From a virus (lineage: Duplodnaviria > Heunggongvirae > Uroviricota > Caudoviricetes): DNA of 64,000 nt. Numbering within the stretch: the first letter of the stretch is position 1; each line of letters starts with the position of its first letter. The notes beneath the pieces are model-generated. The model saw nothing but the letters and a program-made list of their open reading frames with translations, searched no databases and was not told the origin of the DNA. Shown in pieces: positions 1 to 64,000 of this stretch. Location: positions 64,001 through 128,000 of the IMG/VR virus record IMGVR_UViG_3300046787_000302; one strand, written 5' to 3'. The translations under genes were made by a program, and so were the position numbers.

Positions 1-1
1 T

Positions 2-1096
2 AACAGTCAGATGTTACGTTCTCAGAATGCTACATGGAACCAGCAGTATAACCCTCAGTTAAACAGAGGGGATTACTCGCAAGGACCTAGCTCATATGGT
101 TTGTTTAAACCAAATCAGATGTTTGCTCAACAAGGTATTGAAGTTCCTTTGTCTATGGACGAAGCAGCAAAGTATACAGTTGACTCTATTGATTCTTTAG
201 TTGGAGCAAATACTATTGGTATTGGCGCACCAGAGATACAACAACCTCAGTTTGCTCAACAGCAAATGCAAGAAGCTCCAGTACAAGAAACTACTGCCGC
301 ACCAATGAATGAGCCTGTTGAATCAACAGAGTCATTAAAAGATAGCATTGCATACAAAGAGAGTCGTGGTAACTATAAAGCGTTTAATCCAAAAGGTGGT
401 GGATCAGGAGCTGTTGGTAAATACCAGTTCCGTTGGGATCATAATAAAGACTGGATCGGAACTGTTACAGGTATTAAGAACAAGCAGTCATTCTTAAATA
501 ATCCAGAAGCACAAGAGAAAGCTTTTGATTACTGGGATCAGAATGTATTAACACCAAACGCACAGAAGATTAAGAGTCAATACAAGCCTAATCTTAATAT
601 AAATGAGATTAAGATGCTTATTCACTTCCAGGGACCAACAGGTGCTGATAGATACTTTAAGACTGGTAAGTATACTACTGATGCAGAAGGTACTACACCG
701 ATGCGTTATTTAGGAAAGAACATCGATACAAAGCAAGGAGTTAAAGCTACTAACTTAGACTCTAATCTTATGGCGTTTGTATCTAATATGGGCAACCGTT
801 TTCCAGGATTGACTATGTCATCTGGTAATGATAGCCAACACATGAAAGGATCAAAGCATTATAAGAACAAAGCTATTGATATTGGTGCTAACTCTTCTAA
901 TCGTCAGTCTTACAATCAACTAGCTAACTTCTTAGCAAAGAATCCAACCATCAAAAGTCAGTATGGTATAGAGGATATTATTAATGAAGGAGACCACTTA
1001 CATGTTGAGATGATGCAAAGAGGTGGTGAGTATGAACTTACAGCAGATCAGATCATGCAGATTAAAGCAATGGGTGGTGATGTTGAGTTCATCTAA
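2..1096 (+). CDS. Virion-associated peptidoglycan hydrolase (lysozyme-like + M15-type peptidase domains); 5' end probably outside window
   Basis: Frame is open from base 2, upstream of the ATG at 11. SIAYKESRGNYKA...GKYQF resembles a lysozyme/transglycosylase fold; H-x6-D (HYKNKAID) plus HLHVE resembles the M15 Zn peptidase signature. Confidence 0.65.
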   Translation, partial: NSQMLRSQNATWNQQYNPQLNRGDYSQGPSSYGLFKPNQMFAQQGIEVPLSMDEAAKYTVDSIDSLVGANTIGIGAPEIQQPQFAQQQMQEAPVQETTAAPMNEPVESTESLKDSIAYKESRGNYKAFNPKGGGSGAVGKYQFRWDHNKDWIGTVTGIKNKQSFLNNPEAQEKAFDYWDQNVLTPNAQKIKSQYKPNLNINEIKMLIHFQGPTGADRYFKTGKYTTDAEGTTPMRYLGKNIDTKQGVKATNLDSNLMAFVSNMGNRFPGLTMSSGNDSQHMKGSKHYKNKAIDIGANSSNRQSYNQLANFLAKNPTIKSQYGIEDIINEGDHLHVEMMQRGGEYELTADQIMQIKAMGGDVEFI

Positions 1097-1103
1097 ACCC
1101 TTG

Positions 1104-1142
1104 AAGTTTAGCTTGTTAAACTAGCAATATTTTAGTAAATTA
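1104..1142 (+). promoter_or_regulatory. Putative phage late-promoter motif, copy 1 (AAGTTTAG..TTAAAC..TTTTAGTAAATTA)
   Basis: Near-identical three-block motif also lies upstream of the 4348 gene (4300-4337); both copies are intergenic and precede structural genes. Confidence 0.45.
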
Positions 1143-1163
1143 TAGAGTAGATACTATATTATT

Positions 1164-4100
1164 ATGAAGAAGTATAAAGTTCGTATTAAAGCAGCACCAC
1201 AAATGAACTATGGTGGAATGATGCCAAGATATCAAACAGGTCAGGAAGTTCCAGAACTTACAGAAGAAGAAAAAGCAGCAATGCTTTATGGTGCACAGCC
1301 TGTGGTTGGTCCAATGAATGGTGCTGTAACTTTAGCTCCTACTGATGCTAACTACCCAGTTAATATGGCTTCTTCAGCTGGTTATCAAGGACCTAGTGTA
1401 TATGACTATCTAACATCACAAGGTAAAAAAGGCGATTACAACTCTCGTAAAGAGATTGCAAAGTCATTAGGTATACAGAACTACAAAGGTACAGCAGAAC
1501 AAAATCTAGCAATGCTAGAAGCTTTACGTGGTAATCAGCCACAAGCAAAGATCGTAAGTTCTGTTGTTAAACCATCAACTAGTAAGCAAGCTATTCCTAC
1601 ACAAAAGGCTTTGACTAAGAAAGCTGCTAATACACCACAGCAACATTCGTTACTAAACGATCTTACTAATACGTTGACAGGTTCTCGTTCATATGAAGAG
1701 TATTCTCAGAAGCATCCATACTTTTTTGATTTTATGGGTGTTGATGATAAGTCATCTTCTTTTGTTAAGGGTTTAGATGCAATACCTCATCATTTTGAAG
1801 ATGCTATTGCAAAGCTAGTTTATAATGGTGATCCAATGTCAGCTCTAGAGATAGGTGCTCTTATTGCTGGTAATAGATTTTTAGGTAGAGGTGCTAAAGG
1901 ACCAAAAGCTTTGCCTCCAGGACCTAATCCTCGTCTTTTAACACAACCTCCAAAAGGTGGTTTTACAATGCCAGGAAGAGGGGGTTTAGGTAACTTTACT
2001 TATGCGTTTGGTGGTGATCTTGCTGCTATGGCATACGGTGGTCAATACGGTCATAGTTTAGATCTTGGTTCTCGTGTCATTGATAATGAGATGGGTAAAC
2101 CAGATCCTTATGCTGTATCAGATACATTGCAAGCTGTGCCAAGAGATATGGCTAACTTAGAAGCTGAAAGAGGAGAAACTGCTTATGGAGATCTTGATGA
2201 TGATGGAGAAATGGAGCACTCAAAGATTGGTGGTAAGCGTCACTCACAAGGTGGTACACCATTGAATCTTAAGCCCGGTACATTTATCTATTCAGATACA
2301 AAGAGCATGAAACTAAGAGGTCAAGACTTAGCTCAGTTTGGTAAATCAGCATCTTCAAAGAAGTCATACACTCCTGCTCAAATAGCAAAACAGTATGAAC
2401 TTAATAAATATAAAGCTATCTTAGAGGATCCAAATGCAGATCCGTACCAAAAGCGTACAGCTGAGATGATGATGAATAACAATAAGTTCAAGCTTGCACA
2501 ACTAGCATTAGCTCAAGAAGGTAAGAAAGGATTCCCTCAAGGTATTCCTCAAGTTGCTTTACCAGCACTTCCTCCTGAGTTAGCTGAACAGCTACTTGGT
2601 ATGCAAGAACAAGAAGGAATGGAACGTGAACCTGAAGGTGCAGAGTATGCAAAGAAAGGTGGTTCAACATTCTCTGGTAATGCATGGTATCAACAAGGAG
2701 GTATTCAAATTGATCCTGCAAAGAAAGGCACCTTTAAAGCTCAAGCTACTCGTATGGATATCGGTATTCAAGAAGCAGCTGCACATATTTTAGCAAACAA
2801 AGATCAGTATTCCCCAGAGATGGTTAAGAAAGCTAACTTTGCTAGAAACTTTGCAAAAGAAGAAGGTGGTCTTATTGAGTATCAAAAGCGTGGTGAAGTT
2901 CGTTATCCTGTATATTCTCCAAACGACTTTAATGTCTTAGGAAACTTAGGACAGAATAATACTATTGGTATGCCTAGCAATGCTCGTTACCCTGGTACAT
3001 ATCCTGCAATGCAGAGTAAGAATAAAACTGGTGTATATGGAGAAGAGAGTTGGTGGGATGCTGCACATCAAGCAGATTTTGCAAAGAGACATCCTGACTT
3101 TATTAACAATGCAACAAACTGGGATCCAAGAACTCCTGGTGCTGCATTAGCATTCCAGAAAACAGTCAACCCTCAGTTAGTAGCTGCAGGTCTTTCACCT
3201 ATTCCAGAAGATGATAAGTTTGGTGAGCGTACATATAGCGTTCCTTCACTAGCACCTTTTAGAACATTAGGAGTTAGACAGCCACAAGCAATGCCTGTGA
3301 ATATGCCTGCACCATCTATTGATGCATACGATTTCTATAGAACTCAGTATGAGAACTCATTAAAAGATACTAATCAAGAGACTGCTGCACCAGCACCAGC
3401 TGCTGCTCAAAAGCAAGTTGCACAAAAACAAGTCAGAGATCCTCGTACTGGTATGTTAATGCCTGATAAAGCAGCCTTATTACAAGGTTTGTTTACAAGA
3501 GCTGGTATTCCTACTTTGACTCCTTTTGTACAAGCTCCTGACTATGTATTGCCTGAGACAGTATTTGCTGATCCTACAAGACAATACGCTGCAGTTGCTG
3601 AACAAGCAAATATGCAAAACCAAGGATTACGTACATTTGGTAGACCACAAGCTAACTTGGCAGGTGCTAGTCAGATTGCAGGTAAACAACTAGAAGCTAT
3701 ATCTAATATTGGTGCACAAACTAATATGCAGAATGCTTCTATTGCTAACCAAGCTAATGCAGTTAATGCTGCTACTATCAATCAAAACATGGCAGCACGT
3801 GCACAAGCAGCAAACATGTTAGGTGAGATGAATAATAAGTATAACTTAGAAAACTTCTCAATGCGTGATGCTGCAGATAAACAAATATTAGCTGCATATC
3901 AGAATGCATTTTCAAACAGAGCTAAGGTAGATGCTTTAAATAAAACAAGTCCTTACTTTACTATTGATCCACGCACAGGTCTTCAAGTACAAAAAGCAGG
4001 TGTTGATATTGCTAATCTAGCTACAAATGGTAAACCAACAGGTGATTCAGATCCGTTTAAGCAATACATGGCGTTAAAGCAAAGAGCTTTAGATTCAGGT

Positions 4101-4292
4101 ATGAATGAGAAAGAAGCTGAGGATTATATCAAACAACTTCTTGGTGCTAATAAAACAACTAGTACTTATGGATCATCAGGTGCATTAGATAAAACAGCAA
4201 TAGTACAAAGACAAATGCTGGCAGGACTTGCTAGTTTATTTCCAAATGCAGGTGCATCAGCGTATCCTTTTTCAGGACAAGGGTTTGAGTAA
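1164..4292 (+). CDS. Large modular virion/cargo protein, crAss-like
   Basis: 1042-aa ORF. DUF3597-like module (SVYDYLTSQG...YKGTAEQNLAML), EAERGE...KRHSQGG...FIYSD module, and IQIDPAKKGTF...ANFARNF module that I recall from crAss-like structural genes; Q/N/A-rich C-terminus. Confidence 0.6.
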   Translation: MKKYKVRIKAAPQMNYGGMMPRYQTGQEVPELTEEEKAAMLYGAQPVVGPMNGAVTLAPTDANYPVNMASSAGYQGPSVYDYLTSQGKKGDYNSRKEIAKSLGIQNYKGTAEQNLAMLEALRGNQPQAKIVSSVVKPSTSKQAIPTQKALTKKAANTPQQHSLLNDLTNTLTGSRSYEEYSQKHPYFFDFMGVDDKSSSFVKGLDAIPHHFEDAIAKLVYNGDPMSALEIGALIAGNRFLGRGAKGPKALPPGPNPRLLTQPPKGGFTMPGRGGLGNFTYAFGGDLAAMAYGGQYGHSLDLGSRVIDNEMGKPDPYAVSDTLQAVPRDMANLEAERGETAYGDLDDDGEMEHSKIGGKRHSQGGTPLNLKPGTFIYSDTKSMKLRGQDLAQFGKSASSKKSYTPAQIAKQYELNKYKAILEDPNADPYQKRTAEMMMNNNKFKLAQLALAQEGKKGFPQGIPQVALPALPPELAEQLLGMQEQEGMEREPEGAEYAKKGGSTFSGNAWYQQGGIQIDPAKKGTFKAQATRMDIGIQEAAAHILANKDQYSPEMVKKANFARNFAKEEGGLIEYQKRGEVRYPVYSPNDFNVLGNLGQNNTIGMPSNARYPGTYPAMQSKNKTGVYGEESWWDAAHQADFAKRHPDFINNATNWDPRTPGAALAFQKTVNPQLVAAGLSPIPEDDKFGERTYSVPSLAPFRTLGVRQPQAMPVNMPAPSIDAYDFYRTQYENSLKDTNQETAAPAPAAAQKQVAQKQVRDPRTGMLMPDKAALLQGLFTRAGIPTLTPFVQAPDYVLPETVFADPTRQYAAVAEQANMQNQGLRTFGRPQANLAGASQIAGKQLEAISNIGAQTNMQNASIANQANAVNAATINQNMAARAQAANMLGEMNNKYNLENFSMRDAADKQILAAYQNAFSNRAKVDALNKTSPYFTIDPRTGLQVQKAGVDIANLATNGKPTGDSDPFKQYMALKQRALDSGMNEKEAEDYIKQLLGANKTTSTYGSSGALDKTAIVQRQMLAGLASLFPNAGASAYPFSGQGFE

Positions 4293-4299
4293 ACCACAA

Positions 4300-4337
4300 A
4301 AGTTTAGTTTTAAACCTCATACATTTTTAGTATATTA
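4300..4337 (+). promoter_or_regulatory. Putative phage late-promoter motif, copy 2 (AAGTTTAG..TTAAAC..TTTTAGTATATTA)
   Basis: Matches 1104-1142 and ends 10 nt upstream of the ATG at 4348. Confidence 0.45.
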
Positions 4338-4347
4338 GTATTGTATT

Positions 4348-7206
4348 ATGGCATCAATAACACCATATCCTTCAGGTAACAGTGCAATAGCGGCTCTTCC
4401 GTTATACACACCTGATTTCTCAACAATCGCTGCGGATCTTCAGAAACGAAATGCGTTGTTTGATCAAGGATTAAACCAGATCCGAAGTTCATATAATAAT
4501 ATCTTATCTGCTCCATTACTAGCAAAAGGTAATGCTGAAGTTAGAGATGAGTATATCAAGCAAGCACAGAATAAGTTAAAAGAGATATCTTCTATAGATT
4601 TATCTCAACAACAGAATGTGCAATCTGCAGAACAAATCTTTTCTCCTTTCTGGCAAGATCAAGAACTTTTACAAGATTATAGTAAGAGTAGTCAGATATT
4701 AGCTAATCAAAAGAAAGCTGCAATGTTTGCAGAGTCATCTGATCCAAAGGTTCGTGAACAATTCTGGCAAACAGGTTTAGACTATGTTAATCTAGCTGCG
4801 TTTGATATGCAGAATGCTAGTCGTGGAGATGGGTCTATTGGTAAAGTAAGAGTTAATAAGTACGTACCATTCTTTGATGCCATGAAAGCTCTTAATGAAA
4901 GAGCGAAAGATATGGGATATAAGGTTGAGATGGAATCGAGTGATCCAACCGGTAGACTAAAGATTAAAACAATAAACGGAGATAAGTCTGTTCCTTTACA
5001 TACTGAGTGGGCATACCAGCAGTTAGCAACAATGCCTCAAGCTCAAGAGATCTTTAAGGTACAAGGTGCTGTTAACTTTAAGAATCGCCTTAATCAAAAG
5101 ATTAGCGAAGGTTTAGATGAACAAACTGCTCGTGCTGAAACAGCGAAAGAGTTTATTGGTAATGAATATAAAGCTAACTTTGAACAACAACAAGAGGTAT
5201 TTGGTCGCGTAAAAGAGATCAAAGATAAACTTGATGCAAAGAACGCAGCTAATTCAGCTAACCCAGCAGCAATTACTCCTGCAGAATTAAAAGAGTTTAA
5301 GTCTTTATCAGATGAGTATGCTGGTTTAACTCGTTCATTAGCTGACTATGATAAGAAGGTAGGATATCTTGGTAACAAAGATTCGAAAGAATATCAAGAT
5401 ATGTATGATCATATTACAAAGGGTGGTGAAGCATACTTTGCTGATATTGCAAAGAATGGTTTTGTTAGAAACTTTGCTAGATCAAAAGCAGCAGGTGTAT
5501 CAATATCATCAGATGTTGATCCTTTGTACAAAATGCAAACTGAGCTTGAGATTCTTCAGTTAAAAGCTCAGAACGATCTTACTAAGATTGCTTATAAAGA
5601 AAGCTTTGACGGTAAAACATCTTCTGGTGGATCTGGTAGTTCTGGTAGTACATCAGCTGGTGGAGCAGATACTTCTCCTTCTGATATCAATACACCAATG
5701 AGTGTTGGTCTTAATGTTAAGGGTAACGATCCAATGCAAGCTTATGCAAGATTGCAGAAAGTAAAGATTGATAAGTTAAACTCAATAACTGATGTTACGT
5801 CTAGTATCATTACTACAGCATCAGCTTACAATACAGATCCTAATAAAGTTAAACCTTCTGCTTCATATGTTAATGCATTAAACACTGCATTAAAGACAGG
5901 TGTAATGCCAAAAGGAGACGAGTATGTTCAAGAGCATAAGCGTTTACAAGATGCTGGTTTAATCCGTAAAGATCTTAGTTATGGAGAAGCTCCTTCTCTT
6001 GTTGCTAATGGTTTATACAAGAGTGCTGAAACTTTCTTATTAGAGAAAGCTAGAGTAGGTGATTTATCTTCTTCTGATTTTAGTAAGATCATTAATCATC
6101 ATTTAGCAGCAGCTGACTTCCAAAAGATCATGGAAGTTGAAAAAGATGTTGCTGGTAATATCTTAAAAGATCCTAGCTTTGCAGGTGACTTTGTTAAGAA
6201 TGGCAAGCTAATGGCAAAGGCAGACTATCTAAAGTCTAAGTTTGGTTATAGTGATCCTGATAAGTTTGCAACTGCTTATACGAAAGACAATACTTATATT
6301 TACTCTGGACCAAACAGTTCTCGTGCAGATGCTTATGCTATTGCAAAAGATCGTATGAATGCTGCTGGTAAATCATATGATGAGTTTGAGAAGAAAGTAA
6401 GTGCTCGTATGGGTACATACATGCAGAGATACCTTAACGATGAGGGTGCTTTTATAGGACCTATGTTAATGTATAGAACAGATCGTACAAAAGAACGTGA
6501 TGTTGCTCAAGAGATTGCTTTGCAAACAATGACAGATGACAACCTTAGAGATACAAACTTCTTACCAACAAACGTTAATGAGTTAGTATCAAAAGGAGCA
6601 GACAAAGATCAGCTAAAAGAGATTCTTCAGGTTACTAAAAATGCTGCAATAGAAAACGTTATTGACGGTGTTGGTCTTACAAAGATTGGAACTACTGGAC
6701 AACCAGGAGTTAAGATTATGTATAATCGTGAAGAACTTGTTAAGTTACTTGGTGGAGAAAAAGCTGCAGTTAAGTATAAAGATACTATCAATGCATTAAA
6801 CGATGGCATGGAAGTATCTGTAAAACCTGGATCAGTAGCTAAGTTTAATACAGAGTGGCAATCTTCAGGTATAGACTTAATCAGTTTAGATAAATACGGT
6901 CAGATAAAATCTCCAGAGATACTCAACCAGTTAGGTCTTAAGTGGAATGTAACAAAAGATAGTGCCGGTAATCAAATGCTTGCATCAATGTCATACGAAC
7001 AAGTCAATAAAGACGGAAGTCGTTCAATGAAGCATGAGAACTTTAGTTTACCAATGGGTACTAGTATGGAGCGTATATCAGCAAAGTTTAATGAGACTGC
7101 CCTTAGTATGTATAATGCAAAGCAAAAAACTTTATCTCAACTAGGCTTAGGTTCTTCAAATGCTTCTTGGGAAGATATGAAGAGAGCCAACGGTATTAAT
7201 TATTAA
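4348..7206 (+). CDS. Large virion/ejected protein (952 aa), function unknown
   Basis: Long ORF, helical/coiled-coil N-half, Gly/Ser linker (GSGSSGSTSAGG), located in the operon leading to the virion RNAP. Confidence 0.6.
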   Translation: MASITPYPSGNSAIAALPLYTPDFSTIAADLQKRNALFDQGLNQIRSSYNNILSAPLLAKGNAEVRDEYIKQAQNKLKEISSIDLSQQQNVQSAEQIFSPFWQDQELLQDYSKSSQILANQKKAAMFAESSDPKVREQFWQTGLDYVNLAAFDMQNASRGDGSIGKVRVNKYVPFFDAMKALNERAKDMGYKVEMESSDPTGRLKIKTINGDKSVPLHTEWAYQQLATMPQAQEIFKVQGAVNFKNRLNQKISEGLDEQTARAETAKEFIGNEYKANFEQQQEVFGRVKEIKDKLDAKNAANSANPAAITPAELKEFKSLSDEYAGLTRSLADYDKKVGYLGNKDSKEYQDMYDHITKGGEAYFADIAKNGFVRNFARSKAAGVSISSDVDPLYKMQTELEILQLKAQNDLTKIAYKESFDGKTSSGGSGSSGSTSAGGADTSPSDINTPMSVGLNVKGNDPMQAYARLQKVKIDKLNSITDVTSSIITTASAYNTDPNKVKPSASYVNALNTALKTGVMPKGDEYVQEHKRLQDAGLIRKDLSYGEAPSLVANGLYKSAETFLLEKARVGDLSSSDFSKIINHHLAAADFQKIMEVEKDVAGNILKDPSFAGDFVKNGKLMAKADYLKSKFGYSDPDKFATAYTKDNTYIYSGPNSSRADAYAIAKDRMNAAGKSYDEFEKKVSARMGTYMQRYLNDEGAFIGPMLMYRTDRTKERDVAQEIALQTMTDDNLRDTNFLPTNVNELVSKGADKDQLKEILQVTKNAAIENVIDGVGLTKIGTTGQPGVKIMYNREELVKLLGGEKAAVKYKDTINALNDGMEVSVKPGSVAKFNTEWQSSGIDLISLDKYGQIKSPEILNQLGLKWNVTKDSAGNQMLASMSYEQVNKDGSRSMKHENFSLPMGTSMERISAKFNETALSMYNAKQKTLSQLGLGSSNASWEDMKRANGINY

Positions 7207-7231
7207 TAGTCTTTAACGAAGCAATACAGTA

Positions 7232-10200
7232 ATGGCAGAAGAATATCAACCAATAGCAGCTTCAGGTGCACCGATTCCTGAAGTTGATTTGGCAGCCTTA
7301 AATCCTACAGCAGCAATAGATCCTTTAGCTAACCTGCAACAAAGCATGGCTATTGGAGAATCTGATCGTATAGTTAGAAACTCTATCGCAGATCTTAAGC
7401 AAAGCTTGTCAACTCCGACAGCTGATGAAATGCTTCGTCCTATTGGTTACGATCCTATTGAGACTAATCGTGACAGATATGTTAACTCTGATTATTTTGG
7501 AGAGTTAGGTTTTAATCCTTTTAGTAATAACGAAGAGATCTATGGTAATGCACAAACTAACTTTAATAAGTTAAAGAATGCGTTTACCGGGATGGGTGCT
7601 TTAGCTTGGCATCAAGCAGTTGATCAGTTTAAAAGCTGGGGTAATACCTTTGATGTATTAGGTACTCAAGAGATGAGCAGTGCTTTTCAGCAAGCTGAGA
7701 TGGAAGAGTTATCTCGTCGTCAGAATGAGATGCTTAATGCTAATCCAATATTTGAGACACAAGCAGATAGAGAGAGCATCTTTAACTTTAACACTATTGC
7801 AAATACTGTACAGCAGTCTGGTTTTGCAGTTGGTGCTATTGCTGAGATTGCAGCTGAAGAAGCAGCATTAACTTATTTAACTGCTGTTACATTTGGTGGT
7901 GCTAGTGAGTTACAAGCCGCTCGTACAATAAAACTTGCTAGTAATATTGGTAAAGCTGCTCGTAGAACCGCTGAGTTATCTGAGAGTATTAACAGTGCTT
8001 CAAACATGCGTAAGGCATTTAATGCAGTGCAGAAAGCAGCACAGTTAATAAATCCTGTTGATAACGTAATGGAGTTTGCATCAGGCTTTAAAGCAATGCG
8101 TAGAGCTGATGAACTAGCTTATGGTGCTACAAAAGTATCATCATTACGTACAGCAGCTAGAGGCTTTGGATCTTTATATAGAGATGTTAGAGAGTTTAAC
8201 TTAGCTGTATCTGAAGCAAAAGCTGAAGCAGCTGGTACTTATACAGAGTTATCAGAACAAATGACTGATAACTTTGAGACTAAGTATGGTAGAAAACCTA
8301 CTGATCTTGAGTTAAAAGATATCAATGATGAAGCATTAAGAGGAGCTCAGTCAAATGGTGCTGCTAATACTGCTCTTATCTTGATGTCAAACAAGTTAGC
8401 TTTTGGTAATATCCTTAAAGGGTTTAAGCCTTTACGCTACATGATGGATGAGGATATCATGAAAGGCTTAGCTGTAGTATCAGATAAAGATGCATTAAAG
8501 CTTGGTAAGAAAGTAATTGAAGCTGGTGATAACCGTTGGTTATATTACAAGAATGCAATCGTTAGTAATCCATTAAAGTATCTTGGAGCTAACTTATCAG
8601 AAGCTTTGCAAGAGAATGCTCAGAGTATTTCAAACGATGCTGTTAAGTCATGGTACATGGCTAAGTACAACGGTCAAGAGCTAGACTCTAAGTTTGATGC
8701 TATTCGTGAAGCAGCCGGCAATCAGTTTACTACTGAAGGTGCAAAGACATTTATATCTGGATTCTTTACAGGAGGCTTACTTGGTGCAGGATCAAAAGCA
8801 TTTGAACAAGCAGGTTCTATACAACAATACTTTACAGATAAGAAAGGTTACGAAGATCGTAAAGCAAAAGAACAAGCTGCACGTACATCAGTAAAGAATA
8901 CTGTTAATCAGATTTATGCTAACCCTCTAAGTTATAACTATAACAAAGATAATGCTGCTGCCCAGGCCAACTTTGCAGCAATGTTAAAAGAGTCTGCGAT
9001 TAATAAAGACAAGAAAGCATTCAATGATATACAAGATGACGCAACTCGTCACTTTATACTTACTGGTATTAATACTGGTATGCTTGATTTGTTAAACGAT
9101 CGATTAACTGATTACGTAAAGAACTTAAACGAGAACGAGTTTACTGAAGCTTTTGGTGTTGAATACACAAAAGAGAATCATGCTGACATGGTTAAGCAAA
9201 CTCAGGTATTTGCTAAAAGAGCTGAAGAAGTAAAAGAGATTCACTCAAAGCTTTCTTCTGATTACGCTAATCCGTTTAATCCGGGTAACTTCAAGCATGG
9301 TACAAAAGAATACATAAAAGAAGCTATGAGTCATGTTGCTTATAAAGAAGCAATCAATCAGCTTACTTTTATGCAGGATACTTATAACCGTGCAATTACT
9401 CGTCAGCAAGAAGTATTAGACGGCATAAAGACTAAACCTGGTTTTGAAAACGTTGGGTTTAATGATATCTACAGTTTAACATCGATAAGTCACTTAGCTA
9501 ACGAGATAGATCTTTTAAGAAAAGAAGTAGAAGCTACTGAAGACAAAAAGATCAAAGCTGAGAAAGAGAAGAAGATAAAGCAGTTAGATAAGTATAATGA
9601 CGACTTGATCTCTTACTTAGATAAAGTAGATGAGATTAATGCAAACAAAGAGCTTGATCCAAAGAAGAAGTCTGAAGAGTTAACAGCTGCTTTAGATGCT
9701 TTCACAAAAGAAGCATTACCAACATTTACTTCTCAGATTAACGATCAGTTAAAAAAGGCAGGTAAACAACCAGTACAAGATAATAGTGCTCGTGCTGCTT
9801 TTGAAAACTTAACTGATTACTTCCATCTACAAGGAGATCATGAAGCTCTTTTACAGAACATCAACTACATTGTTGACCCAATAAACTTTTCTGAGTATTT
9901 AAACCGTCACAATGAAGAGATGGTGAAGTACTTCGAAAACAAGATGAAGGTTGATAAGAAGAACGAGAAGGAGAGAGCAAGAGATAAAAGAACTGCTGAA
10001 GATGCTTTATCTGGGGCAGTAGTTCCGGAAGATGGAGAAGGAATAGATGAGTCAGATCTTACTGAAGAAGATGATTTTGAGACAGAAGTACCAAACGGTG
10101 GTAGTATCAATGTTGAAGAACTTGTTAAAGAGTTAAAAGACGCTTATGCTGCTGTTGTTAAGTCACAACTAGAAATAGTTAGTGATTTTGAAGGTAGTAG

Positions 10201-13200
10201 TATAATGCTACCATCTGCTTTTCTTGGCTTTTCAAATAAGGCAACTCAGATACTTGTTAACTATGGAGTATCTAATAAAGACTTTACGTTTAATATTGCA
10301 AGACCAGATAGATCAAACTATCAGAATGTTGAGTTTACATACACTGGAGCTAAGTCATCAAACTCTGCAAATACAGAAGTAGAGGATTTAGATCTTGATG
10401 TTGAAACAGTTGATGAAACAACTGAAGCAACTGATACACCTGAAGCAGTTCAAACAACTGAACCGGTTGATACTACAACAGAAACTCCAGTAGTTACTGA
10501 GCCTGTAACAGAAGACGAAAACGTTGATCCAGAGCAAGAAGAGTTTGATAATAATCCGGAGAATAGTACAGAAGTTAATGGTACTAAGTTTATACTTGGT
10601 CACTATATAGTTCTTACTGATGGATCAGATACTGCTTTAAAGATTATATCTGTTACTCCGGATAAAGTATGGGCTATTCATGGAACGGAGAGTGAACTTG
10701 AGTTTAGTACTGATGAGTTATCTGATATGCTTACAAAAGGTCAGATTCAGATTGTGGCTAATCCAACTGCAAAGAAAGTGACTACTCCTGTTGAAGAAGT
10801 TACTGAGACACAGAAGAAAGATCTAAAAGATAAAAAAGCAGTACAGGAAGAAGATGCTGACTTTGACGACTTAGAGTATACGGCAGATAACGTTGGTTTT
10901 TCTTATGCAAGAAAAGATTCAGATGGGTCAACAGTATACGAAGACTCAAGAACACCAATAAGTTCTGGTTCTAAGATTAATAACTCTTCAGATAACTTTA
11001 CTGTATACACAGATAAGAAAGGTGTTCGTCGTCTTAAGAGAGGTGATTCAAAAGAATCATATCCATTAATAATGGGTACTTCTCGTATTAAGTTTGGTAC
11101 ACCACTAACTTTTGAGATAGATGTAAACATTGATGATTTTGATGACTACGACTATGTTCAACAGACTGGTATTACAAAACGTAAGAAAGCTGACTTCTTT
11201 AATGCAGACGGCTCAATAAAGCCTGAAGCTATTGATGATTTTCCAGTTGCTATCTATACTGTTGAAAACGGTAAAAAGATAAAGCTTGGGTACTTACCAA
11301 CAGTTAAGTTTGTTACTGCTCGATACAATGACTCAGGAGTCCTTGCTCATACAAAAGAGTTTACAACTACTGAAGACGGTGATAGTGTAAACAATCTTGA
11401 GGTACAGACTAATGCTATAAAAGAACATAGAAAGTCTTTATTTAACGGATACAATACGAATCCTAACGCTGTATTTACATCTTCTGTAACCTTTAAGTCT
11501 AACGGCGTATTAAGAACGGACGGTGTAAAGAAACCTTTGATACAAGCATTAAGTAAGAATACACGTATTGCTATTATCAAACAAGGTCGTGTTCATGTTA
11601 CTGATAAGCATTTTGAAACGGATCTTTACATACCTGAGATTATTACTCAAGGTAAGTCGAGCGGATGGCCTGTTGCTATTATTCCAACTCCATCAGGAAA
11701 GAGTCTTGCGTCATTAGTTACTGTTCCTCAGTTAAAACCAGAACGACTTGATTTTATTCTTGGAGCCTGGACTGCATTCCATACTTATAATACTACAACT
11801 GCTAAGTCACAGCAAGCAACAAAGAAAGATCTTGATATTATAAAAGCTGTATACAAAGCATACGATATTGAGTTTATCGATGGGGAGACTGCTGACTTTA
11901 AAACGTTAAGTAACTACATCAATGACTACGTTACTCATACAAGTTCAGTACAGTATAATCCAATGCTTCAAGGTAAGGGTCACTTTAACATCACACCAAA
12001 AGGATTGCTTAGTGTTTGGAAAGTAAACACAGGTGATAAGAAGAAGGATAGTGTTGTTATAGGTAACTTAACTGAGATAAGTGAAGAGAAAATCAATAAG
12101 TTTTACGATATTGCAGCAAACTTAAGACAAAGTATTCGCTTTGGTACTGAGCAATCTGCAGGTGTTGGTAACGATAAGATGATGACTGTGTTATCTGTTG
12201 ATCCTGATACTGGTGTTTTGACTGAATCAAAGCCTATGACTTATAATGATTATATGTTACAGACTCTTGAAACAACATTAGAAGAGGGACGTCCTTACGA
12301 TGAGAATAATACTGAAGCAGATGAGTTAATACACTTTGCTAATCCAGTTGTTGTATTTGGTAAGATTGATAGTCAGGCTCCATCTACTGGTGCTAAACCA
12401 ACAGAAGCACCAAAAGCTCCTGCTCCGGTTACTCCAGTTGCTCCGGTATCTCCTGCTAATGGAGTTGCTGCAATACAGTTTACTGATTCATCAGTACAGA
12501 TTAAACCTATTGTTATTGAAGGTAGTGCTTACAATGTAGTTAATACTTCAATGCGACCAAAAGCATTAGTTGATATTAATGGTACTATTGTTCCTTTCTA
12601 TATTACAAGTGGTCTTGGTGGAAAAGGTTTAGAACCTGGTTGGTATCCTTTCTTTGGTATTGGTAAAGATGGTTGGATGAATAAGACAGATAAGTCTGAT
12701 ATGGAAACATATTATGAAAGATACTGGGGAGCAGAAGCTGCAAGTAAGATTAAAGGTATTGCAGAAGAGCTTAATGCTTTTTATGGTACTGATTCTAAAT
12801 CTTTTGAAGATGATAAGCATCCAACAATAACAGAGAAACCTTTAAGTGCTTTAGCTGATGCTGTTGAAGATCATATTAACGAACAACTTTCTGTAACACC
12901 TGCACTTAATAATGGAGATGCAAGAAAAGTTTTACGTAGTAATGTGGAGCAGTTAGGTAAAGAGATTACTACAAAACAGGCTGATAAAGTCGCTGATTCT
13001 GCGTATATTAATGTAACGGATCAGTCTAAATCAGAGACTGGATTAACTCAAGAAGAAGCTTTAGCTAAGTTTATGGATATGGACTTTGGACAACAGTTTG
13101 GAACTAACCAGACAGTTGACAAAGATGTCGTAAAAGGTAATGAAGATGAGTTAAAGTCAGTAGCAACCACTACACAGAAACTACAGGAAGAGAATAAACT

Positions 13201-13219
13201 TAACAAGAAGTGTAACTAA
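7232..13219 (+). CDS. Giant virion/ejected protein (1995 aa)
   Basis: Long ORF with Ala/Gly-rich hydrophobic segments in the N-terminal third, an acidic T/E/P-rich linker and a C-terminus ending KKCN; directly precedes the RNAP as in crAss-like ejection gene blocks. Confidence 0.65.
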   Translation: MAEEYQPIAASGAPIPEVDLAALNPTAAIDPLANLQQSMAIGESDRIVRNSIADLKQSLSTPTADEMLRPIGYDPIETNRDRYVNSDYFGELGFNPFSNNEEIYGNAQTNFNKLKNAFTGMGALAWHQAVDQFKSWGNTFDVLGTQEMSSAFQQAEMEELSRRQNEMLNANPIFETQADRESIFNFNTIANTVQQSGFAVGAIAEIAAEEAALTYLTAVTFGGASELQAARTIKLASNIGKAARRTAELSESINSASNMRKAFNAVQKAAQLINPVDNVMEFASGFKAMRRADELAYGATKVSSLRTAARGFGSLYRDVREFNLAVSEAKAEAAGTYTELSEQMTDNFETKYGRKPTDLELKDINDEALRGAQSNGAANTALILMSNKLAFGNILKGFKPLRYMMDEDIMKGLAVVSDKDALKLGKKVIEAGDNRWLYYKNAIVSNPLKYLGANLSEALQENAQSISNDAVKSWYMAKYNGQELDSKFDAIREAAGNQFTTEGAKTFISGFFTGGLLGAGSKAFEQAGSIQQYFTDKKGYEDRKAKEQAARTSVKNTVNQIYANPLSYNYNKDNAAAQANFAAMLKESAINKDKKAFNDIQDDATRHFILTGINTGMLDLLNDRLTDYVKNLNENEFTEAFGVEYTKENHADMVKQTQVFAKRAEEVKEIHSKLSSDYANPFNPGNFKHGTKEYIKEAMSHVAYKEAINQLTFMQDTYNRAITRQQEVLDGIKTKPGFENVGFNDIYSLTSISHLANEIDLLRKEVEATEDKKIKAEKEKKIKQLDKYNDDLISYLDKVDEINANKELDPKKKSEELTAALDAFTKEALPTFTSQINDQLKKAGKQPVQDNSARAAFENLTDYFHLQGDHEALLQNINYIVDPINFSEYLNRHNEEMVKYFENKMKVDKKNEKERARDKRTAEDALSGAVVPEDGEGIDESDLTEEDDFETEVPNGGSINVEELVKELKDAYAAVVKSQLEIVSDFEGSSIMLPSAFLGFSNKATQILVNYGVSNKDFTFNIARPDRSNYQNVEFTYTGAKSSNSANTEVEDLDLDVETVDETTEATDTPEAVQTTEPVDTTTETPVVTEPVTEDENVDPEQEEFDNNPENSTEVNGTKFILGHYIVLTDGSDTALKIISVTPDKVWAIHGTESELEFSTDELSDMLTKGQIQIVANPTAKKVTTPVEEVTETQKKDLKDKKAVQEEDADFDDLEYTADNVGFSYARKDSDGSTVYEDSRTPISSGSKINNSSDNFTVYTDKKGVRRLKRGDSKESYPLIMGTSRIKFGTPLTFEIDVNIDDFDDYDYVQQTGITKRKKADFFNADGSIKPEAIDDFPVAIYTVENGKKIKLGYLPTVKFVTARYNDSGVLAHTKEFTTTEDGDSVNNLEVQTNAIKEHRKSLFNGYNTNPNAVFTSSVTFKSNGVLRTDGVKKPLIQALSKNTRIAIIKQGRVHVTDKHFETDLYIPEIITQGKSSGWPVAIIPTPSGKSLASLVTVPQLKPERLDFILGAWTAFHTYNTTTAKSQQATKKDLDIIKAVYKAYDIEFIDGETADFKTLSNYINDYVTHTSSVQYNPMLQGKGHFNITPKGLLSVWKVNTGDKKKDSVVIGNLTEISEEKINKFYDIAANLRQSIRFGTEQSAGVGNDKMMTVLSVDPDTGVLTESKPMTYNDYMLQTLETTLEEGRPYDENNTEADELIHFANPVVVFGKIDSQAPSTGAKPTEAPKAPAPVTPVAPVSPANGVAAIQFTDSSVQIKPIVIEGSAYNVVNTSMRPKALVDINGTIVPFYITSGLGGKGLEPGWYPFFGIGKDGWMNKTDKSDMETYYERYWGAEAASKIKGIAEELNAFYGTDSKSFEDDKHPTITEKPLSALADAVEDHINEQLSVTPALNNGDARKVLRSNVEQLGKEITTKQADKVADSAYINVTDQSKSETGLTQEEALAKFMDMDFGQQFGTNQTVDKDVVKGNEDELKSVATTTQKLQEENKLNKKCN

Positions 13220-13220
13220 T

Positions 13221-16200
13221 ATGGCATGTTTATATAACATCAATGGTTCTGAGTTTTCAGAAACAGAAGTTAAGCAACTTTTAAAGAGTGCTGCAACTTT
13301 ACCTGGTAACGAAGGCTTGTCAGATGATCAGCTTTTAGATCTAGTAAAAAGTGCAGTTGAAGATCGTTTTGTTAATATTAACTTATTCAATCTTGTTCAA
13401 GAGCAGTCTATTACTAACGCTATCTTTTCTCAGTTTGTTGATGAGATTGGTTTATTAAAACCAGGTGGTAAGTATGAGAAGTCATCTCGTATATTGTTTG
13501 CTGAGATCAAAAGTAAACTAAAGAACTCTGCCTTAAAGATTAAGTACTTTACTGATAATATAGCAAAAGACGAAGAGTCTTATAACAAGTTAAAAGAGTC
13601 AGCAAACGAAGCAATGCTTGCAAAGATTCCTGAACTTGGTATTCTTGATTATAAAGAGTTCTCTTATCTTGGAGAACTACTAGATAACGTTACTGATGAT
13701 ATTAACTTTGATCGATTCACAGAACAAGTAGCAATAAAGCTTAATCGTTTAGGACTACGTATTAATACAGATAGTCAAGTAGAAGATTTTGGTTTAACTG
13801 CTGATTACTATGAGAGTTTACTTGTTGATTCAGGTGAGTTGTTTGGTGATGATGATGTTGATGTTGAAGATAACTCAGTAAATGAAAGCTTTACTGATGC
13901 ACGTTCGTTTCAGATGAATCCGAAAGATACTGCTACAACTCGTGTAAAGCTTTTATTTTCAAGTATTAAGAGTGACAAAGCTAATCTATTAGGTCTAGCT
14001 GATTTCGTTGCTTACGATCAAGTATTTGAAGACTTGTTAGTATTAGGTGCTGGCTTACAACATGTGACTTACGATGCTTTACAAGAAGCTCTTATTGAAA
14101 AAGCTCAGGTTAAACCTTACTTATTAAACGTACACAAAAAGCTTGGTCAATTACAAGCTGAGAATAATGTACAGTTGATTAATGAAGTTCTTACAGTAAT
14201 TAATAAAGCGTACACTGATCATACCATGTTACTTTGGAAACAAAGTGAAGAGGGTGGTATCAGCATGCGTGTTATTAGTTCTAACCGTAATAGCGTTATT
14301 CGTCAGATTAAAACTGACTGGTTAGAGTTACAGAAAATGTCTGTTCTTATTACAAAGAACAAGTTTGGTAACTTAGTAATTAACACTGATCTAGCTAATA
14401 AGTTAAAAGAAGAATACTTAGAAGTACGTCAAGGTAATAGTATCACAAAGAAGAAAGAGTTTTTAAAAAAGCTTTTTGCTTCGATGAATATTCCTGTTGA
14501 TGATGCTTATATTACACACATTAATGATGCGATAAAGAAAAAGAGGTTTAGAACTTTCAAGACTAGCACTCTTTCTGATATGTTTTCAACAGGTAACATT
14601 GTTGATAATATCATTACTACATTAACTAAGGATGTCGACACTCAGTCTGAAGCAGCAAACTACGAAGATAAGAACAACCCAATTGTTCACGAGCGAGTAT
14701 TTAACATATTTGCAGATCTTTACTACGATCTTCACTCAGATGTTTATCAGACTGGTAGTTATACAAACGGAGAGAATAAAAACATCTTTGCTTATGTTCA
14801 ACCTTCTTACTTAGAAACAGTAAAAAAGAAGTTAAAGACAAAAGAGTTCTTAGATGTTCTTGCTAATCGTGCTTATAGTAAAAGCTCTGAAGCAGTTCGT
14901 CGTTTAAGAGAAGATGAAACAAACAGTGATGATAGTTTCGTATTTAGCTTAAGTTACTCTGATAGTATTAAAGCAGATGAAAAAGGTGAGATAGGTAAAG
15001 TAAAAAAGAATCAGTCACAACGTGAGTTGATACTTGATAGTTACCTTAAGCATCAAAATAACTTTGGTAAGACTGGTTACTACAATACATTTACTTTATC
15101 TGATAAGACAGTAGCACCTGTATTACAGATAACAAAAGATAGTTTAGATCCAGCAAGTAGCTTTGCGTTCTTTAGAACTAAGCCTACTGTTCGTGAGTCA
15201 TTTGAGTTCAAGGATTCTTTTAAGAATAAGTTATACGACTTAGCACAAGCTGAGATTGATCGTATGATTGCTTATGCAACTTACAAGAAGAAAGATAAGT
15301 TACGCATAGCTAACTTTGAAACAGCAAGTAAGATATTCTTTTTATTCCCGGTATTAAACAATCGTGCTGACGGTAAGCTTAATGCTATTCGTACTAAGAT
15401 CTACCAAGGTGTTGAACCTTCATCTGAAGATGCAGATTACTTAAAGACACTTATTGGTGAGTCAATAAAGGAGGATGTGCTAAAGGAGTTAGCTAACCTT
15501 ACTCGTAAGAATATTATAGTTAAAGGATCTACATCAGTTGATGACAATGGAAAAGTAAGTACAAACTACTCTTTCCCTTTCTTTAACAAGATCTACATGA
15601 ATCAGTTGTCTCAACTAGACTCATCACATCAAGCAATCTTTGCAATCGCAGATCTTAAGTATAACTTCTTGAGAGCTCAGATTAATACTACCCAAGTGTT
15701 AGGAGCTGACTTAGCTTTATTCTATAAGGAATCAAAGGTTGTTACTGCAGAGAAGATTAAAGATGCTTTTGGTGAGTCACTATCTGTTAATCAGTTATTG
15801 TCGTATAACGTATCAGCTGAGAACACACCAGAAGAATCAGCAAAGCGTAAGATTATAAACGATGTTATTAATAGTACTGTTTTAAGTACTACTGATGAGT
15901 TCTCAAAACGTGCTGCAATGTTTATTGCCCCAGGTTCTCAAGGAACTACAAAGTGGCAAGGAACAGATGGTAAGATTGTTGATATCTCTTTATACAACAT
16001 GCTTACACTAAAAGATGTTGTTAAGTCAAACGAGTTCTTTTCAAAGATTGAGATTACGGATGCTCAAGAGTTTGTTACTGTTGAAGAGCATATCAATCGT
16101 ATGATGTCTGAAGGTAGACTTCCATTAGATATATACGAGTCTATAAAAGCAAAGATTGCAAAAGCTGCAAAGAATAAGTCTTACGATTATACATTAACAG

Positions 16201-19200
16201 ATATTGAGCTTGGTTTTGTATTACAACCAACAAAGCCTGTACATTCGTCTAACTCTGAGATAGATGGGTTTAACGAGATCAACTATGTTAAGTCTTCTGC
16301 TTATCCTCTTATCCCAGATAACACACGTGGTTCAGAAATGAACAAGCTTCGTATGTTTATGGAGAAGAACAAAGTAGGTTCTGCTGCTTTTAAATCAGCA
16401 ACAAAGACGGGTTCTCCTGTACAGTTACTTGAAGTATTTGATACAGACGGTAACTTTATTGAACCTACAAAAGCTGAACTAGCAGGAAACATACAAGAGT
16501 TATCACGCGAAGGATTACGTACACAGCAAGAGATTCCTCATCAGAAAGAATTAATCAACGTTGTTAGTCAGATGGACCGTCAGTTATTTGAAGGTTCTCT
16601 TGACGTTACTGACTTTGAGTTAGCTGGTCAAAAGTTTAATACTGCTCAGTTCAAGTCACTAAAAGAAAGAATACGTACAGAGTTATTTGAACGTAACGCT
16701 TCTGAGTTACTTGAGAGGATTGGTATAACTATCAACGAAGACTTTGTTACTTTTAAGAGCGAACGTAGCTTAGCTCGATTGTTAAAAGAAGAAGCTATTG
16801 ATCGTAACATGAGTATAAACGATATCAAAGCTATTGCCACAAACAAAAACGGTAAGCTTGTTATCCCGGTGTACTTATTAAGTAACAGTGCTAAGTTTGA
16901 AGGATTACTTACTTCTTTGTTTAGTAAAGTTGTTAAACTAAAAGTTACCGGAACATCTCTTGTTCAAGTATCTGCAGTTGGTACAAAGCTTTCTGAGTCT
17001 GAGCTATCAGATAAGATAAAGAACGAGATTGTATATACTGAGTACTATGATCCGGAAAAAGGGTTACAGTACATTAGAAGAACAAAAGCTGCAAAAAACA
17101 GAAAAGCAAAAACAGAGGCTGCTCAAGTATTTGTATCTCAGTATTTAAAAGACGAAGACGGTAATCTGATTAACTTGAAAGACTACGCTGAAGCAGATGC
17201 ATCAGGTCGTTTAGTTCTTGATCAAGATAGAATACCATCAAAGTTATTAGAACTTATTGGTGCACGTATTCCTAATCAGTTGCACTCATCAATGTTACCT
17301 ATTGTTGTTGCAGGTTTCTTACCATCATATATGGAGAACACTATTATTGTTCCAGATGGTATTACAGCTCAGATGGGTTCTGACTTTGACGTTGATAAGT
17401 TATATGCTTACTTATCTAATCCTACATATAACTACAAGTATACTGCTACTGTTGAGATTGATGCTTTAAAAGAGCAGAAGAAAACTATTCTTGATGAGTA
17501 CAAAGACTCTATTCAGAAGCTTGACGACGAACTAAAAGGCTTATTAAACGATGAGCAACAGTCTGAGATCAAAAAGCTTAACGATAGCATCGATAAGTAT
17601 AGAGCTCGTTTAGGTTATAAGAATCTTGCTGAGAAAGAGCGTGAACAAAAACAACGTATCCTTGATAGCTTATATGAAAAAAGATCTGCTATCTATGATG
17701 AAGTAGCAAGTGGCTCTGAGCGTAAGAAACTTAATCAAGCAAAGTATAAGTTAAAGCAAGAAAGAGCTGCAAAGCTATCTGAGATTAACGATAAGATAAA
17801 AGAGATACGCAAGAATAACATCGAGTCTCTTGATGTTGTTAACTATGCGTTGAACGAAGACATGAGTGTTAGAAATCTAAACACTTTTGATCTTTCTCAA
17901 CTATCTGAAAGTGAGTTACTTGAGATGTATAAAGATATTCACTGGTCTGTGCTTAATCATGCAAAGACCTTTGATAAGATTACAACATCTATTGACTTGT
18001 CTGACTATGAAGATGAGAAGAAGTATTTCTATGAGAACGGTATTGTTGAGTTACCAACTAACTTCTTACCTTTTGACTATAATACACAGATCAATACTTT
18101 CTTGGATAACAGAAGTGGTAAGTTAGGTACTGGTATATTTGCTCAGTTGCTTTCTTTCCTCGCAGAACACCAGGACAAAAAGAATGTTGCTTTTGGTAGT
18201 ACAGGTATTACGATTATAAAAGATAACGGTGAAGAGATTCTTTTAAACAGATTAACAGCAGAAGGTAGTACTACGTTTAAGAGTGATGCAACACTTAATA
18301 CTTTAACAAGAACAAAGACGCAAAACGTATCAGCTTCTCTTAATGAGTCTCTTGATAATGCAAAGAACAAGAACCTTAACGTGTTTAATATTAACTCGTT
18401 ATCAATGGCTCCTGCAAAGCTTCTATTGTCTTTAAGTTCAGATCAGGGAGAGATTGCTGATATTCGTTATGTTACTCGTTTCTTTCCTCAGTATATTCTG
18501 AAGTATCTAAATGAGCAGGAAGAGATTGCAAAAGATTCTTTCTCAACTCGCAAAATGTACTCATCTGATGTTATAAAAGAAGTTAAGTTTAAGTTTATTA
18601 ACTTACTTACTCCTCAAGCACAAGACTTAGCTACCCCTGAGAATATTGAAAAAGTGATGCTTCACTCACCAGATGAGTTATTAAACTTACTAAAGCAAGA
18701 AGCTCGCTTAAGACCTCGTCTTAATCAGTTGATGTTAGCTTATGATCCAGCTGTTGTTAAGATGCAGCCAGTTGAGAGAAAAGAACTTGATGAGTATATC
18801 ATGAAGCAGCTTGGCATTTTAACTTACTACGAGAGACTACAATCCTATAGTGTTCCTCAATCTACGTTGATGAATAATAGCAATGTAATCAGTCAAGGTA
18901 TTGGTTCTGATCTATTTAGCTTCTTAAATAAATATCGTAAGTTCCAATCCATATCAAGAGCTGCAGACTCAGTTAACGGAGAAGGTTTACCTGTCGTAAT
19001 ACAGAATCCATATGGTGAAGCAGAGGTTGTTGATAACTTGATTAACATTGGTGATATCTTTGGTACATTTGAAGTTGATGATATGACCGGCACTGTTGAC
19101 TTCAAACCAACAACTCAAACAGGGCATGCTGTTAATAATAGTTTAGTTCTTGCTCATAAAGTATTAAGTAAGATTGCACCAATACACTTTGATCCTGTAT

Positions 19201-21737
19201 TCCAGAATCTTTTAGAAGAGATTGTATTACAGAAAAACAAAGGTAAAGGTGGTGTTGATAACTATGGTAAGATTAAGTTTGCTGCGATGGCTCAAAACAT
19301 CATGGAAAACTTAAAAGCTTATATTGATAGTACACAAGACTCTGGTTTTATTACTGATGATTTAGTTAGTGAAAGAAACAGATTGCTTATTGGTACTGAT
19401 AAGAATCCTTCTTTGGCTGAGCGTATTGTTCAAGCTTCAATCAAGCATCCTGAGTTAAGAAACAACTACTTCTTTGCAAGGTTAAAACCTGTTATTCCTA
19501 CTTCTAAATCAAGAATGAGTATTAAAGGTGTTCAGTACAAATCGCCTTTTAGTCAAGACATTGATGAGCTATCTAATAATAAAGGCTTCTTAGATCTTAT
19601 CTTGAACGAGAATGAAGATATATCAAGCATCGGTAAAGACTTGATTAAGTATGCTTATGTTACAGGTGCTAGTGCTGATAAGTCTTCTTTCTTTAGATAC
19701 ATACCTATTGAGTTAAGACTACTTAATAAGAAGCACTTAGAACACGTTAGTAAGTTCCAGGAAACGTTTAAGATGAACGTTGATAACTTCTATGATCAGT
19801 TTATCATGAACAATCCTGATATGGCTTCTTATGTTGATAGAAAAGCTTTTACTGCTTTAAACAATCCATCAACGATTACTAGAGGTTCTAATGATGAGTT
19901 TATCTACTCCTTGCCAAAAGGTAGAGAAGATCTAATGATTGCTGGTAGTATTGATGATTTAGTTAGTGGTAATAAGTCAACTGTAAAGACTTATCCTAAG
20001 TTTATACGTCATATTAGTAACAATCAGTTGTTTTTGTTTAAACGTATTGGAGAAAGATCTTATAAGAGAATATCAACGTTAGGTACAGAACTAGCATCTG
20101 AATATGAGTTAGGTGTTAATGCAGATCAGATGACATCTGTTCACTTTGCTAACTTACTCCCATCTCAAAAGCTTAACCGTATTGTTACTAATGAAGAGAA
20201 TCCTTTTATTATTTTTTCTGGTAATGTAAGTTTAGTTACAGATGAAGCTGATTTAGCAAACTATGCAACAACTGCAGTTAGTTACCCAACAGATCCTAAT
20301 AACCCTCAAGCAAAACATAGAATACTATCAACAGTATACAAGACTAACATAAACAACGAAGAGTTTACAGACAAAGACGTTGTGTTATTTAATGGTGATA
20401 GATTCATTGATGTTTTACCAGGCGATGCTAAACTAAATCATATCACTCGCCGTGATGCAATAGATACTTTATCTACGGTATTTGAAGAGATGTACAAGCC
20501 TAAGTTAGAAAGTGTAATAAAAGCAAAAGCTTCTGTTGTACTTTATACAAAAGCTGAGGGTATCTCAACAATGATACAATCTTATCTTGAAGGTAAAGGT
20601 TATAAAGCATCTGAGATTGGTCAGTTCAATAATGTATTGATGACTTATGGTGAGCCAGGTACAGTACCTTCATCAGAAGAGTTTACTCCTTTCTCTGAAC
20701 CAGATGATCTATTTACACCAGATGGTTTTATTGCAGGTATTGATGAAGATGTTGATGTAGTACCAATGAGTATGTTTGGTCTTGCTAGTGGTCCTGACCC
20801 TGAAGTTTTCTTGAGTGGTGAAGTTTCTTCTGCTACTGAAGGGTCTGCAGTAGAGTCTGATCAACAAGTCTTTGAGAAATACATCCCAGATACTAATGGA
20901 GTTAATACTCTTGCTTCTGTCTTGACTAAGTTAAAAGCAAATACAAACAACGACTTCTACAAGATTCTTATCGATAGCTTAAAAGCAACTGGTGATGTAT
21001 CAAAGATATCTGTTGTTCTTTCAACAAGTATTACTGATCCTGCACTTTATAATACAATCACTAATCAGATTGTTATTAACCCAGACTTAGCTTTAACAGA
21101 TAACAGTACTAAGTCAAGAGCTGAAAATCTTGAAGACTTGATTGTTCATGAGTTACTGCATGGTTATACAGCTCAGTCATTGTTTAAACTATCATCAAAA
21201 GGTGCTAAGTTTAATGTTGAAGGTGAGCGTATGTACGCTACTTCAGTAAAGAAACTATTCTTACTTGCGCAAGAGTCTGTATTAAAGAACGAAGTTCATA
21301 GTGCAAAGTTAAAATCTGTTATTGCAAAGATTAATGACAGTGTATTTAACACTGAAGCAGACAATCGATTAACAGAAGAAGAAAAGAGCATGTACTATGG
21401 CCTTACATCTGAGCATGAGTTTGTTAGTATGTTAATGACAGATAAGGGATTCCAAGAGTTTATGAATACCATTATGGTTGATTCTTCTGGTAAGTCAGTA
21501 GTATCTAAGTTTGGTGAGATCTTGAAACGTTTACTTACTGCTTTAACAAAAGCTCTTGGTATCCAAGTAAAAACAGACTCAGTTTTAGATCAAGGTATTA
21601 AAAATATAACTAACTTGCTTAGTGTTATCGATAATGCATCTGATACACAAACAAAAGATAACGGTCAGATGCCACTGTTTAGCATTGCAACATCAGATCA
21701 GATTAATGAATACGCTTTAAACAATCAATGTAAATAA
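13221..21737 (+). CDS. Virion-packaged single-polypeptide DNA-dependent RNA polymerase (crAss/phi14:2 gp66-like) with C-terminal zincin-like domain
   Basis: GARIPNQ...S followed by GSDFDVDKL (DFDVD at 17382-17396), matching the DxDxD catalytic loop (DFDID in phi14:2 gp66); HELLH at 21147-21161 with downstream EHEF; 2838 aa. Confidence 0.88.
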   Translation: MACLYNINGSEFSETEVKQLLKSAATLPGNEGLSDDQLLDLVKSAVEDRFVNINLFNLVQEQSITNAIFSQFVDEIGLLKPGGKYEKSSRILFAEIKSKLKNSALKIKYFTDNIAKDEESYNKLKESANEAMLAKIPELGILDYKEFSYLGELLDNVTDDINFDRFTEQVAIKLNRLGLRINTDSQVEDFGLTADYYESLLVDSGELFGDDDVDVEDNSVNESFTDARSFQMNPKDTATTRVKLLFSSIKSDKANLLGLADFVAYDQVFEDLLVLGAGLQHVTYDALQEALIEKAQVKPYLLNVHKKLGQLQAENNVQLINEVLTVINKAYTDHTMLLWKQSEEGGISMRVISSNRNSVIRQIKTDWLELQKMSVLITKNKFGNLVINTDLANKLKEEYLEVRQGNSITKKKEFLKKLFASMNIPVDDAYITHINDAIKKKRFRTFKTSTLSDMFSTGNIVDNIITTLTKDVDTQSEAANYEDKNNPIVHERVFNIFADLYYDLHSDVYQTGSYTNGENKNIFAYVQPSYLETVKKKLKTKEFLDVLANRAYSKSSEAVRRLREDETNSDDSFVFSLSYSDSIKADEKGEIGKVKKNQSQRELILDSYLKHQNNFGKTGYYNTFTLSDKTVAPVLQITKDSLDPASSFAFFRTKPTVRESFEFKDSFKNKLYDLAQAEIDRMIAYATYKKKDKLRIANFETASKIFFLFPVLNNRADGKLNAIRTKIYQGVEPSSEDADYLKTLIGESIKEDVLKELANLTRKNIIVKGSTSVDDNGKVSTNYSFPFFNKIYMNQLSQLDSSHQAIFAIADLKYNFLRAQINTTQVLGADLALFYKESKVVTAEKIKDAFGESLSVNQLLSYNVSAENTPEESAKRKIINDVINSTVLSTTDEFSKRAAMFIAPGSQGTTKWQGTDGKIVDISLYNMLTLKDVVKSNEFFSKIEITDAQEFVTVEEHINRMMSEGRLPLDIYESIKAKIAKAAKNKSYDYTLTDIELGFVLQPTKPVHSSNSEIDGFNEINYVKSSAYPLIPDNTRGSEMNKLRMFMEKNKVGSAAFKSATKTGSPVQLLEVFDTDGNFIEPTKAELAGNIQELSREGLRTQQEIPHQKELINVVSQMDRQLFEGSLDVTDFELAGQKFNTAQFKSLKERIRTELFERNASELLERIGITINEDFVTFKSERSLARLLKEEAIDRNMSINDIKAIATNKNGKLVIPVYLLSNSAKFEGLLTSLFSKVVKLKVTGTSLVQVSAVGTKLSESELSDKIKNEIVYTEYYDPEKGLQYIRRTKAAKNRKAKTEAAQVFVSQYLKDEDGNLINLKDYAEADASGRLVLDQDRIPSKLLELIGARIPNQLHSSMLPIVVAGFLPSYMENTIIVPDGITAQMGSDFDVDKLYAYLSNPTYNYKYTATVEIDALKEQKKTILDEYKDSIQKLDDELKGLLNDEQQSEIKKLNDSIDKYRARLGYKNLAEKEREQKQRILDSLYEKRSAIYDEVASGSERKKLNQAKYKLKQERAAKLSEINDKIKEIRKNNIESLDVVNYALNEDMSVRNLNTFDLSQLSESELLEMYKDIHWSVLNHAKTFDKITTSIDLSDYEDEKKYFYENGIVELPTNFLPFDYNTQINTFLDNRSGKLGTGIFAQLLSFLAEHQDKKNVAFGSTGITIIKDNGEEILLNRLTAEGSTTFKSDATLNTLTRTKTQNVSASLNESLDNAKNKNLNVFNINSLSMAPAKLLLSLSSDQGEIADIRYVTRFFPQYILKYLNEQEEIAKDSFSTRKMYSSDVIKEVKFKFINLLTPQAQDLATPENIEKVMLHSPDELLNLLKQEARLRPRLNQLMLAYDPAVVKMQPVERKELDEYIMKQLGILTYYERLQSYSVPQSTLMNNSNVISQGIGSDLFSFLNKYRKFQSISRAADSVNGEGLPVVIQNPYGEAEVVDNLINIGDIFGTFEVDDMTGTVDFKPTTQTGHAVNNSLVLAHKVLSKIAPIHFDPVFQNLLEEIVLQKNKGKGGVDNYGKIKFAAMAQNIMENLKAYIDSTQDSGFITDDLVSERNRLLIGTDKNPSLAERIVQASIKHPELRNNYFFARLKPVIPTSKSRMSIKGVQYKSPFSQDIDELSNNKGFLDLILNENEDISSIGKDLIKYAYVTGASADKSSFFRYIPIELRLLNKKHLEHVSKFQETFKMNVDNFYDQFIMNNPDMASYVDRKAFTALNNPSTITRGSNDEFIYSLPKGREDLMIAGSIDDLVSGNKSTVKTYPKFIRHISNNQLFLFKRIGERSYKRISTLGTELASEYELGVNADQMTSVHFANLLPSQKLNRIVTNEENPFIIFSGNVSLVTDEADLANYATTAVSYPTDPNNPQAKHRILSTVYKTNINNEEFTDKDVVLFNGDRFIDVLPGDAKLNHITRRDAIDTLSTVFEEMYKPKLESVIKAKASVVLYTKAEGISTMIQSYLEGKGYKASEIGQFNNVLMTYGEPGTVPSSEEFTPFSEPDDLFTPDGFIAGIDEDVDVVPMSMFGLASGPDPEVFLSGEVSSATEGSAVESDQQVFEKYIPDTNGVNTLASVLTKLKANTNNDFYKILIDSLKATGDVSKISVVLSTSITDPALYNTITNQIVINPDLALTDNSTKSRAENLEDLIVHELLHGYTAQSLFKLSSKGAKFNVEGERMYATSVKKLFLLAQESVLKNEVHSAKLKSVIAKINDSVFNTEADNRLTEEEKSMYYGLTSEHEFVSMLMTDKGFQEFMNTIMVDSSGKSVVSKFGEILKRLLTALTKALGIQVKTDSVLDQGIKNITNLLSVIDNASDTQTKDNGQMPLFSIATSDQINEYALNNQCK

Positions 21738-21739
21738 GT

Positions 21740-24700
21740 ATGGCTTGTCTTATCAAAAGAAAAAACGGTTTAATCTCTGAAGTATATCTTCCAGGTGGAA
21801 AAACTCCGTCAACTTCTTACTATGATATCTTAAATACAATAGAGACAAAAGGTGTACCGGCTGAACATGCTGGTAACCTTAATGCGTCTTTACAAAAGCT
21901 AAGAGGTAAGTATATTAAGAACACAACTCAATCAAGTGAAGTAGCTTTGGGTATATACTTAACAATGTATACACCAAAGTTTCAATCTTGGTATGGTCAG
22001 TGGGCTGTTGAGCCAACTATTAACTCTGATTTTACAGTTACAAAAGACGGTGTTAAGCGTTCATTGTTTGACTTCATGGAGTTTACTCACTCATTAGACG
22101 CTAAGCTATACTCAAGAAGAACAAAGTCTTTAAAAGGATTGCTTCCAACAGTAAAGCTGATGCGTGATGAGTTAAAAGATCGTATCAAACAACATATTGA
22201 CGCTAGAGAAAGAGCAAAGCTTAATAAAGATTACACGAGAGAACAGAAGATTGAGCGTGAGAAGTATTACAATGCTTTGATCAAACGTCTTAATGAGCAG
22301 ATTGATACTATACAGAAAGAGAACAGTATCAAGATAGTTGTATCTCAAGGTCTTGCCGATATCGAAACTATTCGCGAGATGCTTTCTGGGTCAGTTGTTT
22401 CTCTTAGTGAGCTATTACTTGCTGATGATATTATAAAGACATGGACAAACTTAGAGCGTTTGTTTAACATCCCTAATATCATGGAAGTACCTGCTGATAA
22501 AGACGGTACGTTTACTACTAGAGATACATTGATTGAGATTAACAATGCAGCTAGATCTTTTGATAACAAGATTGCTTACTTTGCAAAGCAAGAGTTGATA
22601 AACAAGATTAACAAAAACGCAAAGGAAGGACAAGAGATTACGATTCGAGATATTGAATCAATGAAAGATGTTAGTAAGATCCAGTTATATACTCGTGATA
22701 TTACTACTGTTGATAACAAGCTTGTTGGATATCTTGCCAAGTTGATTACTCAAGTTAATATGCGTATTGAGAAAGAGCATAACCGTAACTATAGAAAGAT
22801 TGACGAAGAGACTGATAAGATAAAAGAACATCCTTTGTTTAAGCAGCTTGGCTTTGATTTATTCATAAAAGAGCAAACAACAAAAGATGGCTTTGGTCAA
22901 GAGACTAAAACACTTGGTTTTAAAGGTAGATTTTCTCAGGACTGGTATGAAGCTGTAAAGAAAAGATATCGCTTACTAAAAGAGAATCTAGATACAGCAA
23001 AGGACAACAAAGAAGTTGTTACTGCTATCTGGGCTGATCACAACAGATGGGTAAAAGAAAATACTATTGCTTTTAACTCATCTCCTTTTATCAATACAAA
23101 GGCTCATACTGACGAAGAACGATTAGCTATTATTAATAGCTTAAAGGTTCAAGGTTTTACTGCTGAGGAAATAAACGACTTTGTTAAACAATCAAGAGCT
23201 CGTTATAGTCAGTATCTTAAAGATGCAGAGACTTTTGGTATCAGTCTTCAAGATGATATCATAAAAGAAATAGTAGTGCTTCAACCTGAAGATGGTACTG
23301 AAGAAGAGTATATCCAAAAGCAAGTTGAAGAGTGGAAGAAGATTAACGACCCTATTGCTTATAACGATCTAATAAACGGAGCTTTAAAGTTCTCAGAAGC
23401 TGGTATTACAAAAGGTAGTAAGTACTCTATTAAGATTCCTCGTAAGATGATTGATGGTAGTGAGACAAGCTACTATGATCAAGACTTTGCAAAGATTGCT
23501 GCAGATAAAGATCTATACAACTTCTATGTATTCTTCCGTGACTTTATGAAGGAACAGCTTTCATATTTACCTGAAGACGAGATTGATTCTTTACAGTCTA
23601 ATTTCTTACCAGTAGTAACGGAGCGTTTAAGTAAAGAGTATGGCCTTACTAGTTTAAAAGAAGGTATAAAGGGTATGGATGATTGGTTCTTTAAGAACTT
23701 AACAACTATTGATTATCAAACTGCAGGTAAAGCAGACCCTATCAGTGGTATAACAAGACATGGTTTTACTCCTCGTTTTATAAATGAGAACGTCCCAGTA
23801 GAGCAGCGTAGTAAAGACCTTAATACTATTGCTAAGCTGTTTAGCGATATGGCTCTTATCTATAAGCATAAGATTGCTGTTCAAGATACAGTTGATAGTA
23901 TAAACAATATTGTTCAATCAGCAACAGCTTCAACAGAATCAGTAAGATTAAAAGGAGATAAGGTAGTAAGTAAAGCTCCAAAGAACTTACAAGAGATGGT
24001 TGATAGCACAGTACTAAGAGCTTTCTATCGAGTTAATCCTGAAGCTCAGGGTGTTATGGATAGACCTTTCTACAACTCATTAGAATTATTAACACTTGGT
24101 ACATATAAGTCAGAGAAATATAAGCAAGCAAAAGCTCTTGAAGAAGAGATAGCAAAGCTTAATCAAGAGTTAGAGACAAACAATAAGCTAACTACAGCTG
24201 ATCGTAAGCTAATCGAAAAGAACATTCAGTTAAAAGTAGATGCTTACTATGAACTAGGTGGTAGAAACCTTAGTGTTAGTAGTGTTGTTGATGCAATGAA
24301 TAAGTTTACAAGAGAAAAAGGTATTGCCTTTAACCCATTCTCAGCTATCCGTAACTTAGCTGTTGGTGGTGTCAATAACTGGATTCATGCAAAAGGTAAA
24401 GAGGACTTTGATAGTGCACAGATGGCAAAAGCAACTGCAATGCTAAAAGGATCTATCACTAAGTATATGTCATGGGGAACAGTTGAGTCAAAGATGTCTG
24501 AGAAGATTCTAAGAATGATGCTTGACACAAAGACTATTGAAGGAGAAGATAATACTTTTGCTAGTACTATAAAAGGACTTAATGGTCAAAGCACTATTGA
24601 TGCTATAAAGAACGCTATCCCAAGTCCTTTTGCTTTGATGAAGTCAACAGACTACTTCTTTAGATCACAGACAGCTTTATCAATGTTGTTAAACACAAAA

Positions 24701-25558
24701 GTGACAACAACAAAAGGTGAGTTTAACCTATTTGAGATTCTTGATAATAACTTAGAAGTTAATACAGAAGAGTTTGGTGAGTGGAATGCTGAAGCAAACG
24801 AAGGTCAAAGTTTTGATGAGTTTTATGAATCAAGCATGATGAAGATTAACCAGGTATCAAAGAAACTACACGGTTTCTCTGGAGATGTTCAGTCATTAGC
24901 TGGTAAGGATAACATTATTGGTCGTGTGCTTTTTGTGTTTAGATCATGGTTGCCGGAAACGTTAGCTACTCGTTTTGAGAGTAAACGATATGATCCTATA
25001 TTAGAGAGAGATAGTGAAGGTTACTATAGAACATTTTTTGGTAACTTCATTAATGATAATGGATTGCGCATAAAAGATTCTATAGCAGAGATCATTGCTG
25101 CTTTAAAAACAGGAGAAGTAGAAGGACTTACTCCATTACAGGTAGCAAACATTAGAAAGATGATGGCTGAGTTAGCCGCTATCCTTGTGTTGACTGCTTC
25201 AGTAATGGCTTTATCAGCTTTACTTGGTAGTGATGACGATGATGAGGATAAGAAGTATGTTAACATACTCTTAAACCAGCTGATCTTGTTAAATCGTGAC
25301 TTAACATATTACATTAATCCATCTTCTGCAGGTGAGTTACTTCAGAACTTTGTTCCTATAACAGCTACACTTAATCAGACTACACAAGCAATTGTTGCGT
25401 CATCGTATTATTTAGCTCAAGTAGAAAAGACAGATGAAGAAGGAGTTCTTCAGTATGACGGTGAAAGAACATTACTAAAGATTAGTAAAGCTTTACCTTA
25501 TGTAAACAACGTTAACAGAGTAATATACTACTCAGGTCAAATGGGTAGCGTTAGATAA
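21740..25558 (+). CDS. Giant virion/ejected protein (1272 aa)
   Basis: Long helical ORF starting MACL, with a hydrophobic helix near the C-terminus (LAAILVLTASVMALSALLG) and an FRSWLP motif; last gene of the ejection block. Confidence 0.65.
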   Translation: MACLIKRKNGLISEVYLPGGKTPSTSYYDILNTIETKGVPAEHAGNLNASLQKLRGKYIKNTTQSSEVALGIYLTMYTPKFQSWYGQWAVEPTINSDFTVTKDGVKRSLFDFMEFTHSLDAKLYSRRTKSLKGLLPTVKLMRDELKDRIKQHIDARERAKLNKDYTREQKIEREKYYNALIKRLNEQIDTIQKENSIKIVVSQGLADIETIREMLSGSVVSLSELLLADDIIKTWTNLERLFNIPNIMEVPADKDGTFTTRDTLIEINNAARSFDNKIAYFAKQELINKINKNAKEGQEITIRDIESMKDVSKIQLYTRDITTVDNKLVGYLAKLITQVNMRIEKEHNRNYRKIDEETDKIKEHPLFKQLGFDLFIKEQTTKDGFGQETKTLGFKGRFSQDWYEAVKKRYRLLKENLDTAKDNKEVVTAIWADHNRWVKENTIAFNSSPFINTKAHTDEERLAIINSLKVQGFTAEEINDFVKQSRARYSQYLKDAETFGISLQDDIIKEIVVLQPEDGTEEEYIQKQVEEWKKINDPIAYNDLINGALKFSEAGITKGSKYSIKIPRKMIDGSETSYYDQDFAKIAADKDLYNFYVFFRDFMKEQLSYLPEDEIDSLQSNFLPVVTERLSKEYGLTSLKEGIKGMDDWFFKNLTTIDYQTAGKADPISGITRHGFTPRFINENVPVEQRSKDLNTIAKLFSDMALIYKHKIAVQDTVDSINNIVQSATASTESVRLKGDKVVSKAPKNLQEMVDSTVLRAFYRVNPEAQGVMDRPFYNSLELLTLGTYKSEKYKQAKALEEEIAKLNQELETNNKLTTADRKLIEKNIQLKVDAYYELGGRNLSVSSVVDAMNKFTREKGIAFNPFSAIRNLAVGGVNNWIHAKGKEDFDSAQMAKATAMLKGSITKYMSWGTVESKMSEKILRMMLDTKTIEGEDNTFASTIKGLNGQSTIDAIKNAIPSPFALMKSTDYFFRSQTALSMLLNTKVTTTKGEFNLFEILDNNLEVNTEEFGEWNAEANEGQSFDEFYESSMMKINQVSKKLHGFSGDVQSLAGKDNIIGRVLFVFRSWLPETLATRFESKRYDPILERDSEGYYRTFFGNFINDNGLRIKDSIAEIIAALKTGEVEGLTPLQVANIRKMMAELAAILVLTASVMALSALLGSDDDDEDKKYVNILLNQLILLNRDLTYYINPSSAGELLQNFVPITATLNQTTQAIVASSYYLAQVEKTDEEGVLQYDGERTLLKISKALPYVNNVNRVIYYSGQMGSVR

Positions 25559-25560
25559 AA

Positions 25561-25590
25561 GAAGAGGGGCTTTAAGGGCCCCTTTCTTAT
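25561..25590. terminator. Probable bidirectional intrinsic terminator between convergent genes
   Basis: GGGGC-TTTAAGG-GCCCC hairpin with a T-rich 3' flank and an A-rich 5' flank, between the stops at 25558 (+) and 25587 (-). Confidence 0.7.
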
Positions 25591-25781
25591 TCTTTATCTT
25601 CTTCGTACTGTTGTTCAAAGATCCAGTTAAACCTTATTGAGATAAGCAAAAGACCTATTGATAGTTCCTTTCTTATCCATGCATGGTTTTCTGTTTCTTC
25701 TTCGTAACGATTAACCGATATACCTAGCTCAAAGCTAAAGTAATGTGGGTCATGGAATATTAGTTCTAAGCTTGCGAACAT
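25587..25781 (-). CDS. Hypothetical protein (64 aa)
   Basis: ORF fills the gap exactly up to the terminator. Confidence 0.5.
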   Translation of the reverse strand: MFASLELIFHDPHYFSFELGISVNRYEEETENHAWIRKELSIGLLLISIRFNWIFEQQYEEDKE

Positions 25782-25800
25782 ATCTGTGTATTTATAGATG

Positions 25801-25841
25801 AAAAAAAATGCTGCCTTTTACCGTGAGGAGGGTAGGCAGCA
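25801..25841 (-). terminator. Intrinsic terminator
   Basis: On the minus strand: TGCTGCCT...AGGCAGCA stem followed by T8. Confidence 0.75.
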
Positions 25842-25872
25842 ACCGAACTACAGAGTAACACACAATTATATA

Positions 25873-25903
25873 CAAAGATAACCCTTTAGATTATACCTGC
25901 AAG
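25873..25903 (-). promoter_or_regulatory. Bacteroidota sigma70-type promoter
   Basis: Minus strand CTTG-N19-TATCTTTG, close to the TTTG-N19-21-TAnnTTTG consensus. Confidence 0.5.
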
Positions 25904-26560
25904 CTGAGTCTTTACTTTTTGTATCAGATCTTCAATAGATCCATCATTAGTTATCACAATATCAAAGTCCCAGTTATCAAGAGCTGTTTCACTTGCATGC
26001 TCACCAACTTCTTCTCCGGGACGAGTTACTCTAATAACAATACCATTACGCTCTTTTATTGCAAGAGCTTCGTTTGGAAAACGACAGTCTGTAATAAGCC
26101 AGTGTGATGGAAAGTCTTCTCCTGCAACATTAGGTCTAAACTTTGCAAACAAAGCGTTCACCCAAACATTCTTGTGCAGACAATCTCTCATACAGTCAGT
26201 ACCAACTTTTTGTAAGAGTGTTCTTACAGTCATTGGTTCTGGTCTATCTAAGTTTGGATACCAAGTATCCCACTCATGTGACAAGTTAGTCTTTTTAAAG
26301 TCTTGGTCTTCAAAGTTACTGATAGGAATACCTGTTAGTATACTTGCTACTTCTTTTAACTTGTAAGCAAACTTCTTTACTTTCCAGTCTGAGTGATAGT
26401 AGTAACCAAAAGTATCAGGATTCTGATGACCTCTAAGAAAGCTCTCATACGAACGATCTCTTGTAGCATAAGCCTCTGATGTCAAGTACTGTATGATCGA
26501 GCCTACAGTGTCTTTCCCGGAGCCTATCTTGCCGGATATACCTATTAGCGTTCTTTTCAT
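25886..26560 (-). CDS. Deoxynucleoside monophosphate kinase (T4 gp1-like)
   Basis: P-loop GISGKIGSGKDT, RTLLQKVGTD, ITDCRFPNE, HASE motifs. Confidence 0.88.
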   Translation of the reverse strand: MKRTLIGISGKIGSGKDTVGSIIQYLTSEAYATRDRSYESFLRGHQNPDTFGYYYHSDWKVKKFAYKLKEVASILTGIPISNFEDQDFKKTNLSHEWDTWYPNLDRPEPMTVRTLLQKVGTDCMRDCLHKNVWVNALFAKFRPNVAGEDFPSHWLITDCRFPNEALAIKERNGIVIRVTRPGEEVGEHASETALDNWDFDIVITNDGSIEDLIQKVKTQLAGII

Positions 26561-27000
26561 TCTTCTGTTACTTTAAAAGGTATCCTACCAAGATAACAAT
26601 CTTGAGTAAGTCCTAGGTGTTTCTTAAAACTATTAATGCAACTTTGTATGTTATGACTACCAACAGGATTGTGACTATGAACAGCACACTTCTTTGGGGT
26701 AACATGATTATCCATACAGTAGTCTACTAACCACATTGCACAATGTAATCCAGTCTTCTCTTTGTACTCATCATACTTAGGATCCTGGAAACCGTTCTGT
26801 AATACTTGAGCATAGTAGTCATTCATATGCTCTTTACCTAAGTCATGATCAAAAGATATAAAGTCTGGTATACCATTCTTTGTTACATGATCAACAAACT
26901 CATCATAGTTACGTACTACTACCCAAGGATTATATCCAGGTAAATCTTCTATGGGAGTTCGTACATCGTCTAAGTATAGACAGGTTTTTAGTTCATCCAT
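26557..27000 (-). CDS. Cyclic-phosphate-processing receiver-like domain protein
   Basis: LYLDDVRTP, ISFDHDLG, KTGLHCA and VHSHNPVG motifs. Confidence 0.75.
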   Translation of the reverse strand: MDELKTCLYLDDVRTPIEDLPGYNPWVVVRNYDEFVDHVTKNGIPDFISFDHDLGKEHMNDYYAQVLQNGFQDPKYDEYKEKTGLHCAMWLVDYCMDNHVTPKKCAVHSHNPVGSHNIQSCINSFKKHLGLTQDCYLGRIPFKVTEE

Positions 27001-27364
27001 TTGGCTGTGATGTTATTTGTTCTAACTTATCTACTTTTTGCTGTAACTCACTAATAAGATTATACTGTTTATTAAGTATATCGAACAACTCTTGATTGAG
27101 TGCTTCTTTTATTCTACCATACTCATGTAAAGCTTCAATAAAAGTAGTATGCTCTACAGGGCAGCTTGCTATTTGTACATCTTCAATAAAGACATTAAAC
27201 ACCGCTTCTGGATATTGAAAAGTAGCTCTCTTTCCATTATTTACATGCAAATCAATTATGTAAGTACTTGAAGAGAATACTTGCTTTTCAACTCGTATGT
27301 TATCAGTTAACCAAGCAATAATCTCTTTATTCAGAAAGAACTTTGGTTTATCTTCTGGTTTCAT
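26993..27364 (-). CDS. Hypothetical protein (123 aa, C-terminal coiled coil)
   Basis: ORF with tight overlaps to both neighbours. Confidence 0.6.
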   Translation of the reverse strand: MKPEDKPKFFLNKEIIAWLTDNIRVEKQVFSSSTYIIDLHVNNGKRATFQYPEAVFNVFIEDVQIASCPVEHTTFIEALHEYGRIKEALNQELFDILNKQYNLISELQQKVDKLEQITSQPNG

Positions 27365-27792
27365 TTTCCTGTTGAGCCATGACCGCCAGCTCCGCGTTCA
27401 GTTTCTGATAACTCTTCTACTACTAGATATTCTATAAAAGGTACAGGTATGATGATTAACTGAGCAACACGATCACCAACATTATATTTAGTTACAAAAT
27501 CTAGATCATGTTCAGTAACATTAAACGTTACCATTACTTCACCTCTGTAGCCTGAGTCAATAACTCCAACAGAGTTACTCATTGCTAAGTTGTAATTACG
27601 CACAGAAGAACGAGGAAACACAAGTCCTACCATACCTTCAGGAATCTCAACAGCTATTCCTGTACCATATACTACTTGATTCTCTCTTGAGTAATCAACT
27701 GATGTAGCTACAAGATCTGCACCTGCATCACCAGGCTTACCAAACTTTGGTGCTACAGCACTAGGATGTAGCTTTTTTAACTTTACTTTCAT
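27361..27792 (-). CDS. dut: Trimeric dUTPase
   Basis: All five motifs present: AGADL, FPRSS, GVIDSGYRGE, GDRVAQL, RGAGGHGSTG. Confidence 0.96.
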   Translation of the reverse strand: MKVKLKKLHPSAVAPKFGKPGDAGADLVATSVDYSRENQVVYGTGIAVEIPEGMVGLVFPRSSVRNYNLAMSNSVGVIDSGYRGEVMVTFNVTEHDLDFVTKYNVGDRVAQLIIIPVPFIEYLVVEELSETERGAGGHGSTGK

Positions 27793-28180
27793 AACGATTG
27801 ATTAAACGTAAACACTTATTTTTAAACCCTCCCGCATGAACTTGTATCATGGGTACTTTGCACTTATTATAAACAGCTCGACGAATCTCATGTTCATTGT
27901 CGTCTAAGTGCCAGACAAACTCAGTATCACATAAATATGTGTACTTCCACTCCATGTTAGTAAACCTAACTTTCCATCTTGGTATACCTAGCTCATCAAC
28001 TACTTCCCATAAATCATCCAACGTTGCTGGATAGTCCATGGCATACTTATGTAGATGATTAACATCATACCGGGTTGTTACTACCCACACATCATACCCT
28101 TTGTCCAAGAGTTCCTTTGCGAACTCCTGAACATGAGGATGACTAAGCGTGTGATCAAAATCAAAACTTACTTTTGTCAT
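27761..28180 (-). CDS. HAD-superfamily phosphatase-like protein
   Basis: N-terminal SFDFDHTL (DxD motif I), VTTR (motif II), HLDD (motif IV). Confidence 0.7.
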   Translation of the reverse strand: MTKVSFDFDHTLSHPHVQEFAKELLDKGYDVWVVTTRYDVNHLHKYAMDYPATLDDLWEVVDELGIPRWKVRFTNMEWKYTYLCDTEFVWHLDDNEHEIRRAVYNKCKVPMIQVHAGGFKNKCLRLINRYESKVKKATS

Positions 28181-28195
28181 AGCTTAAAGTTATTA

Positions 28196-30148
28196 TTAAA
28201 AACTGAATAGTTCAAGCTGCCCTGTATTAGACAACTTAATGTTTGAGATGTTTTCTATCTCTTTGTTTATTGCATCGATATAAAACTGATAGTTTACATC
28301 TTCTGGGATCTGTTGATCTTTTTCGATATAGTTCATCTCAGTTAGTAACCATCTGTCTGCAATAACCTGGATTGCTCTACCGGAAGCTGGTTCCTTCTTT
28401 ACAATCTTTGATCCTTTGTTACTAACATAGTATCTGATAATCTTTTGAAGCTTTTCAAACTTCTCTTGACCATCAACAATACTATACTTCTCAAAGAACC
28501 AAGAACCTTTTGCTTTACTACCACCACAGAAGTCAAAGAAGTTTGTATGATTACGTACAAAGATCTCAGGGTCTACACCATTAACAAAGTACTCATAGAT
28601 ACCTTTTGGTATTACTAAGAAGCTTTTATTCTTGTGTAATAGTGCTGCTTTCTTTTTGCTTAGATCTTCCCACTCAAAACGACCTTTACACTTTGGTGTT
28701 TTACCTGGCTTCTTGTAAACTGCAATGTAGTTGTTTACATCACCAATGATCATCTTTTTGTACTCATCATGCTCAAGCTCAAGATTAGTTTTCTTCTCCC
28801 ACTCAGCACAAACCATCATATAGATGTCGACATACTTTTCAGGTATCATCATCTCAAGACCATCTGTGTTCTGCATTAAAGGTTGACAATCCGGGATAGC
28901 TTCTGCTAACATCTCATACAACATTGATAGTTGTAGTTGACCGTTTACAGTAATTTGCATTGTCATCTGTGGGTCATACAAGAAACTGTTCTCATCATTA
29001 CTTAAACCATAAGTTGAGTTCAAGATAATCTTGTACACATAGTTCTTTGGATCTGATTTTGGTATCTTCTTTCTTTCGTCAAAGAACCACTCATACAACT
29101 CTAAGAACTCTTTCTTTGGTAAGTGTTCAGGAGCAAACCCGTTTCTAATAGCTAAGTTAGGATAGAATGATGTTACATCACTTGACATAATAGTATATCC
29201 TGGTTTTGCTTCATAGATTCCAGCTTTTGCTGCACCATGGATACCACCAAGACCATAGTAACTATCAACCCCTTTGTAAGATACCTTATAGTCTAACGCA
29301 CCTTTTGTCTCAACAACTACCTTACTCTTAAAGAAGTTAAGTAAGTCATTAAACTGAGGCGTTGTAAAACTAATATAAGGTAAGATACAATCTTCAAGGA
29401 TGATTGCTTGTCTTGGCGTTCTTAGTTTCTTGAGCTCTCTTTTCTCTATACCTAACTTCTTTGTTAAGAAGTAAGCAAATAGTTCTTTTGATATGCGTGG
29501 CTCAGAAGCTGATAGTAAATCAATACCATACTCTTGACTTAAGGTAAGTCTTAAGTTGATCTGTTCTCTACTTAACTCCATAATGTTGCGTGTACTCTCA
29601 ACATCATTAACACAATACTCAAGGACCATTCTCTGAGTCTCTTCAGAATCAACGGGTTGGTTATGTTCATGAGGCATCTCAAGTACGCTTTGCCAATCCA
29701 TACTGTACTGAATCCACTTAAGACTACTCATCTTTGCAGGATTGTCCCAGTGATTAAGCTTAAACACATCGATCTGTTTGATTGATAGTTTATATGGTGC
29801 ATAGTCAAGCATCTCTTTTGAGATCTGCTTATTGATTACTGACTGAGCATAACCATAAATAATACGTGCGATAACTAACGGTGTGTGATTCTTCCAGTTT
29901 TGATGATTATCAAGTATGTACTGAGTGATTTGACTATCAAAGCCAAGACCGTTATATGAGATATGATATTCTTTGTTATTAACGTTTTGTTTTAGAAACG
30001 CAACGAAAGCATCAAAGTCATCTCTGAACTCTGATACCACAAAGTACTTACGTACCTTGTCATTCTTGTAGTGAATAAAGACTGCCATGAAACAATTACA
30101 GATTGTCTCGTAGTCCATCACCCAGTGGGCTTTAGTTTTCATATGCAA
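28196..30148 (-). CDS. polB: Family B DNA polymerase with N-terminal 3'-5' exonuclease (start may be the second Met, MKTK)
   Basis: Motif A SDVTSFYPN, motif B KIILNSTYG, motif C NTDG; Exo I MDYET, Exo II YNGLGFDSQI. Confidence 0.93.
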   Translation of the reverse strand: MHMKTKAHWVMDYETICNCFMAVFIHYKNDKVRKYFVVSEFRDDFDAFVAFLKQNVNNKEYHISYNGLGFDSQITQYILDNHQNWKNHTPLVIARIIYGYAQSVINKQISKEMLDYAPYKLSIKQIDVFKLNHWDNPAKMSSLKWIQYSMDWQSVLEMPHEHNQPVDSEETQRMVLEYCVNDVESTRNIMELSREQINLRLTLSQEYGIDLLSASEPRISKELFAYFLTKKLGIEKRELKKLRTPRQAIILEDCILPYISFTTPQFNDLLNFFKSKVVVETKGALDYKVSYKGVDSYYGLGGIHGAAKAGIYEAKPGYTIMSSDVTSFYPNLAIRNGFAPEHLPKKEFLELYEWFFDERKKIPKSDPKNYVYKIILNSTYGLSNDENSFLYDPQMTMQITVNGQLQLSMLYEMLAEAIPDCQPLMQNTDGLEMMIPEKYVDIYMMVCAEWEKKTNLELEHDEYKKMIIGDVNNYIAVYKKPGKTPKCKGRFEWEDLSKKKAALLHKNKSFLVIPKGIYEYFVNGVDPEIFVRNHTNFFDFCGGSKAKGSWFFEKYSIVDGQEKFEKLQKIIRYYVSNKGSKIVKKEPASGRAIQVIADRWLLTEMNYIEKDQQIPEDVNYQFYIDAINKEIENISNIKLSNTGQLELFSF

Positions 30149-30184
30149 CGTTCAGTTAAGCTGTTCCCCCATCTTTGTGTGCAT

Positions 30185-30215
30185 AAAAAATGGGAGAAGC
30201 ATGACCTCTCCCATT
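30185..30215 (-). terminator. Intrinsic terminator
   Basis: Minus strand ATGGGAGA...TCTCCCAT stem followed by a T-run. Confidence 0.75.
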
Positions 30216-30234
30216 AGTACAATAGCAACTTAAA

Positions 30235-30615
30235 CTACTTCTTTTGTATCAAACCTGCATAATGAATAGTTACTGGCTGATCTTTACTGCGCATTAAGTC
30301 AACAAAGTCTAAGATCTCATTAGCATTATCAATATAATACTCATAAGATGTCTCCATTAAACGTCTTTCTTCAGCAAAAGGTGTGAACTCTTCAGGATCA
30401 CCTGCTTTTTTCTTTACTGGTATAATCTTTCCACGGTCATCAAGACGAGGTAAGAAGTGATACTTTTGTCTCTTCTCTTTTGAGATGACAGCTAAGATAC
30501 CTTGAGAAGGATCATAGATACATTCTGCAAAAGGACACTCCATGTTGATAGGAATCATGCGAAAACTATCAAGCTCTCCCCACTTTGAAGAGATAATAAA
30601 CATATTGTTTGCCAT
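30235..30615 (-). CDS. Hypothetical protein (126 aa)
   Basis: ORF with A/C-rich leader, in operon. Confidence 0.6.
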   Translation of the reverse strand: MANNMFIISSKWGELDSFRMIPINMECPFAECIYDPSQGILAVISKEKRQKYHFLPRLDDRGKIIPVKKKAGDPEEFTPFAEERRLMETSYEYYIDNANEILDFVDLMRSKDQPVTIHYAGLIQKK

Positions 30616-30638
30616 AAGGTTGGTTGGTTTTTTACAAA

Positions 30639-31220
30639 TTAAACTGCTTTTTCTAAGATCTCCAAATCTTGCAGTGCTAAACTAAAAGTTTCTTTGTTCG
30701 GGTTGTACTTATCACACAACTCACCCACTTCTTCAAGGACTTTTACTTTAACATCTAGTAGATGTGCATAGTCCTCAAAGTAAGCTTGTGGGTATAGATA
30801 AGACTGTATGTATAGATACTCGTTCGAACCTTGTTTGTAGTAGTATAGTATTGCTTTCTTTAGACTATCGCTAAGCATTGAGTACTTACCATCAAGAAAG
30901 TAGTTCCAGTCCTTTGCCTTCTTTGTGAAGTTAAAGATATAGATAACTTGTTTGTTATCAGGTGATGTTTCCTTTAGCTCAAACAAAGGTGATGCTGTTA
31001 ACATCGCATCTGCTTTTTTGTATGCTGCTGACTTATCACCTGCTTTATAAACAACTATCAATCTTTTCTTCTTTACCGTATATCTTCCTTCCCAAGCAAC
31101 ATAAACATGTTCGGGTTGAGCAACCTTTTCTTTTTCAGGTAAGACATACGGTAATAAGAAAGCTTTTGACTTCTGAAAATACTTATCGTATAGTGAGCGT
31201 AACTGGTACTTTGATGCCAT
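30639..31220 (-). CDS. Hypothetical protein (193 aa)
   Basis: ORF in operon, preceded by a TATATTTG element. Confidence 0.6.
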   Translation of the reverse strand: MASKYQLRSLYDKYFQKSKAFLLPYVLPEKEKVAQPEHVYVAWEGRYTVKKKRLIVVYKAGDKSAAYKKADAMLTASPLFELKETSPDNKQVIYIFNFTKKAKDWNYFLDGKYSMLSDSLKKAILYYYKQGSNEYLYIQSYLYPQAYFEDYAHLLDVKVKVLEEVGELCDKYNPNKETFSLALQDLEILEKAV

Positions 31221-31236
31221 ATGCGTTTAGATTATA

Positions 31237-32241
31237 CTACAAATATACTTTTTTACTGCCAAGTTCATAAGGAAGATAATAGTTTCTTTCCTTATAGTGC
31301 CACTCTGCTTTGTCTAGGGTTTCACCTAAACGCTCACGCCACTGATTAATACTAGAGTCAGATACACCAAAAGCATATGTGCAGTAGTTTTTATCGATAG
31401 CAACAAAGTTAAACTCAATAGTGTAACCATCATCAACAAGTACCTTGAAGTTTTCCATCACTAGCTCATAGTAGATAGCTGCTTGCATCCAGTAAGAGAA
31501 GTGCTCAATAGAACCATCAAAGTTCATTAGATCTTTTGAAGTAGTCTTTAAGTCGTTTATAAAGATCTTCTTCTGATCGTGATCGACTTTTAGGTTGTCA
31601 ATAATACCTTTCAAGCCAAACGGATAGTCTTTGAACTTATTAACATAGAACATCTTCTCGTTTACTGTTTCGATATTACCTGACATACTATCAAGATGTA
31701 AGCCTAGTAGCTCACATATCTCTGGATGAGACTTAATGATATCAACTGCTTCTGTACAGAAAGTAAGAGTCTCTTGATCGATTAGATCTTTACCCTTTCT
31801 CATCTTTAAGAAGGACCAGTACACTAAGTTATCAAGAGTAACAATCTTCTCAAGACGTTGTGCATCAGTCTTTAAGTTCTGAAAGTAGTTCATATCTACC
31901 ATGATATCAAGAATAGCTCCTTGAAAGTGCTCTAACTCCTCTCTTGAGTCATCAACTAACTGTGACTTATGAGCAAATACTCGATCAATTACGGTCTTTG
32001 TCTTTGCTGTTGGTAAGTCAGTTGGCATTACGATATAGTTCTTTTGCAAACTATCTGGTTCTAAGATAAGATTATGTATTAGTTTACCCTTTATAAGGTG
32101 ATCTGCAACAACTTCTTCTCTAATGCCATTAATGTATACGTCCTTGAAGGACTTGGGATTCCACCGTAGTCTACTTAAACTACTGTAACTAAAGTTAAAA
32201 GGACTACCGTAAAAGGTGTCCATATTGTGTTGCTCTTCCAT
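31237..32241 (-). CDS. PD-(D/E)XK exonuclease (RecE/ExoVIII-like)
   Basis: FSYSSL, GKLIH, LKGIIDNL...INDLKTT, YWMQAAIY motifs. Confidence 0.82.
   Translation of the reverse strand: MEEQHNMDTFYGSPFNFSYSSLSRLRWNPKSFKDVYINGIREEVVADHLIKGKLIHNLILEPDSLQKNYIVMPTDLPTAKTKTVIDRVFAHKSQLVDDSREELEHFQGAILDIMVDMNYFQNLKTDAQRLEKIVTLDNLVYWSFLKMRKGKDLIDQETLTFCTEAVDIIKSHPEICELLGLHLDSMSGNIETVNEKMFYVNKFKDYPFGLKGIIDNLKVDHDQKKIFINDLKTTSKDLMNFDGSIEHFSYWMQAAIYYELVMENFKVLVDDGYTIEFNFVAIDKNYCTYAFGVSDSSINQWRERLGETLDKAEWHYKERNYYLPYELGSKKVYL
31240..31247 (-). promoter_or_regulatory. Bacteroidota -7 promoter element (TATATTTG)
   Basis: Exact TAnnTTTG match 20 nt upstream of the 31220 start; no clear -33 box. Confidence 0.45.
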
Positions 32242-32255
32242 TGTGTGTCTGTAGT

Positions 32256-32435
32256 TTAAATACCTGATGATTCACTAACGTGATCAACCTCTTCGTCTTT
32301 TGACCAGTAGCCTTGTTGATACATGTAGTTACGAATCTCTAAAGCAGTAGTTCTATCTGTTGTTGTTGACTCGATACGCTCTAAGAAGCCTATTAAATCA
32401 AAACAAGCTTCTTCTGTTTTATTACTTTGGACCAT
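32256..32435 (-). CDS. Small hypothetical protein (59 aa; not in ORF track)
   Basis: Translated by hand: MVQSNKTEEACFDLIGFLERIES...SESSGI; fills the gap in the operon. Confidence 0.5.
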   Translation of the reverse strand: MVQSNKTEEACFDLIGFLERIESTTTDRTTALEIRNYMYQQGYWSKDEEVDHVSESSGI

Positions 32436-32595
32436 GTTCTTGTTTCTTTAATTGTTCTGCTATCTCATCTGGGAGATAACCTAATAAGTTTTTCTTTGGT
32501 AAGAACTCTAATAGCTCATAGATAGCTGTTACATCCTGCATCGCAAAGTCTTCCTTCATCTGTTCTATAACAGCTTCAATAATCGGGTCTTCCAT
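32422..32595 (-). CDS. Small hypothetical protein (57 aa; not in ORF track)
   Basis: Translated by hand: MEDPIIEAVIEQMKEDFAMQDVTAIYELLEFLPKKNLLGYLP...HGPK; starts 1 nt after the upstream stop. Confidence 0.55.
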   Translation of the reverse strand: MEDPIIEAVIEQMKEDFAMQDVTAIYELLEFLPKKNLLGYLPDEIAEQLKKQEHGPK

Positions 32596-32596
32596 A

Positions 32597-32941
32597 TTAG
32601 TTATATTTTTCTTCCATCATAATAAGAGCATCTCTTTTTGTTTGTGCTTTTACTGATGTACCAACTTTCTTTGTACTTACTGCAGTTTCTAATACACCTC
32701 TCCATATTTTAGAGTTGAACCTATCTTGTTCTAGTGTCCATAAGTCACCGCAGAGAGTTACTCTGTAAATACCTGGTTTTACAAGTACAATACTTCTGTT
32801 ATCACTGGGTCTTAGTTTCTTTGTTTGCATTACAACATAACTTTCTAGTAAGTCTGCAATGCGTTTTAACTCGTGATGTATGCCGGGTATGTTCGTTGAT
32901 ATCAACTTTTGACCCATTAGAGTCTCATGTAGTTCAGCCAT
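32597..32941 (-). CDS. Hypothetical protein (114 aa)
   Basis: Begins with an LHETLMG...LKRIAD motif common in small phage proteins. Confidence 0.55.
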   Translation of the reverse strand: MAELHETLMGQKLISTNIPGIHHELKRIADLLESYVVMQTKKLRPSDNRSIVLVKPGIYRVTLCGDLWTLEQDRFNSKIWRGVLETAVSTKKVGTSVKAQTKRDALIMMEEKYN

Positions 32942-32952
32942 AATCTTTTTGT

Positions 32953-33396
32953 TTATTCCATATCACGTCCATACCATTTACCTAGTATGTTTCCGTTATA
33001 GGAGTTTGTTCTTAATACGTCTAGTTTAACTTGCCAAGCAAACTCAGCATATGTTAAGTACTTCTTTGTCTTGCACAACTCTAAGATTTCTCTTGAGAAG
33101 TGATTAACTCCAAGTAGCTTAACATCTGCTGATAGTTCTTTGCTTGAGCCATAGTACTTTAACCAGTCAGACTCTTTCTTTATGTACTCAAAAGTTTTTC
33201 TTGTTTTTGTTTCTGCTTTACTACGAGCTGAGATTCGTTTCTTCTTTGTATGGAACAAAGACTTCTTACCTATATAGATCTGACCTGTTGTTAGGTTTGT
33301 GATCTTATAGACAAATCCTTCTAGTTCGTGGTAGTTTGGAAGCTTGTCAAGTGAACTAATAGCAATCTTCTTGTACATCCATGTAGTCTGGCTCAT
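32953..33396 (-). CDS. GIY-YIG family nuclease-like protein
   Basis: GFVYKITN...YIGKK, YYGSS, REILE and YNGNI motifs. Confidence 0.75.
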   Translation of the reverse strand: MSQTTWMYKKIAISSLDKLPNYHELEGFVYKITNLTTGQIYIGKKSLFHTKKKRISARSKAETKTRKTFEYIKKESDWLKYYGSSKELSADVKLLGVNHFSREILELCKTKKYLTYAEFAWQVKLDVLRTNSYNGNILGKWYGRDME

Positions 33397-34375
33397 TGTT
33401 TACTATGTGTTTTGTTATTAAAGGAACAAGATTGATCATTACTTGCCTAGGTCCAAAGTCACGTATTGCATCTGCTAAGTCTTTTGCCATCTTAAAGTGG
33501 ACATAAGGTGTTCCGTAGTGCTCTTCGTACTTTTTCATTGCTCTAAGTCCTGCATCATCGTTGTCAAAGATAGTAATAATCTTTTTATAACGTCGACTAT
33601 ACTCCTCAATAACATCATGTTTAATCATTGTGTTCTCAGAATCTGGTGCAATAACATCGATACTAAGCTTTAATGATTTAAGTGCCATCAAGTCTTTAAG
33701 ACTAGAGGCAATCACAAGATAATCATGTCCTTTTAGTTGCTCTGAACCTTGTATGTAGTTAGCAACCTTAATAAACTTTTTATCTTTTACAGTTGGTTGA
33801 TATATCTTATATACATCACCTGCTTCTGTAAAGTAACCATAAAGATTCTTGCCTAATATCTCAAGCTCTTTATGTTCACCATCTTCTTCTTTTGACATAA
33901 TGTAACTCTTTAAGGGTCTAACATTATGCCCATCAAGTAATCTGCTACCAATGTTAAACTTGGTCCAGTAATACTGATCTGCTGTTGTCCAGGGTCTCAC
34001 AAAAGTTTCCTTTACGCGATACTTACTATAGCTTTTAAACTCTTGAACATCAAAGCCTCCATTATTATGTAGTATAAACTCGTTATAGTCCTCAATAATA
34101 GTAGCGGCTGCTTGTCCAAAGCTACACTGATACAAATGCTTTACTAAATCAATAGCCCCTCCGCCTTTATCTGTTGAGAAGTCTTTAAACTTGTACTGAG
34201 TTTTCTTCTGGTCAAAGTATATACACATACTTGGTGTACGTTCCTTTGGATTAAAGAGACTCTTTACTTTAAGATCTTGCCCAACAAGCTTTTCAGAGAG
34301 CTTACAATAATGCTCAAAGATCCATGATGATGGAACGAGCTTGACATCTGAGATTAAGTTTTTTGTACTTAGCAT
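33356..34375 (-). CDS. DNA primase (DnaG-like, TOPRIM)
   Basis: N-terminal ERTPS...FKDFS...GGAID (Zn-ribbon-like region lacking the Cys ligands), TOPRIM SLKDLM and FDNDDAG, C-terminal KDLAD. Confidence 0.82.
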   Translation of the reverse strand: MLSTKNLISDVKLVPSSWIFEHYCKLSEKLVGQDLKVKSLFNPKERTPSMCIYFDQKKTQYKFKDFSTDKGGGAIDLVKHLYQCSFGQAAATIIEDYNEFILHNNGGFDVQEFKSYSKYRVKETFVRPWTTADQYYWTKFNIGSRLLDGHNVRPLKSYIMSKEEDGEHKELEILGKNLYGYFTEAGDVYKIYQPTVKDKKFIKVANYIQGSEQLKGHDYLVIASSLKDLMALKSLKLSIDVIAPDSENTMIKHDVIEEYSRRYKKIITIFDNDDAGLRAMKKYEEHYGTPYVHFKMAKDLADAIRDFGPRQVMINLVPLITKHIVNNEPDYMDVQEDCY

Positions 34376-34395
34376 AACCGTGTTAATTATAGGAG

Positions 34396-34432
34396 AAAAA
34401 AGAAGGGCAGAGATAAAATCTCCACCCTTTCT
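34396..34432 (-). terminator. Intrinsic terminator
   Basis: Minus strand AAGGGTGGAGAT-TTT-ATCTCTGCCCTT followed by CTTTTTT. Confidence 0.75.
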
Positions 34433-34453
34433 TACATCACCTAACCACTAATA

Positions 34454-35149
34454 TTATAAGCTGAAGTCGTTGTTTGGTTCGAAGCCTGCAACTGGCTTAT
34501 CTTCTTTTGGCTCACTAACATGTAGTGCCTTATCAAAAGTAATAAGATCAGCTTCGTTACCCTTTAACACATAAGCTTTCTTTCCTGTCTTGTCATAAGG
34601 TAAATACAAGTCATATGCTGTATAACCTTTTGCATTCTTGTAACCACTTGCTGCAACAGTAAATACCATTGAACGGTTTGCAAATATACGAGATACTGCA
34701 TCAACGTGATCAAAGATAGTTGAAGCTGCAATGTTATCAACTGCTTCTCTAATAGGAGCACCTAAAGAGTTAGCTAAGTTAATTACTGCTTGTAAGTACT
34801 CATTATCACGCTTGTTGTTGATAGTCTTTGTAGTACCATCTGGCATGTTACGAGTTACTGTACTATCCTTCATTGGATATGCTTTGTACTTTACACGACC
34901 AATCTGTCCTAAGTGGCGAGGACTTGTTGGATCACTTGGGTTGATAAAGAAACCTTGGAATGTTGGATCTGTTACTGGTGCAGTTTCTAAGTTTAACACC
35001 AAGCTAACTGAACCATCAGTATCAAAACTACGGTTCTTTAATAACTGAACATTCTGGATACGTGCTTCTGTTGTTCCTGGTCCAATGATTGGGCTAGTTT
35101 TTGCTGTTCCTCTTTCTTCTACTGCTGCGAAATCTTTTGTACTAATCAT
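34454..35149 (-). CDS. Putative single-stranded DNA-binding protein
   Basis: Sits between the Sak4-like ATPase and the primase; beta-rich, with an acidic/aromatic C-terminal tail (GFEPNNDFSL). Confidence 0.45.
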   Translation of the reverse strand: MISTKDFAAVEERGTAKTSPIIGPGTTEARIQNVQLLKNRSFDTDGSVSLVLNLETAPVTDPTFQGFFINPSDPTSPRHLGQIGRVKYKAYPMKDSTVTRNMPDGTTKTINNKRDNEYLQAVINLANSLGAPIREAVDNIAASTIFDHVDAVSRIFANRSMVFTVAASGYKNAKGYTAYDLYLPYDKTGKKAYVLKGNEADLITFDKALHVSEPKEDKPVAGFEPNNDFSL

Positions 35150-35181
35150 GATTATTCTGTTGTTTATTATTGTTTACATTA

Positions 35182-35922
35182 TTAAATAAATACTTGGTCC
35201 CAGTAAGTTACCAGACCCTTGTCTGTCATCTCTGACACCATAAACTCATTGTCTCTCAAGTGGGTTGGTCTAGCTCCACAAGATATTTCATCTGTTGTTT
35301 TAAAGCTTAGGAAGTTTTGCTTACCCTTGCGATACAGATAACCAATAGCATCAGAGTTTGATGTACTGATTCGTTTTAACTTACCTGTTAGATCAAGGTC
35401 AAGAACATTTACTTCTGCTCCGTTCTTCTCTAACATAGTGTCTTTAACGTGTCCTACTAAAATGATGTGAGGTGCTAAAGTCTTGATATAATCAATAACC
35501 TTTGTGAACGCCTCACGTAACCACGGATAACCAGCGCCATTAGGTAAGTTTAATAAGCTTGTATACTTAGGCTTACCTTCTGTTAACCAGTTCTTACCCA
35601 TTGATGTCTTTGCATATAACTCTTCTGCAAAGGGTAGACAGATGTCTTCAAGGGCCGTGATGGTATCTACTGCAATATACTTATACGGTTTATTTGCTTT
35701 TAAGATCTGCTCACCGATGGCCTTTATCTCCCTAACGGATGTCGCCTTGATCTTTAATGCATCAACATAGTCAGTACCACTTTCAAGGTCTAAGATTAGA
35801 CACTCAGGTAGTCCAGCTAGTAACTCAGTCTTGCCAACTTTTGGCTTTGCGAATATAATAAGATTCTTTGGATTCTTTACTTCCGCTTTTACTTTATCTG
35901 TAGGTAATATTATCTCGTCCAT
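35182..35922 (-). CDS. AAA_24/Sak4-like P-loop ATPase (putative ssDNA annealing recombinase)
   Basis: Walker A AKPKVGKT, LDLESG, Walker B VDTITALE, VGHVKD. Confidence 0.8.
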   Translation of the reverse strand: MDEIILPTDKVKAEVKNPKNLIIFAKPKVGKTELLAGLPECLILDLESGTDYVDALKIKATSVREIKAIGEQILKANKPYKYIAVDTITALEDICLPFAEELYAKTSMGKNWLTEGKPKYTSLLNLPNGAGYPWLREAFTKVIDYIKTLAPHIILVGHVKDTMLEKNGAEVNVLDLDLTGKLKRISTSNSDAIGYLYRKGKQNFLSFKTTDEISCGARPTHLRDNEFMVSEMTDKGLVTYWDQVFI

Positions 35923-36674
35923 TATTTGCTTCTTTGTTTTTGTATTTTTCTGATTGCTTCATTAAGGTACTCTTTTGAGCTAACTGCCTCACACTGAATG
36001 ATTGCTAGTAAGTCAAGCACACTAAGATTATTATAGTGCTGATCTTCTGCTTTGAAATCATTTGCTGTTAGTTGTTCTAACTCAAGTTCTAACTGACTCT
36101 GACTTGGTAGTGCAGGCTCATCTTCTAATATTGCAAAAGCTTTTTGTTGTCTTGCTTCAGTATTTGGTACAACAATACTAGGCTTAAAGTAAGAACCGTT
36201 CTTTCCAACTGCTATAAGATCAGATAACGGAACACTGTATAACTTATTCTCTGCAGCATCTTGTATTGTATTAGCACTAATATTTGCTAAAGGATACATC
36301 TCCCAGTATGGTGTATCTGTATCAACTGTAAATAAGATACGATCATCCATTCCCATATAACCTTTCTTATCATCTGAAGTCTTCAAGATCTCAAAGAAAA
36401 AGTTTTTTCTAAACTGATTACCATAGATGTTTACAGAGTCTGTGTTTGTCGTTGAGTCATGCCAGATTGTTTTGAACTCAACCTTTGCTCCCGGAAAACC
36501 ATACTCTATCAGCACATCTTTGTGAAACTGAGTCAACTTAACATACAGTTGTTTCTTTTCATCTGCAGTCATGTTTGTTTTACTAAGTACATTCGGCCCT
36601 AAGTCAGGCACTGCTTTTGGTACGGACTCTATGATCCTGTACCCTGTCATTGGATTATTAAACATATTAAACAT
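35922..36674 (-). CDS. Hypothetical protein (250 aa)
   Basis: ORF with a 1-nt stop/start overlap to the ATPase gene. Confidence 0.6.
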   Translation of the reverse strand: MFNMFNNPMTGYRIIESVPKAVPDLGPNVLSKTNMTADEKKQLYVKLTQFHKDVLIEYGFPGAKVEFKTIWHDSTTNTDSVNIYGNQFRKNFFFEILKTSDDKKGYMGMDDRILFTVDTDTPYWEMYPLANISANTIQDAAENKLYSVPLSDLIAVGKNGSYFKPSIVVPNTEARQQKAFAILEDEPALPSQSQLELELEQLTANDFKAEDQHYNNLSVLDLLAIIQCEAVSSKEYLNEAIRKIQKQRSK

Positions 36675-36676
36675 TA

Positions 36677-37678
36677 TTAAGGATTTACTACTCTTTTGGT
36701 ACTGACACCTTGTGATTCTCTATCCGGTTCTTTACACTCAACAAACTTATTTGCTCCAAAGTCTGCTCTAAAGAATATGATAGAGTCTGATTTACCATCT
36801 CTAGCCTTTAAGATGTGTGCTGCAACGTGATCTTTTTCGACCTTATACTTCTGAGGACCATATACAAGTAGGTTCTTCTCAAAAGGTCTGTCAAGAGCAA
36901 TCATTAAGTCAGCATGGTTATACAAAGCATCACCACCATAGATATCTGAAGTGTTTGGATAGTTACCAGCTTTACCTGGAGCACGTCTCTCATTACTCTC
37001 GATATCTCTATTCATTTGGTTTAGTACTATAAATAAGCACGGGATAGATTTCTTTAGCTCTGTCATCATTATACCTAAGTTATGAAGCATTGCTAACTCA
37101 CTCTTCTCTGTACCCATCATTACTAAGTAACTATGGTCAATAGTAATCATCATTGGTTTACGATGTCTTGCCCACATTGCTAGGATATAAGCTCTAATGT
37201 TAGCAACTGTACAACGTTTTGTTATTACAAAGATTTTGTCGTTTGGAGCTTTCTGCTTCTTGTGATCGACATAACCTTTTATGTAATCTAAAACTGTTGA
37301 CGCTAACTGCTTTGTAGCACTAGCTAACTCTTTTACTGATAACCCCGTCTTCTGACTATACTCTCTTAACGCAATCTTTTCATCTGTCATCTCAAACTGA
37401 AAGTCTAAGACGATGAAATCTTGTGATGAGTTTATGTCATGAACATTACGGGTTAACTCAAGCATGAAGGTAGTCTTACCACCTCCGGATCTAGCGGCAA
37501 TAACAGAGATTGTTCCCCACTCAAAGCCACCCATAGTTACCTCGTTAATACTTGGCCATGGTGACATAACGGATTTAATCTGTCCTGTTCTGCGCTTTTC
37601 GATGTAATCTATACCCTTCTGGTTAATAACAGATAAGGGTACTACATCATCTAAAATGTCTGTTGTTTGTGTGCTCAT
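36677..37678 (-). CDS. dnaB: Replicative DNA helicase (DnaB-like, C-terminal domain only)
   Basis: AARSGGGKTT Walker A, FQFEM, IDH, LNQMNR, DIYGGDAL, KARDG motifs. Confidence 0.88.
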   Translation of the reverse strand: MSTQTTDILDDVVPLSVINQKGIDYIEKRRTGQIKSVMSPWPSINEVTMGGFEWGTISVIAARSGGGKTTFMLELTRNVHDINSSQDFIVLDFQFEMTDEKIALREYSQKTGLSVKELASATKQLASTVLDYIKGYVDHKKQKAPNDKIFVITKRCTVANIRAYILAMWARHRKPMMITIDHSYLVMMGTEKSELAMLHNLGIMMTELKKSIPCLFIVLNQMNRDIESNERRAPGKAGNYPNTSDIYGGDALYNHADLMIALDRPFEKNLLVYGPQKYKVEKDHVAAHILKARDGKSDSIIFFRADFGANKFVECKEPDRESQGVSTKRVVNP

Positions 37679-37716
37679 AGGAAGATAAAAATACGAAAAA
37701 TATACTACAAAAACAA

Positions 37717-38301
37717 CTAGTCATGAACGTATCCTGACGAGACTGCAACACCATCTGTGTCACGAAGACTCTCGATAGTTGAAGCTAATTCTGATACATG
37801 ATCTTTCATGATAAAGTACGTTGAGTTCTTCATATATCTGTATCCATCAAGACTACTCTTGAAGGTATTTGCATACATCTCTGTAGCATCAAGCACTTCT
37901 TTCCATGTGTAGTCTGGATACTTCTTGAAGAAGTCATTAAATCGTTTCTTTAAGTCTGTAGTACTAGTTCGTAATACTCTTCCTGATACAGCTCCCTTTG
38001 GGAAGTTGTCTCGGTAATCAAGCAACAGGTCCTCTAGCTGAGGATGTTTCATTTGGGTTGTGATAACTACTTTCTTTGTTGGCTCAATCTGAGCATAAAA
38101 GGTATCGATTATCTTAATCCCTGCCGGCGTTATAACTCCTTGTGGCGTCATCAGACCTTTAAGTATTAATGCTTTGTCAACATTAGGTTGGTCAATTAAG
38201 TCTGGAGGAGGTATAATACCCTTGTGTCTAAAGTCTAGATAGACAAACTGATTCAGTGTTAGACGGTTAAGAATCAGTGGTGTCCAGAGGTTTATTATCA
38301 T
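37717..38301 (-). CDS. Hypothetical protein, possible replication initiator/helicase loader
   Basis: First gene of the replication operon, directly upstream of DnaB; possible N-terminal winged helix. Function inferred from position only. Confidence 0.4.
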   Translation of the reverse strand: MIINLWTPLILNRLTLNQFVYLDFRHKGIIPPPDLIDQPNVDKALILKGLMTPQGVITPAGIKIIDTFYAQIEPTKKVVITTQMKHPQLEDLLLDYRDNFPKGAVSGRVLRTSTTDLKKRFNDFFKKYPDYTWKEVLDATEMYANTFKSSLDGYRYMKNSTYFIMKDHVSELASTIESLRDTDGVAVSSGYVHD

Positions 38302-38373
38302 AGGCTACTTTTGTTTAGGTTATTTGTTTATTATTTGATATATTATTATGTAGAGATATTCTATAAGGGGATG

Positions 38374-38404
38374 CAAATATACTTGTTTGTTTCATATCTC
38401 CAAA
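38374..38404 (-). promoter_or_regulatory. Bacteroidota sigma70 consensus promoter driving the replication operon
   Basis: Exact TTTG-N19-TATATTTG on the minus strand, in the divergent intergenic region. Confidence 0.75.
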
Positions 38405-38440
38405 CTACAGCTTAAACGATATTAAAACTCATTATATAAC

Positions 38441-38761
38441 ATGGCAAAACTAAAATACTATGCCCAGAAAGATGCATTAGGTTTTCCTATCCCTGGTACC
38501 ATGATGGCTACTACTGGCAAGGTTCCTGCTAATGCTTTGGCTATTCCTTCAGCTCTTCCAGCAAGCAATCAACCTGGAGGTCTGCGTTACTTTGTACGTA
38601 CAGATGTTAAAGGTAACATTATTCCTAACTCATTGATTGCAAGTATTAAACGACCAGCTGGTAATGTTGCTGAGTTTACTGAAGGAGCTACTGCTGCTTT
38701 ATTATTAACTGAAGCAGGTGACAGTTTAGTCTCTGAAAATAACGATATCATCATTTTATAA
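38441..38761 (+). CDS. Putative small virion structural protein
   Basis: C-terminal LLTEAGDSLVSENNDIIIL motif typical of phage fibre-associated proteins. Confidence 0.5.
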   Translation: MAKLKYYAQKDALGFPIPGTMMATTGKVPANALAIPSALPASNQPGGLRYFVRTDVKGNIIPNSLIASIKRPAGNVAEFTEGATAALLLTEAGDSLVSENNDIIIL

Positions 38762-38773
38762 TAACACACAAAC

Positions 38774-39886
38774 ATGGCAAACGTAAAGATAAGTCAATTA
38801 GCTTCTGCTGGTTCTTTAGCCGGAACAGAAGTATTACCGGTAGTCCAAGGTGGAACTACTAAAAAAGTAACCGTACAAGCTATTGCTGATTTAGCTGGTG
38901 GCGGAGGTTTACCTACATTTGGTGTTACAGCTAATGGTGTTTTAGGATCAGATTTGAATATATCATTTACCCCTAAAACATCAGTTCCTAGTAATTTAGG
39001 TGGAGGTACAAGTTATGATGCTATAGTAGGTCAATATGCTAATATTAACTTTAACGCTAGTGGTGGATATGGTGGATATGGTGGAGGAGGTGCTGTTACA
39101 ACAGCAACTAACATCGCTTTTAAATATCCATACTTCAATGACTGTAGTTTTAATGGATCAACAGTTGTAACTAGTTTCTCGTTTCCTGATACTTTATACA
39201 GTAGTGGTAGCATGACTGGATTTCAGTTTGCTGGTAGTGCGTTAACATCGATTAGTCTTCCTAAACTAATTGAAGCATATGGTATTAATATTAGCAGTAC
39301 TCCTTCTTTAACAACTTTTTCTTGTCCTTCTTTAGTTAAGTTTACAGGATACAGTGGTTTATATATAGCAATGTCATTTACTGGCTTAACAAGTATTACA
39401 TCAGCAAACTTTCCAGTTTTAGATGAGTACAAGTTTCAAATTTATGAACCAGGATACATTACAACTATAAACTTACCTTCTGTAACAAAAGTTACTGGTC
39501 ATACCTTTTACTCAAATGGTTCATTAGGAGCATCTGTATTAAGTTCATTTATACTACCGAATGTAGTTAAACATGAGCAGACTGTCTTTAATCTAGATAG
39601 TCATAGTCAATTAACGACTATTACATTAGGAACCATTGGTACGTTAAAGAGCTTTGGTAATAGTTATTCTCCTGTTTACTTATATCTACAAAACAATGCT
39701 TTAAATCAAGCATCAGTAGATGGCGTTTTAACATTAATAGCTAGTCTAGATGGTACAAATGGTACTACGGGTGCTTATAATGGTTTAATAAACTTACATG
39801 GAGGTACTAACGCAGCTCCTTCTCAAGCAGGTTTAGATGCTAAAACTATCTTGTTAGGAAGAGGGTTTACGATCACCCATAATTAA
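38774..39886 (+). CDS. Tail fibre/adhesin-like protein with leucine-rich-repeat-like solenoid
   Basis: N-terminal MANVKISQL...EVLPVVQGGTTKK fibre-attachment motif; repeated xLPxL/V units (SLPKL, CPSL, FPVL, NLPSV, ILPNV). Confidence 0.6.
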   Translation: MANVKISQLASAGSLAGTEVLPVVQGGTTKKVTVQAIADLAGGGGLPTFGVTANGVLGSDLNISFTPKTSVPSNLGGGTSYDAIVGQYANINFNASGGYGGYGGGGAVTTATNIAFKYPYFNDCSFNGSTVVTSFSFPDTLYSSGSMTGFQFAGSALTSISLPKLIEAYGINISSTPSLTTFSCPSLVKFTGYSGLYIAMSFTGLTSITSANFPVLDEYKFQIYEPGYITTINLPSVTKVTGHTFYSNGSLGASVLSSFILPNVVKHEQTVFNLDSHSQLTTITLGTIGTLKSFGNSYSPVYLYLQNNALNQASVDGVLTLIASLDGTNGTTGAYNGLINLHGGTNAAPSQAGLDAKTILLGRGFTITHN

Positions 39887-39916
39887 TATTAATCAACATA
39901 TAACTAAGACATAGAC

Positions 39917-40150
39917 ATGTATATTCAAGCAGATGAAAACGGAATCAAAACTGTACCAGCAACTAAAAGCTGGAGATTGATTTATAATAACGGTTTAGTA
40001 ATCGATCTTTCAGAATGTGAAGTACTTACTGAGACTGGTGGTACGACACAAGTATTTGTTGCAGCAACTAAAGCAGAATGTGACGCAGAGGTTCTCCGTT
40101 TAGATTTAGAGTTACCAGCACATTTACAACCACAAGTTGAAGAAGCTTAA
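39917..40150 (+). CDS. Hypothetical protein (77 aa), possible fibre chaperone
   Basis: Small acidic ORF immediately after the fibre gene. Confidence 0.5.
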   Translation: MYIQADENGIKTVPATKSWRLIYNNGLVIDLSECEVLTETGGTTQVFVAATKAECDAEVLRLDLELPAHLQPQVEEA

Positions 40151-40800
40151 TGATTTATAACAAGTCCCGTTGTTACGGTAGTATCAGAGGTATCCCTCTT
40201 GTTTTTGAAGACTTAGAGTCATCTGATACAATAAAGATCGTAACAACGGAGCTTGAAACAGATTACTATGGCTTAGAAAGAATAAAGCTTTCACCAAACG
40301 ATACAGTAATCGATATAGGGGGAAACATTGGTATGTTTTCGATCTACGTTAAAAAGAAGTTTGGTTGTAGAGTCATTGCTTTTGAACCAGTGCCAATGAA
40401 CTATGAGCAGTTTAAGCAGAATATGCTACTAAACGGCTTGTCTTTAGATGATATTGAGCTACATAACCTAGCCATAACGGATAAAGAAGGAGATGCGATA
40501 AAGATCAGTACTCCTCCAGGTAATACCGGAGCTTCTTCAGCGTATCATCAGACAGGTATTACATCTGTTTGCCCGACAGAAACGATAGATAAGTATATCA
40601 CTGCTAATTGTGCTTATTTAAAGATAGACTGTGAAGGAGCTGAGTACCAGATTATTCCTGGTATACTGGATAAGATCAAGGATGTTAAGCACATCGGTAT
40701 AGAGTATCATAGTCTTGCTGAAGGGCAAGATCCTAAAGCGTTACACAGGTTACTGCGTAATAACTTTAAGGGGTCTATTTTCTACCGGAACTATGAGTAA
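40150..40800 (+). CDS. FkbM-family SAM-dependent methyltransferase
   Basis: VIDIGGNIG, AFEP and LKIDCEGAE motifs. Confidence 0.9.
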   Translation: MIYNKSRCYGSIRGIPLVFEDLESSDTIKIVTTELETDYYGLERIKLSPNDTVIDIGGNIGMFSIYVKKKFGCRVIAFEPVPMNYEQFKQNMLLNGLSLDDIELHNLAITDKEGDAIKISTPPGNTGASSAYHQTGITSVCPTETIDKYITANCAYLKIDCEGAEYQIIPGILDKIKDVKHIGIEYHSLAEGQDPKALHRLLRNNFKGSIFYRNYE

Positions 40801-41329
40801 GATTATACATCAGATCTGGGTAGGTCCTAACGAGATGGCAATAAGGGAAAGACGTTGCTGCAGGTTGATAAAGAGCATGAATCCTTCTTGGGAATACATG
40901 TTCTGGACTGATGAAAACGTTCCGCAGCTACCTGAAGAGATACAGAAAGTATACGACTTCTTTGGAGAAACAAAACAGTATACGTTTCAAGCTGACGTGT
41001 TAAGATTATTCCTGGTAAAAGAGTACGGTGGTCTCTATGTCGATGTCGATTTTGAACCACATGCATCTTTTGATGGTATAGAAAATCTAGATGATTTGTT
41101 TTTAACCTGGGGACTTAATCAGGAACGGATGCTCAACGGTGCTTTTTTTGCTACAAGAGAACATCCTGCAGTTATTGATCTGTGTAATAAAGTAAATATT
41201 AGAACACACTTCTACGGACCTGATTGGTACGGTAAGAACCTACTTCAACATAAAGTTAATACCATGAGCTTTGATGACTTTCAAACTAAGTATGCAATAC
41301 ATCATCACTTAAACTCATGGTTAACATAA
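40793..41329 (+). CDS. DXD glycosyltransferase (GT32/Gly_transf_sug-like); start re-called at 40793 (MSKIIHQIW)
   Basis: KIIHQIW, ADVLRL, GGLYVDVD motifs; the ATG at 40793 overlaps the FkbM stop. Confidence 0.85.
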   Translation: MSKIIHQIWVGPNEMAIRERRCCRLIKSMNPSWEYMFWTDENVPQLPEEIQKVYDFFGETKQYTFQADVLRLFLVKEYGGLYVDVDFEPHASFDGIENLDDLFLTWGLNQERMLNGAFFATREHPAVIDLCNKVNIRTHFYGPDWYGKNLLQHKVNTMSFDDFQTKYAIHHHLNSWLT

Positions 41330-41347
41330 GCTAAATAGTAAGAATAA

Positions 41348-41674
41348 ATGGCACCTAAGAACGACTCGTTTCAAGCATTTAAAAACTGGATCTTTCCAGG
41401 ACTAGTATCAATCCTTGGCATGCTGATATGGCAAGATGTCTCTGAGATTAAATCAGACGTCAAGGCCCTTATGGCTCAGTCTAATATAGATAAGACAAGG
41501 ATAGACAATCTTGAACGAGTAGTTTATACAGGTAAGCATACAATAGTAAAACTAAGTACCCCAATACCACCAAACAAGTTACCTTCTCAGGTATTTTATC
41601 ATGAGATGGTAGCTATAAAACCTACCCACGATGATGAAGACAACAGAAAAAACAAGCTTTTGGACGATATTTAA
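41348..41674 (+). CDS. Putative holin-like/membrane protein
   Basis: One N-terminal TM helix followed by a coiled coil; upstream of the endolysin. Confidence 0.45.
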   Translation: MAPKNDSFQAFKNWIFPGLVSILGMLIWQDVSEIKSDVKALMAQSNIDKTRIDNLERVVYTGKHTIVKLSTPIPPNKLPSQVFYHEMVAIKPTHDDEDNRKNKLLDDI

Positions 41675-41918
41675 AGACAACAATGACTGGAATGAAAAGT
41701 CAGTAGTTGGTTTTATGTCGTTTGCAGTAATGGTATTAGCTATGACTGTAGATTTAGTAACAGGTTATTTAGGTCAAGAGTTACTTATAAACGATTACAT
41801 CTTTAACGCTTTTGCTATTATTACACTTGGTTCTTTTGGTATCTCTGGTGCTGAAAACATCATGGGCAAGAAGACAAAAGACTCTAAACAAGAGGAAGAT
41901 GTTCACATGGAAGGATAA
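41631..41918 (+). CDS. Putative holin (2 TM)
   Basis: Two hydrophobic helices and a charged C-tail; in the lysis cassette. Confidence 0.55.
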   Translation: MMKTTEKTSFWTIFKDNNDWNEKSVVGFMSFAVMVLAMTVDLVTGYLGQELLINDYIFNAFAIITLGSFGISGAENIMGKKTKDSKQEEDVHMEG

Positions 41919-42535
41919 TGAAAAATATAGTTATCGTCGCTATTATTATTATAGCGTTTTTTGTAGTTCTGACCCAGCGAGGATGTATGGGTCACTCAAG
42001 TAGTAAAGGTCCGGATACTGTTATAGTAACTGACACTCAATGGCAGAAGCATGATAGTCTTATCATTAAGCCAGTTCCTGTACCCTATGAGGTACAAGTA
42101 CCATTCGAAGTACTAAACACTCAATATAAAGCTGACACTGCTTATCCTGTATTGAAACAACAATACGAAGACTTAGCAAAGCGGTATGCATCAAGACGTA
42201 TCTATGTTGATAGTGTTCATGTTGGACAACATGGCCATATACGTATTACAGATACTGTTACTGAAAACAAGTTAGTTGGACGTAGCTTTAAAGAGAACTA
42301 TAAGATACCAATCATAAAAGAAACTAAAACCATAACTAAGTATCATGATCCTGTACGACAACTCTATGCTGGTGGTGGTATTAACCTTACTAGCGGGGGT
42401 AATGTCAGAGGTGCTGAGGGTGGTATTCTATACAAGACAAAGAAAGATCAGATCATTGGTGCGAAAGTCAACATTGGTATTGACGGTACGACCTCTTTTG
42501 GTGTACAGACGTATTTTAAGATCGGTAAGAAGTAA
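41918..42535 (+). CDS. Putative spanin-like envelope protein
   Basis: N-terminal hydrophobic anchor ending RGC; DT/DS-rich middle; C-terminal amphipathic beta-strands; lysis cassette position. Confidence 0.4.
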   Translation: MKNIVIVAIIIIAFFVVLTQRGCMGHSSSKGPDTVIVTDTQWQKHDSLIIKPVPVPYEVQVPFEVLNTQYKADTAYPVLKQQYEDLAKRYASRRIYVDSVHVGQHGHIRITDTVTENKLVGRSFKENYKIPIIKETKTITKYHDPVRQLYAGGGINLTSGGNVRGAEGGILYKTKKDQIIGAKVNIGIDGTTSFGVQTYFKIGKK

Positions 42536-42556
42536 TCAACCAAACAAATAAACCAT

Positions 42557-42745
42557 ATGAGTATCATTTCATTTATTACTGGACTATTCAAACGTTCAAA
42601 GAAGGCAGTCGCTCAAGAGATCGAGCCTATTGTAGAAGCAGTTAAAGAAGAGATCGTTGAGATTTCTGACGCTGTTGCAGAAGCTATTGCTGAAGAAGCA
42701 GTTGTCAAACCTAAAAAGCGTTACTACAAGCGCAAAAAGAAGTAA
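42557..42745 (+). CDS. Small hypothetical protein (amphipathic N-terminus, acidic core, basic tail)
   Basis: 62-aa ORF with an A/C-rich leader. Confidence 0.55.
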   Translation: MSIISFITGLFKRSKKAVAQEIEPIVEAVKEEIVEISDAVAEAIAEEAVVKPKKRYYKRKKK

Positions 42746-42768
42746 AAATCACCTAACCACTATATAAT

Positions 42769-43614
42769 ATGTTATTAAGACTAGGATCTGAAGGAGAAGA
42801 CGTAAAGAAACTCCAGCAGTTTTTAGGTGTTGATGTTGTTGGTAAGTTTGGACCAAAGACAGATGCTGCTGTAAAAGCTTGGCAATCTGCTCATGGTCTT
42901 ACTGCTGATGGTGTTGTTGGTCCTGGAACCTGGGCTAAGATGTTTCCTAGTTCTACACCAACTCCAGCACCTGTGCAGCAACCTGTTGCACAAAGCACTT
43001 CATCATCTTTATTTAGACTAGATAAACTTAAGGGACATGTTCCTCAAGCTGTTATCGATGCTATACCTGATACTGCAGCAAAGTTTAATATCACTACGCC
43101 GTTACGCCTAGCACATTTTTTGGCTCAGTGCGGTCACGAGTCTGGTGGCTTTAGAGCTACACAAGAGAATCTTAACTACTCAGCAAAAGGATTGCGTGGT
43201 ATTTTCAAGAAGTACTTCCCAACGGATGCTATTGCAGCAGCTTATCAACGTAACCCACAGAAGATTGCAAACAAAGTGTATGCATCTCGTATGGGTAATG
43301 GTCCTGAGTCATCAGGAGAAGGGTATAAGTTTCGTGGTAGAGGATATATCCAGTTAACAGGTAAAGAAAACTATACTCGTTTTAGTGCTACAGTTCCTGA
43401 AGATACAGTTGCAAACCCAGACTTAGTTGCTGGTAAGTATGCTTTAGCTTCAGCAGCTTTCTTCTTTAACAGTAATAAGCTATGGACTATCTGTGATAGA
43501 GGAGCTGATGCAGCAACAGTAACAGCTGTAACAAAACGTGTTAATGGCGGAACTATTGGTTTACAAGACCGTATCAAGCATTTTAAAGAATACTATCACT
43601 TATTAACATCATAA
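42769..43614 (+). CDS. Endolysin: peptidoglycan-binding domain + GH19 catalytic domain
   Basis: PG_binding_1-like (LQQFLG...GKFGPKT..AVKAWQ..HGL.ADGVVGPGTW); GH19 AHFLAQCGHESGGF, FRGRGYIQLTG, VNGG..GL.DR. Confidence 0.93.
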   Translation: MLLRLGSEGEDVKKLQQFLGVDVVGKFGPKTDAAVKAWQSAHGLTADGVVGPGTWAKMFPSSTPTPAPVQQPVAQSTSSSLFRLDKLKGHVPQAVIDAIPDTAAKFNITTPLRLAHFLAQCGHESGGFRATQENLNYSAKGLRGIFKKYFPTDAIAAAYQRNPQKIANKVYASRMGNGPESSGEGYKFRGRGYIQLTGKENYTRFSATVPEDTVANPDLVAGKYALASAAFFFNSNKLWTICDRGADAATVTAVTKRVNGGTIGLQDRIKHFKEYYHLLTS

Positions 43615-43617
43615 ACC

Positions 43618-43749
43618 ATGGCAAAAGCAAAAGGATCGTCTGAAGCAAAGAAGATTGTATTTGGTACAAGACGTAAAGGAAAACACTCAAAGACTGCTGG
43701 ACCAAAGGCAAAAGCAGTAAAGAAGAGTTATCGTGGGCAAGGACGTTAA
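43618..43749 (+). CDS. Small very basic protein (43 aa; not in ORF track)
   Basis: Translated by hand: MAKAKGSSEAKKIVFGTRRKGKHSKTAGPKAKAVKKSYRGQGR; starts 3 nt after the endolysin stop. Confidence 0.6.
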   Translation: MAKAKGSSEAKKIVFGTRRKGKHSKTAGPKAKAVKKSYRGQGR

Positions 43750-43781
43750 TCGTCCTTTTTCCATGTTTAAACAATAAGCAC

Positions 43782-44315
43782 ATGAAAGCATTATTATTTG
43801 TTGTCTGGAGTATCATAGCTTCTGCATTATCTATACAGAGTTACTTTATATACTCACACTTTTTTGCTCCACAGAACATAGTTAACTTACTAGGTCCAGG
43901 TGAGAGCATTAATGTTTCTTCAGTTGAGAATAAGATTGTTATGGGTTCATTAGCAGGTAATCGTAATCTTGCTTTTGGTGTTAAGAATATCATGGAAGAG
44001 TTCTTACAAGAACAGGAGTATGTTATTAATCCTTATGCTAGTAAGAAGATTGAGATCGAGATAGTTTATCTTGATGTATTAAAGACTCAGTCTAACTTAT
44101 CTGTGTTTCATCGTAATACAGATGCTGTAGTTATACGGATGAAAGGTAAGTTAATAGAAGATGACAAAGTAAAGAAGACTGTTATAGTCGAAGAGTCTGC
44201 TGAGGAGATATCAATGGCTGCACTAGTAATAGATGAAGGTGGTAAGTTTAACCAAACTAATCTATCATCAGCCCTGAAAAAATCTTGTGATACACTAATC
44301 AAAAAACTATTATAA
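43782..44315 (+). CDS. Membrane-anchored/secreted protein, possibly a CsgG/LptE-like alpha/beta fold
   Basis: Hydrophobic N-terminus; strand-helix (GVKNIMEEFLQE)-strands-terminal helix (SSALKKSC) order parallels the 47327 protein. Confidence 0.45.
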   Translation: MKALLFVVWSIIASALSIQSYFIYSHFFAPQNIVNLLGPGESINVSSVENKIVMGSLAGNRNLAFGVKNIMEEFLQEQEYVINPYASKKIEIEIVYLDVLKTQSNLSVFHRNTDAVVIRMKGKLIEDDKVKKTVIVEESAEEISMAALVIDEGGKFNQTNLSSALKKSCDTLIKKLL

Positions 44316-46066
44316 TGAAGAAGCTTCTTTTGTTTTTTATACTCTTTGTGAGTTATACATCTTATAGTCAGAACAATATACAACTAAGATTACACAACGA
44401 TTCCACTTCAACAAATACTGTTGGTACTGTTATTAATAAAGGAGACGATTTTATAGTAACTGTAAAAGCAAAAGGTAATGGTAACACAACTGCTAGATCA
44501 CTTTATTTCGACTTTGAGTATCAAAACACAGCGTTTGAGCTACTTGATGTTACAAATACGGGAACAGGTGGCAACGGTGGGATACTTCCTTACGGTTCTA
44601 GTATTACTATGGACTGGTATACTTATCCTGGGTATACGTGGGTATCTTCACAACAGAATACCACTGCAAACGGTAATAGTAATTATAGTAATTCTGCTTA
44701 TTCTTTTACGGCTGGTGGACCTAAAACTATTCTTAGGGTCTATTTAAACTGGGCTACACCAAACGGTATGCCTTATGACAACTATGACGATTTAATACGT
44801 CTTAAGTTTAAGTTAAAGACTACAGCTCCAGGGTATGCATGGGATCCTATTAAGATGAACTTTGCTGCAGCATTTAATCAAGATGGTTCTACTGGTGCCA
44901 CAGAGATGACAATACCTTTAACAAGTGTTATCTATCTTGATCCTACAGCAACTAAGTATGTTAACGCAACTATAGAAACAAACAGTAACATTGATGCTTT
45001 TACATTACATCGTGTAGTGTTTATTAATACTACAACAAATATCGGTATTACTGCTGATGCAACAAGTAATGGAACTATAAATATCGATCAGTCAAGACTA
45101 GAACCTAATACTGACTATAAGGTCATGATGATGGTTAACATGGATAGCATGTATAACTTATATAATGCTGCTGTTACTGTCTCTGATTATACTACAGCTC
45201 AAGCAGAGTATGTAAAACAAAACTTAGACGGAACCTTCAAAGGAGAATCTATCATCACTGGTGCTGGATATCTAGCTGCAGACGTTAATAGAAACAAAGT
45301 ATTTGACGGTGGTGACTTAACTAAACTATACTCTCAAGTTGTTGGTGTTGATAAGTTAGTTACATTACCAACTCAGTACACTGCAGGTACAGATCAGTAT
45401 ATGTCAGTACCAACGTTTACAGATAGTACATTCAATGCGTTGACAACAACAAACTGGAAAGACATTACAAACAGTTATGTTACTTTTAGAACTGGTCTTA
45501 TAGGGCAGAATAAGCCCTTAAAGCTTAAGTTCTTAATCCCAGGAGATATCAATCGTTCACACTCATCTCAGATGGTTATAAACGGTTCTATTGCAACAAA
45601 CGCTGTTGTATCTTTAAACAAGACAATGAATAGAACAGTTGCTGTATCAAAGATCAATGTTAGTCTTGCTAACCAGACTCTAACATCTAATACTATTGAG
45701 ATACCAATAAAGGTAAACACAAACGGTAATAAGTTATCCGGTCTTCAGTTTGAGTTTAAGTACAATCCTGCTAGTATTCAGTTTGAAGAGATCATGAATG
45801 AGATGCCAAATACATGGTATGCTTTTGCAGATAATACAAAACCTGGTACTATTCGCTTTGGTGCTTTAGATAAGGCGTTAAACTCATCTGTTACAGGAGA
45901 GCTAATACCATTCAAGCTTAAGTTTAAAGCTTTGACAAATGGTCTAGATATGAATACCTTGATTAAAGTAAGTCCTGTAATGGATGCTTCATCAAGCACA
46001 GGTTCTCAGTTAGGTATTACACTAAACGCTGATACTATCAAGATTACAGGATACAACAACTTTTAA
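44315..46066 (+). CDS. Secreted protein with two cohesin-like domains and a dockerin/EF-hand-like loop
   Basis: Sec signal MKKLLLFFILF..; GDDFIVTV...LYFDFEYQNTAFEL and IEIPIKV...SGLQFEFKYNP..IQF cohesin-like patterns; AADVNRNKVFDGGD Ca-binding loop. Confidence 0.65.
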   Translation: MKKLLLFFILFVSYTSYSQNNIQLRLHNDSTSTNTVGTVINKGDDFIVTVKAKGNGNTTARSLYFDFEYQNTAFELLDVTNTGTGGNGGILPYGSSITMDWYTYPGYTWVSSQQNTTANGNSNYSNSAYSFTAGGPKTILRVYLNWATPNGMPYDNYDDLIRLKFKLKTTAPGYAWDPIKMNFAAAFNQDGSTGATEMTIPLTSVIYLDPTATKYVNATIETNSNIDAFTLHRVVFINTTTNIGITADATSNGTINIDQSRLEPNTDYKVMMMVNMDSMYNLYNAAVTVSDYTTAQAEYVKQNLDGTFKGESIITGAGYLAADVNRNKVFDGGDLTKLYSQVVGVDKLVTLPTQYTAGTDQYMSVPTFTDSTFNALTTTNWKDITNSYVTFRTGLIGQNKPLKLKFLIPGDINRSHSSQMVINGSIATNAVVSLNKTMNRTVAVSKINVSLANQTLTSNTIEIPIKVNTNGNKLSGLQFEFKYNPASIQFEEIMNEMPNTWYAFADNTKPGTIRFGALDKALNSSVTGELIPFKLKFKALTNGLDMNTLIKVSPVMDASSSTGSQLGITLNADTIKITGYNNF

Positions 46067-46078
46067 TACCTAACCCAT

Positions 46079-46441
46079 ATGAAAAACACATTAGTATTAT
46101 TACTGATCTTAACTATTGCTTTTGCATGTTCTGATCTTGAAGAGTTTGAGAATGCTCCAATAAATCTAGGTGCAAAATCAACATCAACAGAAATATTAAG
46201 CGCAACATCAACTGGAGGTAAGGTTACAGCACTATTTGCTATTACTCCAGGAGCTAAGTACTCAGTACAAGTATATTCTTTTGCTGCTATTGAGCCAGTA
46301 AAGTCTTTACCTTTAACAGCTGAGACAGAGATTACTACAAGAATCTATGACTTTAGCGACTTACCAGACGGTCTATATGACTTAACACTAACAGACGTAG
46401 CTGGTGTATCAACAAGAAAACCTATAATAATTAAACGATAA
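46079..46441 (+). CDS. Lipoprotein whose mature part resembles a T9SS type-A C-terminal domain
   Basis: Lipobox IAFA-C; YSVQVYS...YDFSDLPDGLYDLTL...RKPIIIK resembles the T9SS CTD consensus. Confidence 0.55.
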   Translation: MKNTLVLLLILTIAFACSDLEEFENAPINLGAKSTSTEILSATSTGGKVTALFAITPGAKYSVQVYSFAAIEPVKSLPLTAETEITTRIYDFSDLPDGLYDLTLTDVAGVSTRKPIIIKR

Positions 46442-46446
46442 ACAAG

Positions 46447-46752
46447 ATGGCAGAAGAAACAGAAGGAGGACAATCCTCAGTAAAAGGAATCATCATCACA
46501 GCAGTTAGTACAGTTGTACTTGGTGTTGCTGGTTATGTAACTAAGTTAATCACAGGAGAGAAAGAAGAAGCTCCACAAGCTACTTCAGCACCAGCTCCAG
46601 TAATTAACATTAACCAAGCAGCAGCGGCTCCTGCACCTGCAGCTAAAACTATTATTGTAAACAAGACAGCTCCTGCAGCTCAATCAGCTCCGGCACCAAA
46701 GCCAAAAGCTCCTACTGCTAAAGAAGAGTTGGAAAAAGCTCCAGCCTGGTAA
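46447..46752 (+). CDS. Single-TM protein with Pro/Ala-rich tail
   Basis: TM segment IIITAVSTVVLGVAGYV, then PAPAA repeats. Confidence 0.6.
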   Translation: MAEETEGGQSSVKGIIITAVSTVVLGVAGYVTKLITGEKEEAPQATSAPAPVININQAAAAPAPAAKTIIVNKTAPAAQSAPAPKPKAPTAKEELEKAPAW

Positions 46753-47330
46753 TGGATAACTCGCAAGCTACAGGGTTTAAAGACCTGTTAAATCAGATGA
46801 TGACAAGACGATGGTTGATAACAGCTATCGTTCTTGGTGGTTTTATGCTGATCATTGGTGGGATTTTCCTGGCAATTGGTCAGAACACTGCTATTGCAGG
46901 TGAGTGGAAAGAGTTGTTACTCTTGTTACTTGGTGCATTTATTGGTTCTTATGGTAAGATTATCGACTATTGGTTTTCTGATACTGATAAGGATAAGATG
47001 CTAGTCCAAAAAATGGATGAGGAGGACGGTACGTCTTTATCTAATACAGCTGATATGGCTGCTCCAACACCAATGAATCCATCAGCAGAGTTTACTAAAC
47101 CTGCTGAATCAGTAGATACACTACCAAAATCAGAAGCAAAACAAACAGGTACCGAGATCGATGAGGACGGTGATGGTGTTATGGATGGCTTAGATATTGA
47201 TGGTGATGGTAAGATTGATGTATACTTTGCTCATCGCCAGTGTGAACATGTTTGGGGTGACTCAGATGGTGACGGTGATGAAGAGTGTCTTAAGTGTGGT
47301 AAAATAAAAGATGATGAAACAACTGTATGA
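46752..47330 (+). CDS. Two-TM membrane protein with Asp/Gly Ca-binding-like loops and a C-terminal Cys/His motif
   Basis: Two TM helices; DEDGDGVMD, DIDGDGKID, DSDGDGDEE loops; CEH...CLKC. Confidence 0.6.
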   Translation: MDNSQATGFKDLLNQMMTRRWLITAIVLGGFMLIIGGIFLAIGQNTAIAGEWKELLLLLLGAFIGSYGKIIDYWFSDTDKDKMLVQKMDEEDGTSLSNTADMAAPTPMNPSAEFTKPAESVDTLPKSEAKQTGTEIDEDGDGVMDGLDIDGDGKIDVYFAHRQCEHVWGDSDGDGDEECLKCGKIKDDETTV

Positions 47331-48058
47331 AAAAGCTAAGCATATTCTTAAGTGCTTGTATTATATTATTTCTAGCTTCCAGTCATAAGACAGAAGCACA
47401 GATTGCTAGTACAAAGACAGAAGCTTATACAGCTTCATTCGAAAAGAAGATCAACATAGATTCATTAATGGACTATGAAGGCCCTAAAATACCCATCCAA
47501 CTTTTATCTCTTGGTATTAACGAAGACGTCTATGCTGCTTATCCAGAACTCAAGGACAAAAGAGTGGGTCTTGGCGTCACTAATATAGTTGTTGAATACC
47601 TTGAAGAGACTAACCGGTTTACTTTTACTGAAGACAAAGCTGAGATAAAAAACAGAATGGTCAAACAGTTCCAAGCAAGTCAGTCTGGTATAACAGAAAA
47701 TAAGCTTGACGGTAGAGGTAAGATTAAGTTAGCTCAGTACTTTGTGTATATTGAGGTCTATGATTTTTCCGTTTCTGAAGATGAATCATTATCTTTGAAA
47801 GACGGTGTAAAACAGACAGTTGTAACTCGTATGGGTTTGCAAGTTAAGTTTGTTAATGCAGAGACTGGTGAGTACTTTACTGGTTCCGGATTAGGAGAGG
47901 CAAAGACTACAAGAGAAGCAACACTAATGAACGATGGTAACTTTGCTGATATTAAGTTTAATCAATCCACGATTGGCACGACAACTAAGAAAGCGCTTGA
48001 AAACGCTGCTAGTAAGATTGTGGTACGGATGATAAAGAAGAAGATTTTCACTAAATAA
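47327..48058 (+). CDS. CsgG/HfaB-family outer-membrane secretion/assembly protein
   Basis: Signal peptide; GLGVTNIVVEYL..TNRF, AQYFVYIEVYDFS, GLQVKFVNAETGE..TGSG and KALENA patterns of the CsgG family. Confidence 0.72.
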   Translation: MKKLSIFLSACIILFLASSHKTEAQIASTKTEAYTASFEKKINIDSLMDYEGPKIPIQLLSLGINEDVYAAYPELKDKRVGLGVTNIVVEYLEETNRFTFTEDKAEIKNRMVKQFQASQSGITENKLDGRGKIKLAQYFVYIEVYDFSVSEDESLSLKDGVKQTVVTRMGLQVKFVNAETGEYFTGSGLGEAKTTREATLMNDGNFADIKFNQSTIGTTTKKALENAASKIVVRMIKKKIFTK

Positions 48059-48065
48059 ACCAACC

Positions 48066-48404
48066 ATGTTAGAAAAACTAATCATTGCTGGCAGTATTGC
48101 ACTTGCTGCTAGTATTTATCCTGCTTACAGGATTTACGAAGGTGCTAAGATACCAATGTATCAAACACGTATCTCTAATCTAGAACATCAGATGGAGATT
48201 GTTAAGTTAACAGAGACTGACCCTGCGAAACGTTATGTAAAACTTTCAAAGCTTGAGGGTAAGATTCTTAAGGTACGTACAAAGATTAAGGCACGTCAAA
48301 AGATTAAAGCTCTTGAAGCCAAATGGGACTATCAAGATGAGATGCTTAAGTTAAAGCGTTTTCAAGTTTCTGTTGATTCAACTATAAAGATTGAACCGAA
48401 GTAG
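48066..48404 (+). CDS. Hypothetical protein with N-terminal anchor and coiled coil
   Basis: 112-aa ORF in operon; its TAG overlaps the GTG of the next gene. Confidence 0.55.
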   Translation: MLEKLIIAGSIALAASIYPAYRIYEGAKIPMYQTRISNLEHQMEIVKLTETDPAKRYVKLSKLEGKILKVRTKIKARQKIKALEAKWDYQDEMLKLKRFQVSVDSTIKIEPK

Positions 48405-49726
48405 TGAAATGGTTAGGGATTATCATGTTGTTATTATTGTGGAACACGAGCAATGCTCAAGTGTTGTCACAAACATATGTTGATCCTTGTTCAGGAAAAG
48501 TATTAACGGTAACTGTACCTATCGCAAGTGGGTCAGTTACTGTTGTTTACAGAGGTCAATACAAAGTAGTTACAGCAAACGATATAACTACAGGTGCTTT
48601 AACAGCATGGTTAAATATGTTGACAACAGCATATCCATGTCCTGAAACACAACAAGTAGTAAATCAAGTAGTAACACAGACAGTTAATACTGCAGTTAGT
48701 GCAGCAGTTAATCAAGCAACTGCAAGTGCAACCGCTGCTGCTACTGCCGCTGCAACATCTGCGGCGACAAGTGCTGCTACTAGTGCAGCAACAAGTTCTG
48801 CAACTTCAGCTGCTACATCAACAGCTAGTTCTGCTGCATCCGCAGCTGCATCTTCTGCAGCAAGTAGTACTCCAGCACCGAGTGCAACAAGTACTAGTAG
48901 TTCATCATCATCTAGTTCATCATCTAGTTCTTCAGAAAGTAGTAGTTCAAGCTCTTCATCTGAAACAAAGAGTGAAACCAAAAGCGAATCAAGTAATGAG
49001 TCAAAGTCAGAAAGCAAAGAAGAAAGTAAGAGTGAGTCCAAGTCTGAGAAAAAAAGTGAAGATAAGAAAAGTAGTAAGAGCTCTGCCAAATCCAGTGCCC
49101 GTGTTAATCCTATCTTATATAACTCTGATCTTACTTCTCTATTATCTGATGATAATAGTTTTTCTCAGATAATATCTGTTGGTATGTCTCAGTCTTCAAT
49201 GACGGGAGCAGACTCATGGGGTGTTACTAGTATGATCTGGTCTACCTTTAATCAGTTTGCTTTATCTGGTAGATATACAAAGATGAACTTTGCAAAAGGT
49301 CAGTTATCTCATATAACAAACTACGGTATTACAGGAGTTTACTTATCAGGAAACTATGTAGCATTTGCTACTGCTGCTTATATCAAACCTTTAAAGAACA
49401 ATAAAGGCATCTTTGGTATAAACGAAACTATTAGTTATGCGATGAACACAGTAAGCAGCAGCTTGCTTATTTTCTATAGTAAACCTATTGTACTTAGTAA
49501 AAGAGTATCAATAGCTCCAACAATTACAGCATCAGCTTTTCCAGTTGTTGCATCAGAGACAGGCGTTGATATAACTCCAACATTCAACGCCATGACAGGA
49601 TCTAGTTTTGATCTTAATCTAACTAAACGTTTTAAACTTAACTGTGGTCTAACACTCGCTTTTAGTGAGCAGAGCATTAGACCTAACAGTTATATGTTTA
49701 TGATTGGAACAAAGCTTAATCTTTAA
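48404..49726 (+). CDS. Secreted protein: Cys-pair N-domain, Ser/Thr/Ala-rich stalk, probable C-terminal outer-membrane beta-barrel
   Basis: Signal peptide (GTG start); low-complexity linker; C-terminal ~200 aa of alternating hydrophobic strands ending MFMIGTKLNL. Confidence 0.55.
   Translation: MKWLGIIMLLLLWNTSNAQVLSQTYVDPCSGKVLTVTVPIASGSVTVVYRGQYKVVTANDITTGALTAWLNMLTTAYPCPETQQVVNQVVTQTVNTAVSAAVNQATASATAAATAAATSAATSAATSAATSSATSAATSTASSAASAAASSAASSTPAPSATSTSSSSSSSSSSSSSESSSSSSSSETKSETKSESSNESKSESKEESKSESKSEKKSEDKKSSKSSAKSSARVNPILYNSDLTSLLSDDNSFSQIISVGMSQSSMTGADSWGVTSMIWSTFNQFALSGRYTKMNFAKGQLSHITNYGITGVYLSGNYVAFATAAYIKPLKNNKGIFGINETISYAMNTVSSSLLIFYSKPIVLSKRVSIAPTITASAFPVVASETGVDITPTFNAMTGSSFDLNLTKRFKLNCGLTLAFSEQSIRPNSYMFMIGTKLNL
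48715..49095 (+). repeat. Low-complexity coding repeats (SAAT units, poly-Ser, ESKS units)
   Basis: ATSAATSAATSAATSS, S-run and ETKSETKSES...ESKSESKSEKKSE visible in the translation. Confidence 0.8.
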
Positions 49727-51269
49727 TTACGTAACCTCTTTTATCTACTGATAAGATTCTGTTACCATCAAAGACAGACATTTGTTTAGCATGATACTGC
49801 TCTAGTACTTGATCATTAAAGTAGTTAAACATACTACCTTTAACACCCAAGAAGAAAGCTTTATCTGTATAGACACTGCAGCGATCTTCTGCGTCAGTGA
49901 GTATCAAACTATTCTCTTGTGATTTAATAATATGGTTTACTACTTTTGTAATACTTGTACCACCCATATCATCTAAAGATGCAATAGCAAAATCTGTTGT
50001 CTTTAGAGCATGCACATCTTGGTTAAAAGAATAAAGCTTATTAAGCATGTTGTTCTTTTTCATTACAAGAGCAATAGCTTTTGCAAACTCAAGTTTAGTC
50101 AACCCTCTTCCATCAACGTCTTTAACACCACATCCTTCAGACATCGAACCAGATATATCGATGTAAAGGTTAATCTTACCTTTACGCTCAACGTTTCTTG
50201 TTGTAATATCTTCTGGAAATATGTTTCTAAGCTTTGGATGAAGCATTGCGTACTCTTCTAAGCCATCAAAGTTACCTGACTCGAACAAAGACTCATGTGT
50301 AATGCGTTCTTGCCCTGAGAAGTAATTCTTTGACTTATCTAAGATCATCTTGATGTTGTTCTTTAGTACAGAATCATTCATCTTGATTTTCTTTAGAGAC
50401 TCAATTGCTCTTTCTATCTCATGCTTAGTCATACTGCCAATACCAGTGTTTTTATTCCAAGCTTCTTCAAGCTCTTCGTCACCAATATTTTCAGTTAGTT
50501 CATTGATGTTTTGAGCTGCATCATGCATCTCTTCCTCTAACTTATCTCTAGTTTGCTTTAAAGCTTTATCAATAGCTTTCTCCATCTTCTTCTGGTCTTT
50601 TCCAGAACCTTTTCCAGAACCACTTTGACCTTGAGCTTGATCATCTTGCTCTCCATCTTGGTTTTCATCACCATCACCATCAGATTGATTCATTTGGTTT
50701 TTCATCTCTTCATGAGCATCAGGATCCTGCTTCTTTAGTCTTAACATAAAGTAAGTAAGATATGTCATCATACTTTGAGTAAACATACCAGACTTAACAT
50801 TAGAACCTTCAGTTAAGATCTTTAAGCTTGGATCATTTGCTAACTCAAGAAGTTTGTAACGCATCTGATTCTTTTCATTACGAGCTTTGAAGTCAATCTT
50901 ATCAATAGGTTTGTTAAACATATTAAAGATATCGTTCTTTAGTGATGAAGGTATTGATTGATACGCTTCAGTCATTTCTTCAACTGAAAAGTTCCAGTTC
51001 TCACGCCCTTTCATCTTGACAATCTTTTCTGCTGTCTGTATAAGAGCACCATGATTACTTCCACTACTTGTATAACCAGGGATAAAACCTTTCTTTACAA
51101 ACTCATTTAATCGATAAGCATCTATATAGTGAATATATGGCTCAACTAACTCAGGTTTTTTATACGAACCAATGATACTTGTAAATCGGGAAGAGCCAGA
51201 AAAATCTAGCTCCCCCTTCTTTACTTTCTCCATGATTGTAAACACGTTTTTATACTGTTTCTTAGCCAT
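49716..51269 (-). CDS. vWA (MIDAS) domain protein, ViaA-like partner of a MoxR ATPase
   Basis: YIDISGSMS (DxSxS), GGTSI, ILTDAED; acidic Gln/Gly/Asp linker before the vWA domain. Confidence 0.85.
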   Translation of the reverse strand: MAKKQYKNVFTIMEKVKKGELDFSGSSRFTSIIGSYKKPELVEPYIHYIDAYRLNEFVKKGFIPGYTSSGSNHGALIQTAEKIVKMKGRENWNFSVEEMTEAYQSIPSSLKNDIFNMFNKPIDKIDFKARNEKNQMRYKLLELANDPSLKILTEGSNVKSGMFTQSMMTYLTYFMLRLKKQDPDAHEEMKNQMNQSDGDGDENQDGEQDDQAQGQSGSGKGSGKDQKKMEKAIDKALKQTRDKLEEEMHDAAQNINELTENIGDEELEEAWNKNTGIGSMTKHEIERAIESLKKIKMNDSVLKNNIKMILDKSKNYFSGQERITHESLFESGNFDGLEEYAMLHPKLRNIFPEDITTRNVERKGKINLYIDISGSMSEGCGVKDVDGRGLTKLEFAKAIALVMKKNNMLNKLYSFNQDVHALKTTDFAIASLDDMGGTSITKVVNHIIKSQENSLILTDAEDRCSVYTDKAFFLGVKGSMFNYFNDQVLEQYHAKQMSVFDGNRILSVDKRGYVIKD

Positions 51270-51282
51270 GGCTTTCTCTTAT

Positions 51283-52500
51283 TTAGAATGGATCTACATT
51301 AGTGTCTGCAGGTGATGTAGACGTTGTGTAAGTACTGTATTGAATAGTACCAGATAAAGGCATGCTTGACTCACTCATATCTCCTTCAATCTCACTTAAG
51401 ATCTCTGATGCTAATTCCTCTTCTGCTTCATCTTGATTAGCAAGAACGTGGTTCTCAAGTACAATAGTCATTGTAGCATCAATAGTTTGAGCATCATCAT
51501 CTGCAAGTTTACCGTTTGAGATATAAGTTGCTGTTAGATCTTCGATCTCTTTTACAGCAAGAGATAAACTAGTTTGATCATGATAAGACTTGAGCATATC
51601 AATCTTAGACATGATGATCTTCATCTCCATTGATGTAAGCATGTCATTAAGACGAGTACTAGCTGCTTTATCAACCATCATCTCAGCTAACTTAACTAAA
51701 GCTTTGTCAAGACTAACATCCCAGATATAGTGAATACCTGCTGCAAGACGAGGAACAAAGGTTAAAGTACGGTCAGTTGTCTTGTCATAAGATACCTCGA
51801 TAAACTTCTCGATGCGGCTTGGTGATAACACAACATCTTTTAACTCTTGTGAGTTAGGGATGTTAAGACTGATGTTTTGAATATAGTCTTTACCACCTTT
51901 GCTATGATACTTAACCATATCACCCGCAGAGATACGAGATACTTGCATCTTGATCATGAAACGATCCCAGAAAGGTGAGTTAATCTCGTCTTTTGGAATC
52001 TCATTACAAGTTGCAACAAACAACTTCCACTTGCATGGTACTTTGTTCTTACCGTTAAATAAGAAACGCTCGTTCATAATACCCAACAAAGAGTTACGGA
52101 TACCAGAACTAGCTTTATCTACCTCGTTAATGATGATGATCTCAGCCTCAGTAATAGGAGCATTAAGTTCATACTTATTGTTTGTAAACAACGCTTCTAA
52201 GTCTGGCATACCCTTCACTTCTGATTGCTTAGTACCCTCATCAGTCTCTAAGATATAGATCTTTGACATAAAGTTTTCAGCAGTTGCTAACTTATTCTCA
52301 ATCAACCATGCTTTTGCATACTCTACTACAGTCTTGGTCTTACCAACACCAGGACGACCCTCTAATAATACTGGTAACTGAGATGACTCTGCTAATGCTA
52401 GAGTCTTGAACACTTCTTCTTTGTTCATTAAAGAAGTAGTGATAGTTCTTACCTCTTGAGTCTTGTTTCTTGCTAATGACTTTGCTTTTTGTACTGACAT
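51283..52500 (-). CDS. MoxR/RavA-like AAA+ ATPase
   Basis: LLEGRPGVGKT, IINEVDKA, ATCNE, SPFWDRF motifs. Confidence 0.85.
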   Translation of the reverse strand: MSVQKAKSLARNKTQEVRTITTSLMNKEEVFKTLALAESSQLPVLLEGRPGVGKTKTVVEYAKAWLIENKLATAENFMSKIYILETDEGTKQSEVKGMPDLEALFTNNKYELNAPITEAEIIIINEVDKASSGIRNSLLGIMNERFLFNGKNKVPCKWKLFVATCNEIPKDEINSPFWDRFMIKMQVSRISAGDMVKYHSKGGKDYIQNISLNIPNSQELKDVVLSPSRIEKFIEVSYDKTTDRTLTFVPRLAAGIHYIWDVSLDKALVKLAEMMVDKAASTRLNDMLTSMEMKIIMSKIDMLKSYHDQTSLSLAVKEIEDLTATYISNGKLADDDAQTIDATMTIVLENHVLANQDEAEEELASEILSEIEGDMSESSMPLSGTIQYSTYTTSTSPADTNVDPF

Positions 52501-52522
52501 TGTTGTTATTATTTATTAGTTA

Positions 52523-52885
52523 TTAAATATTGATAAACGCATTTAACTCTTCAACAGATGATTCTTCAACCTGGAACATGTCTGATTGAGTTACATTTGT
52601 TGGCTCATCAAACTGCTTTGGTTTACGCTCACGCTTCTTCTCAACCTCTTTTTCTAAAATGCTATGGGCTTCTTTATCTGATATATCATCAATAAGGATA
52701 AAGCGCATGAAGTTTGGTTCAGCATTTTCTAGTAAAGGATGCTTTCTGATTATAGCAATCTCGTTCTCAGATGCATTAAGATGGGACTCAATAGAACCAA
52801 AACCTTCGTTCTCTGACTCTAACCATGCATAACCTTCGCTTAATAGCTGAAGTAATGCACTAATGTGTACTTCTACTTTTTTCAT
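52523..52885 (-). CDS. Hypothetical protein (120 aa)
   Basis: ORF in operon. Confidence 0.55.
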   Translation of the reverse strand: MKKVEVHISALLQLLSEGYAWLESENEGFGSIESHLNASENEIAIIRKHPLLENAEPNFMRFILIDDISDKEAHSILEKEVEKKRERKPKQFDEPTNVTQSDMFQVEESSVEELNAFINI

Positions 52886-52886
52886 A

Positions 52887-53609
52887 TTACCATTTGATTG
52901 TTTGATCCTTGCCGTTATTGGCTTCTATTATTTCATTAATCTTGTTAAACACATCTTGACAGTCCCACTCAGATGCTTTTTGATAAGCTGCTGATGCAGG
53001 ATGGGATACTGAAAACTTATAATGATTACTACTAACTAAGGCTTCAAGCTCTAAAGCTTGTTTACCCATGAATACCCAGATTAAACCAGGATTATACCAT
53101 GATAAGGTATCAACTACATATACTATAAACTTTTGCCACACATCATAGTGTGTACCTATCTTACCAACTTCTGTTGTTAACGCCGTGTTTAGTAACAATA
53201 CGCCTTGATTTGCCCAACGAGTAAGATCTGGATCTTGATATGTTGGAAACTCTTGGTGTACAGTCTTTTCAATAGCACCAAAGATGTATTTAAGACTAGG
53301 TTGTAACTCTTTTGTAATAGAACAAGAGAAAGCTTTACCATCAGCTACTCCTAACTGTGGATAAGGATCTTGTCCTATAATAACTACTTTTAGATCTCTG
53401 TAAGGACAATCCTCGAAAGCAGAAAAGATATGCTTCAAGGGTGGAGTAAACCGTTTGCCATCATCTTTCATTGAACTTAGTGTTTGTAACACTTCAGTAA
53501 ACTCAGATGACATAACAAAGGTCTTTAACTTATCTGCCCATCCAGAATCTCTTAGCTTATCAATAAGCTTTTCTTGAATCTGTTGTAGATCAACTGCTTG
53601 TGAACTCAT
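52887..53609 (-). CDS. ung: Uracil-DNA glycosylase, family 1
   Basis: VVIIGQDPYP, ADGKAFS, WANQGVLLLN, HPAS motifs. Confidence 0.92.
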   Translation of the reverse strand: MSSQAVDLQQIQEKLIDKLRDSGWADKLKTFVMSSEFTEVLQTLSSMKDDGKRFTPPLKHIFSAFEDCPYRDLKVVIIGQDPYPQLGVADGKAFSCSITKELQPSLKYIFGAIEKTVHQEFPTYQDPDLTRWANQGVLLLNTALTTEVGKIGTHYDVWQKFIVYVVDTLSWYNPGLIWVFMGKQALELEALVSSNHYKFSVSHPASAAYQKASEWDCQDVFNKINEIIEANNGKDQTIKW

Positions 53610-53618
53610 AATTCTTGT

Positions 53619-53626
53619 TATCTTTG
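53619..53626 (+). promoter_or_regulatory. Bacteroidota -7 promoter element (TATCTTTG)
   Basis: Exact TAnnTTTG 19 nt upstream of the ATG at 53645; CTTG lies 18 nt further upstream. Confidence 0.55.
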
Positions 53627-53644
53627 TAAAAAAACTAAAACACT

Positions 53645-53947
53645 ATGTCACAAGGCGTTCCAGTATTACCTCCAAACACACAAGTACCTATTACTATAGG
53701 CACAGGGTTTGTTCAACAGTTATTCACTACTATGGGCTTTATCATTGCAGATAAGACTCCAGAGCAAATAACTGAACTACATAAAGCAATCGCTGAAAAT
53801 ACATTCACAAACGAACCATGGATGGCTGCTTATGTAACGATTGCTTCTTTAGTAAAACATATTGAAGAGGTTGCTATCGAAAAGAATCTTGTAACATACT
53901 CTGACCTTAGTGAACAGGACAGCCCATCTGTTCCCCCAGCACAATAG
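53645..53947 (+). CDS. Hypothetical protein (100 aa), lone plus-strand gene
   Basis: Fills a gap with no minus-strand ORF; has its own promoter element and an A-rich leader. Confidence 0.65.
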   Translation: MSQGVPVLPPNTQVPITIGTGFVQQLFTTMGFIIADKTPEQITELHKAIAENTFTNEPWMAAYVTIASLVKHIEEVAIEKNLVTYSDLSEQDSPSVPPAQ

Positions 53948-54287
53948 CTGCTTGGATAACATCACTAAGTTCTGATCTACTACAGTCACCAAAGCTTTTG
54001 ACAATGTGTTGTCCTTCAGTCTTTATTATTAGACCAGCTCTGTCTTTAACGTAGTATTTCATTTCATCAAAGGTGTGCCCGCCATGATTAGCGAGTTCCC
54101 TGCACATTGCATGTATCTTACTGATCTGTGCTAAAGTAGCATTTGGATCATATACTTGCATGGTGATCTCAATCATTGAACCATCAGGAACATTGTCTTT
54201 AAACTGATTGTATAAAGCTTTGTCCTGATTGGTCAACGGTTGAAAGACATCACCCTTCTTAATCATTTTTCCTACATATAGTCTCAT
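53907..54287 (-). CDS. NinB-like recombination-associated protein (tentative)
   Basis: TLAQISKIHAMCRELA...GHTFDEMK pattern; ATGA overlap with the helicase stop. Confidence 0.4.
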   Translation of the reverse strand: MRLYVGKMIKKGDVFQPLTNQDKALYNQFKDNVPDGSMIEITMQVYDPNATLAQISKIHAMCRELANHGGHTFDEMKYYVKDRAGLIIKTEGQHIVKSFGDCSRSELSDVIQAAIVLGEQMGCPVH

Positions 54288-55387
54288 GATACTCCTATGG
54301 TGTGATATGTGATTTTTGTTGGATCTAAATCCTTTAGAGCTTCCTCTACCCAGTCTTCATCTTTTGTACCTGAATAACACAAGATATGAACAACTGCAGT
54401 TTCATCAGGATTAAGTCGTAACATACGACCTATTCTCTGGTTTGACTTACGCTCATTACCAAATGCATGCATAATAATACCACACTTTAAGTCAGGGATC
54501 GTTACCCCTTCAGATAACTGTGCTACACAACTTAGCTGCTTAATCGTCCCTTTCTTAAAGGCGGCAAGATGTAGATCAGAGTATTGGTTCCCACTATGAT
54601 ATGAGTGAGGACACAATCGATCTGATTGTTCTTGAGTATTGCAAAAGATAATACACTTATCCTTAATACCCTTTAGTAAGTACTCTGCATAACGTTCTTT
54701 TGTCTTAAAGTCCATTAATACACGCATTCTCATTACAGCACAGATCTGCTCCATCTTTTTTGATGGTGCTGCTGCTAATCTTTTTGTCCAGTAAGCATAT
54801 GATTGATTCTCAGATGTAAAGAAGTTCCTACCTTTCATGTTCACAGGGATATCACTTGACGTACTTAGCGGAAGCTTATGTACAAATATCCTGTAATCAT
54901 TAAGAATGTTATCTTCAACTGCAGTATCAGTCGTGTAAGTATATACTACCGGGCAATAAGATGCAACCATTACATGCTTCTCAGACTTCTTATACCTTGG
55001 AGGTGTACCAGTTAAACCTAGGATACGACCTTTGTATTGTGTTAAAAACTTCTGATGTGTATACAATAAACTATGACACTCATCAAGAATGACGATATCG
55101 TAGTTTGCTGGATCATGCTTTGATAAAGAGATGTAGGTAGAGAAAGTAGCTGAACTAAGAACATGCTCTAACTTAAACTTTACTGCATCATCCATCCAGC
55201 TTTTATAGATACTAACCTTTGGAGCAACAATAAGAACCTTATAAGGATACAGTGTATCGTTCTTTATAGAGTCAAGATACTGCAAGCCAATGAGAGTCTT
55301 TCCGACCCCCATTGATAATGCTGCAGTACACCGTTTATGTTTTACTATCGTATCTAACGCTTCTTTCTGTATCTGATCTCTAGTCAT
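54284..55387 (-). CDS. Superfamily 2 helicase (ResIII/DEAD-like); start re-called at MTRDQ
   Basis: MGVGKT, ILDECH, GLTGTP, QLSEGV, QRIGRMLR motifs. Confidence 0.9.
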   Translation of the reverse strand: MTRDQIQKEALDTIVKHKRCTAALSMGVGKTLIGLQYLDSIKNDTLYPYKVLIVAPKVSIYKSWMDDAVKFKLEHVLSSATFSTYISLSKHDPANYDIVILDECHSLLYTHQKFLTQYKGRILGLTGTPPRYKKSEKHVMVASYCPVVYTYTTDTAVEDNILNDYRIFVHKLPLSTSSDIPVNMKGRNFFTSENQSYAYWTKRLAAAPSKKMEQICAVMRMRVLMDFKTKERYAEYLLKGIKDKCIIFCNTQEQSDRLCPHSYHSGNQYSDLHLAAFKKGTIKQLSCVAQLSEGVTIPDLKCGIIMHAFGNERKSNQRIGRMLRLNPDETAVVHILCYSGTKDEDWVEEALKDLDPTKITYHTIGVS

Positions 55388-55634
55388 AAACTCTTGTAAT
55401 AGATCCACTGAATGGATCGTACTCTACCTGATTGTAACTAACGTACTTACCCGCAGGAAATACCATACGAGCATGCTCATCATGAGTTAATATACCCATT
55501 GATTTCAACTCAAATGAGAGAGCATCATTACTTTGTTGATACTCGATATCAGTTTCACACTCTAAGATGTGCTTGTGACCTACGATCTCTCCTTCTCCCA
55601 GGACGATACGCTTTGCTTTTTTTACTTCGCTCAT
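55380..55634 (-). CDS. Small His-rich cupin-like protein (GE..GH.H / HxEH family)
   Basis: LGEGEIVGHKH, LTHDEH, QVEYDP...RVYD motifs of the small partner usually found beside DUF6745-like proteins. Confidence 0.6.
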   Translation of the reverse strand: MSEVKKAKRIVLGEGEIVGHKHILECETDIEYQQSNDALSFELKSMGILTHDEHARMVFPAGKYVSYNQVEYDPFSGSITRVYD

Positions 55635-55647
55635 GATTATTTATTTA

Positions 55648-56421
55648 CTAGGTTTCTGAATACATTAACTCTAAGTACTGCTCTTTTGTCAAGTGTCTAG
55701 ACCATGTCTTCTCACTGTTTTCTGCAAGCTTTACAACAATAATATCACCTTGACGATAGATTCGTTCAGGATTAGTAACATCGATGCGTATAGTCCAAGC
55801 AATGGCTTGTATAGCATCATAATTAATATTGCCTAGTTCTTCTCTTCGTGACAGTGGATGTCTATCAAATGCTGCTTCTGGTACATATATCCAGTACTCT
55901 CTGTTTGTTGTTGTACACCAACATCTAACAGCATAGATATCAGTGTTATTAAACAAACGTCTTGACATCCAACCAGCATTATGACTATCTGGATCAGTAG
56001 GTGCTATCTTTTTAGCATCAATCTTGTATAACTCGTATACATCTTCAAACTCACGCTCAAACTGCTTGTTATCATCGTCCCAAGCAATACGCTTTTTGTT
56101 TATTACTTCTCTATTAAGTAACTCAGGATCTAACTCCTTAAACAACTTACGGATACCAATGGCATCAAAGTATACACGACGTCTCTCAAGGTTGTTTTCT
56201 GCAAACGCTTCTTGGATTGTAACCTCTTGAATATCATCCCATAACTCTTCTACAAAGTTACCAAAATCCTCAATAGATTTATGCTTTATGACGTCTTTTT
56301 TAAAGTCAACAAACTCAGGATACTTTGCTTTCCAAAGACGTAATGCTTCGGTTAGCGTAAAGTTACGGTAAGCTGATACAGTGTATGTCAGCTGATCATA
56401 CTTTGGATTATTAATCTCCAT
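55648..56421 (-). CDS. DUF6745-like protein
   Basis: NNLERRRVYFDAIG, VRCWCTTTNREYWIYVP, AIQAIAWT and RQGD motifs (family recalled, not searched). Confidence 0.5.
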   Translation of the reverse strand: MEINNPKYDQLTYTVSAYRNFTLTEALRLWKAKYPEFVDFKKDVIKHKSIEDFGNFVEELWDDIQEVTIQEAFAENNLERRRVYFDAIGIRKLFKELDPELLNREVINKKRIAWDDDNKQFEREFEDVYELYKIDAKKIAPTDPDSHNAGWMSRRLFNNTDIYAVRCWCTTTNREYWIYVPEAAFDRHPLSRREELGNINYDAIQAIAWTIRIDVTNPERIYRQGDIIVVKLAENSEKTWSRHLTKEQYLELMYSET

Positions 56422-57115
56422 ATTCTTCTTCGTTTAAGTTTAATGAAACATCTTTTTCTAGCACAGAGTCTTCTCTGTAATGAATCTCCATAGTTACAGA
56501 TAGTAAGCCTTCTGACTCTTCAAAGTCTTCTCTTGTATAGCTATCTGCACTATCAATACCTAAGAACTCGTTACCCCCAATATCAATAGATCTAATCTTA
56601 TCGTTTATAAGGGTTGCAATCTCAGTCTCTTTTTCTTTTAGATACTGTTCTAACTCAGGATCAACAAAACCGTTTGTTACAAAGGCTTCAATGGTAATAT
56701 TACCACCATCATACTGATCATGTCCGCTAACACTACAGTTAATCTGATCAAAGTAATATTTCTCAGGTACAACTAGTTTAACAGGCTCTTCAAAAGCAAC
56801 GTATTCGGTTTCTGAATAATAGTCTTGACCTACCAATGCTTTCTGCTCTTTATTATAAGTCATAGTACCTGAAGCTGAGAAATCTCCTGCCCAAGAACCA
56901 TAATCTAACTCATCATATACTTGATCAACAAGGAAGTCTGTAAAGATATTCTCTTCTGAATCACCAGACCAGTTAACGCAACCCGAGTCATTACCACCAT
57001 CCCATTCAACTGAAACTGTTAATCCTTCATCTACTTGTTTTTCACACCACTCTCTTACTAGTTTTACTTTTTCTTTCTCAGGTAACTGAGCAAATGTATC
57101 TTCGACAACTTTCAT
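56411..57115 (-). CDS. DUF6878-like acidic protein
   Basis: VEWDGGNDSG motif; very acidic; near the DUF6915-like gene. Confidence 0.45.
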   Translation of the reverse strand: MKVVEDTFAQLPEKEKVKLVREWCEKQVDEGLTVSVEWDGGNDSGCVNWSGDSEENIFTDFLVDQVYDELDYGSWAGDFSASGTMTYNKEQKALVGQDYYSETEYVAFEEPVKLVVPEKYYFDQINCSVSGHDQYDGGNITIEAFVTNGFVDPELEQYLKEKETEIATLINDKIRSIDIGGNEFLGIDSADSYTREDFEESEGLLSVTMEIHYREDSVLEKDVSLNLNEEEYGD

Positions 57116-57232
57116 GTTTTTATGTTTTTTGTAATATACTAATAACTATTATTAACTTCTTGGTAAAATACAACAAGTATTAGTTTTATCCAGTTTTATG
57201 CCGTATCTTTCTTAAGATAATACAACACTTCT

Positions 57233-57367
57233 ATGATAAATCTAATACTTGCTCTACTATTACTTTGCTCTTCTTTAGGAGCTACTTTGTCTAAGTTTTC
57301 AAAGTCTACTATTGTTCGTGCTGAACGTAAGCATACTAAACCTTTAGTTCTTGACAAAGAGGTTTAA
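57233..57367 (+). CDS. Small hydrophobic-N-terminus protein (44 aa; not in ORF track), opposite strand
   Basis: MINLILALLLLCSSLGATLSKFSKSTIVRAERKHTKPLVLDKEV; its stop overlaps the DUF6915-like stop in a shared TTAA. Confidence 0.4.
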   Translation: MINLILALLLLCSSLGATLSKFSKSTIVRAERKHTKPLVLDKEV

Positions 57368-57747
57368 ACTGTTTTGACATGATCAAGTTTTTGATCTCGA
57401 ATGTCTCTAACTAGTTTTCTACCCTCGCCTGGTTTATACAACCAAACTGCAGGATCCATAAGATCTAAGTAATCCTTTATAGTTGGTATGAAACCAAGAT
57501 CCTCCATGATATGCTGCTCACCAAGAACTCTTGTTGGCACCATCTTACCGTCTGAATTAACGATAAATACACCAAACTCTTTCTCAGCCCAGAAGATGCC
57601 TTCTGAGTGATGTCTAAGAGCCCTATGTCTCATATCTGGATAATGTTGTTTGGTTTCATCAAACCAATTGTGCAATGGTAGATAGTCTTCTATCTCACCC
57701 CCATGTTTTTTCTGAGAGCTTATTGCGTGATGTAATGGATGCGACAT
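57364..57747 (-). CDS. DUF6915-like His-rich protein
   Basis: HPLHHAISS.KK.GG, HNWFDETK, RHRALRHH.EGIF, GEQHI.EDLG motifs. Confidence 0.7.
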   Translation of the reverse strand: MSHPLHHAISSQKKHGGEIEDYLPLHNWFDETKQHYPDMRHRALRHHSEGIFWAEKEFGVFIVNSDGKMVPTRVLGEQHIMEDLGFIPTIKDYLDLMDPAVWLYKPGEGRKLVRDIRDQKLDHVKTV

Positions 57748-58157
57748 TATTCTTTATCTAAACGGTTGATTGAAAAGCCTAACTCCTTTGCTTCGTTAGG
57801 ATGAAGCTCAATATACTCATGGCAAGAAGCGCATACTCCAAGCCAGGTACTCATGTTATTGTGGTTTTCACCTCTACCTGCTTTATGATGTATCTGTGCA
57901 GCACCAATAGTACACCCTGCAAGACGAGCTTGACAAAACGGATGAAGAGCAAAGAACGCTACACGTTTACGCTCATACTCCGACATTGTCTTACTCATCT
58001 TTTTTGATACAGGATTTGGCTTACTTGTTGGTTTTGCCAAAGCTTTTGGACGCTCAATAGAATACCAGCAGTCTTTGCAGTACTTCTCTTTTCCATGAGC
58101 CTTCCATATTACTTTCAGTTGATTACACCCATTACATAACTTTTGTTTTGGGATCAT
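57747..58157 (-). CDS. HNH nuclease-like protein with N-terminal CxxC zinc finger
   Basis: CNGC...CKDC; CQARLAGC...QIHHKAGR...VCASCH. Confidence 0.7.
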   Translation of the reverse strand: MIPKQKLCNGCNQLKVIWKAHGKEKYCKDCWYSIERPKALAKPTSKPNPVSKKMSKTMSEYERKRVAFFALHPFCQARLAGCTIGAAQIHHKAGRGENHNNMSTWLGVCASCHEYIELHPNEAKELGFSINRLDKE

Positions 58158-58684
58158 AAAGCAAAGAAGTTTTGAGGTAATATCTCTTCATGTACTAATA
58201 CCTTTGCGATTGCATACTTATCAATACCAAGTTCTTTAAAGCTCACCTTGCTAGGAGTAGCTAAATCACTTTTCTTATCAGAGGTAAACTCTTTTACAAA
58301 CTCAGAGTTTGGGAACCAGGCAACAAGTAAAGTACGTAAGTACTTGTTTGTCTTTCTGTTTTTGAACTGAGTAATAATCTTTTGAGCGTCTCGGAAAGCA
58401 ACATTAACACTTTGCTTTTCTCTTTTACTCATGTGTTCTATCTCTTCTGTATGAAAAGACGATAAACCATAAACAACACGCTTATACAGCTTTTGTTGTT
58501 CGGTTGTAAACTCACGATATACTCGTGTTTTGCTTTCTTTTCTAACTGGTTGGTTAGATTCTTCCGTGTAATGATACGGAATGCTTGTGAAGTTTGTGGC
58601 ACCAACTCGGTATATAACAATACCGTTCTTGTTTGCACTCACGATTTCTAGCTTTTTCATGTGTGAATTATTTAAGATAAACAA
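58154..58684 (-). CDS. Hypothetical protein (start may be MKKLE at 58660)
   Basis: ORF in operon downstream of a terminator. Confidence 0.55.
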   Translation of the reverse strand: MFILNNSHMKKLEIVSANKNGIVIYRVGATNFTSIPYHYTEESNQPVRKESKTRVYREFTTEQQKLYKRVVYGLSSFHTEEIEHMSKREKQSVNVAFRDAQKIITQFKNRKTNKYLRTLLVAWFPNSEFVKEFTSDKKSDLATPSKVSFKELGIDKYAIAKVLVHEEILPQNFFAL

Positions 58685-58713
58685 AAAAGGGAGAGCCGCT
58701 TTGACCCTCCCTT
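58683..58713 (-). terminator. Intrinsic terminator
   Basis: Minus strand AAGGGAG...CTCCCTT stem followed by a T-run. Confidence 0.7.
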
Positions 58714-58736
58714 AAACTACAAAATACTACTGCTTA

Positions 58737-59237
58737 TTATAATACTGCTTCTTTCTCGAACTCTTCGACGCTATTAGTTTTTGAGATAAACTTATCAGCA
58801 ACAATACGTTCTGCCTTTATAGCATTACGAATAGCTTCTGAACAGTCTTCATCATGCATTACCAATACATCTTGAGCGTTTGGATCATTAACATAGAAAG
58901 TATCTCTATAGATAGGCTCTCCACCAATATTACAAACTACTCCTGTTGTACCAGCAATCTTTAAGTGCTGATCTGGATTCTCTGGATTAAATGGTTCCAA
59001 AGATTCTTTAACAATAATACGTCCCGGAAGGGTTTGGTTTGGCTTAAAGTTAGCAGCAACTAAGTCACTGATTAAACCTTTGATTAAAGCTGAACGCTTT
59101 GATAATCTTAACCATCCATTATCGCTAATGGTGTGAGCATGTTGCTTTACGATTACAAAGCCATACTCTGGATTGTTTGGAGACATGTTGATAATATTAC
59201 CAAACTCGTCTGCAGATACTGTTACTTGTGTTGACAT
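58737..59237 (-). CDS. Conserved crAss-like hypothetical protein (possibly OB-fold)
   Basis: GRIIVKESLEPF...KIAG.TG.VC...GEPIYR motif that I recall from crAss-like phages; has its own terminator. Confidence 0.5.
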   Translation of the reverse strand: MSTQVTVSADEFGNIINMSPNNPEYGFVIVKQHAHTISDNGWLRLSKRSALIKGLISDLVAANFKPNQTLPGRIIVKESLEPFNPENPDQHLKIAGTTGVVCNIGGEPIYRDTFYVNDPNAQDVLVMHDEDCSEAIRNAIKAERIVADKFISKTNSVEEFEKEAVL

Positions 59238-59267
59238 GTTATTTATTAGTTTAAGTTATATACAATA

Positions 59268-59303
59268 CAAAAAAAATCCTGCCCAGTAAAACCAGACAGG
59301 ATT
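59268..59303 (-). terminator. Intrinsic terminator
   Basis: Minus strand AATCCTGTCTGG-TTTTA-CTGGGCAGGATT followed by a T-run. Confidence 0.75.
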
Positions 59304-59329
59304 ATAAAAAAACGTATGAATCATTAACC

Positions 59330-59584
59330 TTAATCTTCCGCAATATCAGGTAAGTCAAGATCGGTTGGTTTGATCTTATCTTCAAATGATAGTTGCGTTA
59401 AATCTTCGATATCTGGTATATCGGGGTAGGACTTCGTGCTAGTCAATACTGATCCAAACCATGGATCCTCTACCTCTTCTCCGTAGTTGTTTGCCATTAA
59501 GTCTTGGAAGTCATCGTCAGTCATATCACAGAACTGTTCTGTTGACATTTCAATAATCTTCCCGTTGGGCATCTGATAAATCAT
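59330..59584 (-). CDS. Acidic hypothetical protein (84 aa; start re-called at MIYQ)
   Basis: The track start at 59608 lies inside a TATATTTG promoter element, so the downstream ATG is more plausible. Confidence 0.55.
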   Translation of the reverse strand: MIYQMPNGKIIEMSTEQFCDMTDDDFQDLMANNYGEEVEDPWFGSVLTSTKSYPDIPDIEDLTQLSFEDKIKPTDLDLPDIAED

Positions 59585-59605
59585 ATATAGGCATAGTAAG
59601 TAATG

Positions 59606-59613
59606 CAAATATA
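59606..59613 (-). promoter_or_regulatory. Bacteroidota -7 promoter element (TATATTTG)
   Basis: Exact TAnnTTTG in an intergenic AT-rich region. Confidence 0.5.
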
Positions 59614-59678
59614 TATGTTACTTTTTACCAAAAAAGCCTATAATAAACAAGCAATGGACTATAGAGCTATACCAGTAA

Positions 59679-59837
59679 CTATTTTTTACGCTTTAGTTCA
59701 CTTACTACTCTTTTCCAGTAAGCGTTTGTCTTATTGATTGCCTCTTGGCGTTTATCTAGCTCTACTCTTGCTTGAGCTAGTTCTTCTTTTAGGTCGTGGA
59801 TAAGACCACGAGATTTGAAAAAATCTAGTATACCCAT
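59679..59837 (-). CDS. Small coiled-coil protein (52 aa; not in ORF track)
   Basis: MGILDFFKSRGLIHDLKEELAQARVELDKRQEAINKTNAYWKRVVSELKRKK; starts 1 nt after the upstream stop. Confidence 0.6.
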   Translation of the reverse strand: MGILDFFKSRGLIHDLKEELAQARVELDKRQEAINKTNAYWKRVVSELKRKK

Positions 59838-59838
59838 A

Positions 59839-60432
59839 TTAAATACTTTGTTTTAGTTTTTTGTAAATACGACTAAGTGGACCACCAAGTGCTACTTCAT
59901 CTGCAGTTTTTGCAGATAGCTTATGGTTCTTTGTCAGTTTGACGATATCAATTAGCTCGCCCGCTTCGTTTACTGCTTTACCTTTTCTGGAAACATTAAA
60001 CGCTGTAATCATATTGTCTTCATCCGACTCGTAGTGGAAGAATAATATCTCTTTTGGTTTGACATCTTTCATGTCCTCTAAAGTAATGTCTTCATCTCTC
60101 TTGTTTAGCTTCTCAACATCTTCTTTTGATATTGTTCTAACCATACCAAGGTATGCAAACACACAACCAACAAGAGTAAAGTCTCCTTTTAACAACTGTT
60201 GTCCTATCTTTGGAAGTATATCTTCCATTAAGAACAGTTTTGTCTCATCACTCTTTAGTAAACTAGATGGTAAAGGACAAATCATTAGATGATCCCTGGC
60301 TTTCTCATCAGTCTCATTAATCTTCTCAGCAATGATACCAATAGTTGGTAGTATTTCACCATCGTCAACTATAGACTTCTCCATGAGCTCTCTAAACTCA
60401 TCGTTTAGTAATACTATCTTTGATTTCTTCAT
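59839..60432 (-). CDS. Hypothetical protein (197 aa)
   Basis: Long ORF in operon. Confidence 0.6.
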   Translation of the reverse strand: MKKSKIVLLNDEFRELMEKSIVDDGEILPTIGIIAEKINETDEKARDHLMICPLPSSLLKSDETKLFLMEDILPKIGQQLLKGDFTLVGCVFAYLGMVRTISKEDVEKLNKRDEDITLEDMKDVKPKEILFFHYESDEDNMITAFNVSRKGKAVNEAGELIDIVKLTKNHKLSAKTADEVALGGPLSRIYKKLKQSI

Positions 60433-60441
60433 ATCATGTTG

Positions 60442-60990
60442 TTAAAACCACCATCTTGGTGAGTGTATAGCAATAATCTTATAAGCTAACATCCGAGCTT
60501 CATCAGTTAATCTTTCACTTAGTAGTGTTCCTATAAGATAACGATCATCTTCTGTTACTTTTCTACCAATACGTTTAAGATGATAAAGCACATGCTTATA
60601 TGCTCTTGGATGTTTATCAAAGTATTCTCCAAGATTATCAAAGGTTGTTGTTCTTGTAAACAAACCTCTTTGATCAAGGTCATAGTCAGCACCATAGTAC
60701 TTATCTAACTCATCAACATAGTAGTTTGAATTAACTCTATTAAGTAACTCACGAGCTAACTTCATTCGATTTAGATCATAAGTGTGATGTTCGCCACAAA
60801 ACTTATTAAAGTCAGTAAACTTTAGTATCATTCTGTCTAACTGAAACACAGTAAACTTCTCAAAGTAATAGTAGTCCCAATCACCAAGGTTATATACTTT
60901 TGGTAACCAATAGATTAAGTTACTTGCCTTGTAACTAAGCCTGTAGTACCATCCTTTTACTGTGAACTTGATTCTGTTTAATCTATTCAT
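60442..60990 (-). CDS. Hypothetical protein (182 aa)
   Basis: ORF with DWDYYY and WWF motifs seen in phage hypothetical proteins. Confidence 0.6.
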   Translation of the reverse strand: MNRLNRIKFTVKGWYYRLSYKASNLIYWLPKVYNLGDWDYYYFEKFTVFQLDRMILKFTDFNKFCGEHHTYDLNRMKLARELLNRVNSNYYVDELDKYYGADYDLDQRGLFTRTTTFDNLGEYFDKHPRAYKHVLYHLKRIGRKVTEDDRYLIGTLLSERLTDEARMLAYKIIAIHSPRWWF

Positions 60991-61291
60991 TACTTATAGC
61001 TAATAATAGTAGCTTTGTTGCTACTCGTTCATAAACTGCCCAAAAATGCTCAGCAGTTATCTCATTATGAAGATGTGGATTTAATGCAAAGTTTGCTCCA
61101 CAAGTACTTGATATCTCACCTGGCAAAGTGCTTGGCATCCAGCCTGCTTTAACTCCGTTATCATCAAACTCTTTTACTTCTAATACATTACCTGATGATT
61201 CTTCAAGTGCAACATGATTATATATCAGCGTAGTATTACTTGATAGATAGTTTATAGCAAACTTAGTGTAAGCTTTTCTTTTGTTCTCCAT
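60983..61291 (-). CDS. Hypothetical protein (102 aa)
   Basis: ORF in operon. Confidence 0.5.
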   Translation of the reverse strand: MENKRKAYTKFAINYLSSNTTLIYNHVALEESSGNVLEVKEFDDNGVKAGWMPSTLPGEISSTCGANFALNPHLHNEITAEHFWAVYERVATKLLLLAISNE

Positions 61292-61302
61292 GGATTTGCA
61301 AG

Positions 61303-62217
61303 TTAAAAAATATATCTGATATTAGACACATCAAGATATTGACCATAAACAGTTTTAAACTTAAGTATAGCTTCTGGCTTTACATCTTTTGAATAACGTA
61401 AGTTTATACCACCATACTCTGATTTTTTGTATTCTTGTATGTCAGGATGATAAAGTAACACGTTTACAATCCTTCCTTCAGGAGTATGTTGATTACGTTC
61501 TGCTTGTATGTCACTGTACGTCATAAAAATACACTCAGATGGCAAATCAATACCTCGTACTCGTAGTTTATTAAATAATCTACTATATTGAAACAACCAA
61601 CTACTATCTTCTCTTATAATAATGGGAGAGAAGTTTATATGTACCTCAAACTTAGTCTGCAGACTCTTTATTGCTTTAATCCTTGTATCTATACGCGTTG
61701 TTTTGGGCTCAAGTATCTCAGAGTATATCTGAGGCATTAACGACACTCTAATGCGATTCTTTTCAGGAAGGATATAATACTTATCAAGAGGAAACACATT
61801 AGGATACTTTGTTGCGAACGTACTCTTTAGCTTTGGATGGTTATTAAAGAATGTAAAGACTCTTTGCCAGTCATAGTGCTTATGATGTAAAGCAATATCA
61901 GTACTACAACCAATATCAATAGTATAGTATTTCTCATCACACTGATTAGGTACTTTAGGCCATGGTTGGCTTTCAACCCATCGATCAATGCTCATTAAGA
62001 TCTGATCTATATTATCGTTTATGTATACTGTTGTATGATTAAACCTTGAAACATAGCAATATGATGTCATACAACCACCTGCACACCCATAAATAAAGTT
62101 GGGAGAAACTGCATCAGAGCTTCTCCCATTTGGTTTTGTGACTAATGTTTTAGTCTTCTGATGTTTGATTACCATCTGGCTTGTTTTTACGGTTATGTAA
62201 CTCAGCTTCTGCTTCAA
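61303..62217 (-). CDS. Spore photoproduct lyase-like radical SAM protein (start may be MVIKH at 62175)
   Basis: PNGRSSD..SPN..YGCAGGCMTSYCYV cluster motif, IDIGCSTD, FATKY, RVSLMP, HINFSPII. Confidence 0.8.
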   Translation of the reverse strand: MKQKLSYITVKTSQMVIKHQKTKTLVTKPNGRSSDAVSPNFIYGCAGGCMTSYCYVSRFNHTTVYINDNIDQILMSIDRWVESQPWPKVPNQCDEKYYTIDIGCSTDIALHHKHYDWQRVFTFFNNHPKLKSTFATKYPNVFPLDKYYILPEKNRIRVSLMPQIYSEILEPKTTRIDTRIKAIKSLQTKFEVHINFSPIIIREDSSWLFQYSRLFNKLRVRGIDLPSECIFMTYSDIQAERNQHTPEGRIVNVLLYHPDIQEYKKSEYGGINLRYSKDVKPEAILKFKTVYGQYLDVSNIRYIF

Positions 62218-62452
62218 ACTGTGCTTTATCTAACATCATATCGATATCATCCTTTACAGTTGAGCACTGATTAATCATTCTCTGAACAACATAAGGTTGT
62301 AGTCCATGATACATTACTTCAACTTCAAAGTCTTCATCAGAAAACAGATTGATCATCTGCTCTTCACTAATATCAAGTACAACAAAGTGCTTATACTTGT
62401 TAGTTATGATATTCCACAGAATGTTTAGTTTAACTACTAGTTTTGTCATCAT
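62150..62452 (-). CDS. Hypothetical protein (100 aa)
   Basis: ORF in operon. Confidence 0.55.
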   Translation of the reverse strand: MMTKLVVKLNILWNIITNKYKHFVVLDISEEQMINLFSDEDFEVEVMYHGLQPYVVQRMINQCSTVKDDIDMMLDKAQFEAEAELHNRKNKPDGNQTSED

Positions 62453-62789
62453 CTTTTAGTTTTTGTAGGTTGTCAGAGATACCATAAGATATCTTTCCAT
62501 CACTAGTAACTGCTTGTTTTAACTCATCAAGCAAGTTTATACCTTTTGCTTCAAAGTGCATAGATATAGTGCTAAATAAACCTACAGTACTTTCTTTACT
62601 TAACCACATCTTTGATATTGTGTTTCTTCCTGATGATTCAGGATTCTCAACAAGTAAAGCATAACTACCATCTTCTAATGAAGCAACTATTATTGTACGA
62701 TTATCAAGATAACGTGCTTGTACAAAGTCTATTATTTCTAGTTCACCACTCCCAGTGACTACTTTACCATATTTATTCTCTTTCGTCAT
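62430..62789 (-). CDS. Hypothetical protein (119 aa)
   Basis: ORF in operon. Confidence 0.55.
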   Translation of the reverse strand: MTKENKYGKVVTGSGELEIIDFVQARYLDNRTIIVASLEDGSYALLVENPESSGRNTISKMWLSKESTVGLFSTISMHFEAKGINLLDELKQAVTSDGKISYGISDNLQKLKDDDKTSS

Positions 62790-63018
62790 CTATCCAATTA
62801 TTATGTAATCTAACAAAGTGTTCGGCTAGTTCTTGGTTAAGTTCACCTGGACGTACTACTGTATACTCTTGTTCTGTATCAATCATTTGATACTCGCTAT
62901 ATAGAATAGGTACAACAGGAACAATAGTTCTACACCAGCACTCTTCACCTTGACTACAAGTGGATGTTTTCCACTTTACTATAAGAGATAACTCTTGTGC
63001 TTCTTCGTATGTCATCAT
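62773..63018 (-). CDS. Hypothetical protein (81 aa) with C-x4-x-CWC motif
   Basis: TCSQGEECWCR...HFVRLHN; ATGA overlap with the upstream gene. Confidence 0.55.
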   Translation of the reverse strand: MMTYEEAQELSLIVKWKTSTCSQGEECWCRTIVPVVPILYSEYQMIDTEQEYTVVRPGELNQELAEHFVRLHNNWIDDERE

Positions 63019-63425
63019 GATTTAAGTTTAGCTAACTCTTCTTCAAGTTCAGCGATTCTCTCCTGTTTTTCAGCAGTTACTATTCTTTCAAGCTCTTTTT
63101 TAAGCTCTTCTACAACATTTAGGTTATCTGCAACCATCTTATCTATTCGAGGCGTGTTAAAATAGAAGTAATGGTAAACTTCAACTTCTGGTCCATATAC
63201 ACTGTAATCTACTACTATTTTAGCTTTACTTTTAGTACCTGTATAAAAGTAAATAGTATAAAGCGGAAGAAAAGAATTGAACCAGGAGTTGTCATCACGA
63301 TATATTCTAACATTACCAACATGAATAGAAGACGCAGGTAAAGGATTATCTTCTGTGTCATACTTTCGTATTTCCATACGCATCTCTTCTGCTATCTTAA
63401 GCAAGGCTTTTAGTTGTTCTCTCAT
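63015..63425 (-). CDS. Hypothetical protein (136 aa)
   Basis: ATGA overlaps at both ends. Confidence 0.55.
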   Translation of the reverse strand: MREQLKALLKIAEEMRMEIRKYDTEDNPLPASSIHVGNVRIYRDDNSWFNSFLPLYTIYFYTGTKSKAKIVVDYSVYGPEVEVYHYFYFNTPRIDKMVADNLNVVEELKKELERIVTAEKQERIAELEEELAKLKS

Positions 63426-63688
63426 TTCTTTTGTTTTTTACGTCGAACATTATTTACGGTGAAGTATTTACTCTCACCTTTTCTAGCTTTTCTAAGCTCA
63501 GTATGAAAGTCAGTACCATCATCTTCAAGTTTTTGCAATAACTCAAACAGTCTTTGCTTTCTTCGTTCTTCTTCTTTACCACCAAAAACATAGTAATCCA
63601 GCAAAGCTCCAAAGATTCCTGGAGGAGCTGGAAGAAACATACCCATTGATAGTATAGCAAGGATTAACATTAAATAAGGTGATTCCAT
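63422..63688 (-). CDS. Small membrane protein (start re-called at MESP)
   Basis: Hydrophobic N-terminus; TAATG overlap with the upstream ORF stop. Confidence 0.5.
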   Translation of the reverse strand: MESPYLMLILAILSMGMFLPAPPGIFGALLDYYVFGGKEEERRKQRLFELLQKLEDDGTDFHTELRKARKGESKYFTVNNVRRKKQKK

Positions 63689-63999
63689 TACCAAAGTGCT
63701 TTAACTCTCTTTACTGCCCAAGTATATCTACTCTTATTATTCAAACGAAAGTAGTAGTGACCTCCTGTTTGTGTAGCTTTATGTCTAAACTGCCACATAG
63801 TAGTGTTACGTAGTTCTTGTATGATATCTTCATTACCAGACCAACCTAGTGTATGGATCTCTAAAAGACCATGCTTATAAACAATAGCATCATCATAATA
63901 CCAAATAGATCGGATATACTCAATAAGGTCTGCAAAGTCTAGACTTTTATAATACTTACCTAATACATAACTACCATTAACATAACCACAGCTCCAGTT
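63688..63999 (-). CDS. Partial hypothetical protein running off the window (not in ORF track)
   Basis: Open frame translated by hand: ...LEIHTLGWSGNEDIIQEL...WQF...TGGHYYF...ALW*; GWSGNE/GGHY motif seen in phage proteins. Confidence 0.6.
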   Translation of the reverse strand, partial: NWSCGYVNGSYVLGKYYKSLDFADLIEYIRSIWYYDDAIVYKHGLLEIHTLGWSGNEDIIQELRNTTMWQFRHKATQTGGHYYFRLNNKSRYTWAVKRVKALW

Positions 64000-64000
64000 T

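Follow-up and report, generated by a model that had tools for sequence, protein, structure and literature searches.

The stretch of DNA analysed here, from a crAss-like phage (the window, 64 kb long), encodes a series of large proteins on one strand, the last three of which are denoted A, B and C and are followed by a hairpin (Table 1). The family of protein A is also the N-terminal domain family of the fused forms described below, and residues 839-1155 of protein C match gp49 of crAss001 ('RNA-polymerase subunit'). The ORF which enters the window from upstream contains two Cys in the whole protein (437 and 442), with the 361-aa stretch inside the window Cys-free, and is a candidate cargo or tail protein. 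The 1042-aa protein is a candidate ejected cell-wall enzyme, and the 952-aa protein a candidate cargo protein outside the Cys chain. A search for hairpins followed by T runs found 2, against 0.1 expected; the one beyond C is terminator-like and would mark the end of the cargo operon.

Table 1. Positions of genes, junctions and motifs in the cargo region of the window
Feature	Position	Strand	Remarks
1417-aa ORF, 3' part	2..1096	+	Start upstream of window (genome 60843-65096)
1042-aa Cys-free protein	1164..4292	+	L-Ala-D-Glu peptidase-like stretch, residues 70-153 (phrog_2307, E 2.5e-14)
952-aa Cys-free protein	4348..7206	+	Without family match
Protein A, 1995 aa, 220.9 kDa	7232..13219	+	Sole Cys is residue 1994 (codon 13211-13213)
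Junction 1, A/B	13211..13229	+	TGT AAC TAA T ATG GCA TGT, 1-nt spacer
Protein B, virion RNA polymerase, 2838 aa, 319.7 kDa	13221..21737	+	Sole Cys are residues 3 (codon 13227-13229) and 2837 (codon 21729-21731)
DFDVD, B residues 1388-1392	17382..17396	+	Columns invariant in 30 aligned homologues
HELLH, B residues 2643-2647	21147..21161	+	H, E and H invariant in 30 homologues
Junction 2, B/C	21729..21748	+	TGT AAA TAA GT ATG GCT TGT, 2-nt spacer
Protein C, 1272 aa, 144.9 kDa	21740..25558	+	Sole Cys is residue 3 (codon 21746-21748)
GC-rich hairpin, then T run on both strands	25563..25585		5 nt past the stop of C

Protein B is an RNA polymerase (RNAP) of the crAss-like virion type. A phmmer comparison with the PDB matched B 938-1445 to residues 967-1432 of 6VR4 chain A (E 4.6e-20), which is the structure of phi14:2 gp66, a homologue of B and an RNAP of the two-barrel type; B also matches phrog_16227 (E 2.7e-38). 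The DFDVD of B agrees with DFDxD, the motif reported as catalytic in crAss-like RNAPs (10.1101/2020.03.07.982082). The HELLH in its C-terminal domain is a zincin-like metallopeptidase signature; Pfam gave no match. The gene order A-B-C is the same as that of g067-g066-g065 in phi14:2. Packaging of the cargo into virions has been reported for phi14:2 (record notes) and crAss001 (PMC10172136); in the phage studied here A, B and C are candidate cargo.

Together A, B and C contain just four Cys in 6,105 residues (A-1994, B-3, B-2837 and C-3). The probability that four randomly placed Cys would fall one in each of the facing 3-residue ends is about 1.4e-12. The cargo ORFs as a whole have 4 Cys in 8,460 residues, against 81 in 8,957 (0.90%) in the reference set, the other 31 window ORFs of at least 150 aa. 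At this rate about 76 Cys would be expected (Poisson P about 9e-28).

At junction 1 the sequence reads AAG AAG TGT AAC TAA T ATG GCA TGT TTA (...NKLNKKCN, stop, MACLYN). At junction 2 it reads AAC AAT CAA TGT AAA TAA (stop at 21735-21737), GT, and then ATG GCT TGT CTT ATC AAA from 21740 (...EYALNNQCK, stop, MACLIK). The original prediction, of three proteins linked in a chain, had been drawn from an RNAP ending in ...NNQCK with a MACLIK start 2 nt on, from a grammar of C[N/K]-stop / MACL common to two junctions and from outer ends free of Cys. The sequence bears out each of these features: both junctions carry the grammar, the 952-aa protein is Cys-free, and there is no Cys near the N-terminus of A or the C-terminus of C. 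With no other Cys in A, B and C, the pattern is in fact stronger than first noted. The 64-kb window contains the DNA word TGTAANTAAN{1,3}ATGGCNTGT two times only, once at each junction, and none of 100 shuffles contains it.

Terminal cysteines in related phages

The distribution of Cys is conserved in homologues of all three proteins. Homologues of protein C (16/16) carry a single Cys, at position 3 in 15 of them and at position 4 in one, at identities down to 22%. For protein B, 120 of the 138 homologues found were listed, and among these 89 of the 90 stand-alone forms have a Cys at position 3-5 plus one within the last 3 residues, with 44 internal Cys in 307,967 residues. Homologues of A have one Cys, inside the last 7 residues, in 15 cases out of 17. 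The exceptions are the two remaining A homologues, which are Cys-free, and P0064, a stand-alone B without the N-terminal Cys; some exceptions may be miscalled starts or fragments. Conserved motifs are found beside the Cys, with L-x-N-Q-C-K in the tail peptides and M-x-C-P-N or M-A-C-x-Y in the head peptides. Absence of the pattern from relatives would have spoken against the original prediction; it is present at identities as low as about 20% and in each of the four families of Crassvirales that were sampled.

The rule holds in named phages, including crAss001, phi14:2, FpV4, a p-crAssphage relative and a cyanophage. In phi14:2 the sole Cys of g067 is its last residue, the RNAP g066 has Cys at 3 and at 2179 of 2180, and g065 has Cys 3 only. 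In crAss001, gp47 has one Cys (2339 of 2341), gp50 has Cys 5, 1334 and 2404 of 2412 (its C-terminal Cys thus lying 9 residues from the end), and gp49 has Cys 5 only. Pairs within one genome are also seen in FpV4, Carjivirus, crAss002, cr53_1, cr127_1, cr118_1, Leptolyngbya phage Lbo-JY46 and the IMG/VR locus L006. N-type and C-type Cys ends are balanced (2:2 or 1:1) in 12 of the 13 genomes checked, the exception being FpV4, whose gp30 carries a Cys at position 5 with no partner. For Carjivirus and crAss002 to have the N-terminal MSC, a downstream ATG must be taken as start in place of the annotated one. The rule could be used for the annotation of cargo genes and the correction of start codons, e.g. 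MSC in p-crAssphage-like genomes. Searches for related loci with the C alignment and with the B-C fusion P0114 gave no additional loci, and genomic context was taken from Carjivirus, crAss002 and cr127_1 in place of P0114.

Terminal cysteines depend on gene fission and fusion

Where B and C are fused, only the N-terminal Cys is kept (10/10 among the 120 listed of 138 B homologues; C profile E 1e-62 to 1e-112). Where A and B are fused, only the C-terminal Cys is kept in 8/9 proteins of the same list; the exception, P0134, has Cys at neither end. One A-B fusion, P0108, matches the A profile directly, and with the A profile alone it is the sole match among the long proteins keeping just the C-terminal Cys. 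The eight other A-B fusions form family X, which a single hhalign comparison links to A (probability 97.3%, E 2.5e-11). Matches to the X profile among the B homologues are circular, as the profile was built from them, while those in the sample of 150 representatives described next are new sequences.

For this independent sample, 1,806 representatives with a match to the conserved half of C were ranked and the best 150 taken. Within it, the N-terminal Cys is present in 50/54 C-only proteins and in 26/28 B-C fusions, the others (4 and 2) being Cys-free. None of the 22 A-B-C fusions with an A-type (X) domain has a terminal Cys. Nineteen of these 22 are wholly Cys-free, at lengths of up to 6,244 residues, and all 22 together contain 3 Cys in 117,298 residues. 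The difference in N-terminal Cys between the C-only and B-C proteins (76/82) and the A-B-C fusions (0/22) is highly significant (Fisher P = 2e-17). Terminal Cys exist only where the chain is broken into separate genes, and a further prediction of the linked chain, that Cys vanish in pairs where genes are fused, was thus upheld. The rule can also help to tell true gene fissions from breaks in assembly or annotation. N-terminal extensions without an assigned origin are seen on six proteins.

Interpretation of the facing cysteines

Crassvirales are among the most abundant human gut phages. Their cargo, about 0.7 MDa or more of protein with the polymerase for the start of infection among it, has to pass a narrow tail, by a mechanism that is still debated (PMC10172136). 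The Cys patterns suggest that the terminal Cys of A, B and C tie the proteins end to end by disulfides, for injection. Disulfide links of the form A-S-S-B-S-S-C are the best reading of the sequences, and one that we regard as probable. A, B and C would be cargo packed in the phage head and then injected, with Cys in each protein solely where it faces its neighbour in gene order. Argued from parsimony only, across two-part and three-part genomes, A-Cys1994 would pair with B-Cys3 and B-Cys2837 with C-Cys3. The product would be a disulfide-stitched chain of 6,105 residues (685.5 kDa), topologically equivalent to one polypeptide. In related phages whose three modules are united in a single giant protein, a peptide bond stands at the place that the disulfide would take here. 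With the links 1-3 residues from the termini and all other Cys purged, there would be no loop or branch to block the narrow portal and tail channel during threading. Such a chain would fix the order of the three parts and their 1:1:1 ratio, and would come apart by reduction on reaching the reducing host cytoplasm. Against such links, phage particles assemble in a reducing cytoplasm. A scan of the 58 other window ORFs gave no redox enzyme (thioredoxin, Dsb or Erv-type oxidase), so that oxidation would have to be spontaneous.

The cargo proteins gp47/gp50/gp49 of crAss001 and gp67/gp66/gp65 of phi14:2 are related to A/B/C, follow the same Cys rule and are packaged in virions. In crAss001, gp47, gp49 and gp50 were identified in virions by mass spectrometry, inter-protein disulfides are present in the tail and in gp57, and according to the authors passage requires partial unfolding of the cargo (PMC10172136). 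The main text of Bayfield et al. (2023) reports no link between cargo proteins, and the word 'cysteine' occurs in it 0 times (PMC10172136). The accessible text of the preprint by Drobysheva et al., on phi14:2, supposes that fused forms are cleaved, and 'Cys', 'disulfide' and 'disulphide' each occur in it 0 times (10.1101/2020.03.07.982082). We found no earlier description of the terminal-Cys rule for Crassvirales in the openly accessible papers searched, and a search of the literature for chemical or structural evidence of disulfides between crAss-like cargo proteins found none.

The closest precedent is the cyanopodophage A4 (Anabaena phage A-4L), where cryo-EM of the pre-ejectosome showed a disulfide between gp27 Cys1715 and gp26 Cys5 (PNAS 2025, PMC12002296). 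These are the only Cys of gp27 (1717 aa) and gp26 (1114 aa). As with A/B/C, these are consecutive large ejection proteins with their sole Cys at the facing ends, but the A4 set has two members, against three here, and includes no RNAP. Further, the A4 bond stabilises a folded pentameric ring and not a thread, and the accessible text reports no comparative rule, Cys purge or link to gene fission and fusion (PMC12002296). Homology of A4 proteins to A/B/C was considered and rejected: blastp and hmmsearch gave no match to gp27 or gp26, and when the profiles of A, B, C and X were aligned with A4 gp26, gp27 and gp28 by hhalign the probabilities were under 1%. The A4 precedent is therefore an analogy.

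The N4-type virion RNAP, which belongs to an unrelated polymerase family, is a single polypeptide about 3,500 residues long, and we know of no terminal-Cys rule in this type. In these N4-like phages (Schitoviridae) the head likewise contains the giant RNAP, which leaves it together with other ejection proteins and begins transcription (PMC13434306). Two-chain bacterial toxins use an interchain disulfide for delivery which is reduced in the target cytosol (PMC6899712); here the proteins are unrelated and the translocation route is another, so that the analogy is at the level of concept only.

More tentatively, and with rather less confidence than for the links themselves, the disulfide could be seen as a reversible stand-in for a peptide bond, giving redox-gated delivery and activation of the RNAP. 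An injection thread of 0.7 MDa or more could be made either by translation, as in the A-B-C fusions, or by post-translational stitching of modules. It would enter in gene order, and the reducing cytoplasm of the host would cut it and so switch on the virion RNAP. Since just one Cys per end is needed, such a stitch would evolve at little cost, which would account for the freedom with which the gene block splits and fuses across the order. The terminal-cysteine code is a hypothesis that can be tested in cultured phi14:2 and crAss001, both of which obey the rule, and it would offer a natural example of a reducible protein-protein stitch.

Besides disulfide links, it is conceivable, if unlikely, that the facing termini dock non-covalently, through a shared metal ion or interface packing, in an ordered inner-capsid complex rather than for threading. 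Paired gain and loss of Cys with fission and fusion needs just two ends that meet, the conserved motifs beside the Cys suggest a specific docking surface, and the C-terminal helix of A4 gp27 occupies a cleft of gp26 (PMC12002296). However, the cysteines in A4, the sole solved analogue, are disulfide-bonded (PMC12002296). A metal clasp would have only two ligands, at one Cys per end, with no His or second Cys nearby, and the purge of internal Cys from stand-alone B is hard to explain unless thiol chemistry matters.

Still less likely is that the terminal Cys act separately, each end being attached to or modified by some other component, such as a protein of the portal or capsid, a lipid, DNA or the second copy in a homodimer. 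The lone Cys of FpV4 gp30 would fit such roles, as would one more 'C-stop / MSC' junction in this genome, between two Cys-rich tail-region ORFs, but separate roles predict neither the joint disappearance of both Cys at each fusion point nor the balance of N-type and C-type ends. The Cys is not exposed as first residue, since I, H, K, L or F often occupies position 2, and there is no signal peptide or lipobox.

A very improbable reading is that the junctions are a nucleotide-level signal for translational coupling (termination-reinitiation), with the Cys codons as by-products, or, as a variant, that the stop is recoded by readthrough. The window spacers of 1 and 2 nt and a 19-20-nt word common to both junctions are in keeping with coupling, and the tight spacing probably does couple translation. 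The comparative data contradict a signal of this kind as the source of the Cys. The original prediction had set conservation of the protein against conservation of the nucleotides only, and it is the protein that is conserved: the Cys pair is kept with spacers of 1, 2, 3, 29, 43 and 519 nt and with a 1-nt overlap, and in Carjivirus the spacer is about 130 nt if the downstream ATG is used. Codons and neighbours differ, with a synonymous TGC in locus L001, starts of MACL, MSCI, MACY, MICPN and MNYC, and ends of CK, CN, CNG or C as the last residue. The Cys rule is intact in crAss001 too, where the A homologue gp47 is encoded on the other strand. Spacers from -1 to 519 nt and this opposite-strand gene argue against a DNA coupling signal, and no single recoding event fits frame offsets that vary (+1, +2, 0). 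As a marker in IMG/VR the DNA word proved unspecific, being found in 88 stretches, where 17 of the 80 examined are true ORF/ORF junctions (both flanks open over 50 codons); in 15 of these 17 the motif Cys is the sole Cys in each flank.

Least credible of all is a split intein or other ligation system that would make a peptide bond between the chains. A Cys close to either end, with an Asn ahead of the tail Cys (..NNQCK, ..KKCN), superficially resembles intein junctions, but a Pfam search of A, B and C (E up to 0.01) gave no match to any family, Hint/intein domains included. The geometry of split inteins puts the Cys at a distance of about 100 residues from the C-terminus and, at the other end, about 35 residues in, and the Cys here lie 1-3 residues from the termini, with tail residues past the Cys that vary or are absent.

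The cargo block and its cysteines

The whole phage genome is one contig of 130,037 bp, of which the window covers bases 64001-128000, and a run of very large ORFs lies on the + strand of the window, including three adjacent giant ORFs denoted A, B and C. Of these, B can be identified as the virion RNA polymerase known from crAss-like phages: it has matches to the solved structure of phi14:2 gp66 (6VR4, E 4.6e-20) and to phrog_16227, and carries DFDVD at residues 1388-1392 in columns invariant across 30 homologues. Residues 839-1155 of C match the crAss001 gp49 gene, annotated 'RNA-polymerase subunit', and Pfam gave no match for A, C, the 952-aa or the 1042-aa protein. The latter, with its peptidase-like stretch, is probably an ejected cell-wall hydrolase. 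The C-terminal domain of B also holds HELLH (residues 2643-2647, window 21147-21161), a zincin-like metallopeptidase signature undetected by Pfam, in which H, E and H are invariant in 30 homologues. A zincin protease is annotated on the A-type protein in the Carjivirus record and is assigned to gp65 in the available text of the phi14:2 preprint (10.1101/2020.03.07.982082), which suggests a module that changes place among the three cargo proteins.

Features of the cargo block, in window coordinates
Feature	Position	Strand	Basis
Cys-free 1042-aa ORF	1164-4292	+	L-Ala-D-Glu peptidase-like stretch, residues 70-153 (phrog_2307, E 2.5e-14)
Cys-free 952-aa ORF	4348-7206	+	ORF call
A, 1995 aa	7232-13219	+	ORF call
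B, 2838 aa	13221-21737	+	ORF call
C, 1272 aa	21740-25558	+	ORF call
Terminator-like hairpin closing the cargo ORF run	25563-25585		

Both junctions (A/B and B/C) read on the DNA as the original prediction described them, with a cysteine at the end of one protein and another at the start of the next. The decisive fact behind this observation is the cysteine count. A has one cysteine (residue 1994 of 1995), B has two (residues 3 and 2837 of 2838) and C has one (residue 3), so that they occur only at ends facing the next protein, and the 952-aa protein, the 1042-aa protein and the 361-aa stretch opening the window have none. The six cargo ORFs thus hold 4 cysteines in 8,460 residues (Poisson P ~9e-28), compared with 81 in 8,957 (0.90%) for the remaining 31 ORFs of at least 150 aa. 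Under random placement, the chance of the four landing one per facing end is P ~1.4e-12. Across all 113 ORFs of the genome, with A, B and C counted, a cysteine lies within the first 6 residues in 6 and within the last 7 in 8.

Conservation of the terminal cysteines

A DNA word common to both junctions is found at two places in the window and never in 100 shuffles, and conservation at the nucleotide level only was the alternative raised in the original prediction. Conservation is found at the level of the protein, with the cysteines kept despite varied spacers, codon, neighbours and strand. The IMG/VR relatives L001 and L002 (80% identity), L003 (50%) and L004 (22%) show the same terminal-only cysteines, with spacers of 1, 2, 3 and 43 nt, one synonymous TGC and different flanking residues, and the spacer is 519 nt in locus L006 and 29 nt in Flavobacterium phage FpV4. 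In crAss001, gp47 (2341 aa, sole cysteine 2339) is encoded on the strand opposite to gp50 (cysteines 5, 1334 and 2404 of 2412) and gp49 (cysteine 5 only). Among stand-alone B proteins, with 57 distinct N-terminal and 54 distinct C-terminal contexts, the cysteine alone is an invariant column, position 2 being S, A, I, H or others. The DNA word was found in 88 IMG/VR stretches; of the 80 examined, 17 join two ORFs, with the motif cysteine the sole one within 50 residues to either side in 15 cases, and the other 63 match by chance or are unrelated. The spacers of the window, tight at 1 and 2 nt, probably also couple translation, which would suit a 1:1:1 product; the tight spacing itself is not conserved among relatives.

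Homologues of C have exactly one cysteine, at position 3 or 4, in 16/16 cases, and homologues of A have exactly one, among their last 7 residues, in 15/17, with none in the other two. For B, 138 homologues were found and 120 listed; among these listed matches 89 of 90 stand-alone proteins have a cysteine at both ends (P0064 has the C-terminal one only), and 60 of the 89 have no internal cysteine. This rule is kept in Steigviridae (crAss001, phi14:2), Intestiviridae (Carjivirus MW067002, crAss002), Suoliviridae (cr53_1, cr118_1) and Crevaviridae (cr127_1), and in FpV4 and Leptolyngbya phage Lbo-JY46. The cleanest case is phi14:2, where the sole cysteine of g067 is its last residue, the crystallised RNA polymerase g066 has cysteines 3 and 2179 of 2180, and g065 has cysteine 3 only. 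In Carjivirus and crAss002 an N-terminal M-S-C is found at the first in-frame ATG or internal Met 3' of the annotated start, and we infer that this downstream Met is the true start.

Read with table 11, the cargo genes of cr53_1 have 4-40 in-frame stops, consistent with stop-codon reassignment in late genes of this phage; the terminal cysteine rule still applies there. In L006 (19042-20000) an A-B homologue is split into ORFs of 3013 aa and 1479 aa by ~960 nt lacking a long ORF in the same frame; insertion, an intron or recoding could each account for this interval. Many stand-alone B proteins (P0033-P0132; precomputed Pfam) carry extra enzyme domains, namely helicase (PF13604, PF13245, PF13538), YbiA-like (PF08719), AlkB-like (PF13532) and SprT-like (PF10263); even so, they finish with the conserved ...NQCK-type peptide, which thus survives the insertion of a domain ahead of it.

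Split and fused cargo proteins

The occurrence of the same modules as fusions in other phages is already described in the available text of the phi14:2 preprint (10.1101/2020.03.07.982082). Among the listed B matches are 10 proteins in which B continues into C (E 1e-62 to 1e-112 with the C profile), and all 10 keep the N-terminal cysteine and lack the C-terminal one, with no further cysteine in five (P0106, P0110, P0114, P0120, P0122). Nine listed proteins have an A-type domain ahead of B, identified in P0108 by a direct match to the A profile and in the other eight through a family (X) whose profile aligns to that of A with a probability of 97.3%. The C-terminal cysteine is kept and the N-terminal one absent in eight of the nine; P0134 has neither.

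As an independent sample, the conserved half of C was compared with 1.84 billion cluster representatives, giving 1,806 matches at E <=0.001; the analysis covered the best 150, with 33 fragments among them set aside.

Cysteine at the chain start by architecture, best 150 of 1,806 matches
Architecture	Proteins	N-terminal Cys	Remarks
C only	54	50	
B-C	28	26	
A-B-C with A-type domain	22	0	no Cys at either end
Long N-terminal extension, B and C, without X match	8	1	6 Cys-free
C with >350 extra N-terminal residues	5	3	2 Cys-free

Of the A-B-C proteins with an A-type domain, 19/22 are wholly cysteine-free over 4,738-6,139 residues, and together they have 3 cysteines in 117,298 residues. The C-only and B-C proteins that lack the N-terminal cysteine are Cys-free. 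A C-terminal cysteine is absent from all classified proteins of this sample. The chain carries a cysteine at its start in 76/82 proteins headed by B or C, versus 0/22 headed by A (Fisher P = 2e-17), indicating that the cysteine occurs only where the polypeptide is interrupted, one per side.

A proposed disulfide-linked chain and neighbouring genes

Most simply, the two cysteines of a facing pair would be joined by a disulfide, standing in for the peptide bond that makes the fused relatives continuous, and the comparison of sequences strongly supports the three-member linked chain of the original prediction. A would be bound to B and B to C, since no other scheme, such as A bound to C with B closed into a circle, also accounts for genomes with the cargo in two parts (A / B-C or A-B / C). 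Cysteines placed at the very ends and purged from the interior fit a chain threading a narrow channel partly unfolded, a passage argued for these very crAss001 proteins in the available text of Bayfield et al. (PMC10172136), which also shows disulfides between proteins of crAss001 particles, both in the tail and in gp57, and whose methods include virion runs in non-reduced and in reduced form. Linkage could give the cargo a fixed stoichiometry and an ordered exit, and reduction in the host cytoplasm would release the chain members. No oxidase was found in the window, nor any thioredoxin-type gene among 58 of its ORFs. In Carjivirus MW067002, the cargo block is followed within a few kb by two genes annotated 'putative thioredoxin' (L009 29491-29769 and 30495-30758).

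An end-to-end bond of this kind has been solved in the cyanopodophage A4 (Anabaena phage A-4L; PMC12002296), whose ejection proteins gp27 and gp26 have the same single-cysteine signature as the cargo ends of the window; homology of these two to A, B or C was not detected. The available text of that paper describes a single bond without generalising from it, and our literature searches, including the texts of PMC10172136 and the phi14:2 preprint, found no description of a terminal-cysteine rule for crAss-like phages. The linked chain would be a new and far more elaborate form of the bond seen once in an unrelated podophage.

Elsewhere in the genome, outside the window, there is another 'C-stop / MSC' junction, the third, its spacer being 2 nt (genome 50628-52585; L104 8129-10086); here a 330-aa ORF ending ...ATTTC* is followed by a 320-aa ORF starting MSCPV. 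Both are cysteine-rich (10 and 5), neither has a PHROG match, and the pair adjoins a small ORF with tail-protein matches. The sole cysteine of a 169-aa ORF (genome 43002-43511) is its last residue. Pfam detects a cohesin domain within window 44315-46066 and a weak lipoprotein match within window 43782-44315. Two overlapping small ORFs at window 40150-41329 match an FkbM-type methyltransferase and a DXD sugar-binding glycosyltransferase region, and are probably phage genes that modify surface sugars.
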